DNA from: Massalongia carnosa | Lineage: Eukaryota | DNA length: 64,000 nucleotides | Direction of reading: 5' to 3' | Assembly: GCA_965645245.1 (NCBI GenBank) | Contig: OZ287068.1 | Location: forward strand, 2,976,001 to 3,040,000 | Part shown: in pieces, positions 1 through 64,000 of the stretch | How positions within the stretch are numbered: position 1 is the first letter of the stretch | How the letters are laid out: each line of letters starts with the position of its first letter | Program-made: the position numbers and the translations under genes | Notes under the pieces: model-generated | Database searches by the model: none | What the model saw: only the letters and a program-made list of their open reading frames with translations | What the model was told of the DNA's origin: nothing

Positions 1-2788
1 TAGAGATTCCTTCGAAGACCCCTTATCAGGTCATCCAAGAGAGGCTTCTTGAGGATAAAGGTGAACCAATGCTCGTTGATACCCCTGACTCGAACATATC
101 AGGGCCGATTGAGAAGTCGTCTCCCATGGCCGCGACTGAAGCACATGAGAAGGACAACGTCATAACAGAGCCCGGCGCTGCAATAATACAGTCTACCTTA
201 CCACAAGTAGCCAATGATCTAGAGATTTTGCCTGAAGCACCAACGCTTGCAGCTCAGGGTTCGAATGGTCGACCCTCAATTTCATTTGAAAATTACAGGA
301 ACCAAACAGTCCCAACCCCTATAAATGTATTGTCTAATGTAGGTGTAGTAGCGGCCTCTGAGCAGGCACCGGCAAAGGTGGCTTCGCCTGAGAAGTTGCT
401 ACAGCGTAGAGGTGTATCAGATTTGCAACAGAAACCGCCACCAGCAGGGCTACGGTATCCCTACTCGGGTACAATCCAAAGCTCTGATGGTGTTTTTTTT
501 GAGGGTGCTCCTAGCTCTGCACCTAAGGTGACTCATATATCTACTTCGAACCTCCCAGCCATCTCCAACAAAGACACGATCTCGTCGATAAATACGGCAT
601 CAGCTAGCCCGCCAGCCGGGTATGACAACGAGTCGCAACACAACTCCCCCAAGCTAGCTTTGAGCACCTCGCCTTTGTCGCAAACTAGGTTTCCCTTACC
701 AACACAATCTAGCGGACCCGCCGCTTCGCCCTACCAGGATGGCGAAGTTGACCCCCGAGCCCAGATATCTTCATCTGATAATTTGACTGTGGCTGAACAG
801 AACCTTGTTACCGTGTATGATAGAAAAGATGTTCTCGGAACAATCATAGTAGGGCCAGACCGCCAAAACTTGGGGGATGTTAAAATTCGAGGGCTCGAAC
901 CTCAAATTAAAAAACTAATACTTGGTATAAAATCCGGTCCACGCCAGATGTATTTTTGGGTCCAGCATATTTGTACTGCAAAAGACTTTCAAGAGTACTA
1001 CCACAAGGTGAGCAGCTCTAAGAAACCATCGCTTTTGCGCGCAGCGAGCATTGTGCTGAGAACTCCAGCAAATATCACATTATATCGGAGCGGGTTATGT
1101 TCTTCCATTTGCTACATCAGCCTCTAATATTAAAAACATGGCTGAAACGCTTATCTTGCAAGCTTCTGGTGGCGTCTTTAACTCTAGAGAATTTTCCATG
1201 CTGATCTATCCAGTTGAGCCTGGCTTGGAGAGTTGGGAATTCCTTGGCAATGTGCAAGTCCCTGTTATACCAGGAGTAATGCTACGTTTTGTTCTTAGCA
1301 AACCATTACCAACCCCTGAACCTGAAGAGTCAAGGACTGAGCTCGTTAGAAATCGTCTCTCGGTTCGTGATGGTGAAAGCAGTACCAGTCTGGTTTTCCG
1401 TAGCTTGCTCGGCATCGAGCATGCGCGTCTAATCAGGCAGCCGATATCTGAACCGACAGTCAGCTCAAACAATTTCTTCCTCTTTTTTTCCGAGACTGCG
1501 AAACGCGAGTATCAAATCATCTACAAGTTTCTGGAAGAGCATCAAGCAAATATATATACCTGGCAAACCGAAGGGGCATGGGATTACTTTTGTAACCAAA
1601 TCCCAACGGGGGTAATTCTTGTAAGTATGACGGACGAGTCACGTATCATCGAGAAGCCGTACTGACGAACCCTCAAAGATCGAAGGAGGCTTCTATGATA
1701 TTTACACAATACCCAGACTCCACCTTGTACTTCGAAAGCCCCTAAATATATTTAACATTACTTTTCAAGCCGATCGTCTTGCACCCCATCCTCACATAAA
1801 CCGCTTCTTTCCTCACGGTGGCGCTATCCTTCTTACGGACTCCTTCCTTTTACTCTCCCCTCACGAAGCAGCCCGATTTGTAAACTTTTTCCGCCGGAAT
1901 ATCTTAGCTACCAAGCCGGCCGGAATATGGAAGCTATGCACCCGGCCCGCCATCCGTGACTATCTGCTTACTCTTATAGAGGAGCGTAACGTAGGTGATG
2001 GGCACGTGTACATGCAGATTTATGACAGCATTTGGAGGATGCTGCCCGATGAACTGATGGAAGACGACGAGTGGGAGGTGCCCAAGGACGAGGCCCCCGT
2101 GTACTGCATGAGTAACAGGGTCTCCCACTTCGACGAGGATGTGGGCAAAAAGGCCCACCAGAGAACGACCCCGACCAGGAACAAACCCGTACTGATCGAC
2201 AAGGAAGCTATCGCGCATAACGACGCCACGCTGGTTCGCTGGTTCGCCGGGTGGTGTATGACACATCTCGAGCATTACCGGCGCATGCAGGTTTTCTTTA
2301 GCCCCGACGACCAGCGCGAGGCGCAGAGGGCGGAATGGGGCCGGAAATGGAACCATGTAAGTTTATTTTGTGTTTCCTAAAATCTCTCTTTTCCATTGAT
2401 TCTCGCTAGCTCGAAAATACTATTCACAAGGGCGAATGTTTTTCTGGGAGTGTAATATAGAGGGTTGTGTTGTCCACTTTGTGCCAACGGGGCCCAAGAA
2501 ACAAAGCGGCGTTGGCTTGGTCCAATACGACTGCACACGCATGCATTAGCACACTTTTCTAACCTGTTTCCCAAACGCGCTTCACCCATAATACAGATCT
2601 CAATCTACAGCGGGGATGCGGCGCTCAACGCTCACAAGGTCTCCGAGTGGGAGGAGAAGGAAGCCCGGCGGCAGGCTGAGAAGAACAGGAGTGCAGGTGG
2701 CAAGCAGGGTGGTGCTGGGAGTAGTATTGCTGGGAATAGCAATGCTAGGGATGGCGCTCATACTAGTGGCGATGGAGGGGAGAAGTGA
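1..2788 (+). CDS. 5'-partial multi-exon gene; low-complexity region followed by a globular C-terminal region, possibly a Chp1-like chromodomain/SPOC-type chromatin protein
   Basis: ORFs 69-1127, 1138-1665, 2006-2380 and 2465-2788 join through GT-AG introns (1008-1068, ~1621-1677, 2357-2596); stop TGA at 2786-2788. Motifs FSMLIYP..W.FL, GAWDYF and FFPHGGAILLTDSFLL recall fungal Chp1-annotated proteins (from memory, unverified). No chromodomain is visible in this window. Confidence 0.4.
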
Positions 2789-3424
2789 GAAGGTGGGGGT
2801 TTACTTACAAGTGGTAATCACGGGGAAGGGTGTGGGGAAAGGGGAATGGAGTCTTTAGGTATCGTCAGCGAAGAAAAGCTGAGGGGGCTTGAGGGGGGAT
2901 GAAATTAAGAATATTTTCTTGTCCCTCCTTACGGGTATAACACGTCGGGATTACCGTAAGAGCGTGAGAAAGGGGGAGAAGGAGGTCTGATGTATTATTA
3001 GGGTGGATGAGTTCAAAGATAGATAACAGGGGACGAATTCTTCGTCTTTACGTAGTAGCTAGCATTTTTATAGTTTCATGCGCCAATGATCAGCATTAGA
3101 TAGGCTCCAAAGGTAGGTACAACGGGTATAGACCTCCTAGCAGGCATCGAGAAGGTATGGCTGATAACGAAATTCGCAAAAGTCTGGGAATCAAACAGCA
3201 ACCTCTGCTTCCATCTGCCTTTTTTTAATCTGGACTTTGCGAATAAATCAGTAAATGAAGTTTGTTCCCCTTCACTCCCACCTTTTTATCTATAGATACA
3301 AATCCCTCCCTTCTCACTCCTCCTACCATCCGCAGATGTTGCTTTCTCCTCCTCCTTCAATTCTATCAATAAAAATTCACATCCCCCACAAAACAAAACC
3401 TTCCAACATCATATCCCGCCCTAT

Positions 3425-5426
<2,002 letters not shown>

Positions 5427-5735
5427 TGTGCTTATGGTAAGAAAGAAACGAGGAAGGAAAATGGAGAGAGCGAGCAGTAGAGAACCAAGAAGCTTGAAGT
5501 AAGAAGTCGAGAGTGAGGTTTCTCGCAAGTCAGGTAGGAAAATCGATCTAACCGGATTCTACATTAGTTGATTTGGAAGTTAATTCACGACCTCATCTTT
5601 TCTTACAGGGACCATAAGATATACCCTTCGTCGCACGCTACATGCGGATCATCTTTAACTGAGGTAGAGCAGCTAGTTAGTGCTGCTATAGAGAAACCTA
5701 ACCTTTGTCCATTGATTCTTCACGTCTTTCTTACA

Positions 5736-6570
5736 ATGTTGCGCTCCTTACCTCGAGCTGCCCCAAGCTCGACCACCCTTAGGGCCCCCTCGATCCGCTC
5801 ACCCTTTCGACCTTTCAAGTCCTCTATACCCGTATGCACCTTTGATATACAACAGCAACAAACACGTTATGCCACAGCCCACGCTATCTCAAACCCAACG
5901 CTTGCGAGTATCGAGAAGCGATGGGAGATCATGCCCCCGCAGGAACAGGCGGATCTATGGATGGCATTGAGGGACCGGATGAAAACCGATTGGCATGAAT
6001 TGACGTTGCAGGAAAAGAAAGCGGGTGAGCTGATCTAAAGAGAACACGCAAGCCCTTTTGATGCGGACGTTGAGATTCTCCATATACGTTCTTTCATACC
6101 ATTGTTAATCTCCGAGCGTGCGACTTATCATGAACTTTCCCACGGCTAATCATGCTGCACCATATAGCTTACTGGATTGCATTCGGCCCACATGGCCCCC
6201 GCGCTCTTCCGCCTCCTGGCGAAGGCCGGATGATCTTTGGATACACCATGCTTGGCGTCGGCGTCGCCTTTGTCCTCTTCTTTCTGATCCGGTCTCAAGC
6301 GCGACCGCCACCCGGAACCATGAATCAGCAATACCAAGAAGCTACAAATGAGTATCTCAGGGTAACGTCCTCCTTCCCATCATGTAATATCCTAACCCAT
6401 ACAAACAACCTCATTCACTCTTGCTTGAATCACAACCTTTCTTCTTCTGCAATTCAGCTAACTTCTCAATCTCCTCTCAATAGAGCCAAAGAACAGAACC
6501 CATTACCGGCCTCTCATCAGAAGGCTACACGGGCAAGGGCCAAGTACAGAGTGCGCCAAAGCGAGACTGA
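5736..6570 (+). CDS. COX5: Cytochrome c oxidase subunit V (COX4/COX5 family)
   Basis: Exons 5736-6024, 6168-6361, 6484-6570; mitochondrial presequence, HAISNPTLASIEKRWE, WHELTLQEKKAAYWIAFGPHGPR, one TM helix, EPITGLSSEGY. Confidence 0.93.
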
Positions 6571-7158
6571 CGTCACCCGCATCCTCCTGTATTTTATCTT
6601 ACTTTGTTCTTTCCTATTTGTAAGGTGTTCAGAAAAAATCAAGCCTTATGTGCATCTGACTCATATCTGCCCCGTACGTACATCCGAGATTTTGCAACTA
6701 GAACGAAACTACTACTGTGATGGGCAAGAAACCGAGAAAAATTACGGAGCGACATCACATTGATTAGGAGATTCGAAGGCGTGGGGCGTATAGTCTAAAA
6801 CTTTTTTGTGTTTCTGTGTGGTTGTCTGTCAAGAGAGGGAGGAGGCTTCGTTTTGTAAGAAATATATCTTAAGGAGAATACTATGCATCCTTCAATCCTA
6901 TATCTATTCATCATCCCCTGATCTTCAATTTTATATACATTGGATAGGTTTCTCACCATAGGGCTTTTCAGCCCTACGTATAGAACTATGCACAGACCTA
7001 TATACAACGCGATTGAGGAATGCATAACCAATCTAGACGCCCATATCGATACTTATCCCATACTCCAAAGTTCCTTGTTTCAAGCCTCATGCCGCACGTG
7101 AGTCCAAAATTGCATCCAAGTAGTCATCGCGCTCATAACCCGTAACGATTAGATAATT

Positions 7159-9137
7159 TCATCCCATTACCCCTACCGCCTTGCCTTTTTCCCTATACTC
7201 ATCGAAGGTAGCCGTACCTTCTCCCCTATCTTGCAGGTCATTGCCCCGGCCCCCACTATCACCCACGTTCGTCGCCGCGCGAGCGTCCCAATCCTCCTCC
7301 TCGGCTGCGATAAGGGCTTGGAACTTATGCTGCTGCCCGCGGGCGAGGTAGATGGGCGCTTGTTTTCGTTGAGCAACGGCTTCGGTGATGAGAACGTATT
7401 TGATGCTAGAGCCTAATGCCGAGGGAAATCATGGTCATTTGTCAGCATCAGCCTCGTTTATCGTACACTCGCTATGCAGACATCATGCCCGCCCAAGGAG
7501 ATGGAGGAAATCCCTCGGGTCTGAGAACGTACCAGGCGCCTCGAACATCGTCTCCGTAAGTAGTCTCTCACAACAGGTTCGCAAACCCCTCGCTCCGGTC
7601 CCCATGCCCAAGCTGCTCTTTGCCACTTCGCGTAGCGCGCCGCGAGTGAATCGAAGCTCCACGCCGCTGAGCTGGAAGAGTTGCTCGTACTGCCGCATCA
7701 GACTGTTTCTAGGCTCAGTAAGCACGCGCACAAGGGCGTCCTCGTCGAGAGCTGACAGCGCAGCGGACACAGGGATGCGGCCAACAAGCTCCGGGATCAG
7801 GCCGTAAGCTTGCAGATCGGTGGGTTCCACTAGGTCGAGAGGATTGTATTGCGTTAAGGGGTTATCGTTGGGGGCGGCAGGAGTGAAGAAGGGAAGGTGT
7901 TTTTCGAATAGCTTGCTTTCTTCTGAACCGGACTTAACGGAGATGCTGGTAGCAATATTGCCCGAGGTGGACGAGGACGAGGACGAGCGGAGGGGGGAGC
8001 CGAAACCAATAGAGCCTTTGGCAATGCGGTTCATGATTAGTTTTTGCAGACCGACAAAGGCACCAGCGAAGATGAAGAGGATATTGTCCGTGCGGACATT
8101 ATAGGTTTCTGATTTGGAAGGCCCGGAAGTGGTGTTACTGGGCCCTGATGGAGATGAGTGGCCTCCAGAGAGGGGAGTATTTGCATAGTATGTACTCGAC
8201 GTAGACCCGGGACTTCGGGAGGATGACGACTTCTCTTGTTTGGCCTGGATCTGAAGTGTTGTACCCTCCACTATTTTTAAAAGAGCTTGTTGAACACCCT
8301 CTCCTCCGACGTCTTTTCCATGGCTTACTTTTGCCGCGCTAATCTTATCGATCTCGTCTAAGCAGATTATCCCCCTTTCTGCCTGCGCAACATCATAATT
8401 TGCAGCTGCTAAAAGCCGCTGCACGCAGACTTCAGCGTCCTCGCCAATGTATCCGGCTTGCGTAAATGGCGTACAATCGGACATGCTGAAGGGAACAGCA
8501 AGCACTCGAGCTAGCGTCTTGGCCATCAAAGTCTTTCCTACACCTGAAGGACCCAGAAGTAAAATATTTGTTTTGTCTAGGATTAGTGGAGATGAATCCA
8601 AGATTGGAGGGCTTCCCAGGGAAGGTGACGGAGGATGTAAGGGAATCGGTCCCTGTTGGCCGGGAAATTCATCTGCATTTGCTATGTTTAATGCTTGTGT
8701 TTGTTCATCACCCAGAATCCCTACTTACCTTCTAATGGGTACCCCTCTGCCATCTCTCTCCGTAGCCGCTGTTGCATCATATCCTCTTCTTCCTCTTCCC
8801 TGCGCTGGGTTTCCTGGATCCTCTGATAATGATTGTACACTGCAACGCTTAGAACCTTCTTCGCCCTCTCTTGTCCCACAACGAATTGATCTAGGTGCTG
8901 TTTGAGGACTTTTGGAGTCAGCGTTGGCGCACCCAGAACAGATGCATCACCAAGCGGTCCTAAGGTCCTCTGCCCAGGTTCATAGCTCCCAGTGAAGGGC
9001 TGACTGGTGAAGTCGGAGCGACGGAACTGAGACGAAGACCTTCTTGATGGGGACGATGAAAACGAGCGGCAGATCGAGGATAGAGCAATATATGAGAGCC
9101 GAGCATCCTGTCTGATGACAAGGGAGCATGAGATCAT
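7159..9137 (-). CDS. MCX1: Mitochondrial ClpX AAA+ ATPase
   Basis: [68 protein letters not shown]; last exon [11 protein letters not shown]... ends at TGA 7159-7161. Confidence 0.93.
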
Positions 9138-9640
9138 TTTGTCCTCCTACGAGTAGGTTCTCGTGAAGGCGTACTTTAAAACATCTCATGCTAATGTTAG
9201 CATCCAGCAAGGTAAAAAGTTTCAATGTCAAGTTGCTATCATTACTACATTCAACCATCATCAAGTGTTCAAGACTCGAGCTACACGAGTGGCATACCAT
9301 TCGGCTTGGTTATGCAAATGATCCCTGGCCCCACAATTGGTGCACAAAAACTCAAAACGATTGCATAAGGATTTACCCGTAAAATGACGTCATTTAGCAA
9401 ATGCCGATGGAGGGATGGAGGGGAAAGATTTCTAACAAAACCCCACCATGGACTTAAACTCAATTAAAGAAGACGTCCTAGACATCTCGGCAAAGTGGTG
9501 TGCCCAGGATAATCGCAGGTTAAACGCTATCTTTGCTACATTTCGGAGATCTCATGTGGAAACTCCCCAAACATTCATCCTTGCCTCGTATTGTACTTTC
9601 CCGTCTTCTATGCGGGCAGAGGTAAAGATACGTTCACTTC

Positions 9641-12056
9641 ATGGCTTTGAACAAGGAATCGGATAATTCTGTCTTCGGCGAGCCGGCTAATGATCAAGTT
9701 CCCGCTGATGGCACAGGTAGTGTGCAATCGCTAAGACTTGGAACAGTGGCTGACTATAATAGGTGTTATACAGCTCGATCCATGGCTCTCCCCTTTCAAA
9801 AATGCTTTGCGCAGCAGGTATGCTCGCGCTCAGAAATGGATAAAGACCATTGATGAGTCTGAAGGCGGTTTGGAGAACTTCAGTAGAGGCTCAGAGAAGT
9901 TTGGGTTTAATGTTCTTGAAAACGGGGATATCTTATACCGAGAATGGGCTCCAAATGCTCTGCGAGCATATCTCATAGGCGACTTCAGTAATTACTCTCC
10001 CTTGCGGCCCGCTCACAATTGGTCTCTCATCACTCTTTCTAGATGGCTGGGACAGAGATTCTACGCCAATGACAAAAGACGAATATGGGGTATGGGAGCT
10101 CAAGTTACCAGCAAAAGATCGGCAGCCGGCTATACCTCACAATTCTAAAATTAAGGTGAGCTGTTCTTGCCGCATCATGTTATCGAAAATACTGATGAGG
10201 GGGGTTTAGATATCCATGGTGATTCCAACATCTGGGGAACGAATAGAACGCATCCCTGCATGGATCACCCGGGTTACTCAAGACCTTTCCGTCTCGCCTG
10301 TGTATGATGGAGTATTTTGGAGTCCTCCGAAGGACGAACGCTATGTTTTCAAGCATCCCCGGCCCAAAAAGCCAGAAAGCGTTCGCATTTACGAAGCCCA
10401 CGTTGGAATATCCTCCCCAGAACTACGAGTAGCAACCTACAAAGAATTCACTAAGAACGTACTACCACGCATTCATCATCTCGGCTATAACGTCATACAG
10501 CTTATGGCTATCATGGAACATGCCTATTATGCAAGCTTTGGCTACCAAGTCAATAGTTTCTTTGCTGCAAGCAGCCGCTTTGGAACACCTGATGACCTAA
10601 AAGAGCTTATAGATACTGCACACAGCCTGCAAATTACCGTTCTTCTTGATGTTGTGCACAGCCATGCTTCAAAGAATGTATTGGATGGCCTGAATGAATT
10701 TGACGGATCAGACCACCTCTACTTTCACGAAGGTGTAAAAGGAAGACACGAGCTTTGGGATAGTAGACTTTTTAATTATGGCAGTCATGAGGTCTTGAGG
10801 TTCTTGTTGTCCAATCTACGATTCTGGATGGAGGAGTACCAATTTGATGGCTTTCGGTTTGACGGCGTAACGAGCATGCTATATAAACATCACGGCATTG
10901 GCACGTAAGTTGGAACTTGTATGCTACAAAAAATATGCTAATAATTCCCAGCGGGTTTTCCGGTGGCTATCATGAGTATTTTGGCTCTGGTGTCGATGAA
11001 GAAGGAGTGGTCTATCTTATGTTGGCAAATGAAATGTTACATCAATTATTTCCCAACTGCATCACGATCGCTGAGGATGTTTCCGGTATGCCTGCATTAT
11101 GCTTAGCTTTATCTCTTGGCGGTATTGGCTTCGATTATCGACTAGCTATGGCGATTCCCGACATGTATATCAAATGGCTCAAAGAGAAGCAGGACGCTGA
11201 GTGGGATATGGGTGCATTAACATTTACCCTTACGAACCGAAGGCATGGCGAAAAGACCATCGCATACGCCGAGAGCCATGATCAAGCGTAAGACAAACTC
11301 TTCACTAGTGTATGAGCTTTACTGAAGGAGATCTCAGACTTGTTGGAGACAAATCCCTTTTGATGTGGCTGTGTGACAAAGAAATATATACTCACATGTC
11401 GACTCTCTCAGAACTTACGCCTGTGATCGAACGAGGACTCAGCTTGCACAAGATGATAAGGCTTCTTACCCATGGCCTCGGAGGAGAAGGGTATCTAAAC
11501 TTTGAGGGAAACGAGTTTGGCCATCCGGAATGGCTCGACTTTCCACGAGCAGGTAACGATAATAGCTTCTGGTATGCTCGGAGGCAATTTAATCTTGCAG
11601 ATGACGAGACATTACGATATAAGTTTCTCAATGAATTTGATAGCAAAATGCAATGGACCGAGCAGAAATATGGCTGGCTACACTCCTCGCAGGCGTATGT
11701 GAGCCTGAAGAACGAAGTCGACAAGGTCATAGTCTTCGAACGAGCAGGGTTGCTATGGATATTCAACTTTCATCCTACTCAGAGCTTTGCAGATTACCGA
11801 GTTGGCGTAAAGCAAAGTGGGACCTATCAAATCATTTTAGACACCGACGATAAGGCATTCGGGGGTTTCGGACGGAACGTGCCAGGTACACGGTTTTTTA
11901 CCACACCGTTCGAATGGAATGGAAGGAATAATTTCACGCAGGTGTACATTCCAACACGTACTGCCCTTGTGAGTCATTTAGGATCCTTCTCCTTTGCCGA
12001 AGCGCCCTCGTAAGCTGACAAATGCATAGATACTTGCCTTGGAGTCCATGATCTAG
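9641..12056 (+). CDS. GLC3: 1,4-alpha-glucan (glycogen) branching enzyme, GH13
   Basis: [64 protein letters not shown]; multi-exon, stop TAG at 12054-12056. Confidence 0.97.
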
Positions 12057-12674
12057 ACGGGCGGCGAACACCGGCATCCTGACTATAGTAGATTATTGAA
12101 TTAGAGCCGCGTGTTTTCTTTATCAAATCCGCTCAAGCAGAATTATATATGAAGGACAGAGCCTCAAGCTATAAAGCGAAGCCTATTGCAGGTTGAGGTT
12201 AGTACTCTAAGTATACTTGTACAGAAGTACTTTATTTCCCAATCTTCGTGATTGAGGTGTAAAGCGAACGAATATCTGGCCACAGGCAGTCTTGGTGGCG
12301 TATCAGAAACAGTACATAAAGTTAGATGCTAAGAACTATGGCGAATACGTAGGTACTTAGAGGTAACTGATATGGGCGCTATTTGAGCCGTTCAGCCGGT
12401 GAGAAATTTTGGGAAGGCTCGGCATCATCGTTACCAAAAAAAAGCATGACGGAGCTAATCCCTGCAATCTGAATTAGTCGATCTCTGATAAAACCCCTCC
12501 ATTTCTCCTCCACTTTCTCAACAGAAAAATTTATCCAGTCAACAACAACAATTAACAAATAACCTAGCTCTACCGCAACTGCTTGGTCGCTTTTAAACCT
12601 ATTTCAGTCCAATGTTTGTTCTACCTCGCTTCTGTCAAAGGACTAGTGCTAATACCCTCGACAGATCACTCATC

Positions 12675-14066
<1,392 letters not shown>

Positions 14067-14838
14067 AGTTAGAGCGGAGTACCGATAATATCCGAAGCCT
14101 TTCGTGAGTTGGGTGCTTGGCCTCATAGGGATGGTCAATGTTGAGGCTTGTTATTCTGACAAAAAATAACGGTGCGACACATGTATCGATGTGGCGTGTG
14201 ATAAGTAACAAAAATAACTTATTTGCGCCAATGAAATCAATTGTTGCTGCTACTATTCGCTCATAGTGAATTCATGACTTGTCTGGCTGTTTATGTAGGA
14301 AGTTGGTTTAATACCTGAAACCTAGAGAAATGCGCTAATTAAGCTAAATACCGAGCTTTAACGAATAGGGTTGATACCTACTGAAAAGTACTCTTTAGCG
14401 TTCAGCAAGCTTGACTTGTTTTTCCCTCCACGTCTCAGAGCTCATTGATCGTTCCTTCTTTGGATCCGAGCTCATTGGTCGGCCCTTCGGAAATTTCTTG
14501 AGTGTTATTGTTGGTGCGTTTTCTAGGGTGTGTGATAAAGGCAGAAATTCCCGTTCTTCGACTTACTATATTCAGCAGGCCGGTACGATCCTGTAAATTA
14601 TAGACGGTAACTCAAGCCCACAAGACTGAGTCGTGCTACTGTGCTGGATCTTTTTTGGATTCCGTTAAAATCTCTGGTTTCTACATTCCTTTTGGTCTTA
14701 AATGCACATTGGATTTATAATGTAAAAATCATCAGTGGGGCTTCTTTGCACAATTTATAGCCCGTACTGGTACATAAACGATGTTATAGGGCCTCTCGAA
14801 ACAACACCCACAGTGACTGTAAAAGTATCGGGATAAAA

Positions 14839-17800
14839 ATGGACCGTCGTGAGGATGACTTTATAATACTTGATCCCGTGGCAGCGCCTCAAGGAGGTAG
14901 TCTGCAGGGTATTGGGAAGAACAAACATCGGCCCATGGTGGTCTCACTCGGTTCAGTCATCGAGCCCCATGCTGCTGGCTTGAATGGTCTTGAAGGAAAT
15001 CGATCACACCCAACCCCAGGTAATCTCAACGACCCGTCAACGCTATTTTCCAACCGCGACATACAAGCTTCACGCGATCAGGCAGTTGTTCTAAAGCGCA
15101 GCGCAGATTCACCCGGTTTTGAGCCATCAAAAAAGAGCCAGACTTCTTCAGAATCAGGCTCTAGCGGCGAGCTTGAATTAGATGCAATGCCACAACCTCC
15201 TACGCCGTCTCTTGCTAACTTACCCACTGGTCTCTGTTATGATGTACGAATGCGGTACCATTGCGAACTGGACCCCCCCCAGCAGAGGCTTGACGTTCAC
15301 CCAGAGGATCCCCGGAGGATCTATTCAATTTATAAAGAACTCTGCAAAGGTGGCTTGGTCGACGACACGCAATCAACACGACCCCTTGTTTCTGTGCCAC
15401 TACAACGCATTGCTGCAAGAAATGCTACTCAATCAGAAATCTGCCTGGTCCATGACACGAAGCATTTTGATTTCATTCAGAGCACCAAAGGTATATTTTG
15501 CACGTTTGAAGAGCGATGAACGTGAGCCTTGCTGATGCTGCCTATAGACATGAGTGAGGACATGCTGGTCCAATTGGAGAGGCAATATGACTCGATATAC
15601 TTCAATCGACTTACTTATGCATCAGCTTTATTATCTACCGGTGGTGCCATTGATACATGCCGAGCAGTAGCAGGTCGGCAGCTTAAAAATGCCATTGCCG
15701 TCATTAGGCCTCCTGGCCACCATGCAGAGTGTAACAGACCCATGGGCTTTTGCATTTTTGACAACGTCTCTATCTCTGCAAAAGTTTGCCAGGCAGATTA
15801 CCCGGAGACATGTAGAAAAATCCTAATTGTCGATTGGTATGTGTCTACCTGTTGAGTTTTCTAGGATTCCGCTGACTGAAGTGGATACAAAGGGATGTTC
15901 ACCATGGTTTGTGGTATAATTCATACTGCGAGGTATGTCAACTGATCTTCGCTAGGAAATGGGATTCAACAGGCCTTTTATAATGATCCCAACGTACTTT
16001 ACATTTCTATCCATGTACATGAAGATGGTAATTTCTACCCTTCGGGATCATACGGTGATCATTTGCATTGCGGTGGAGGAGTTGGGTTAGGGAAGTTAGA
16101 ACAGCGCGATTTCAGAAGCTTATGATTATGACTGATTACTTAGCAGAAACATTAACATTCCATGGCCTACTAAAGGCATGGGAGATGCCGACTATCTACT
16201 TGCTTTTCAACAAGTGATCATGCCGGTAGCTTTTGAATTTAATCCGGATTTTGTGATTAGTGAGTCACTAGAGAGACTTGAGACGAAAGGATCGCTGAGC
16301 CATTGTAGTTGCAGCTGGCTTTGATGCCGCTGCAGGAGATCAGCTTGGTGGCTGCTTCGTTTCTCCCGCATGTTACGCTCACATGACACACATGTTGACG
16401 TCACTCGCGAATGGCAAGCTTGTTGCATGCCTTGAAGTTTGTAACCTCGTTGTATATTCACATCCAAATACGGCTGATTGTCGCCCAGGGCGGTTACAAT
16501 CTAAAATCAATCTCGAAGTCTGCTCTAGCTGTGACGCGAACCTTAATGGGCGAACCACCAGATCGACTGGAAGAGACGAGCGCTACAAGGTCAGGAATAG
16601 CTACAGTACAGAAAGTTGTGGCATATCAATCGAGATTTTGGTCTTGCCTTAACGCCCGAGAGATAGATCAAGGTTGTAAAGCTCTCCTCAGGTTAATTAA
16701 TTGCCCCGCTGACCTTGACCTCAGATCAAATGAAAAGCCCTGGGGCTGAACGTATGCACGGTAATAATAGCCGTCTTCAGGAATAGCAGGCAAAACATTG
16801 AACCATGCAGATATAGTCCGCTTTTACCAAAACTCTCAGCTTTACGAAAGCCACAAAATGACAACGCTGTGGATCTATCGTGACCGCTTGTCGCATTTTT
16901 TTGAAAAACAAGTTATAGCCACGTAAAGACCCGCGCACAAAAAGTATTTGTACACCAAGGATTGATTCATGACAGGCCCAACTATCATAAAGCCGTACCT
17001 TTACTCGTCATATTCCATGATCCGTGAGCGTTTTCTTTACTATATTCTGCTATCCCGTATGTTTATACTTTATAGACCTGAAATAATGGGGACACCCAAT
17101 CCTGTGACTAAAAGAATTGACGTACACAACACTTGGCTGGTATGATTAGAGCAGGAGCTCCGGCTTTGCGAAAACCTGCTGACCTTCGGAAGGCCGACGG
17201 GCTGAAGCATTATGTGGACTGGGCTGCCAAGCAGGGCTTTGGTGTCATTGACGTCAATGTACCGAAGAATCTTGTAGGACCTGGTGTATGTGTGAGTTTT
17301 TGCAGCGGGATGGATGCATTTACTCACGATCATGAAGCCAAACCTAGAAGAAGCTGGAACCAATCGAATTAGCGAGCTAGAGGAGTTGGCCGTATATCTA
17401 TGGGAAAACTATATCGAGTATGATATGTTCAAGGGGCATTGAACCGTGTTTGCTGAGATTTCTAACTCGTATCTAGCTGCAACGACGCGACGGAAATCTT
17501 CTTTATGGGAGTTGGCAGCGCATATTACGGCATCATGCACCTCATCAATAACCGGGGTAAGTCGATGTAGGCAAACAAGCCTATTTAAGCAATTCATGCA
17601 GCTAACGTACCTATTTCAATATTCTAGGAGCCATCTTTCAGCGGGTGACCGGTATTATACATTTCATTGCTGATGAGGTCCTGGTTCCAGTTTCAGATCA
17701 GAACATTTATTATCTCTCCAAATGGTATAAGAGCGTAAGTGGCTAGACAGCCTTAAGAGTCACGAGCGATTTTTACTTTTCTTGAAAGAAACGCTAACGA

Positions 17801-18061
17801 TTTCCTTCCTCATTATTTACACAGAACTCATGCGTTTTCGTAAGCCAGTCAAATATCGTATGGAACTTACCTCCCGGCCAGAAGAAGCCATCGAAGCGAT
17901 TCGGTACGTTAGTCTCCTCTTCAGCAAAGGGAATGAATGAGATGTTGAAGAAGCACCAAAGCGAAATGCAGGCGTTTATCTTGGGCAAACTTGGAAGCCG
18001 AAACTTGATTGAGGGCGGACGGATAGGGCATGCCAACTCTAAGTCGGCCATGATGGCCTAA
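14839..18061 (+). CDS. HDA1: Class II histone deacetylase (Hda1/Clr3) with C-terminal Arb2-like region, many introns
   Basis: [48 protein letters not shown] split over exons, AAGFDAA, LE/GGYNL; stop TAA at 18059-18061. Confidence 0.95.
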
Positions 18062-18832
18062 TTATGGACTGGCGCGTCTGTTTTGGTCATTCTCGATAAT
18101 ATTGATCCATAGATATACGGCTCCATATCGTATTGAGATCTTTTATACTTAGTCTAGCAGGAAGATGGCATCGTGATTATTTATTGCTCTACGACTGTTT
18201 TGGCGGCTTTTCAAGTTGCAGTTCCTGAAAAGCTTTGAGTGCTTCTTTGAGTGATTTGGGTCCTTTGGGTCCTTTGAGTTCTTTGGTCCTTCGTTGAGGA
18301 GTAGTAGGTACTCACCATCTAATAACTCTCTAGTTGTGCAAGTACGGATTAACAATTAACATCCTCGTATCGGGATATCTTCGGAACACGTAGTAAACGG
18401 CCCGGCGGCTCCTCCCGTTATACTGCAGGGGTAGCTAGTTAGGCAACTAGCGCGGATATAAATCTCTTCATGTTTTCTTCTCTTTTCTTTTCATTCCTCA
18501 TCGCAACCATGACCAACCAAACCAGTCCCAGCCTTGAAGGGCTGGAAACGCATTTGCTCCAAGTTCTTCAGAGATCATCGTATGATGAATCTCGAAATCT
18601 ATATAGCCCCAACGATGGGGTGTCTCCCAGCTGAGTCCTTACAGCTTCTTCCCGGCGAGGGTATACTCCCCGCGTCGAAGTCAAGTCGGGTATCTGGAAA
18701 TTTTCCAGGAACCGAAGAAGATCGTGAAAGCTATATTGTCCCTTTTTGTGGAAAATTTAAGAACAAGCCCTAATTATAAGAAAAAAACATAACATCGTTC
18801 AAATACCTTCAAGAATATTTCTTTAGACAGTC

Positions 18833-19963
18833 ATGCAACTGCAGGATCTAGCAAACGAGCTCGTTCTGCATATTTTCCAGTCTTGCCATTCAGTCTCCGA
18901 CGTTCTTAGCCTAGCCTCCACCTGCCACCATTTTCGCAAAGTCCTCACCCCATCCCGGCGTCTTCCAATACTCTTTCAAGCCGCCGAAGCACAACTCGGC
19001 CCGCTTTCCGACGCCATCCAGCTCGTCACCCACAACACCAGCCAAGCCGCTCATGTGCCACGCCTTTCTCCTCCGCTCTCAGTTGCCCTTCTCTCCCGTC
19101 TCCTCTCTGTGGGTCAAATCGCCAACAAATGGATCACCATCTATCCCGCGGAGAGATGGCATGGAGATCTTAGCTCCTCCCGCCGCCTTCTATCATCTGA
19201 AGAGCGGTATCGACTCCGCCGCGCCTGCTATCGGCTCTGGCTATATTCACTCGCCTTCCACTCTCCGCTTCACCCGCGCACGACCCGCCGCTCCCCGCCT
19301 ATCATTCGGTCTCGAGCTGCGCTGTTGCGTCCGTGGCCCACCAAACACCTCGCAGAAATGCTCGATCTCCATGCCATTTTCCGTCAGGTGCTGACCTTTC
19401 GACTTTGTCCCAGCAACGTTACTGTACTGCGTCGTCATCGGGCGCGCTTCCCCAATCACCCGGCTCCCGTGCTGATTAAGCCGCATTTCAGCTTGCAGGG
19501 GCCTCGTGAGCTGTACATGCAGGATCATTCCCGTAGCTTGTCCCACGTGTCGCACCTTGTATGCGCTGGCAAGCATCGCGCCAACGACGTGGTGGAGGGC
19601 TGGGGCGACGAGATCTCGCATTATTACGTCTTAGAGGACATGCTGAAGCTAGACCCGGGGCAGTTGCTGTCCTTGTACGAGAGCGTCAATGGTACCGGCG
19701 TACCGTCCCCGAGCGCGGCAACAGGAGCTAGGAAAAACGGATACATGGCTCCCACATCCGTAATCGGGGGCATCGATGGAAGCAACGGGGCGGTGCATCA
19801 GTTCGTCGAAGGGTTGGGGGATTGGTTTGACAATAATGGGGAAACGTGGGTGGAGACTATGGATTGGGTGGTTGGCGAGCGGGGGGAGGACATTGCGGCG
19901 GTGAGAGAGCACGCGTTGGGTGGGTTGGAAGGCATCGTCAAGGAGGAATGGCCGGGAGAATGA
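18833..19963 (+). CDS. F-box domain protein, 376 aa, intronless
   Basis: N-terminal LQDLANELVLHIFQSC...VLSLASTCHHF matches the F-box pattern; ERYRLRRACYRLW and GWGDEISHYYVLEDMLKLDP follow. Confidence 0.8.
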   Translation: MQLQDLANELVLHIFQSCHSVSDVLSLASTCHHFRKVLTPSRRLPILFQAAEAQLGPLSDAIQLVTHNTSQAAHVPRLSPPLSVALLSRLLSVGQIANKWITIYPAERWHGDLSSSRRLLSSEERYRLRRACYRLWLYSLAFHSPLHPRTTRRSPPIIRSRAALLRPWPTKHLAEMLDLHAIFRQVLTFRLCPSNVTVLRRHRARFPNHPAPVLIKPHFSLQGPRELYMQDHSRSLSHVSHLVCAGKHRANDVVEGWGDEISHYYVLEDMLKLDPGQLLSLYESVNGTGVPSPSAATGARKNGYMAPTSVIGGIDGSNGAVHQFVEGLGDWFDNNGETWVETMDWVVGERGEDIAAVREHALGGLEGIVKEEWPGE

Positions 19964-21057
19964 AGAGTTTGTTCAAGGTTGCTTGGGCTTGTTGAGTTCG
20001 GAGATGGCTTGGAGTGTACCACCGATGGTTGTGGCTGTAATCGGGATCGTTGTTTGGGGATTTTTTTTTTTGGAAAACCGACTGTTTTGATCATTCATCG
20101 CCCTGCTTATTTAATTTTATTTTCTAGCTTCGAGAATGAGCGCTTTTTGAGATTTGAAATGGGAGGACAGACACACTTACTCATGCATACAAACATACGT
20201 ACGGCAATAACTATTGTTCTTTCTTTTCCTCTCCCCTTCCGTTCTCCGATCACACCCCGGCTCCTGGGGGTTTTATTTTCTATTTTTTAAAATAAATCTA
20301 TTCGGTACCGTTCTCCCCCTCTACCCCCCCCCCCTCTCTCTCTTTCCAACCCTCGCCCACCACCAAAAATTTTTTTAAGGGGAGGGGGATAGATAGTGTA
20401 GTTAGTGTAGGTGGATAAGTAGGTGAATACCAAAGTTTCTGTCTGGCAGTCTGGCTGGGTAGCTGACTGGCTTGATTGTTTTGTTGGGGGTGTATAGGGG
20501 GGAGGAAGGAAGGAAGGAAGGAAGGGGGAAGAGGATTTGGATGGAGTGTGTGTGTGAGAACGGGAATTGGAGTTGCAATTGATAGCCCGCAACAGCTAAA
20601 AATCCAATAGCCGGAACTCCAAGTCCGACATATGTCCCAAGAACCCGTCTACGTAGTACATACTCACTGCAGAAATTGGCCATTGCACTGGCTGGCTGGC
20701 TGACAGGCTGACCGGTTGACGTCTTTTCAAGAGCCCGGTGTGTAGCTTTTTTATTTTCATTCATTTCGTTTGTTTTGTACGTGATCCCCCCTCAAAAGGA
20801 ACCAGGTTTTGGTTTTGGTCTGTTCCCCTCTCCAAAAAAAACATGGGTTTAAATTTCTCCTATTCCATTCTCTGTCAATAGATACAACAACAAGCGCACC
20901 TTTCCCCCCTAAACCTCTTCTAGAATTGTTATTGGCAGAATTTTCAGCTTTTACACCACACCGCGAATCCCTCCCCCCTGCTTTCCTTCCACCACCAAAA
21001 ATAAAAAGATCAGAAAAAAACCATCCTTACGGGAATCATTTCAACCCTTCCCGTATC

Positions 21058-23907
21058 TCAGGACCTTTGTTCCCCGCCACTCCGTGAATGAGCCCTCAAC
21101 CGGGTGGTGATCGCCGCCTTCTCCGTCAAACGGACTCCACGGTTTGATTTGCGCACGGGCCGTGCAACAGGCGAATCCGTATCGGAGCTGTAGTTGCTAT
21201 CGATCAATTCGCCTCTTTTGCGTTTCCTCGGGTGCTTCTCGCTCGCGGGAGATGGGTTGCTTTCCTGAGTCCCGGAGTTTGAGGTGGTGGTTTGTGGCGC
21301 ATAAACGACATCGGAGCCGGCTTCCTCGCTGTCGTCAGGCTGGGACTCGGCAACTAAGATGCGCGGAGGAGGAGCACGACGAGGGGAGGCGCGAGGGAAG
21401 GAGGAATCGCCGCCGATGCTTTTATGAGCGGCTTTTAAGGGGATGCTGCGGTGGAGGGAGTCCATGTTTTGGAGCGTGGCTTCTACGCTGTCCAAGCGGG
21501 TTTGGACCGCTTTGATGGATGTCTCGAGAGATGCGGTGTCGGCGGCGCGATCGTTTTTCCACGAGCTAATGAGGGAGGTGAGATCGCTGCGAACGTTTTG
21601 GATGGAGCTGGCTTGACCGTCTATGGTTTGTTTGAAATCGTCGCAGAGATGTTGGAAACCCTGTCTGTCAGCGGACAAGCTCCCCTCTAGCTTCTTGTGC
21701 TTCGTCCCTAGCTCGGACAGGCGGTTGCCAGAGCTCAGCTTTAAGTCGGCAACACTTTTCTCGACGCCATCGATTAGCTCAGACGTGGCCTTTATCCATT
21801 CATTTAGTTTTCGTTGAACTTCTGCCAGGGTATCGGCAGCGTTTCTCCGGGACTCATCCAGTTTTTTTTCCAAAACGCGATGCTTCTCGGCAATGTTCTC
21901 CAACTCGCGTTGGATCTTATGGTTTTGAAGAATATCCGGTACACTTTTGTTCACATCGACAAGCCTCTTCTCTAGGCTACCGAGATGTCTCTGGTGATGC
22001 TCCGATCTAACGGTAAGAGTACCGAGAGCTTCGTTCAATTTATTGACCGTATTCGTCGTGCTCAACACATGCTGATCAACAGCTGCCTGTTTGGCCTTGA
22101 TTTGCTCAAACTTGGTGGTGATGTGGGCCGGATGCAACGCGTACACCTTTTGCATCTGATGGATGATATTGTTCGCCAACTCATCCGTAGACAGATTGTC
22201 GAATCTCTGCTGCTGGCTTTCTACCAACACCTCCATTGCGTCGGTTCGCTCCAACGAAGCCTCTTTGAACTGTCTGAAACTTGACTCGAGATCTTCAACC
22301 TTTAACCGGAAAGAGTCGTCCGGCTTCCATTGGTTGTTGGGTTGAGGTGGCGGCGTTGATGGTTTTTGGGCGGCTGTAGAGGAAAGTTCGGATTTTACTG
22401 CGGCCAACTCCTCTTGCAATGCTTGTATTGTACTTTCTTGGTTACTCAATATGTGATCGAGCCTCTCGACTTCGAGTGACACGATATCATCCTTCGACCC
22501 TTGCTCATAGCTCAAAAGCCGGAGTTTTTCGTTCAGATCAGTCAACAGCTGAAATCGGTCTTCCAGAGCGGATAGCCTTTTACCAGAATCATGGTCTAGC
22601 TTGTTGGGAGTGCTGCCGACCTCCACAGACAGAGCGTGATGTTGTTGTTGGCGAGACGTAAACCGGTTCATTTCACTTTCCATCCCCGACAATCGTTCGG
22701 TGAAGACTTCAAGATCCTCGTCAAATCTCCTAAGAGCATTCTCGAATTTACCACTTTTCTCTCTGCCTTCTTGAATATAATCGATCAAGCCTTTGGACTT
22801 TTCCTTCGACCTGTCATTTGGATCGCCTGTGATTTCAACGTTTAAACGTTCCAGGTTCCCTTGCTGCACCGAGAAATCCGCCGATAAGTTCTCCAGGTGT
22901 TTTTGGTGGTCCGCTACACGTTGCGTCACGTGATCTTTCTGGGCTTTATGGCCTTCGGTCAATGTTTCCAGCTTCTGCTGCTGATCTATAATGCTCTGTG
23001 ATAAACCCCCGTTTTGCGCAGCGAATTCCTCGCGCCATGTCTGAAAATCCGATTTCTGCTCCACAAGACTCTTTGCCAACTCCTTGTTTTTCTCCTTCAC
23101 TTGGTTCATGTCCACCAAAACCGAGCTGAGCTCCTCCATGCGATCTCGCACGTTGGGCAAGATGACGAGAGTTTTTTCGTGTTGGTCCACTGAAGTTTGC
23201 AGCTTGTTGAGACTAATTTTCATTTGGGCCATTTGACTTTCATAACCCTTCATGGCACGAATCCTCTCTTCCATCTCCTTGATCATTAAGGTTCCGTTAA
23301 CATACCCCATGTCGGATCTTGTGTCCTCTAAATCAATCTTGGTGGCTTTTAATTCGGCTTTGATAATTCTGATTTCTCTACCGAAACTCGTGGTCTCATT
23401 GGCGTTAGTAGTCGAAGCTCTGTTGTTGACCAACAGGCTTGACATAAGGGCATGCATTGCCGTTTCCTGGACCTCGCTATTCTGCTTTAGCTTGTTTTCA
23501 TACGACTCGGCAAGTGACGCAGCTTTCTCGGATTCGCGATCGTGATCTTCGGCTAAGGAGACGAATGAGTGATAGTGCTTGCGCCACCTATCCTTTAACG
23601 TTCGCTGTTTCGCTATTCGTTCTATTACTTGGGTGTGTTGATAGGTCAGGTTCGCCGTTGCAACCACTGAGGTGGTGTATTGAGAGAAAGCTTTCAGAAG
23701 GCTAGTCAGCTCGTCGGGTGATCTCGATTGCAGCTGCGGAAAGCCCGATGTCTTCGTCGGACCCGCAAACGGTTTGGAGGAAGCACTTCCCGAACGAGCC
23801 CGGGAAGGAGGTGGTTTAGAGAGGCCATGTGATTCCCCAATGGGCGAATGCCTGTCGCTTCCCCGATGAGGGACATAAGAGTCGTGTCGAGGCTCCCTTC
23901 CTAGCAT
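21058..23907 (-). CDS. Large coiled-coil protein of unknown function (949-aa ORF; probably extended 5' by an exon around 24165-24365)
   Basis: Long uninterrupted ORF with heptad-rich E/K/Q/L composition and an S/P-rich basic C-terminus (RKRKR). An upstream frame reading SWDRNQQPETGRSPPIHPARL looks coding, but its splice junctions could not be resolved. Confidence 0.8.
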   Translation of the reverse strand: MLGREPRHDSYVPHRGSDRHSPIGESHGLSKPPPSRARSGSASSKPFAGPTKTSGFPQLQSRSPDELTSLLKAFSQYTTSVVATANLTYQHTQVIERIAKQRTLKDRWRKHYHSFVSLAEDHDRESEKAASLAESYENKLKQNSEVQETAMHALMSSLLVNNRASTTNANETTSFGREIRIIKAELKATKIDLEDTRSDMGYVNGTLMIKEMEERIRAMKGYESQMAQMKISLNKLQTSVDQHEKTLVILPNVRDRMEELSSVLVDMNQVKEKNKELAKSLVEQKSDFQTWREEFAAQNGGLSQSIIDQQQKLETLTEGHKAQKDHVTQRVADHQKHLENLSADFSVQQGNLERLNVEITGDPNDRSKEKSKGLIDYIQEGREKSGKFENALRRFDEDLEVFTERLSGMESEMNRFTSRQQQHHALSVEVGSTPNKLDHDSGKRLSALEDRFQLLTDLNEKLRLLSYEQGSKDDIVSLEVERLDHILSNQESTIQALQEELAAVKSELSSTAAQKPSTPPPQPNNQWKPDDSFRLKVEDLESSFRQFKEASLERTDAMEVLVESQQQRFDNLSTDELANNIIHQMQKVYALHPAHITTKFEQIKAKQAAVDQHVLSTTNTVNKLNEALGTLTVRSEHHQRHLGSLEKRLVDVNKSVPDILQNHKIQRELENIAEKHRVLEKKLDESRRNAADTLAEVQRKLNEWIKATSELIDGVEKSVADLKLSSGNRLSELGTKHKKLEGSLSADRQGFQHLCDDFKQTIDGQASSIQNVRSDLTSLISSWKNDRAADTASLETSIKAVQTRLDSVEATLQNMDSLHRSIPLKAAHKSIGGDSSFPRASPRRAPPPRILVAESQPDDSEEAGSDVVYAPQTTTSNSGTQESNPSPASEKHPRKRKRGELIDSNYSSDTDSPVARPVRKSNRGVRLTEKAAITTRLRAHSRSGGEQRS

Positions 23908-24753
23908 GGCGTCGCCTTGCTCAGACTCTCGATGAGCAGTTGGACTTGCTTCGTAGGCTCTAGATTCTATGCGGTTGCTGCTGGTTAGCAGGAATCGCTA
24001 ACTATTCAATATACAGATGGTAAGATAACGACTGGCGTTGGCAAGAAACGCAGTACATTCGAACGGATTGTATGAGTGAGTCAAGGATGGGGAGTTGGTT
24101 TTGGGAGGAAATCCCAAGGTTATTGCCCATTGGATTCCATTTCAACGCTTAGGAAGACTAACTTTTCATATCATCTGAGGGTGACGCTTTCCTCGAATAC
24201 GGTCTCGAGACAACGCGTGGACTTCTCGGCGACAAGGTGCCTGGTTGGTGAGCCGACTGCCCATGTCCATTGTTGCGTGTGTGTAGATGGAGGCGAGCAG
24301 GGTGGATAGGCGGGGATCGTCCGGTTTCCGGCTGTTGGTTACGATCCCACGACTCCGATTCACTCTGTGGATACTTGAACGCTTAGAGACTAACTTTCCC
24401 AAGATCGATAAACTTCGCCCGCTACGACCGACGACTAATCCTGCAGCATGAAATGACCACTCACGGCGTTGGAGTATCTCGACTCATTCTCTCGTGATTC
24501 AACAAACGATCGGGGAGCTGATGAAAGTTTTCAGTCAGGAGGTCTGTGGATGAGGTGATCGTCGTTCACCATTACTTCTTCTTCTGTTGCCGGTTTCCTC
24601 CCAGTCATCAGCCCCTCTCTTCTGCGCCTGTGCCGGTTGTTGGGACGGCACTGGATATAAATCGTTTCCGTACCAATTCCCAGGCATAGTTACGTGGTAC
24701 GAGAAGGGAAACTAAAGGCATAAGGTTTGGAATAAGGTAGTTGGGGCAAATGA

Positions 24754-24787
24754 TCGTTGCTCGTTGCTCGTTGCTCGTTGCTCGTTG
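24754..24787. repeat. (TCGTTGC)n heptamer tandem repeat, ~5 copies
   Basis: tcgttgc x4 plus tcgttg, read directly. Confidence 0.9.
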
Positions 24788-25647
24788 ACAAATCTAAGGG
24801 TTAAGATCTGAACTTACCGCCTTACCAATTACGCTCTAGCGATTACAAGCTTACAGATACTAGTCACCATGTTCAGAGTTTGAAATCAACGAGTAATCAG
24901 GGGCGATTTAACTTACTCTAGTGCCCTGAACGTTTAGTGAAAGGGTTATATATTTACTTGTACTCTCGTATCCTTGTCTATGCGTCACTGGGCTGCCATT
25001 TCGGCTGCTAGTGAGGCTTTAGCCTGCACATAATATCCAAGCACGAGAGCCTGATTGGTCAAGGCGCGTCACGTTCAAACGCCAATTCTCGCTTTAGACT
25101 CGTTGAAGATGTTGACAGGGATTAGGCATAAATCCCCGGTCTTTTGTCTCATCTCTTGTCTCATCTCTTGTCTCGTGAGCACCTTTGGGCAACTCTCACT
25201 TGACCTTATCAACCCATTGTTGATTGTTTGGTCATGTTGAAGAATCGAATAACGACCCATAGGAATAGATGTAAAATCATCCCAAATCCAAAGCGTCTAA
25301 CAGTATGCCATACGAAGTGCCTCTGTACGGAGTACAGTGTACATACAGTGTACACGGGTGTTAACTATTCGCCAACGGGTTGACGTCATTCCCCCTAGGG
25401 AGTTTTGGACTTTGAGGTAGATAAATGTGTCATTGACTGCGAATGATCATCTCTTCAAAAAGCAAAGCTTCGATGCCCAGTCTAACACAACTGCTGAACG
25501 TACAAGCCTGAAGTAGAGGGAGATCTGCGACGAACTATTTGTTGGTGAACCACTTTTATGGGAAGGGACGATACACGTCGAAGCCTTGTATGACAGGCAC
25601 CTTGACAGGACGGCCTCGACCGAGTCGATTGATGTGAGTCAGAGGTA

Positions 25648-26694
25648 CGGAGGATGACACAGGAAGTTCTGGCTAGCGTATTTTAGCTTGCATTAGCTTC
25701 CGCCACTAGACAAGGGGGTGGTAAAAATTTTAAAGAAAGGTTCTCCGGGCATCAAGATATAAAATGCTTCATTATTTGTAATTTATGGTTGATTTTAGTT
25801 GATATTTGTAGCTATCATCATCATGACTCGTCCTCAAGATAACACACTGACTCTCGCTCAAAGACTTCAGGCCTTGACTCTCGTAGAGCATGGAGTATCA
25901 GCCAAAGAGTAGAGGAAATCACTGAATTCTCGACGAGATCTATCAGTCATATCAAGAAAAAAGCAAGAAGCAGAGGATATGATCCCGAGATCTCACGAGT
26001 CTTGAAGATAGAATATGTAGAAGATGCACCTCGTTCAGGCCAACCTTCTAAAGTAACACCTGCATTGGAGGAGGCTATATTGACTGATGTACGCAAAGAT
26101 CGAAACGGAAGGGAAGATGGTCCAAACACGGTGGTTCAAGAAGATAAGGCCCCCTGTCATACCTCCAAACATCAGGATATGGTGTTTATGGACTTTCGAG
26201 TGCTTCGCTTTTTGTGGCCTGGCAACTCACCTGATCTCAATATGATTGAACCATGCTGGCCTTGGATGAAAAGACGTACGACCCTCCTCGGAGCTCCACG
26301 AAGCAGACGGGAGGCCGAAGTAGCATAGACTGAATGTTGGGACGAACTATCGCAGGAGCAAATACAAAGCTGGATATAGAGAATGCCTCGTCACATACAG
26401 ACTGTCATTGAGTTTGAAGGAGGAAACGAGTACAGAGAAGGAAGAACAGGAGGAAGGGTACGACCTTACGATGCTGAGGAGCGGCGCAGTCGATATCTGC
26501 GTTCAAAGAGAGGTCCTACTGAAGATGAGGAGGAGTGGGCCAATGTAGACTGATGAGGAGGTGGATAAGAAGGTAAAAAAGGAGTAAATAAAGGAGTAAA
26601 TAAAGGAGTTTATCTTCGTAAGGCTGAGGCCCTTGTAGGTGGCTTATTTAGCGTGCATATTAGCGTCGGCCAGAACTTCCTGTGTCATCCTCCG
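25648..26694 (+). mobile_element. Tc1/mariner DNA transposon, non-autonomous (internal deletion), 1047 bp
   Basis: Perfect 26-bp TIRs CGGAGGATGACACAGGAAGTTCTGGC (25648-25673 and 26669-26694), TA on both flanks, transposase remnant inside. Confidence 0.95.
25823..26553 (+). pseudogene. Disrupted D34E Tc1-type transposase
   Basis: N-terminal HTH (RLQALTL...DAPRSGQP) joined directly to QEDKAPCH...WPGNSPDLNMIE (34 residues between D and E); frameshift or stop near 25910, stops at 26326 and ~26377. Confidence 0.9.
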
Positions 26695-27289
26695 TACGCA
26701 GAGCGACTAGGTTTTCGGTTTCGTGAACCCAAGATCGTGGATCCAGTGCAGTGAGTAAAGTCTGACGCAGGTACAGAGATACCTTGTGCCTGAACGCGAA
26801 GATCCTGCCTGACGACGTCAAGATGCCTCTCTACCAATGGCGAAGGTGCCGAAATGCATCAGGCGGTTTTATTTGACAAGAGGCGTTGGAACGTGCAGCG
26901 TACCCTCTCCAATCGTACGCTCCTCTAGATGACAGCTGCAGCTGAGAGGCCATGCGGGGACTGTGTTACTGTGTTACTGCTCGACCGTTGGCGCAAGAGA
27001 CTGAAACACAAAAGTCAAACCCCAGCCAGAGGCGGTGGGAAACATATCATAGTCGAGAAGTGATGATAAGAGGAAGAGGGAAATCAAAATGAAAATACTT
27101 TATAGAAAAGAGAAAACAACTAGTACAAAGACTAACTAGGCTCAATACAAGTGTAAATGGCGCTAGGTATTACTATCGTAATATATGCAAAGCTAAAATG
27201 TAAAATTACGCTTCTTCATATTCTGTACTCTGTACAGAGTAAAAGTACAGAGTAAAAGTACAGAGGATTGATATCACCAACTCTCCACT

Positions 27290-28811
<1,522 letters not shown>

Positions 28812-29026
28812 GCAACATCTTGGTTGCAGGAAGGAGCAGTTTACTTGAAGGACTGTGGCCAATGGGGAATTGGAGCAAAGGATTACAAACGCCTGGCAAT
28901 GGATGGGACGGATGTAAAATAGTTTCTTTTTAGAGTTTTCGGAGCGATACTGAAGGAAGATCCGTTTCCCCCTCATACCCACATCAAGTCTTACGCACCC
29001 AGCATTTCTAGGGGAAAAAAAGGGTA

Positions 29027-30499
29027 TCACGTAAAGTCCACCACCCGGCTCCACCCCTCCGCCCCCGCCCCCTCCTTCACCCGCCGAAACTCCACCCCCT
29101 CTCCAAAATACCCCGCCTCATCCCATCCCTTCATAGTCCCTCCATCATACGGGCCGTGCGGCTCCCCCCCATCCCTCGCATCCGACCACCGATATTCCCA
29201 TTCCCTGCTTCCCTCCTCCGTTGCTCCTTCCTCCTCGTCGCGCATCAGCACCCGCGGCGCATCCACCCACTCCTCACCCGTCTCCCGCCCATACTGTCGC
29301 ATCAGCAATTCCCGCTCCGCGTCGTAAATGTCCATCTGCCCCCGCCCCAGCAACCGGTCCGCCGCACCGGTGATCCCCTCCACCGCTTCCCGCCGCCGCG
29401 TCTCGGCCGGATCCTCGTCTGGGGGCCCCCCGTTCCCATCGACATCCATGTCTTCCGCGCCATCATCGGCCGGGCGGCGTTTGCGTCGATTCCGCTGCCC
29501 CTTCCACTTGGGTTTTTTCTTCTTCTTCTCCCGCCGCCCGCGCTCCAACCGCGCCAACGCCTCCAGCACCGTCTCCCCCCGCTCCAGGTACGGGATGAGC
29601 GTCCGTAGCACCTCGCTCGTCAGCTCCGCATCATCAGCCACTAGCTTCCGCTGCCGCGCCACGTCCCGCTTGTCCGCCGCCTCCTTGGCCCGCTTCATGT
29701 CGCGCTTCGACACCCCCTCGAGCCAAGCGTCGTGCACCGCATCCGGGTCGGCCGCTTTCCGCACGAAGTTTCCTTGCGCGTCGAACCGGCCTTCTTCTTG
29801 TTCCGACTTCATGTTGAAGGCGTCGAGTTTGGGCGCATGCGCTTTCTTGCCGCCCGCGCCGACTTCGGCGTCGACTTGTCCCATCAGGTCGGCCCGTTCG
29901 GCTTCCGAGACGTCGCTTTCGCTGCTACTCTCAGCTTCGGCGTCTTTGTGTGGGGGCTTGTGACCGTCCTGAATTCCGTTCTGCGAGCCGGCGGTGCCGT
30001 TCGTGGAGAAATCGCCACTGACGTGGCCACCACTTTTGCTGGTGGAGACTTGACCCACTATTTCTTCTTCCTCGAGGAATCGCACGCTTTTCTTCCTCTT
30101 CTTGGCAGTTTCCGCTATATCCTCCTCCTCGTCTCCATCCCCGGCCTCCTCGTCCAGATGCGCAAACATGTCGTTCTCCTCCTCATCCTTCGGTTTTGCC
30201 CCTCGATTCCCCTTCTCCTTGGCCTTTGCTTCCGCTCTACCATCAAACCCCTCATTCGAACTGTCTGACTCGTAGCCATCGATATTGACCGCGTTTCGCT
30301 TCGTCTGCTGCCCGCGCTTTCCAATCTCGTCGGCTTCGAGAACGGCATCTTCCTCAGGAGCGTCGGGGGCTAGAGCAGAAGGGTTGCGCACGTCGAAGCG
30401 GGGTTTTTTCGAGGTTGGGCTATCGCTGCCAAGGTGATGGGTGCGGGCAAACTCCTCTCCGCCACGTTTGGGTCGCGGCGCGGGGCGTCGACCGGTCAT
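29027..30499 (-). CDS. LIN1: LIN1/CD2BP2 (U5-52K) family GYF-domain protein
   Basis: LDAFNMKSEQEEGRFD, DAWLEG, GETVLEALARL, C-terminal GYF domain WEYRW...HGPY...MKGWDEAGYF. Confidence 0.9.
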   Translation of the reverse strand: MTGRRPAPRPKRGGEEFARTHHLGSDSPTSKKPRFDVRNPSALAPDAPEEDAVLEADEIGKRGQQTKRNAVNIDGYESDSSNEGFDGRAEAKAKEKGNRGAKPKDEEENDMFAHLDEEAGDGDEEEDIAETAKKRKKSVRFLEEEEIVGQVSTSKSGGHVSGDFSTNGTAGSQNGIQDGHKPPHKDAEAESSSESDVSEAERADLMGQVDAEVGAGGKKAHAPKLDAFNMKSEQEEGRFDAQGNFVRKAADPDAVHDAWLEGVSKRDMKRAKEAADKRDVARQRKLVADDAELTSEVLRTLIPYLERGETVLEALARLERGRREKKKKKPKWKGQRNRRKRRPADDGAEDMDVDGNGGPPDEDPAETRRREAVEGITGAADRLLGRGQMDIYDAERELLMRQYGRETGEEWVDAPRVLMRDEEEGATEEGSREWEYRWSDARDGGEPHGPYDGGTMKGWDEAGYFGEGVEFRRVKEGAGAEGWSRVVDFT

Positions 30500-30821
30500 C
30501 GTTTTTGGAAGTGAATGTACTTTAGCAAAACCAAACAGGTACAGTTTAGTAGGTAAAAACGTAGTTCTAGGCTGAATGCGACCTTATTCAGATATCATGG
30601 AGCTGGGCGGGACAATCTATGTTTGGCAGGGGGGTTTGCGGAAAGTTGTCATATATCTAATCTAGCCATACCAGCTGGCCTTTCATAGATATCGATAACC
30701 TCTTTCACCTATCACTCTCTCTGTTCCTACTTGTACCAGGCTCTTGTTCTTTCTCTCTATCATTCGTATTGCCATATAGCATTCTCTGAACACTAGCCTG
30801 TGGTTCTTTCGGGTTCTCAAG

Positions 30822-32130
30822 ATGGTAAGAGCATCCTTCACTAAACGCCGAGCATAACTAAACGCTTTCAGTTCACCCCTCAGTTTTACGAAGACGAAGA
30901 CCCGATGGGTGGCATATTTCCTCCGGGCATGATGCGAAGAATGGGCGCGGGAGTACCGCGCCGCTTTGACGAGTACTATCGATGCTATCCCGTAGTAATG
31001 ATGCCTGGTCCAGAGCGAGAAAGCATCAACCATGGGGGGAAGGTTATTTTACCGCCGAGTGCGCTGGACAAGTTGACCAGACTGCACATTACATACCCGA
31101 TGCTGTTTGAGTTGATCAACGGGTCCAAAGAGACGATGACGCACGCGGGCGTTTTGGAGTTTATTGCAGAGGAGGGCAAGATCTATTTGCCATTTTGGGT
31201 ACGTTGGAACCCGAGTGAAAGTTTCTAGAGCGTGCAGCCTAATCTTGATGGCAGATTATGCAAACTCTACATCTCGAACCTGGCGACCTGCTCCAAGTCA
31301 AATCTACAGACCTCCCATCCGGCCAATTCGTCAAATTACAAGCCCAATCTACCTCCTTCCTCGACATCTCCGACCCCAAAGCCGTGCTGGAAAACGCATT
31401 TCGAAACTTCTCCTGTTTGACCAAAGGTGATATATTCACCTTCGCCTACAATGACCAAACCTACGAAATGGCGGTGTTGGAAACCAAGCCCGAAACAGGC
31501 AAGAACGCCATCAGCGTGCTAGAAACGGATTTGGAAGTGGACTTTGCAGCCCCTCTCGGTTATGAAGAGCCAAAGAGACCCAGTGGTACGAGCACACCGC
31601 GAAGTGTAAACGGGGGTTTACCGGCCGGCGGCACAATACACAATACAGGTACCATGGCCCAAGCCATCAACTACGCCTCGATCGCCCCCAGTTCCAACAC
31701 AGCCGCCGCAGGCGCAAAGGCCGTGTCTTCGAATTTCCTTCTCGGCGGCCAGAAGCTCAACGCTAGGAAAGGCAGCCGTAATCCTACTCCAAAGGCTTCC
31801 ACCCCGGTCGCAGGAGCATCAACCAATAAACCCCTTCCCACAGTCCGACGCACCAACGGGCCGCAACCCCTTCGACTACCCCCGGGGAAACTCTTTTTCG
31901 GCTACGACATCAAGCCAGTTAAGAAAACCGAGCAGAAAGAAGTCGACGACACGAAGCCGAAGTTCCAGGGCCAGGGCCAGACGCTCCGCAGTGGCACCAA
32001 GCGTAAAGGCGGCGACTCAGACTCCGCGAGCGAGCCAATGGAGAAGGCCAAGGAGACGGAGAAGAAAGGTCCCACTGCCACCGGCTCGCGGCTTGGAGGC
32101 GGACGGACGCTGAGGGATACGCCTCGGTAG
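30822..32130 (+). CDS. UFD1: Ubiquitin fusion degradation protein 1
   Basis: FDEYYRCYP, GGKVILPPSALDKL, THAGVLEFIAEEG, DPKAVLENAFRNFS, DLEVDFAAP, FQGQGQTL (SHP box); first exon is ATG only (30822-30824). Confidence 0.96.
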
Positions 32131-32742
32131 GAGAAACCCGGGCTTTCTCTTGCATGCTTGCTTGCTCGCTTGATGGCATTGCCCCCTGGCGTCCGGATGA
32201 TCCATGGAAGTTGGGAAAGGGCATGGCGTAACATGCGTCATGATAGGTAAAGGGCGAATGTATCTTTACGTTATCATGCATTGAGCTTTTGGATTGAATT
32301 TCCTTTCCTTGGAAGGGTGAATTTCGAGAAATGCCTCTTCTTGGACCAATTGCTCAATCACAACTACCTAACTAGCGAAAAGGCTGCTGCTCGAAGACAC
32401 AAATGGCCGTGCTTGGATTAAAGGATCCTCCCTTTGCCGAGTTTCTCTTGGCTCCCCCAAATAAAATATCTTCTTTCCACTCCATTCCTCTTCATACTTC
32501 CCTTCCTTCTCCCCGCAGCCGTCGAGGCAGAAAAAGGCAAAACCGAGAAAGAAACTTCGGCGATTCGTAAAGCCTCTCTCTCTTTTCTTTCCCATTCGTC
32601 CCCCCCTGGCGGCGCACAACTAGCAGCCCGGGACGCTTTTTCACCGGCTACCTAGTCCATGTTTGTAATTTGTATAATTCCCCAACTACTTAACTACCAT
32701 GCCGGGCACGGACTCGGTAAAAAAATAACAGCACCGTGTGGA

Positions 32743-33693
32743 TTACCCTTCTGTGGCCGTGTCCGTGTCCTCGTCTTCATCTTCGTCGTCCGCTTTCACT
32801 TTCACTTCCTCTCCCTCTTCCTCTTTCTTGACCTGCACCTTCTCCTCCTCCATCCCCTTCTCAAGCTTAACCCCCTTCACCTCCCCAGCCGCGCTTCCGC
32901 TCCTCTTCCGCCCCAGCGGCGCGTCCGCAATCGTTATGAACTCCCCCTTTACCGCGCTCTTGATCCGCCACCCCTTCATCGACGGTCCCATCCCGTTCGC
33001 GGTCTTGGCGGGTGTGGCTGAGGTGTTGGTAGTAGTAGGAGTGGTAGTGGTGATAAGGTCTACGATCGAGGATGGGGAGGGGGATGGCGATGGCGATGGG
33101 GCAGCTTTACCTACTGGAGCGGAGGTGGCCTTTTTGGTGGGGGCGGAGGATGGCTTTTTAGCGGTCGTGGCAGGGGCTTTTTTGTCGGTTTTAGTGGTTG
33201 GGAGGGAGGAGATGGTGATGGAGGAGGATTTTTTTTCGCGGCGGAGTTTGGCAATGCGCTCGATGATGGATTTGGAGGTTGCGCCTGTTTTTGGGGGGGG
33301 GTTGGGGAGGGAGTTAGGTGGGGATTGCAAAGGAGTCAGCGGTGACGGGAGGGATTTACGCACCTGGGAATAGAGTGGCGATGTGGTCGATCGGGATATC
33401 TTTTATGCTGGGAGCAATGAGTTGGAGGAGGAGCTGGAGATGTGGAAAAGGGGTTAGTGAGGGTTTTTGGAGGATACTGAAGGGCCTTGGAATGGCTTAC
33501 CTTACGGTCGTTCTCGGGTGTCCAGTTCTGTTGAGGGGGAGGGAGGGGGATTGTTAGCAAGGGTGAGCTGGTTTGAGGGGCGTGGAAAGAGGGAGCAGGA
33601 GATTGAGTGTTTGATAGGGCATTTTCAGTAGGCTTCTGCATAGGTTGTGGAAAGTGTGGTGATGTGGTATGATAGACTTACGACTTTGACCAT
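32743..33693 (-). CDS. Small Myb/SANT-like protein, cluster copy A (216 aa)
   Basis: Exons 33693-33682, 33527-33501, 33433-33364, 33284-32743 with canonical splice sites give MVKVNWTPENDRKLLLQLIAPSIKDIPIDHIATLFPGATSKSIIERIAKLRRE, then a K/T/P-rich linker and acidic tail. Confidence 0.85.
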
Positions 33694-34930
33694 TGTAGCG
33701 GTTGCTTTCGGAAACTAAAGCTTGGATATTCCGTTTTTTTGAAGAATGAGTCGAGCAAAACTGACTTCGGCAAATATTTTTGGAAATGAGTGCAGAAAGA
33801 TGGATGAGCTCACTGTGATGTTTCTTTCTGGCTGAGGGAGATGAGAATCTCTGAAGATCTTTGAAAGAATCTTGAGAATGATTTGATAATGAAAGATAGA
33901 TAGCTTTGATTCGTGCAAGATGCGAGGTTGGAAGAATGATTGCGTCGAGGTTTGGAAGGATTAATGTAAGATGTGGTAGATTTCGAGAAGATAAGTAGGA
34001 GTTTAGGGAGTTTGTGTTGAAGGGTATCTTGAATGTTGAAGAGTGTTTTTTATTTCGAAGGGCTGGGCGGGTGAGTTTGAGTGTTGTGACGTGATGGGGT
34101 GAGGTTTAATGAAAGCTGAAACGTCGCGACGAGGTATGGGGGAATGTTGAGTCTAGATTGAGTGCAAAAGTCTTTGCCTTGGGAGTGATGGGTTTGAGTT
34201 GTTGAGTATGAGATGGGATAAGTGAATGCGAACTCTGCCCGGGGCTATAAGATGCAAGTGGAGGCGGAACTTGAGACCTGGATTCCGGGAATTGAAAGAG
34301 GGCTGAAGAAGTAGATGTTGTGAGATTCGAGAGGGATAATATTGACGATTCCTGAGCGCTTGATAAAACATTTTGATATGTCTAACTATATCTTACTTGT
34401 TTGGGAATTTTTTTGGAGGACTTAGAGATAATCAGAAAGGGCAGCTTTACGTTGCAAGGCAATTAAATTGCTGAGGATATAGGAAAAAACTCCAGAGTTT
34501 GGGAAACGCTTGGATAAATTTGAGGCATGAAAATTGAGATCCTTGATTTCGGGGCGACCAAGCAAGACTCGAAATTGACACTAGTCGAAGAGGAATGTTT
34601 CTAATTTGTGGCAAGAATCTATAATCTTGCCTCGTAATAAGGGGCTGTTTGTACTCATGGGCTGAACCCAGCTGAAACTGTCTCTACGGACGATGCTCCA
34701 GGTTTCTTAATATTGGAAGGATTAGAGTTGTTGATGTGCTTTAGAGTACATCAGCCGATTTGCTCAGTTAAGATACCATAGAATCAGACGCACCTATTAC
34801 GAAATCTTCTGCTTAAAGAGAGTAGGTATATCTACTTTGGACCGCTGCTGCAAAACATAGCGAAATAGTTGATCTTCATGTTGCCTCAGGACCTCGGAAC
34901 GTAGTTGGCTACTGGGTTTGCTAGTTAAGT

Positions 34931-34997
34931 TAAGCCCCTTCGGGTTAGTCACATAAATGCTGTGAAGTCAGCTTAACTGTTAACCCGAAGGGGCTTA
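34931..34997. repeat. Perfect 17-bp inverted repeat with 33-bp spacer; candidate TA-flanked micro-MITE
   Basis: TAAGCCCCTTCGGGTTA (34931-34947) and TAACCCGAAGGGGCTTA (34981-34997). Confidence 0.75.
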
Positions 34998-36020
34998 GCC
35001 GTGCTCGTCTGAGATGGCACTTCTTTCGGCGTATGTCCTTGACATTGAAGATCTGATCTCATGGATTGTTTTAAAAACTTCTCAGTGTTTCTTAAGCAGG
35101 GCTGGCTTGGCTTTCAAATGCAAACTGAATATCCAATTGGTTTGCTCACTATAAGGACCACTGCCTTCCTTTCATATGGGTTCTAGTTTCTCTTTTCCGG
35201 TATTGTTGAAATTTACTGCATTTTACCACAGAAGCTACTATATCTTCAGAGTTTGATTCAAATCAGCATAATTCTCGAGACAGGTACTTTGAAGAATGTA
35301 AAAATTTCTCCTAGCCTTTGTTCAATTGCTTCAAGCAGCAAAATGTGCACCTCGACACCGTCTGGACCTTCGTTCCCGTTCGATTTGGAATTACAGTGTG
35401 CCTTGTTAAAACTCAGCCCATTGGGTTGACTTGAACATCTCGATTGGATACTCGGGCAAAGTTCATTGGCTGATGTGTTCCATCTTTTCGTGGAATCTTA
35501 AAAATCCAATGGACAGAGTATCCTCAGTGCACTTTCGTGGTACGCTTCAGTTGCAAAGGAAGCAAGGTTGGGAAATTAGCTTGGTCAAACCAGACCAACT
35601 CTGTCTAAAAGAATCAGCTACCTTTAGCGATCAGCTTTCAGGGAGTGCAAAGCTGAGCCGGTTTCTTTGAGCTAGCTATCATTCCCTTTAAGCCGCCACT
35701 TGTGTCTTCTTTGTTCGGGTAGTTGAGCCTTTGTTGGCTCTTCAATGACGGCATTACCGTCAATGGTTTCGTATTAGCTACAAAATCTCGTCTAAACAAA
35801 TATGTCTGATCAAGGTCATTGTTAGATGACTGTCAATCCCATTGTGCAATAAGAGACATGTCTTTAAACATCTTATATAAAATATGCTCCTGTACCTTAT
35901 GCTCGCTCATCAACTCACTCCTCCTCTCATCTGCTCAGAAAAGCTCAGTCAGATCGACAATCCTTCGGGATATCCGTCGCTGGCGAATACTCTTCAGCAT
36001 CAACTTTCTTAGTATAAAAC

Positions 36021-37316
36021 ATGTCGACTAACGCCCCATTTTATATATCCCTATATCCCGAAGATATTCTCCAAGACTCGCTGCATTCAATGTTAGCGAA
36101 GGAACTCGGCGAGGCGTTGATTGCACAGCTTTTGCCTCAATTCTCAGATGACACGGCGACGGATTTCACCGCTCTAGACGATTTGGAAGAGGGAGAAATT
36201 CTCGAAGATACATTACAACAGCGATTAGGCAAGGAGCCTTGGGACCTAGGGTCTACGCAGCTCCTATCTCCGACTCAGGATGACGCGGTAAAGGCAACGG
36301 AAGGCAAATATAGGATGCGGAGGTCCCGCTGGGACGAAAAGGATAACTATAAGCAGGTCGAATTCCTTGGAGAAGGCGGAGAAGGTACCTGCTTTCTTCT
36401 CCAAAAACGACAGAACAAGGAATTCGTTGTTTGCAAAGTTGCTCCTCTTCGCTATTCGAGTGACGATGGGAACCCCCGGGAGGTAGAAATACTTAGGGAC
36501 ATACTTCCTCCAAATGACCGAATCGTTCGGTTCCATGACGCCATCCTGTCAAGTTGGGGCTCGCAGATTTACTTTGACTATTATTCTGGAGGCGACCTAT
36601 CGGCTCTTATGTTCAACTACCACGCTCGTGATTACGATCTTCCCGAATCCTTCATCTGGCACACCGTCCTCCACCTTGCCGAAGCTTTGGCCTTTCTCCA
36701 CTACGGCTGCGACCGACACTCCGACCACGCAATCGTACCAAATTGGACACCGGTCGTTCATCGAGATATCAAGCCCGCCAATATCTTCCTTCGTCTCCCA
36801 TCGTTCGACGCTGAGAATATCCTTGGATACCCTTACCCCTCCATTGTGCTCGGTGACTTCGGCCTTGCGACGGTCGAGCCGTCCGACCAACCCGTCGGGA
36901 CGTTCGTTTGGCAACCACCAGAACTTCCCTATGCATCTTCGGAGGGGGACTGCTGGGCAGCTGGCGCCATTATTCACGCCATGAGTCTCCAAGGGGATCC
37001 GCCCATGGCACTTCTTCCACCACACTTGGCCGATACTCACGAAAATCGCGAATGGTGGTATTATCAAGAAGAGGCGAGGGAGGTTCGCTCTGTTTATCCA
37101 TACTCGCGCGAGCTAGACGAATGCATGAGCGGCGCGCTCATACACGATCCATCTGCACGCTTCACCGCTTTAGACCTTCTTGATCTAGCTATCATGCACC
37201 ACGAGGACACTGACCCTGAGAACAGAGACTGGGTACCACTAGAGCCCTGGGCCTTTGAGAAGTACAAGGGCGTTTGTAAGGCGCACCTTAAGACCCAATC
37301 TTCTGAAAGCTACTAA
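36021..37316 (+). CDS. Intronless Ser/Thr protein kinase, NEK/NIMA-like, 431 aa
   Basis: LGEGGEG, VVCK, EVEIL, YYSGGDL, LPESFIWH, VVHRDIKPANIFL, LGDFGLA, GTFVWQPPE, GDCWAAG; TATA-like TATATAAA at ~35875. Confidence 0.88.
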   Translation: MSTNAPFYISLYPEDILQDSLHSMLAKELGEALIAQLLPQFSDDTATDFTALDDLEEGEILEDTLQQRLGKEPWDLGSTQLLSPTQDDAVKATEGKYRMRRSRWDEKDNYKQVEFLGEGGEGTCFLLQKRQNKEFVVCKVAPLRYSSDDGNPREVEILRDILPPNDRIVRFHDAILSSWGSQIYFDYYSGGDLSALMFNYHARDYDLPESFIWHTVLHLAEALAFLHYGCDRHSDHAIVPNWTPVVHRDIKPANIFLRLPSFDAENILGYPYPSIVLGDFGLATVEPSDQPVGTFVWQPPELPYASSEGDCWAAGAIIHAMSLQGDPPMALLPPHLADTHENREWWYYQEEAREVRSVYPYSRELDECMSGALIHDPSARFTALDLLDLAIMHHEDTDPENRDWVPLEPWAFEKYKGVCKAHLKTQSSESY

Positions 37317-38629
37317 CCCCTTCTTCCTGACACTGGCTTTTGCAGAATATATTTTCAACCTCTCCGTTTTTTCTGAATATCCGCTCTTATGTACTACTAC
37401 ATTTTTTTTATCCCCAAGTTTATGTTATATGCGGGGTGGGGCTATTGTACTATTCATAGACTCGAAGCCCTTGAGAGGGGCCTCAGCCCCTTTTAGGTTG
37501 AAAAAGAAATAAAGGAATTAAAATCCAACCAAAGAACGCGGTACGGAGGCTTTAAAAAAAAAAACCACGACCTGGGGCCTTAACAGCTCCCTGGACTCGA
37601 CAGCTGTAGTTATATTCCCAAAAAAAAACCTATCGCATGCTCTGGATGCCGCTATCTTGGATCAGCAATACCTACTCTTCTGGGCCCCGTCAACCTTGCC
37701 ATGGACACAACTAAAGCTGTTAAGATCGTTTCAAGACGATTGGAATGATCGCTTGGCCAGCAAGAGATCACCTGTACGCGGTGCTGGCTACGAACCTTCT
37801 GTTGATCAGGAGAGCCAACGATCTCATCTGCTTCTACCAAATTATTACGATCTGCGACCCTGAACGTGACTATGCTATCGACGCGAACAAAGAGTCTCCT
37901 TTATTTCCTACCATACACATACCTACTGCTTTCGAGGGCTTCAAGCCCACAACCCCATCCGCCGATTCTATCGCAGGAGATACGCAGAATTCGGCAATGA
38001 ATGTGCCTGGTGCAAGAAGGACCGCGGCAGTATGCAGATCCAAACCAACAAGAAAAAGTCCAGCCCAAGATATTTTTCCTACGAAAGGTATTTCTCCGGC
38101 TTTTCAAGGGCCCTATTTGACAGTAGCATAGGCGAAGCAACTCCCAGGAAGACGGCATAGATTTTTAGAAACCCCGCAGGTCAATTCGAGAATCCTATCG
38201 CTCCCCCCCAAGGAATAGCCGTGCGGAAATCCCTCAAAGAGGACCTTGGGGAAACTCGACAGGAAACCAGCCAGTAAGAAATTACTTGTTCGTGGTGCTA
38301 AGAACCTTCTGTTTTGTCGGGAGAGCCAACGCTTTTAGCCCGCCCTCCCCCCCCTTTTCCCTTCCATACTTTGCGTTGTAGACAATATAGGTCGTGATAT
38401 TATAGCTGGGCCGGGGGGGGGAGTAGAAACGATTAGATGTTCAAACCTGTATAGCACTGAGATTTTAAACCCTGTATACATAGGTTGACCCTGCCAGACA
38501 CGGTGTGGAGGGGTGGAGTGGACCTCCACCAGATGGCCAGATGACAGGTGTGATGACTGTACGCGAGGGTCAGTGCTACCGAGCACCACTGCCGGAAGTC
38601 ACATGATCGCTCCCTGAGCCGTCAGTTAT

Positions 38630-40794
38630 CCCTCTCGCTGTCATTCTAGCACCCCCCCCCAAGCTAAACCATTGTTGGTTAGAAAGCGCTAAACCTTAAA
38701 CTTTTGACCAATCAATGTTATTCCTATTCACAAGAAGTTGTACGGAGTATCAGATACCTATTTACTCGTCCCCTATCATATGAATAGCTTCCCAACAGCT
38801 GGCTTTCTTACAGCAGGGCCTGATTGGATTACATCCTCCACAAGCCCATATAGTCTGAGCACCCCTTCGCCTTCTTTTACGCCCATCGACACTTATTTCA
38901 GCCAGTGGCTCTCCCTTCCGCTTTGAAGGTCGTTTTTTCTCGGCGTTACATTGCACACATCTTTTTCTGCCTTCAAGACGAACGTAATGATGAATGGGAG
39001 ATGGTACTAAAGCATCAATCGTGGTATTGATGCTTATCTTTGATGAGCCGGGCCTGATGCCCGCTTGATTTGATATCAGTTCAAGAGCAATCCGACGAAG
39101 AAATTCAGAACGAGTAAATTTTATCTCCTCGGAATCGAAAGAGTTCAGCGAGTAAAGTTTATAGGCATTCAATCCGGCTGCATCTAAAATAAAAATGAAC
39201 AAAGGCCACCAGTAACGATCCGTTCGACGATTGTATGAGTAAATCGCTCGTTGCTGAGCGTTTCCATCCGATCCCCCCATATGAAGATTATATTCTTTGA
39301 TTGGGGCTGGTATCGGTAATCCTAAGGGCCGTTGAACCTCTTGATTGAGCAAGGGAATGGAGTGAGCCAGAGTTGATGGGAAATACGATACAATAGGTTG
39401 AAGAGAGGTCTCGGGAATTCCATATCTCTTGTGCGGATTTATATAGTGCATTTCGTACAAGTCCTGAGGAGAATGACCGGTGGTCATGTACTGCACACCA
39501 TTATTATCCACCCAGCCCATACAAAGCACCTTATCGTCGACCACCATATGGGCCTGAAGACCCCAGTCTTTTCCTTTTGAAGTGACGTCCCGTATGGCCA
39601 ACAATTCTTCTGGAAAGCCCGAGCCCTTTTTAGCAGTTCCACTGGCAGCTATTCCGATTGATCGAAGTGCCTTGAATAATTTCGTACTAGTAAAGAAATT
39701 ATCACAGAAAAGATGATAATTCAGTGAGGATGGAAGTTCTTTACATAACCGAATCACTAGCAAAGCACTAGGAGTTAGTTTATCTTTTGGCAAAAATCCC
39801 AATTGTCTGACTGTTTTCAATTCACTTATTCTGCTACTCTTCGAGGCAAACATAAATGACAACAGATAATTATCCTGACAGAGACTGTAGATTTTAAATC
39901 CTTTATGGGCACTTTTTGTAGTAATCTGCAAGGTATGTCGAGAACGGCCCTTGAATAACACCAGCTGTTCATCTATAGATATCATACTTCCTGGTCTGCA
40001 ATGTTTCAATGAAGTCTTTCGGAAATCAGTAGCCAACGGTTCCAGTTTCTTCCACCAATCAGGTCCTTGACCAAGTCCGATAGGCTCAGTCTGTCCATTA
40101 TTGATTTTCAAAAATCGTTTGATTTGTTGAAATCGACCAAGCGACATCGCGGACAGAATAGGCATGATAACTGGTTTGTCAGGACGTTGATTCCAATAAT
40201 CCTCTGTAGCAGGTAGATGATCGAGTCCCATAAGAATTAATATGCCCAAAAAAACCTCAATTTCCGAGTCAGTAGTGTCAGTCCAAACCCGATGATTGTT
40301 CTCCTTCTCCTTTTCCATGTAGTTATTTGCCTTGATATTGGTATGATTTGCGATGATACGACAATGCTGCCTTGTTATAAATAACCGAAATAATCCCAAA
40401 GGATTTCGAGAATCGTTTTCAACGAGCGGAACAAAAGGCCTGTTTTCAACCCGAATGGGGGTATATTTTGAGGAATAGGGGGAAGGTCGATTAAAATATC
40501 CCGAACACTTCTTTTGCGATTTATTTTATGTTGCTTCGCTGAAATGGGAGATTTGTCTGATACACTCGGGATTTCTTCTTCATTGAGCGTCATACTTATA
40601 ATATCAATTCCGAAGCTAGAAGAATAGTAATTTATGTGATTTATTTTGATTGAATGACCGAATAGTATTCTTTGAAAAGTAAACAAACGCGCAAACACTC
40701 TAGAGAAAACTAATGTTCTGATGACTCATCGGTGCGGAAGCTAGTCCAATATAGATTAGCTTGGGGGGGGGGTGCTAGAATGACAGCGAGAGGG
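38630..40794 (-). mobile_element. piggyBac-like DNA transposon, 2165 bp
   Basis: TIRs CCCTCTCGCTGTCATTCTAGCA-C9/10-AAGCTAA at 38630-38667 and 40756-40794; transposase ORF inside. Confidence 0.93.
38762..40593 (-). pseudogene. piggyBac transposase with one apparent frameshift near 40470
   Basis: SIDEQLVLFKGRS, LFCDNFFTS and YNLHMGGSD give the DDD triad; MSLGRFQQIKRFL; C-terminal Cys-rich domain CVQC...CGGC..CC...C..H. The ATG at 40593 is in a different frame from the main ORF. Confidence 0.85.
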
Positions 40795-41434
40795 ATAGTC
40801 CCGCTCGCCCACTTCTTCTGTTCGGTTTATCTCTTCATCTCTTCATCTAGTCAGCTAGTCAGTGCGTACGTAGCAACATGACGACGACGACCTGATCATT
40901 CATTTCATTTCATATGATGGCCCAGTGACAGTACGATTGATTCATAGACGCACACCACCCAGTTTATCCTCCTTCAACGGCTACCAGGAGATTTCCAATC
41001 CCTCCTTTCCCTCCTTTCTCCCCTAAATAGAGGTAACTTCTTTTAATCTTTGCTCGGGGGGAGGAGGATTATGTTCAGCTTCATCCAGGGGAGGCTTGCA
41101 TTGCATAGTTGGTTATTTTTAGAGGGGGGAGGGGGGAGGGGACGCAGGGTGGACATGTATAAGAAGCCTTCCCCATCTCGTTCAATTCATTCATGATCGC
41201 ACCTCCCCACGGCAGGGAATGGAAAACCAAACCAGCATAAGCGCCACCTACTTTCCCCGACAGAACAACGATAGCTAACCTAACCAATGCTTCCCCTTTG
41301 TTTCCCCATATCCAGCGGAGAAATTGCACATTTCCACCATCATGTTTTTCTGCCCCTTTTCCAGAAATCGAAGCCCGAGACCGTGAAAATATAAGACCCT
41401 CGTCATGTTTCCCCCCATGGAAACAAGCCCAGGA

Positions 41435-42422
41435 TCAGATCTGTGCTCCCTCATACCTCAATCCCATTTCCATGTCGTCTTCGTGCTCGGCGAACCAAGC
41501 CTCGACCCCAACTCCCATGCCAGGAAGAACAAGCTCGCCCTCGTCCTCGGCGTCCCCGTTCGTAGCCCAGAACTCCTCATTCTCGCCAAGCTGCTCCTCC
41601 TTGACCATGCGGGCCTTCTTCGATGGGGCGCCGTTCTTGCCAACGCGCCCACCGAGCACCTTGGTGCCTGCTGCTGCTGCTGCTTCTCCATCTTCGGTCT
41701 TGACGACGGTGCTGGCAGTCTTCTTTTTGGGAGGCGCGCGGGGTTTGGATTTACGTGGGGTGGGAGAATTAGAAGCGAAGGAAGTATTAGCGGTGGCAGG
41801 AGTGCCACGGGAGGGTGCTCCTGGACGGGTTCCGGACTCAATTTCTTCGGTAAGAGTCTTTGCAAGGCGTTTTATGATCCGGAAACGGCCTTCAATGGAG
41901 TCGTAGGTCGCACCTGGGGGGATGGAGGGGTTGTAAGAGAAGAAGATGCTTGATAGAGAGGAGGAGAAGAAGAAGAAGAAGAAGAAGAAGGGAAGTCTAA
42001 GGGAAAGAATGAAGAATAATATTATACCTTGGCCGAAGTAGCTGGCTATCTTCCGGTAATCAAGCTGATAGAAGAGGAATGTTAGCCAATTCATTACAAG
42101 AGTGATCGTAAATAGAAAACAACGAGAACTAGATGACGGTATCGGGTAAGGAATCATGAAAATAAAGGGATTTTGCACAAGAGAAGATGGAAGAGAGGTA
42201 GTAGAAATATGAGTAAGTGAGCAGGTAATACGACACTGAAGATTTTGATACCCACAGGTGCGGAAGCACGAATGCGTTTCATAGGTAATAGTAACTTCGA
42301 TAGACTTGAACCCACGAGCGCCGGGTGTATTCTAGGTAAATCCATACCTTCATATCCTGGGCGGCAACCATTGATGCCAAAAGGCGCTCAAATGTATCGA
42401 CGGATTTCCAGTCAATCGGCAT
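41435..42422 (-). CDS. Small Myb/SANT-like protein, cluster copy B (196 aa)
   Basis: Exons 42422-42348, 42064-42028, 41913-41435 give MPIDWKSVDTFERLLASMVAAQDMKLDYRKIASYFGQGATYDSIEGRFRIIKRLA, then a basic linker and acidic tail. Confidence 0.88.
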
Positions 42423-44225
42423 CTTGAGAAACTGTGGATGTAAATTCTGGTGGTCTATTGGAGATTTTGAGAGAATGAAGCTTAAGAAAAGTATATGTAT
42501 GAGGTGGTGGAGGGTGAGGTTCAACGAGTTGCGTGATGTGATGGGTTGAAATGTAAGGAATAAGAGGGGAGAACTGAGGTGTAAAATCTAGAGTCTGTGA
42601 TGTGAGCGTTGAGAAGAGAATGATTCGAGTTGAAAAGCGATGATCTTGAGAGTCCGTAGAAGGAAACAGGTTCCTGTATGCTAGTTTCTTCCGGCGCTTG
42701 AACTCTGAATCCGCTGAACGAAAACAGAGATCGTTGGCAAGTTCAAACTTGATCTTAGAACGAACAAACAAGGCTCATCAATTTGTAAAAAGACCTATTA
42801 AAGGGCTTCAAGAAATAGAACAGGATTTCAATGATCAAAGCAAGTTCAAATCGATATTCAACGTCGAGAAGCCCCCGATTCAAATACGCAGGTATACAGA
42901 TTGTCGTTCTTGGCATCACAAATCCCCTCAACGGTCCGGCCTTACCTTTCCTATATCTTTCCCACTCTCAAGTCCTTCCTTGGCTCCACAATCACACACC
43001 GCTCCCCGTCTCCACCTCCACGCAGCCGCACAGTCTCAACCAGCTAGAAACTCTGACTCACGTCCCTCACGCTTCACCCCCCTGCTATGCAAGATACTCG
43101 CAGAAGAGACGCCAGGGTACCGCAGGAGATTGTATCACATTTCTCAGGCTCTCATGTCGTCCCTTCCGATTCCCCGGAAGCACAAAATTCGGAATCTTCA
43201 GTTCTAGAAAGCGTGCTTTAGAGGATGAAAGGTTAGTTAGAGTGCCTGCAGAAGTAGCGTTACGCCTGGGGCTACGTGTCTGCGGCGCTAACGGCGGTAC
43301 AGTATCCGCCGTCCGAGCGTTACTTCTTTTGGAAGAGACTTCATGCAGGGTATAAGCCAGGGACAGGGATACGCGTGTTGGCGAGAACGCGCTGGGGAAC
43401 GAAGATGCATGCTCTTTGCAGACATGGTAGTATTTACAGAGTACTCGTTGCAGCCGGCAAAGCGTCAAGAATCCACCCGGCATACAAAGTACTCCGTACG
43501 ACATCATGTAATTAAATCTACTGCGTAACTTGCGCAAAGACCTATTCAGATCTCTCACGCGTTGAGAAGCTACCTCAACCTTCGCTGACAGGTAGAACAT
43601 ATATGTCTACCGTGTACTCGATCGATCGCGTTGGAGGCACGCGTTGGAGGCACGCGTCGTGGCGTGCACCACACGCTGTTTCTTTGAGACTGAAGACAAA
43701 AATCATCAGGCCGTTGCTGCACGCACTATAGATAAGGATGCATAGGCATTCATTCGTTCCTGTATCGATACGTACTCTAACTAACGTTACTCTTCAACAC
43801 AACGGAATGCACGTGTGATACCCATGGATTCAGTCATGGCGGGATTTGGCCGGCCAACGGCGTGTCATCGTAAGGGAAATTCCTTGGAACTGGGAAGCTA
43901 CAGATCCGGGGTTTAAAGGGCAGGGTTTACCGCTGTGACATGGAAAGTGAATGGAGCAAGGATCATGTCAATGATGTGATGCTTTAAGGCGTAGAGAATA
44001 ACGTTCATGACTGGAAGTAATCAGAAATGGTGGATGAACATGCTGGATGAGCTAAAGATTTGCCGACTTTGCCTCTTTAATTTAAACACGCTGGCTTTCT
44101 CAAGAATCCGAACCTCCTCTCCTGTCCCCAGAACCGTCATGTATTCTCCGACGATGATCGTGTTGTAGTCAAAAAAGAGAGTTCAAATCAGACGCTAATC
44201 AGTACGATTAAGGCCCCTGGTATCT

Positions 44226-44915
44226 CTAGATTTCCATCTCGGTCTTGATCAGGTTGAGATCAAACTCCTTGTCGCTGGCAGCACTATCTTCACTCTCGGT
44301 TTTCACGTTCCTAAACAAATTCTCTCCGTTCGAGTTATTGCCATCTTCCATGGACGGGAAAGGGTCTCCAAGCGCCTTGTAGTCCTTTTTGGAGGCCTTG
44401 CGGGGAGAAACAAGAGACTTCGTGTTTGCTGCCTTCATCGCCTTTTTGCTTGGGGCTAACGTGCCTACTTCTTCAAAGCTGTCATCACCAGCACTAGCGA
44501 TTGAAGGTGGAGTTGCCACGATGACCTTAGATTCCTCCTCCTCATCGCTCAAGACTTCCTCCATAATTTTCTTGGCTACTTTGGCCTTCTTTGAAGGCGC
44601 GGGGTTAGCTGGAGCGCGCGCGCGTTTGGTAGCGCTAGCGGGTTTAGCTAGAGGGGTCACTCCAAGCTCGTTGGCCTTCTTGCGAAGAACTTTCATCCGT
44701 GTTTGAATGCATGATCCCGGAATGTCGGGACCTATGAAAATTAGTCAGCTGAAGTCAAAATTTACCTATTAGGTTTTTGATGGCGAATAACGCTCACCAA
44801 AAGCTGCTGCTACGCTGTTGTAGTCTACCTGGATTCCTTGGACGGCCAGAACTGTCAGGAACAGTTTGGCATCGTTTTCGGGCGTCCAGTTAATCGCAGC
44901 TTGTCCTTTAGGCAT
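44226..44915 (-). CDS. Small Myb/SANT-like protein, cluster copy C (207 aa)
   Basis: Exons 44915-44798 and 44731-44226 give MPKGQAAINWTPENDAKLFLTVLAVQGIQVDYNSVAAAFGPDIPGSCIQTRMKVLRKKA, then a K-rich and acidic tail. Confidence 0.88.
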
Positions 44916-46911
44916 CTTACCTGTTGAATCGCAACTTGATTAGTTTGGAGACTAGGGATAATCTGTAGTATTGGAATTGAGGTGGAACAATTTTAACGAA
45001 TCCTCGGGTGAGAAGTCAAAACTCAATGTAGTGAGTAGAGGAGTGGATAGAGTAGGAACTGAAGCTAGGTAGAAATGAAAATGTTGAATTGTGTTTAGGT
45101 TTCAAAGACCCTCTGACTCTTAAGGACACAAGATAGACTCACTTGAATTGTTCGATATTTGAGGGTCTTCGCAAACTTTCTTTGAAGGAGAAGCAAGAGT
45201 AGTTAAGCTGATGCTAGCTTTGAGGATATGATAAATTAAGAACCGTGAAGAAAATGAGTGGTGATAGGTTTAGTTACAGGACTTCAAGTTAAGAGGGATT
45301 GAGTATAGGTAAAGCAAGCTAAGTATAATAGTGTTGAAATATAAGGTCGCTCGAAAATTCTTCGATTAGTTCTCAGGACCTCGGAATCCGCTGGGCAAAA
45401 ACTTCTAACGATATTTTTCTAATCACGCCCGCATCTGAGATGACCCACTTTCTATCGCAACTTTTGAATTTATGAAGCAGATACCTAAAAGATAGGATGT
45501 AGCATGACATTCTAGTTTGGAGGACTTGAGTAAAATTTCGCCTGATAGTATTGTCTGGAGAGAGTAGATGTCCCAAACATAGCTCGTTACTTGCCGCGAG
45601 GTCCGTAAGAAAGCCCAACAATGGAATCTTAGCTAACTCCAAAACAGACAGTTTTATGACTATCGTGTGTACAGAAACTTGAGCAAGCAAAGATTATAGA
45701 ATAGAAGTTGACAACAACAAGAACAGCAAATCATACCTAAGAACAATGAACCCCGGCAAACATCGTTGGCCTTGGTCACATCAGCCATGCCAGAGTAAAG
45801 ATTACCACACAGACCCTTAGAGTGGTAGAGAACATCCTAGCTTGTTGAAAACGCCCATTCTTCGCCTTCGCTCTCAGTCCCTATGAAAAATCATTTGGAA
45901 CGCCCGGGCGGGGGTTTTACAAATGGCATAGAAGCTACCAGCGCACCGCTGCAATGATCTAGTCATCCTGCAGCCGCTTTTCAGGGATCCTTTTATGGGA
46001 GAGGTTTATGACGCAGGATGTGAACCTTCGTTACAGAGTACAGAGTACTGAACACAGAGCACGGAGAGGTGTGAAGGAAGCAGTTGAAGTCAAAGCAAAC
46101 TTTACAGTCTAACGTAACTGATCGGAAGGACGGAGTCTTGCTCCGTGCAGAGGGACGGAGCGGAGGAATGCTGATCCATTTGCCGATCAATTGCCGATCA
46201 CGAGATCAGGCGGCAGTAGCGTAGTTAGCGAGGGAAGCGTAACTACTCTGCACAGAGTTCGTGGCTATCAACAACACCTACTGGCTTGAAAGCCAAATCG
46301 CCTGCGTTCATAAGAAATGGCATGGCCAGCACGAGAACATTATCTGCAGAAGATATCACATAACATGACAGTACCTGCAGATATAACCTTGTTGCCTCGT
46401 CATATGCGTGTTCTAGGTTCTCCTGGTTCAGGCATCCTTGACCTGATCGTTCCTCATGCAAGAAAATCAAGCCTTTCATGACTATGATATTTGCCCAGTA
46501 GAATCCCAGACATAGCCATACCTCAAAGCACTTGACCGGTTCTCGAGTTATCTGGAGTTCCACGATACAGAACAGAGAACGCTTCTGTTTAGCCTCTATC
46601 TGCAGTCTTCTTGCTTCAACTCTCTTGCCTTCAGTTTGTCATCGAACATAACCCATTTTCTTTCCTACAATTGTCACGGGGAGTTCTTCTCATCTAGCTT
46701 ACAAGCGTTTTTCAATCCGAAACTAGAAATGCACGCGTAGACTTTTAGTTCTCGGCGTCACTGTCAAATCTCCCTTATTCTCTGACCCACTACTTGGTTT
46801 CTGCTCGTGTACAATCGTTCTTAACGCAAGAACCTTACTTGCTTCTTGCTTCGGCCTCAACTCTATCAATTACGTGCTCGCATTACACCCATTTCTTCAT
46901 CAATAAACAAA

Positions 46912-47833
46912 ATGACCATCAAATGGACACCAGAAATCGATCAGACTGTAAAAATACCCTCTACATTCTATATTCCGCCCTTTTATCTTTCTTAGTTTCA
47001 AGTCTAATCGTGCTCTAGCTCCTCCTAAAGATCCTTGAAACCTCCAGCGTGAGCGTGAACGCTAAGGCTATCTCTGAAGCATGGCGTACGTTATTCCTTG
47101 TTAACTCCCTTCCCATCAAATCCTAGCACATAATCTAAAGAAACACACCTAAAACATACCAAACTTCCTTCATCTCTAACACTGACATAACACAGCCAAG
47201 GACCAAGAAATCCCAACCCCGCGCGCCATCTCCGAGCGCCTCGTTCGCATCCGCGCTATGGCCAAATCCTCGGGCGACAGCTCAAATTTTAGTGTGCCTA
47301 ACGGGAAGAACTCTGCTAAGTCGACGCCGACAAAGGCATCAACGCCTCGCCATCCTACGCCAAAGAAGGCTAGAAGCGGAGTGAAGAAGGCTGGGGCGGG
47401 AAAACGTGGACATAAGGCAATGGAAGGGTATGTCATTATATTACGTATCCACCTTTTCCCTTCACTATTATATTCTCAAGTTACTTATTTCCACGCTCTC
47501 CCTCTCCTTGCCACTCGCCGTCTACACTTTCACTTGTAGTTCCCTTGAAACTAAAAGCCCATCCCCCTCTTTCCCTCTAGTTCCGACTCCGAAGCCGAGC
47601 TCTCCAAAACCGGCGCCCCACCTTCCTCCAACCCCCTGGCCAACGAGGACTCTGAAGCCTCGGAACCCGCCACTCCTGCAAAGAAGAAGCAGAAGCCCGC
47701 AGCAGCGGCAGCAGCCAAATCCTTGAAGCCCGTGACTATCGTCAAACCAGAGCGTCTTGATGATGACGTTGTGGAAGCTGCACACGAGGACGGCGGATTC
47801 GAGGATGAGGATATGATTATGGGACAGATCTAG
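46912..47833 (+). CDS. Small Myb/SANT-like protein, cluster copy D (195 aa)
   Basis: Exons 46912-46947, 47019-47085, 47196-47427, 47581-47833 give MTIKWTPEIDQTLLLKILETSSVSVNAKAISEAWPKDQEIPTPRAISERLVRIRAMA, then a TP/K-rich linker and acidic tail. Confidence 0.88.
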
Positions 47834-48438
47834 TCAGGTTGGAGTGCGCAGATGGATGCTGCGGTTATTGTAAGTTAGTCAAGTTAGTCAGATACACCAA
47901 CTTCAGCTACAGCTTTATGTTAGGAGCAGTCGTTGGTACAGTTTCTCAATGCCAGAAAACAAAAGTCGAGGAGCAAAGTTCTCAACATTAACCATCTGCC
48001 TCCGTATCGAGATAGCTAACGTAAACTCCCAAACCCCTCGTCTCGTTTTCATTCCCAACCTTTTTTAGAAATACCTTTCCCCCCTAATATTCTACTTTTA
48101 TTGGCCCTGGTGCGAGGAGACGCTATAAGTAGGATGGGCAGGCAAGTAAGTAGTAGGCAAGTAGATACCTCCGCCAGTAGAATAACTAAAAAATACAAAT
48201 AACCCACGGCATTGTCATAGCTACCTCTTCTTCAAAGACCAGCCTAGTCCAATTCATTCCTACTAAATACATCCCATCAGTTTACCTACCCATTCACCCA
48301 TCTATGTATATTTTCTATCTAGTTATCCAGCCCTAATGATTTCCAGTTACAGTCTTATCGATTCATCAAAAATGATGAAAAGGTGGCTTTGATTACGGTT
48401 AGGGTGGGAGGTGATGGGTCTGGGTTGCGGTTGCAGTT

Positions 48439-48491
48439 GTAGGAGTAGGAGTAGGAGTAGGAGTAGGAGTAGGAGTAGGAGTAGGAGTAGG
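48439..48491. repeat. (GTAGGA)n hexamer microsatellite, ~9 copies
   Basis: Read directly. Confidence 0.9.
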
Positions 48492-50151
48492 CGTGGGAGT
48501 TGGGGGTGAGTGTGGGAGAACTGGGTATTTTGGCTAGATTACATACAAAATCCACAATAGACACCCATATCCCACCCGACTTTTCCACCATTTCCATCTT
48601 CCTTGGTTTGCCCCTCCCCTCTCCCTTTTCTCGATTCGTATATGATCTTTCTCCTAAAACCACATCACAGCGTATATGGCTCGGTTCGTTTCAATTTTGA
48701 GCGAGAGAGCGTGGAGGAGAGCTGCAAGAGGACGAAAGGGGGTATTTTAATATACAAAGGAGGTGAGAATGTGGTATACCTCTGTCAGAGAGATTCATCA
48801 CTTTTTGTGGGGGGGGATTGTCGAATAGTAGAGGGAGGGAACTCAGAAGATAGAGGATGCAGACAAGAGAACAAGACGATATAGCAGTTCTGAAATATTT
48901 ACTTACCTATCTACTTATCTGGCTGCCCTTCTCGTGGCTCTTTTTTCGACCAAAGAAAAAAGAGTTTTTTTTTTCCACAAAAAAGAATAGAACAGAACAG
49001 AGCCAAATAGCACAGAACCCCACCCGACAGATAATTGTGAAGAGCATGTAGATACCGATACCATGCCATGGAGTCCCTGGGGACGGGCCGGGAAGAGCTG
49101 AAGTGGGCTACATACAGGTAGCTTTTTACTTTATCGATGGGTAGGTGGGTAAAGAGATAGGTAAGAGTAGGAGATGGTTAAGGGATTTCTTCGGATGGGT
49201 GAGAGGATATGTCATGTTCAGAGAATGAGTAAAGAAATGATCAACCGACGGACTGAAAACCTAGGAATGTGCGTTTGCGAATGTGGTGGTGGGTGGGCAT
49301 GACGAGAAAAGTGTCGTTTTTTATACTTTTCAACTTTCTCGCACTCAATCGACCGGTTTTTCCGTTGGTTTCCTCTCACATCCCTAGATATCCTAATCCT
49401 TTCCTTCAAGCCACCCTTTGATTATATACTTTTTTGTTCTCTTCCCCCTTTTCAAAATTGACGCTTAATAGATGCGAAGGCAATGAATTAAGGGAGGGAA
49501 GGGAGGAGGCAGAGAGAGGCAGCGAGGGAAGAGAATCGAAGAAGGGAGAACAGAATAGAATGAATGAGTAGATTTTTCTAGTGGTGTTCTACTATGGCAG
49601 TTGATGGGGGGGGTGAGCTTTGGGTGTCGTGCGGCTTAGAACACGAGACTTAAAAACTTGAATCTGCAACTTGGGGTAAATAGTTGAGAGTTTAATGGTA
49701 ACTACTCTCACTTGTATATACCAGTTCCTATTTCGCCATACTTGCGTATGTGCGGATTTGGGTGTTAGGGACTAGGTAGGTGGCTGGGCTGACTGGCTGA
49801 GGCGATCGGTTGGGAAATTGGGGGAAGAAAGAGAATGGATGAATAAGACCGAAGATGGGATGGATGAGAGGATGGAGGATGGTTGGATGGGAATGAGATA
49901 TGAAAAATCCAAACTTCGCAATCAGCCAGGTGGATTGAGAGATCAAAAGCCCACACCTGCGCAATAAAGTAGCTAGCATGCACAACTACCATCACATAAC
50001 TGAGAAATTTCTCATCCAACTACCTATCAACTTATCCACTTCTCAGCACGACCGGAAACAGGTCCATCCATCCACAAAAATAATTCCCCGAGAAAAAGCT
50101 TTCGCAACTAGAGGATCCGTCACTAACTGCTAGTGTTGGATAACCGACAGC

Positions 50152-51117
50152 TTACTCACTCCCATCTTCATCCTTGACGATATCTTCCTTATTTCCCTCA
50201 GTATCTTGCTCATCCCCAGTATCTTTCTTCTCAACACCAAATTTGATCTTCTTCGTGACCTTAGAGTCTACGTCTGCCACCTTTACTTCCTCGTCATCAT
50301 TGTCCTGAAGAGCCACGGCAGCAGCAGCACGCTTCTTCTTTCCGCTGCCTTTCCAGGAAGCAGCAGCAGCAGCAGCGGGGGCGCGACTGGCTGTGGTCTT
50401 TGAATCTTTGGGCTTGATAGAGAAAGCGGGGATAGCGGAGGTTTTTCCGTTTGAACGGATCTTAGAGATACGATGTGTAATAGCTTTAGGGGTAAGGCCT
50501 GTTAGAAAAGAGGGGTTAGTTAAGGGTTTCTTAGAAGAAAGGGACAAGGAGAGTGGTGGAGATAAGTGTCAAGGAAGAGATGAGCGGATGGCAGGAGAAG
50601 GGAGAAGGTATAGAAGGAGTAAAAAGGAGACCAAAACGGTAATGAATGCAATGAAAAATTAAAGATGCGGGCAAATGATCACAAGGGTGGAGCGCTAGAG
50701 CAGTGGAAAGCAAGAGATAGAAAGGCTTAAGGGAGAAGCATAGAATTTAACAAAGACGCAAAGTGTTGTGAACCGATGAACTGAACGAATGAGAAGTCAC
50801 ATCTCCTCAAGATAATGATAGTCGTGTGGATGTAACTCAAGTTAAAGTGCTTCACTTCAGTAAGTACTAACCACGTCCCATGGCCTTAGCCAACGTCTCG
50901 TAGTTGATTTTGAAGGCGTGGAAAGCGAGGACATGCTTGAAAAGCTGTTTTCATCCAAATTATCAAATACTTCTGATAGAGAGATCGATTGAGGAAGTAG
51001 ATGAGTCTTGAATGAGCACTATCTTATAGAAAGATCCTTTTTGAAGGCGAGGGAAAGGCAAGAGAGAATGTAGGAAGGAAAAATTACCAGAAGATCATCC
51101 TATGATGCCCAGTCCAT
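50152..51117 (-). pseudogene. Small Myb/SANT-like gene, cluster copy E (149 codons) with in-frame TAG at codon 6
   Basis: Exons 51117-51088, 50944-50872, 50498-50152 give MDWAS*DDLLLFKHVLAFHAFKINYETLAKAMGRGLTPKAITHRISKIRSNG; stop at 51100-51102; the rest of the frame is intact. Confidence 0.75.
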
Positions 51118-52478
51118 CTCGATAACGTTGCTCAGGTTTGGATGGTGAAATGGATTTGGCAATGAAATTTGAGCAAAGAATAATGGATAAGCTATCTTAA
51201 GGGTCGATTAGAGAAGCCTCAAAGCTAAGCTTAGTAGATGTTTGTGTTGATGGAGTAGAAGATGGAAAGACGAAAGAGCTAATGGAAGGGGACTTGGGGT
51301 TAAAATAGCCTCGAGTTTTCTAGATTCTAGACTTAGCCCTAAGGGTGAAGAATAGAGTGAAGATTTGGGACCGAACCCCCCCTCCCCCCAATGTATTCTC
51401 CAGCTTAGTATAACTATTGAGGAATGATGCTATTCGGGTATAAGAGCAGCATAATCTGCTAAGTTCTCTGTTTCCAACAAAAAGCAAATAATTACGAGCG
51501 AAAGCTGGTGTATTTGTGCCCTAAGCTGACAAGAACGACGAGTGATATCTGGACCGTTGCCTCTGAAAAGGGCCGCCCAATGCGATCTGAAGATACGAAC
51601 TAGCCAAGAAGACGTCGAAGGTAAGTGTAACCCCAAAAGGATAAAAGCAAATAGTTCTCCTATCAAAATGAAATCTCATAAAAAAGCCCAGGACCAATCT
51701 CTCCTCTTGGTGCTTAGTTTTAGTTTGGCGACCTCATAATGTTTCTATGAAGAAAGCCATAGACGTCCCATAGACTTGAGTAGGTTGTGACCATCCCACA
51801 GAAACTGATTCGTGGGTCGAGCGCTTGAATAATCCACCCATTAACGAGGCTCCATTCAGCATGGGAACTTTGTAATGTCTTTAAATATATTCCGCGATTT
51901 CAAGTCATTCGGTACCGTCTAGCTCCTCCACCACGCTTCGCATATCCCTGGGTTCCAATCTTCTTCTCGGGACCGGAGAGCACGACACCTTTCTCCTTTT
52001 GTTATTGGTAGGCAGAAACATGCAGAACCCGGTTTGCGTTATGATTGAGAGGTTCCACCAAGATGTATTGTGTATAATGGAAGATGAGGCTTTTTGTACG
52101 GCGCCACGGGATTATAGCATTGGAACCCGTCTGCATGGTTCCCTTCCATGCAGAGAACAAAGGATCGAATGGTTTGCCTTTGAATGCATACCCGAAGGCA
52201 TTTGAAAGCAGCCTAGCAGAAATTGAAAACTTACAAACCATCGGTAAGATAGACATCGATACAATGAAGTTTGTTGCTGTTGCTTACCTATTTATATACC
52301 TCAATCCCTTTTTTTACTCCTCCAAAAACTCAATAGAACACAGCTGTATGAGACGGAGCAGAGACTGTGATTGTACAGCTTGTCAATGAACTAGCAGAAT
52401 ATTCCCAATCACTACTGCTGTATAGCCTTCCCTTCTCTCTATCTATCGTCAAAGTTACAATAAGAAATACCACAAAGG

Positions 52479-53130
52479 ATGGCGAGTCTTCGAAGGAGCA
52501 AGAATATGGCCACGGATGGTGCTACTCCCAAGTTCCTCTATACTATTTTGAAGCAGTTGGATCTCAAATCTGTAGGCTCTCCCCCCCCGGAACCTGGCCG
52601 AGCGTTCTACTGATGACTTTGAATAGATTGACTGGAACCACGTTGCCAGCAATTTGGACATCACTAACGGCCATGCCGCACGGATGCGCTTCTCTCGTTT
52701 CAAGCAGCAGATGGAAGGTATACCACCAGCTCCTCGCAAACCCAGGTCTACTGTCCCACGCCAGAAAAAACCTAAGCGTGAGAAACCGAAGTCCAAGAAG
52801 GAGGAAGCCTTGCAAGAGGAAACTTTCAAGGAGGACGAACTCAAGGAGGAAGCCAATATTTTCGTTAAGCCAGAACCAAGGGATGATATGCAGCCAGTAT
52901 TTGAGGAGCCCATACTCCATCCTGCGGCCTTGATCAAGGAGGAGCTCGTCGACGAAAGTTACGGAGACGACGGCGCAGGTATGGAGTGGCTGCCTTTGGA
53001 ACCGCACGAACATCCCCAGCAAGATTTCTTCGAGCCCTATCAACACGCTGAGACTCGGTATCCTTCTCATGAGTTCATGCAAGTCAAGGAGGAACCAAGG
53101 GTGAAGATGGAGCCGGTTTGGACCAGTTGA
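52479..53130 (+). CDS. Small Myb-like protein, cluster copy F (198 aa)
   Basis: Exons 52479-52571 and 52627-53130 give MASLRRSKNMATDGATPKFLYTILKQLDLKSIDWNHVASNLDITNGHAARMRFSRFKQQMEG, then a K/P-rich linker and a tail with repeated VKxE motifs. Confidence 0.88.
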
Positions 53131-56100
53131 AGGAGGATTTTTACAATTAGATGCTCATAAATTGATTTCAATGATGAAATGGCGAATGATAGTTGAATCC
53201 AAAGTCTCTTGAATTTTGGCATGGTGTATACCGATAGTGAGGTTCCCTATGCTAGGAACCGCAGGACATGCTCAGATCCGCAGCAGTCCGTCTAGTGCTC
53301 TCCTTTCCACTTCAGAATAATATTTTTAGATCTAGCCTCTCCTAATCTTGTCAGGCGGAGGTACTTCTATCATGTAACCTCCACGTAAATTACGGATTCC
53401 TCACTCATCCAAGACAGTTGACGGCGGCCCCGCTTATCTTTCCTGCGTCTCGCTCTCACATAAACCGGTTTATCGTCATACAAACGGAGCTAGGTCGTAT
53501 TGCGAGTGGTCTTTTCATCACGAAAATAAAGTCCGGCCACACTCAAGAACGCTCAACACGTAAGAACACGCATCAACGTAGGAAACACAACGAGGAAATG
53601 AAATGGCAATATATATGGAAGAAGAGCTGCATGCCCGTGATCTTTCTCATGTAAAGTGAACTAAACTAAGCTAGAATCAGGGAAGAAGCGTGTCACACGG
53701 CCTCGAAAATGCACATACAGAGGCTGTCTGCATGAAAAAACCATGCCCTATCGAATAATGATAGCGTCGATGACGCAGGACCACAGCCAGAAGGACGTGC
53801 TTAGTCTTTAGTGGAGGTTTCCAGAATAAAAGCCAGGAGATGAGTCCGGCAGATTTCCAGATTTCCACGTCTCCAAACGAATTCTTATGACTTTGGATGG
53901 CATTTTCTGCAGCAATGACATGCAATTCTCCATTTAAAATAAGCCAATCTGCTGTGCTTTCCTTACTTTCAGCGTTATTGAGCGAGTTTTATATTATTGC
54001 GAAACATCTTTAACAAAAGTTGAAACGCCGCTACTCGTCATCTCCATCTTTGTTATTGTGAAAACCTGCTGTTAGTGTATCTTCCTGGTTTGACTAGTAT
54101 TCCTTTTAATTTCCTCTGTCAAGGATCGATATGAGGAACGGATGTCCTACATATATAAAAACTTCGTTCTATGATTTGAGAGCCGTAATAGCGATAGTAC
54201 TGTCTTTTTAAACAGCTGTCCAGTTTCCGCCACAATGCTGCTGTGTCTTGTATTATTTCCTATTAGGCTCTAAACCTAGATACGACAAGAGCCCACCATT
54301 GGTATATCCTATCTCAAAGGCTAAATGTGTTGCTATTTCTTGACCTGTTTATGAAAGAGACTATCATGAAAACATGCGAGCTTTGTTTTATAAAAGTCTC
54401 ATAATTAAGGTGGGAGAAGAGTTTGTTTTCTTTCAAACAAGTTTGTGGTTGCTGTTGTGCTACTGTGGTATATATTAAATATACTCTCAAGTTGTATGGG
54501 TCTTACAGTTTTTCAGGGATTATACTCCAAAGTATGAAAAAGTAACTTGACAGCGAAGAACCGATATTGGACGCGATGTTCTTCTTTCAAAGACCAAGAC
54601 ATAAGAATCATAGTTTGTGTGGAAGATGACATGTTAAGTTTTGCAATATACTTGCCGTAGATCCAGTATGGCCAAACTCGTCGACACCAATGCGGGCCTA
54701 AAGCACACCCGGACAAAACTAGGGCCGGGTTTCTGAATTCCCACAAGAGACACAAAACATTCTCGTCAACAGATTGTTCTGGAAAATGAAATTGATATAT
54801 ACCGTCCAGGCTGGTATGGATCGTTAGCGGGCGACGGGCAGCAAGCACTGCCTCCATAAAGCGTCTCATAATGGATGTAATATCAGGATAGAGTATTCGG
54901 GTTATTGCTGCGCACCCGGGCCTATAATGAAGATCCGATCCCCTCCTGAAGTGACGCAAGCTGGATACGATGTCCGTACAGTGTAAAAAGCTGCTTCGAG
55001 GCTTCAGCTGACGATCTGATAGAGGGGCGGTCGAGCTTTGATAGCCAATCTGCGTCAGCATTTCTATGTCGGCAAGTAAAGAGATAGGGATGGTAGCGTT
55101 TATATGATGCCCACCGTAAGATAAATGTCTAAAGGTGCGTCCAAAAGCTCAATAGTAAGCATAGTTAAGCCTCCAGTTCCGATCGCGTCTCAGCCACACC
55201 AAGGATTCGCAGAGTGGCATTTTGGGGTTCTATGACATACAAGATTTCCCCTAGCGATATTAGAACTATAGAAATACTTCCCAAAGCAACTGAACGATGC
55301 TGAATGCATGAGAGACGTGGATCGATGAGCTTGGAGGGAGGGGGGGAAGCTTACGAAAGAGGACGAACTCAGGTCAGTGAATGCTTTTGTATTGCCACCC
55401 CTTCATCCCTGATCCTAGAGACTGAATGAATCACCCGATGATTAGCTACGCTTCCGTAAATCTCTCGACAAGTTGCCACGGCTCGATTGAGCTCAAGGGA
55501 GCTTGGTCTCCATTATCGGACAAAGGCAGCGACGGGCTTGTCCGTCAATAGAAAGTCTTGGATTGGAAAACATAGAGATGCTAATGATGAAAAGCCTAGC
55601 CCTAATTTGATCCGTTTTCATTTTGGCTATCTTTACACTCGTGGATCATGGGTGAACTGGAGATGAAGGCCGAAATGGAAATGAACACGATACCTACATA
55701 CAGAGAGCTAGCTAGCCAGGCTAAACTCCCCGTCCATCATAACCACTCTCGGGTTCTATTCTTCTTTATCATCTACACTCATCTACTTATTTGAATTGGG
55801 TACCAACCAGTAAATCTCGGTCCACGTTCATAAAGTTCAAAGTCCTTGCTTCCCGGAGGGGCTGTAACACTTCCAGGGCCAGAGATCCAAAGTTCTGATA
55901 GTTTGCTACCGATAGCTAAATTGATTAAGATCATTCCTCATGCAATCACAAGCTTACTTCATTATTTTCGTCACTCATTGATGAAGACGAATCCTTCGTT
56001 TGTGGATTTGATTCTTCGTTCGGCTTTCTTGGCTACAAGTATCCTTCCTTTCCCCCTCATCCACAGCAATCCTTCCTTCCTAGACTTCCCTCTACACTCT

Positions 56101-59100
56101 TTAAAACACAGGATAACATCTACCCTGGAGCCACAACAGTTCTTTACTTACCCGCAAAGGCTTTGAGTATGTCAACAAACGCGCCAAGGATTTTGAACGA
56201 TTGATCATTTGTAGGAATGGTACCACCTTGAAGAGAATGGTAACACCTTGAAGACATCTCTCTCTATCCCTTGCCTGCCTTCCCATTCCTGGTTAAGTGT
56301 TACATCTGTTACCATCTCATCATCAACTGTTCTCTTTCACCAACCCTCTGTCTTTCCCGACCGCCTTCTACGCCCCCATCGCGCTTCCTAGGACACTACG
56401 ATGACGGAATTTTACCGCTATAGGCATGAAGGCGTACGAAAGCACCAGTCTCGATAAGCTTTATCTGATGTCACCTCCTGAACACAGCCTGAATAATTTG
56501 CATGGGGTTATTACTACCAAATCACCAATTTATACATTGTTTAAGGAGAAAAGGCCGTGTGAAGCTAATGAACACGAGGCTACATATCTAGTCATCTACT
56601 TTTCAACAATTCAAGAAGAGAAATATAACTGAGTGGTCGGCTGAAAGTTTTTTTCTGGCTACGTTGCTAGTTGACAGACCATCACACTGGCTTGTTAATT
56701 TAATTGTTTGACTAGTTCGCTGATTGGCTGTGTCTTGCAATCAAGACATAAACAAAGTGGCATACCTTTTTCTTATCGAGAGAGCGAAGATAATGTTTCT
56801 TTGTATAATGACTTCTTAAGTATTATGAGGTATGAGCTACGTTCCTATCTAATAGATATTAACGTTAAAGGACTTTTTTATTTCAATCTCCATCTCAATC
56901 TCCAACCTAGCTCTGTTCTCCTCAAACACGGCCAGTTTTTTAGATTTGCATCACCCATTTTTCGCTCACGAATTCTTTGCGATGACTTAAAAATCATCTT
57001 CATCCAAAATCAACAATCCAGCTCTAGCTCGAATGGTCAAGAGGGAAACATGAAGGGGTTCTTCCAGAGCCGAGCTGTGAAAGCGAAATGCCTAGAGATT
57101 CCACCCCAAAAGGAAATTCAGAGTTTCTTTTCATCCCTTAATATTATATATTTACTCGTGGAATCTTCGACCTTGGCACTCGTTGGAAGCTCTTGGTCTA
57201 GTTCGAGACCATCTAAATCAATCTCCTTATCTGGAAGGAGCTCCGCCATGCGTCTATGCATATCTTCTACTCACACCTTTAGATTTGCTAAACACCTGCT
57301 GCACCTCCTATATCAACATCTCTGCTCGGCGGTGGGAGGGATCAAAAACCAGCTTTAGCAACGCCTTTCAACAAGCACTGCAATAGCTCTTGCGCATCCG
57401 TCTACTGTCAAATGCCCTTTTCGCCAGGGATTTAGCTGGATAATTCATATTTCTTGACTCGTTACCATTTTCTCATCGCTATAGCTATTTTCTTCAACGA
57501 GCGATAAGTTCCCCTTGGACTAGCTGATTCTTCCTTCCTCTTGATATGAACACACTAATAGCTTTCTCCGGTTTGCCTGAAGATCGTGATGCAACCCAAG
57601 AAAGGTTGCTCGAAGAAGTGGGTAGTGTTACTTTTTAGGTGGAACGATTGAAATCGTATGATTAACTTGTTTTCTGACATCCTGCAGCATGTTGTGAGTG
57701 GTGTATGTCGCATCTGGAGAATCGTGAGTTTCATGCAGCTACCCGCACACTCTCTTATTTCTTTGATTTGATCCTTAGCAGGGATATTGTCAAGTTGCGG
57801 CTATCACCGCGCCAGAGCTTCTGCAGGTATCCTCTCAGACGTAGACACCTTCCCTCAGAAACGATATAGAGTACAGAATATAACGACGAAACTTCATTAC
57901 TATTTTAGTTCCTCATATTAATCCATAATCAGCTTCTTTTCGGCCCCAAATAGCTCATCGGGACCAAGGGTCTTCCTTTCCGTTCTCTGAAATTCACGGT
58001 AATCTCAAGAACAAGCGTATGCCATCACCGCTAATGGGCATATAGATATGTTCTCCATGATTTTTAGATTGTCTATCCGGAAAGGAGGCGTTGACTAGAC
58101 TGGGCAAGGAGGTAAAATAACCTGTGAGCCAGGAGTATAAAACTTGTCATCTCCTTCCCGGAGGAAACCACTCTTTGGACCTTTTTGCTGTGGGGCTGAA
58201 CGAGCCCTATCTTGACTCTTGTAAAACTTCGGGCATCATCTCTTCCATAATTTCTCAGACCTTCTCTGTGAAGTTCTTGGGGTTCGAAGCATCTCTCCTT
58301 CACTACCTTCATTCTCTTGAGCTTCGCTCGGCCTTACATAGCATATTTTGTTTCCAAAGATCTCTCAAATTTCTTCTATATCCTATTTTCATTTATTGTT
58401 CTGGGTGCTTTACGGTATGGTTTCTCAATTTCGGCCTTGCAGTCACAAATAAAACGATCAACAGGGCCTTGAATAACAAGTTCCGAGAGCCACGAGAGGA
58501 AGGAAATCAACTCCACCGCAAAGACGAGGTTGAATTAGCAATGTTTCTTGTACCCCTGTATTCTTATCTCCTCGGTGCCTTTCCTTTATTTGTATCTCTA
58601 GTATCTCAATTGTGGTCAACTCGCTGCCAAATTTTAGTCCAATATTGGGCAGTTCACTGAAGTCAAAGAAATGCAAATAGCCGGAGAGCTTCAGGATCTC
58701 CTCCGCTACCAAGGGTGTCTTTTTTGCATCCAAGCCAACTTTAGTACGCTTTTGCCTGCTTTCCTTCGTGTCTCGCTAGAGCTGGTCTCTCCTCAGAATA
58801 AGTTCCAATCTTCCACAATCTGCTTGAACTTCTCCCACAAGGAAGCTCTCGGACTGAAAGTGGATTTTCTCCCAAGCTTCGGAATCCCCGAAGCTATCGT
58901 CGTTATGATGGCATACTAGAGTCTTCAAAATTCTTAAAGATGATCTATTTGGAGCTTCTTCGTATATCAAACATGAATTTCGCTAACTCAACGTGGAAGA
59001 ACAGGTTTAGAAGGACCACTTCCATACCCTTTAACATATTCTCCAGATGGAAGACGCTGTTAAGGCGATAGCCCTCAAACCATAACTAAAGGATGAATAG

Positions 59101-60160
59101 GGGTTAGTATCGTTGCAAAATTTGGTGAGATAGACGGTCACGGTGGGGGGCTCTTTGCTGAGCGACTTCTGGATGTATTGCGAATGCAAATCCTTGCGAT
59201 AAATCCATCCACGGTTTTGAGCTTGATATGATGGATATGGTTGATCGTTAAGTCTGGCCTTAACTCTAAATCAAGATCAAGCGGGATATTGTTCTCCCGG
59301 TGGAGTGGTTTGCCACCTAAAGCCATGGCCCCGCTCCTGATACAAGAAAGAAGTGCAATTATTGTCGTTTGAATATGTTCTTGTGTCTGTTTTCATCATC
59401 CGCAGTTCTACCTTGACGAGAGCTCTGAATGAGGAGTTGGATACTTTTAGTGACGTCCGACAAATGTCTAGAGAAATGGTGAGAGAAGGCAGTTCTGGGA
59501 TATCTAAAGGGTCCCGCTATCCGTACACCTCCTATTACATCATCCCAGTGATGAAGATGATAAAAGATAATGATGATGAAAATTACAGACTTGTGAGATA
59601 TTTTACCTAAGTCTGAGTTTCACTAACGGTTCCTGAAGTTATGATTGATCGAGGTTTTAGCTCCGATGACTCGAGGAGAGAGGAGAGTTCGGATAACGGG
59701 ATCCTATCTAAACGTAAGTTCTCTTCCCGGTTGGGAGTCAGCCTTTTCTACGGAAGAAAAGATCATGGCTTATAGTCTCCGCAGCAAATTTCCTCGATGT
59801 CGAAGTGGTATTGAAGCGCGCCCAAGCTAATAGAAGCAGGTGAAACTTAAGAAACACCCCCACACGCAAAGCCCTTAAAGAAAATCGTGGATCTACCTGA
59901 TTTCTGCGTTCTATCCTTTGTCGAGATTTGGTGGTTTTACTGACCATCAGCGAGAAATATCAGGATCTCAATTGGTTGACCTGATTGTTTCACCATGAAG
60001 TTTTCAATGCCGAACGACCATGCTAGCTAGCTTGCCGGTCTTGTCGTCAATACTGATGGTTTGAAATTTTGCAGCATTGGCGATGGTGTTTATATACCCC
60101 TCATGGCCGCTCTTAGGGCTGAGGCTGTGCAAGAAAAGATCTAATTCACAGCATGCACGA

Positions 60161-60380
60161 ATGATCAGTTCTTGCTCGAAGTACTACGCATGTGATCAGC
60201 TCTCAATCGAAGGAATATGCATAAATGATTAGTTCTTAAGAAAAGAGATACAGATGATCTCGATGGAAGGACAAATCATCAGCTTTCGATCGAAGAAACC
60301 CGTGTGAATGATCAGCCAATAAAAAAAATTACATATGAGTGATCAGATTCAAATAGAGTAAGCTTACATAAAAGGTCAGT
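60161..60380. repeat. Degenerate tandem array, period mostly ~29-33 bp, core RTGATCAG
   Basis: Units begin near 60161, 60192, 60225, 60254, 60275, 60308 and 60339; several also carry TCGAAG. Confidence 0.55.
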
Positions 60381-63166
60381 CACTTTATATTCCGCGCAAC
60401 TTTCAAGTAGACATCGCCGAAAACCCGAGATTATCTTTCCTCAATTCTAGTCCCCTCAGGACATTGCTGTTGCCCTAGAGGTTCATGTTGAGCCATACGG
60501 TGGCCGCCAGTGCAGATCCTTTAAGAAGACTAACTTGGTGACCTATTCCGACCTTCCATGAAGAAAGAGGGCTTCTATAGTTCCTTAGAGGCAGGATGAC
60601 TTCGTATGATCTACTCTATCATAGGAATTTCAGATTACCCAAGATAACATTTACTGCAGGAACTATGGATAACTTCTTTTAGTCCGGGATGTCTAATCCT
60701 TTTCCTTATCCCTATCTTCCTACCCAGCAAAGTCCTTCTAACGAAAACACCCTGGCTCCACTCTAGGTCGGCCACTCTTATCACTAATGTATTAGCAGCT
60801 CCTTTGTTGGGGTTTGTATGCTTTGATGACTGGGCCTAAGAAAGGACAGAGGAATTTGAGAAAGGGTACACGGGGTGGCTGAATCCATCTCCCCTCACGA
60901 ATTTCCTTTGTGCTTCGAGTGTTATTAAACCTTATAAGGCTGAGGTCAATTTCTTTACTTGGCAAAATTCCACAAACAAATCTGCTAGAAACCAGAGCCT
61001 ACTTATGACTATCTTCATTCAAGCTCACCTTTCTTCCAATCTTCTTACACGATTCATTCTATCTAATTCAGATGAGTATCTCCAGTTCGATAAGAGGTGA
61101 ATAACGACCAGGTACCAAGTATTGATAAACTGAGCAATGAGTAATCACCAAGTACCCTCTTCACCTTCTTTCTTTTCGTCTAGGCTCTTCTCTACACATC
61201 CCTTCCTACCTTTCAATATCCACGGACACATTCCCTATCCTTCATCAAAAAATATGATCGACCACCTACCATCGTTTCTTTTCTCTTCTCCTCAATCCAC
61301 CACCAGTATCCTCGGCCATATCCTACTCCTCTTAGCCACGAGTTCTGAGGAGGGCTTGGTTAATGTTAAGGAAGATACTACTAGCTTAACATAGAGCACA
61401 TCACTATCCTTCTCCCATCATTTGGGATATACTTCCTTCATCTTACAAAAGCTCTAAGGCCCACACACGCTTACGTTGTTATTATTTATCAGCATCAATA
61501 CATCGTCGACCATGGCTCTAGTGATGGTTTTAGGTGGCGACATACTAGAAAGGGATATCGTGATCTTCGAACACATTACTGCTTGCAGGGACGATGGAGC
61601 TTTACTTGACTCAACAACCATTATCCATATCATTACATCGTCAACCATGGCCACTGTCGTGATCTCAGCTAGCAGCTAGGGGGTATCATTTTACTAATCA
61701 CCAACATGCTTCTCCTATTTAGGTGATTTCTTTTTTATACACGTTGATCAGTTTAGTATGTATGTGCACTACTCCAAAATATTTGTCTTTTGTATTTGCA
61801 TCTAACGTTGCTTCAGCTTTTCAGCTATATCCCTCCGCAAGATCCCTCACCCTTTCTGAATAACCTACAGAAATACAAGACGATCACATTGAACCGTAGC
61901 CGGGAGATGACCCTAGAGATGCGATCTTCCCATTTCTCGTCTTATCAGGTCAAATACCAAGTAAACCCTGCTTTCGATTCGGCCTTTACGATTCATCTTA
62001 TTTTTTATCCGGTTCACTAAACAGAAGAACTGGGATGGCCTCTCTTCTCAGTCCGGATCCCTTGGCCCAATCTACATCATTCTTCATCAGGATGCAGTAC
62101 CCAGATTGGGATTTCATAAACCTTGTTTGATGTTGTTACTCATCCGCCTCCTCGCCGTGGATGAAACATCTAGACCCCTGCATGCAACCTAACACCCCTA
62201 GTTTCCGACTACACCTTGCTTGACTACTTAAGCGATACCCGTAGGGAGACTCCAGTTTAGATCAGCCTTCTTAAGACTGTGATACCTTGTTTACAGTTAC
62301 ATACTTATGCTCTTCGATCGATTCGGTATATAAATTGTACCGCCAGAACCCTTTGAGAAAACCCTTTACTTTGCGTGTCGAAAGATTGGCCTCTTATTAA
62401 CTTGGAGTCGTTTCGACAATGGAGTGCTGGGTCATACGGTCTGGTACATCATTAGACCACCAATCTAATTTATGATCTGAACTGCAAGGAGCCATGAAGC
62501 TATTCAGAGCTTTCAAAGATATGGATGCCGACCCCTCTTTCCCAAATTATATTACAGTACTTCGGACTTCCAAGAGTTTCTCCAGCTACTCCCTCGATAG
62601 CTAATATGAAAAAAATCCAGAGACACCATAATGATCGCCAGCTTAGTTTGGAACCGCATTATGCTGGACACCCTGTTTCCAAAGCTTTGATGGAAACAAG
62701 CTTTGAAGATATTTTTTAGTAGATATTGTCCAAGATAAGTGCTAGGAGTGAGACAAATCATCTATTTTTCTATTAGCTTTAACACTGGTACGCAAGTCGT
62801 GCTCTGAAGGTTATTAACAGCTATGAAATCTTCCTTTCAGCTTTGGAATAGAGAATGTCTAGAAAGCGCATGGGTACCATATTTCATTCTTCTAACTCTA
62901 CAGAAATGCTTCAAGTGCTCCAGAAATTGTTTCCACTACCTCAAGGATAATTTGGCAACCAAACCCCTGAACGATGGTCTCTTACGCTTTCACACCAGAC
63001 TTCATCTCAAGGATTTTTGATTACGTGCTTCAAAGGTGAGAGATCTCCAAGAAATCATCAATCCTTTCACACATATATTGAAAGAAGAAAGCCCACGGGT
63101 AGAAAAACTAAATATCCCGCTCACTTATATTTATTGTATGGAGTTATAGTGCCTACATTCGAAGAT

Positions 63167-63880
63167 GATGATGATGATGATTGATTCTTGTACCGATCTG
63201 ACACCGGCCGAAGGCCGGCCCATGCGGGCTATCTACTTATTCTTACAGGGAAAACCTTTTAAAGGGATAAAAACCATGCAGACTGCGCCATTATCCCAAA
63301 CGTGTTCCGTTTCTGGACAGCATTCTTCGCTCGATGTTCTGTGAAATCCTTGACAAAATGAGAGTTATCATTCGTATAACAGTTGCGATGCTAGTGAAAA
63401 TTGGGTCAGCAAATTTGCTTTTATTATCCATGTGGTTAGTTTTTTCAACATTTTCGACGAGCTCATGATCGTTCGAAAGTCGTTGGTGCCTATTTGTTTT
63501 AGCACTTCGTATCTGCCGTCGATTAGCCTGCAATGTAGAATAATGTGTTTGGCTGTCTGCTTCTGCCATCCGCACGAGCAGGCCGGGGTCATAACGCCCA
63601 GTACCCGACGATTGAACAGAAAGTTTGCCAAGCCTATTTTTTCGGTGCGGATTTGCGTGGTTAGCGCGCTTTCCGCTTTCATCAGGTTGTTGTGAATCTT
63701 CAGTCTCGTCCTACTGAGAGATCCCAACTGTGCCTCTGTCGGGCGGGGAATGCGGTTCTGGTACGTCTTCTATTTGGAGTCCCAGCGTTCCTTGATGCGT
63801 TCTGTGGTGGCCTTTGTGTGTTTCTCTATGGTATGGCGTGTCGTGGTGCATTTTTCGAGGTGCGCCGGGTCGGGTGTAGA
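63167..63880 (-). mobile_element. 5'-truncated LINE (Tad1-like) 3' fragment with (ATC)n tail and 13-bp TSD
   Basis: ORF2 C-terminal remnant QIRTEKIGLANFL...CSCGWQKQTAKHIILHC (CCHC knuckle); (GAT)n at 63164-63181; TACATTCGAAGAT at both 63154-63166 and 63881-63893. Confidence 0.9.
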
Positions 63881-64000
63881 TACATTCGAAGATAACACAA
63901 GCATAATAAACCTATTGTATTCGTGGTTTAACAAAACATCGGACTTCAGAAACGTAACTTGAATTTTTTCCTGAGGAATTTTCAGTTTCGAACATTGGAG

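Follow-up and report, generated by a model that had tools for sequence, protein, structure and literature searches.

A loose tandem array of highly diverged genes for predicted Myb/SANT-type small proteins downstream of UFD1 in Massalongia carnosa

The described family that comes closest to the genes analysed here is PF22980 (Myb_DNA-bind_8), a mainly ascomycete 'Myb-like DNA-binding domain' of small proteins, with a curated gathering cut-off of 27 bits. The single-repeat Myb, GARP and trihelix domains fold into three helices, of which the third is long, and the consensus of the Myb repeat resembles the 'W-T-x-E-x-D..L' start of helix 1 in five of the genes, A–E. MADF (PF10545) and GeBP-like (PF04504), which are animal and plant families, likewise consist of small proteins in which one N-terminal trihelical domain, begun by a Trp, is joined to a charged disordered remainder. 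A further comparison is given by tandem arrays of diverged transcription-factor paralogues in general.

In the 64-kb stretch of Massalongia carnosa DNA that was analysed (the window), six genes, A to F (Table 1), form a loose tandem array of 20.4 kb directly downstream of RVB2 (TIP49), a GYF-domain gene and UFD1, in agreement with the RVB2-LIN1-UFD1 neighbourhood given in the original prediction. The array resembles those of transcription factors in that old paralogues sharing one type of DNA-binding domain are found within 20 kb, with introns at common positions, but it has one broken copy and is interspersed with unrelated genes and a transposon, namely a protein-kinase gene and, between A and B, an intact piggyBac-type element. 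Six-frame HMM and tblastn scans of the window found no additional family copies. Spliced at the outer coordinates first proposed, all six models could be assembled into products of 149–216 aa in which every intron is GT..AG, and the missing first Trp of F and the divergent helix 1 of B were as had been described; an in-frame TAG in E had been overlooked. The tails of the gene models have little or no homology support, and the last intron of gene D (47428-47580) lies within such a tail, likewise without homology support. Exon 1 of gene C matched relatives from lichen fungi at 63–83% identity; the sole match of exon 2 was a Logan ORF 99% identical to it, and for the tail of C no homologue was found beyond the same species.

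Table 1. Gene models of the array and the nonsense codon of gene E (positions in the window).
Feature	Position	Strand	Length	Exons	Remarks
Gene A	32743..33693	-	216 aa	33693-33682, 33527-33501, 33433-33364, 33284-32743	N-terminal Myb-like domain at about residues 1-57, then basic linker and acidic tail
Gene B	41435..42422	-	196 aa	42422-42348, 42064-42028, 41913-41435	Helix 1 divergent; linker with 'KVLGGRVGK' motif
Gene C	44226..44915	-	207 aa	44915-44798, 44731-44226	
Gene D	46912..47833	+	195 aa	46912-46947, 47019-47085, 47196-47427, 47581-47833	
Gene E	50152..51117	-	149 codons	51117-51088, 50944-50872, 50498-50152	Probable pseudogene
In-frame TAG	51100..51102	-			Codon 6 of gene E; from translation and alignment
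Gene F	52479..53130	+	198 aa	52479-52571, 52627-53130	PF22980 Myb_DNA-bind_8 domain, then basic linker and acidic tail; no first Trp

Family membership was assessed with an HMM of 65 positions, to which 31 database relatives contributed their first 68 residues and the window no sequence. It scored 87.8 bits for C, the most conservative copy of the family, 56.4 for E (with X at the stop), 48.5 for B, 40.4 for D and 37.6 for A, in alignments that span the exon junctions, and on these scores the domains of A–E are real homologues rather than chance motifs. Gene F reached only 7.6 bits, with an E of 0.0016 for six sequences searched. The claim of one domain common to all six was thus borne out for A–E, whereas F does not share it at the profile level. 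By contrast, exon 2 of F alone matched PF22980 with 43.1 bits (E 2.5e-11, positions 20-49 of the 50 in the profile) and exon 1 matched positions 3-17 (E 0.074); F is a clear PF22980 member.

The exons of A–E, searched singly, did not match PF22980, and none of the 26 full-length A–E relatives was at or above its cut-off, the best scores being 25.9, 24.5 and 21.9 bits. At E ≤ 1, eight of these 26 matched it, with a best E of 6.1e-6 and always colinearly over profile positions 2-49 of 50, and PF22980 is the only Pfam model that A–E-type proteins approach. The small-protein architecture is the same, and the nearest ESM Atlas clusters (scores 0.88–0.90) are from Ascomycota and have PF22980 in 40–60% of their members. 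F is linked to A–E by these weak colinear matches, by a single pairwise BLAST match, between C and F (30.8 bits), and by an intron common to B and F. Because the relatives of A–E stay below the PF22980 cut-off, because helix 1 of A–E, of 'W-T-x-E-N-D' type, opens with an invariant Trp that F lacks, and because F scores so low on the family profile, A–E are best described as a sub-threshold sister group of PF22980 without current Pfam annotation.

With a C-type relative as query, 69 representative clusters fell within E ≤ 1e-3, and the stricter limit of E ≤ 1e-10 left 14; the taxa named among the relatives are Parmeliaceae, Geoglossomycetes, Thelocarpon, Peltula, Candelina and Aspergillus. They are small stand-alone genes in many fungi, the annotated ones having the same architecture, and none of 34 database relatives carried a precomputed Pfam domain. 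A–E are five very diverged paralogues of a small-protein family of Pezizomycotina, which is widespread in filamentous ascomycetes and is missed by Pfam at the curated cut-off. Among 26 family members, MADF was weakly matched by two (best E 0.027) and GeBP-like by one (E 0.13), far below the cut-offs of these families, and no BESS-type motif was seen.

Gene E is probably a pseudogene, since the TAG at codon 6 is in frame. It sits at the 'E' of W-x-x-E-x-D, where the family usually has E, Q or K, and we found no GT donor or alternative in-frame start that bypasses it with the conserved frame kept. Contigs of three DNA runs (X1-X3), which may be the assembly's own data, had zero differing bases over 48515-53130. 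In the phylogenetic tree, the end branch of E measures 1.4, against 0.14–0.29 in its clade mates.

Each of A–F encodes an N-terminal three-helix domain of predicted Myb/SANT type and about 55–60 aa, followed by a disordered basic stretch and an acidic tail. The fold, which had been proposed from the sequence, is supported by the approach to PF22980 and by AlphaFold models of two database relatives, one C-type (P0004; helices 12-25, 32-38 and 45-61, pLDDT 85–96 over residues 1-65) and one B-type (P0094; helices 7-22, 30-37 and 43-61, pLDDT 89–96). Both have a confidently predicted three-helix bundle at the N-terminus, with helices 2-3 forming a helix-turn-helix, and then a disordered tail. The best PDB match of the B-type model was the MYB domain of RAD of Antirrhinum (2cjj; Z 8.2, rmsd 2.2 Å, 59 residues aligned), followed by ARR1 (7.6), SNAPc, LUX (7.3), PHR1/PHR2 (7.3), GT-1 (7.2), Reb1 and Cdc5, mostly Myb, GARP or SANT entries, where a Z of about 8 or less can arise from common helical arrangements. 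MYB, Myb or SANT stood in the titles of 11 of the 50 matches listed, and Foldseek ranked the DNA-binding domain of ARR1 first (prob 0.96, E 0.3).

This match was not reproduced by the C-type model, which had no clear structural match (Z no higher than 3.6, for chains that were unrelated or of generic HTH type; Foldseek E > 1), so the structure-based Myb assignment comes from one of the two models. The proposed structure search, carried out on these relatives, thus returned the three-helix fold for both and the Myb likeness for the B-type only. No significant sequence similarity to a solved structure was found. The first Trp is invariant in the aligned family members (26/26 and 30/30) and present in A–E; of the three spaced Trp of a Myb repeat it is the only one retained, since among the six genes only B, C, E and F have Tyr or Trp at the second position and the third is aliphatic, and no PF00249 match at E ≤ 1 was obtained among 26 family members.

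The succession of a basic disordered linker and an acidic tail, as originally described, was found in all six. The domains have a basic net charge of +2 to +5, their third helix is rich in Lys and Arg, and the acidic tails carry psi-K-x-E motifs. We favour, with some reserve, the reading that the diverged A–E paralogues and the PF22980 member F are nuclear DNA- or chromatin-binding factors of Myb type. DNA would be contacted through the long basic third helix, with its conserved I..R..KLR-like pattern; the Lys/Arg-rich linker may act as a nuclear-localisation or non-specific DNA-contact segment, and the acidic tail with its psi-K-x-E motifs as an activation, histone-contact or SUMO-regulated segment. 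Different targets are proposed for the paralogues because helix 3 differs between the copies, and it is conceivable that they act combinatorially or in a heteromeric complex, as first suggested, or are co-regulated. The proteins probably bind DNA, which is not assured, since SANT-type domains bind histones or partner proteins and not DNA.

Alternatively, the domains could be SANT-like modules for protein or histone interaction, and A–F would then serve chromatin complexes as small adaptor subunits instead of binding DNA in a sequence-specific way. Many of the top 50 structural matches belong to CoREST, MTA1 ELM2-SANT, DMAP1 and the DNAJC2 SANT, with RSC and SWI/SNF modules presumably also among the chromatin-complex entries; acidic tails and psi-K-x-E motifs suit such adaptors, and two family members match MADF weakly. 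Canonical SANT domains, however, are acidic, unlike the net basic domains of A–F with their Lys/Arg-rich third helix, and the highest places among the matches go to Myb or GARP domains that bind DNA (RAD, ARR1, LUX, PHR2, GT-1 and Reb1). We regard the adaptor role as rather unlikely.

The Myb-type paralogues had been judged too diverged to be recent duplicates. In the tree, E falls in a clade (98/94) that also contains proteins from Peltula, Geoglossum, Trichoglossum, Thelocarpon and Candelina, and B groups with the relative P0071 and an Aspergillus unguis protein (92/94), so the judgement is supported for E and fairly well supported for B; A and D are on long branches without resolved placement. 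As E, and less firmly B, is closer to proteins of other fungal classes than to its neighbours, the copies are old: at least the E and C lineages split before several Pezizomycotina classes diverged, and the B lineage probably did likewise. A phase-0 intron lies in the same column in A, D and E, another in the same column in B and F, and a phase-1 intron is found in the loop between helices 2 and 3 in A–E. These common positions suggest duplication of genomic DNA and not retrocopies.

An old array need not have a joint function. It could be a by-product of tandem duplication in a gene-poor, transposon-invaded region, where copies drift or are lost and E is the first visible casualty. In line with this are the nonsense codon and long branch of E, the very long branches of A, B and D (1.9–2.4 changes per site), the intact, multi-copy piggyBac-type element and the kinase gene inside the array, and the lack of a homologue of the tail of C outside the species; moreover, beyond 53 kb no ORF of at least 110 aa has a Pfam match, and GC drops to 0.42–0.43. 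The stop in E and the long branches fit relaxed constraint as well as specialisation. On the other hand, the frames of A–D and F are still open, with canonical splice sites and the core residues of the domain in place, several fungal classes retain the E-type and C-type lineages, and a B-like and a C-like gene seem to be neighbours in Letharia columbiana; we hold a purely passive origin to be unlikely.

The adjacency on one strand in Letharia columbiana is deduced from one gene model only (P0084), a merged one in which a B-like segment (38.9 bits to B) precedes a C-like domain (63.2 bits to C); the window has the opposite order, C then B. That the array is maintained, as first proposed, is only partly supported, given the stop and long branch of E; the Letharia model is the one hint of conserved clustering. 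A stronger version, in which at least the B-, C- and E-type tandem duplicates, with orthologues in other Pezizomycotina classes, have stayed adjacent since before these classes diverged because they are co-regulated or act jointly as small Myb-type regulators, appears distinctly doubtful. If true, filamentous ascomycetes would possess a conserved regulator cluster that has so far gone unrecognised, and the Letharia pair would be a second glimpse of it.

The genes might also derive from, or belong to, a mobile element and have arrived by insertion rather than by host duplication. Transposons with Myb/SANT-like accessory proteins are known, and a piggyBac-type element does lie between A and B, but no terminal repeats, whether inverted or direct, flank any of the six genes (the one long inverted repeat is the element's own), A–F have the same read depth as the single-copy flanks, against a depth 40–180 times greater for the transposon, spliceosomal introns lie at positions common to the copies, and the relatives are stand-alone genes in many fungi, all of which makes this origin very improbable. 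That the models are artefacts of splicing by eye in a non-coding region, as the poorly supported tails might suggest, is scarcely credible with family HMM scores that run across the predicted junctions, an F above the Pfam cut-off and annotated relatives of the same architecture elsewhere.

The statement that no function had been described for such genes agrees with our literature search, which, among the papers covered, found none naming 'PF22980' or 'Myb_DNA-bind_8' and no published experimental or expression work on any family member, the domain type itself being already in Pfam. What we report amounts to a well-supported annotation rather than to a new mechanism. Should the proteins prove to be DNA-binding regulators, fungi would have a class of transcription or chromatin factors that has gone uncounted, and this locus, where five old lineages are neighbours, would be convenient for comparing their specificities; should the linkage prove conserved, the array would be a rare example in fungi of a regulator cluster of long standing.

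The six genes downstream of UFD1, here called A to F, were rebuilt from the sequence and then spliced by coordinates in a script. All 14 predicted introns run from GT to AG, most of them with a CTAAC- or CTGAC-like branch site, and the outer coordinates and the range of product lengths in the original prediction were reproduced exactly by the rebuilt models. Contigs from four DNA sequencing runs have no splice joints within the genes, a result with no bearing on their expression.

Features of the window (positions in the window; product lengths in amino acids)
Feature	Position	Strand	Remarks
979-aa ORF	21061-23997	-	No Pfam match at E <= 0.001
DDE_3 transposase fragment	25843-26325	+	Tc1/mariner-type, E 1.9e-8; just upstream of RVB2
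RVB2 (TIP49)	27352-28808	+	After the housekeeping set
GYF-domain gene	29030-30583	-	Between RVB2 and UFD1
UFD1	30845-32127	+	After the GYF-domain gene
Gene A	32743-33693	-	216 aa
Short repeated element	34977-35013		Depth bin 34530-35194
Protein-kinase ORF	36018-37313	+	432 aa, intronless; Pkinase E 1.7e-24; between A and B
piggyBac-type transposon	38627-40797		Intact; between A and B
Transposase ORF (DDE_Tnp_1_7)	38765-40525	-	587 aa, open; E 5e-53
Gene B	41435-42422	-	196 aa
Gene C	44226-44915	-	207 aa
Gene D	46912-47833	+	195 aa
Hexanucleotide microsatellite	48410-48514		GTAGGA-type units
Gene E	50152-51117	-	149 aa
Gene F	52479-53130	+	198 aa
Gene-poor stretch	53200-64000		GC down to 0.42-0.43

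Database searches were run with single exons. The second exon of C, which encodes its tail, matched only a 99% identical ORF on a Logan contig, suggesting that the tails evolve too fast for orthologue tracing. Exon 1 of C recovered seven lichen-fungus proteins with 63-83% identity, including the full-length Pseudevernia consocians protein P0004, a C-type relative that gave 69 matches at E <= 1e-3 and 14 at E <= 1e-10 against 1.84 billion representatives. A family HMM of 65 positions, made from the first 68 residues of 31 full-length relatives with the window sequence left out, scored C at 87.8 bits, E at 56.4, B at 48.5, D at 40.4 and A at 37.6, and each of these alignments crosses predicted exon junctions; F stayed at 7.6 bits (E 0.0016, the database being the six proteins). 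Pairwise BLAST was significant for A-C, A-D, B-C, C-D, C-E and D-E and weakly so for C-F (30.8 bits), with no significant match of F to A, B, D or E. By these HMM and BLAST scores, A to E are five true paralogues of one family, to which F is at best distantly related. The proposed family of six thus stands for A to E, while F belongs to a neighbouring Pfam family, PF22980 (Myb_DNA-bind_8, 'Myb-like DNA-binding domain').

Exon 2 of F alone matched PF22980 with 43.1 bits over profile positions 20-49 of 50, the cut-off being 27 bits, and exon 1 weakly matched positions 3-17. Database relatives of A to E touch the same profile colinearly, over positions 2-49, yet always below the cut-off: P0004 scored 17.2 bits, a match at E <= 1 was obtained for 8 of the 26 members of this A-E family, and none of the 26 reached the cut-off, the best scores being 25.9, 24.5 and 21.9 bits. 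Likewise, no precomputed Pfam domain was present on any of the 34 matches of the family profile search. Colinear matches of this kind, all under the threshold, place A to E in a sister group of PF22980 without Pfam annotation. In the ESM Atlas, the Letharia relative P0007 adjoins Ascomycota clusters with scores of 0.88-0.90, in which PF22980 is found on 40-60% of members, a placement that we regard as a lead. Exon 2 of F contributes no more than 30 residues of the domain, and its profile-profile comparison with the A-E family alignment paired residues of the tail alone (probability 7.9%). Neither PF22980 nor Myb_DNA-bind_8 is mentioned in the papers searched, and the listings of broader searches, including one on tandem Myb copies in lichens, showed nothing on proteins of this kind.

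The left half of the window contains many housekeeping genes (V-type ATPase, COX4, a ClpX-like AAA protein, a glycogen-branching-type amylase, GAPDH and a histone deacetylase), and RVB2, the GYF-domain gene and UFD1 were found in place as the upstream neighbours originally named. The closest protein matches from the window come from lichen-forming and other Pezizomycotina fungi. The five paralogues and F lie inside 20.4 kb, and six-frame HMM and tblastn scans found no extra family copy elsewhere in the 64 kb. The physical cluster is therefore real, yet loose, with the kinase gene and a transposon separating A from B. The piggyBac-type element between A and B ends in 34-nt perfect terminal inverted repeats, its flanking bases lack a clean TTAA duplication, and its read depth is 40-180x the flanking depth in each of the four DNA sequencing runs compared with the window. 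Contigs of all four runs also skip it, joining 38627 to 40795, which may reflect an empty allele or a junction from another locus. The short repeated element between A and the kinase gene has a depth of about 6-9x its flanks and shows loose ends in three of the runs. Contigs break at the microsatellite between D and E, one frame of which reads as Thr-Pro repeats. Beyond F, none of the seven ORFs tested (at least 110 aa) had a Pfam match, and a gene-poor stretch borders the array.

To assess the Myb-like reading of the domain, structural models of two database relatives were used. The AlphaFold2 model of P0004, from a 26-sequence alignment, has helices at residues 12-25, 32-38 and 45-61, with a pLDDT of 85-96 over residues 1-65 and disorder beyond residue 65. 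The model of the Aspergillus unguis protein P0094, which groups with B, has helices at 7-22, 30-37 and 43-61 (pLDDT 89-96), so that a common three-helix fold is predicted for two lineages. The P0004 model had no clear structural match (Foldseek E > 1, VIA-align Z <= 3.6); the highest ranks went to homeodomains and to HTH domains of a generic kind (DeoR, sigma region 4). The best match of the P0094 model was the Antirrhinum RAD MYB domain (Z 8.2, rmsd 2.2 A, 59 of 63 residues), followed by ARR1 (7.6), SNAPc (7.5), LUX (7.3), PHR2 (7.3), GT-1 (7.2), an RSC module (7.2), Reb1 (7.0), Cdc5 (6.6) and many SANT entries; Foldseek ranked ARR1 first, with E 0.3 and a probability of 0.96. Among the 50 matches listed for this model, 11 have MYB, Myb or SANT in their title, and more than half appear to be of the Myb/SANT type. 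By sequence, P0004 had no match in the PDB, and profile A1, derived from the A-E family, had only low-complexity matches (E ~0.7). Of the three Trp residues typical of a Myb repeat, the first alone is conserved, without exception in the family alignments. Classification by structure is mixed between the two models; the Myb-like reading is supported, and a Myb/SANT assignment appears well supported, short of proof for every lineage.

The age of the copies was examined in a maximum-likelihood tree of the domain (38 rows, F left out), in which many forks are unresolved because there are only 68 columns. E forms a clade, supported at 98/94, with sequences from Peltula, Geoglossum, Trichoglossum, Thelocarpon and Candelina, B is joined by P0071 and the Aspergillus unguis protein (92/94), and C sits among C-type proteins. 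Since the groupings of E and B cross classes, the split between E and C is older than the divergence of several classes, and the split between B and C is probably older as well. The claim that the copies are old is supported in this tree for two or three lineages at least, with A and D left as long, unplaced branches. A, D and E share the alignment column of a phase-0 intron (after Trp+7), and B and F both have a phase-0 intron just before the helix 2 motif [LI]-D-[YW]. An intron of phase 1 interrupts the loop between helices 2 and 3 in all of A to E, with A, B and E sharing one column and C and D having it two columns closer to the N-terminus. These common positions support duplication of the copies as genomic DNA. 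Two metagenome scans, with P0004 and an E-type alignment as queries, found no relatives. In Letharia columbiana, the 322-aa protein P0084 (HO173_003275) matches the helix 3 region of B with residues 76-125 (38.9 bits) and the whole C domain with residues 228-290 (63.2 bits). P0084 is evidently a merged model of part of a B-like gene and a complete C-like gene, which would place the two side by side on one strand. The order differs, since B precedes C in Letharia columbiana and C comes first on the minus strand of the window, and we take the adjacency as an indirect hint of linkage in a second genome.

Gene E departs from the original prediction, as the position of the Glu in the W-x-x-E-x-D consensus turned out on rebuilding to hold an in-frame TAG at codon 6 (51102-51100, minus strand). 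No GT donor precedes the TAG, and a start at the following in-frame Met would cost the protein its first two helices; a sense reading of TAG was also rejected, as C and D use it as a true stop. Contigs of three DNA runs that span 48515-53130, and that may be the source data of the assembly, show no differing base at this codon. Relatives have E, Q, K or R at this position, the Geoglossum protein having Q, so that a single C-to-T change from CAG is a plausible origin of the stop. In the domain tree, the terminal branch of E measures 1.4, compared to 0.14-0.29 in its clade mates. Gene E is most likely a recent pseudogene.

All six proteins have a domain net charge of +2 to +5, followed by 40-70 Lys/Arg-rich residues and an acidic C-terminal part, in agreement with the basic linker and acidic tail first described. 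Tail motifs were compared among A to F and the relatives P0004, P0075-P0077, P0016, P0017 and P0055. Each tail of A to F contains one to six psi-K-x-E (SUMO-consensus-like) motifs, and C-type orthologues have a C-terminal 'IK[ST]EE'-like motif and a common 'KVLTGRVTK', whose counterpart in gene B of the window is 'KVLGGRVGK'. As a lead, they may represent short linear motifs under conservation.

The products are most likely small nuclear Myb-type factors. They would contact DNA, or possibly nucleosomes, with the basic third helix; the basic linker would assist entry into the nucleus or contact with DNA, with the acidic tail as an effector or regulated segment. Since helix 3 differs among the paralogues, they would probably recognise different targets. 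The combinatorial or heteromeric action first proposed for them would be a conjecture beyond this reading. A rival explanation is that the proteins are SANT-like adaptors for protein interactions. It is also credible that the array is drifting without a joint function, as the broken gene E and the long branches would suggest. An origin of the genes as transposon cargo is disfavoured, since no repeats flank the six genes and all of them are at single-copy depth in the DNA runs. Spurious gene models were rejected. The original observation is thus essentially right, except that E is broken and F comes from PF22980; the domain type is already known to Pfam, and what is new is its unannotated sister family together with the five-lineage array that this family forms.
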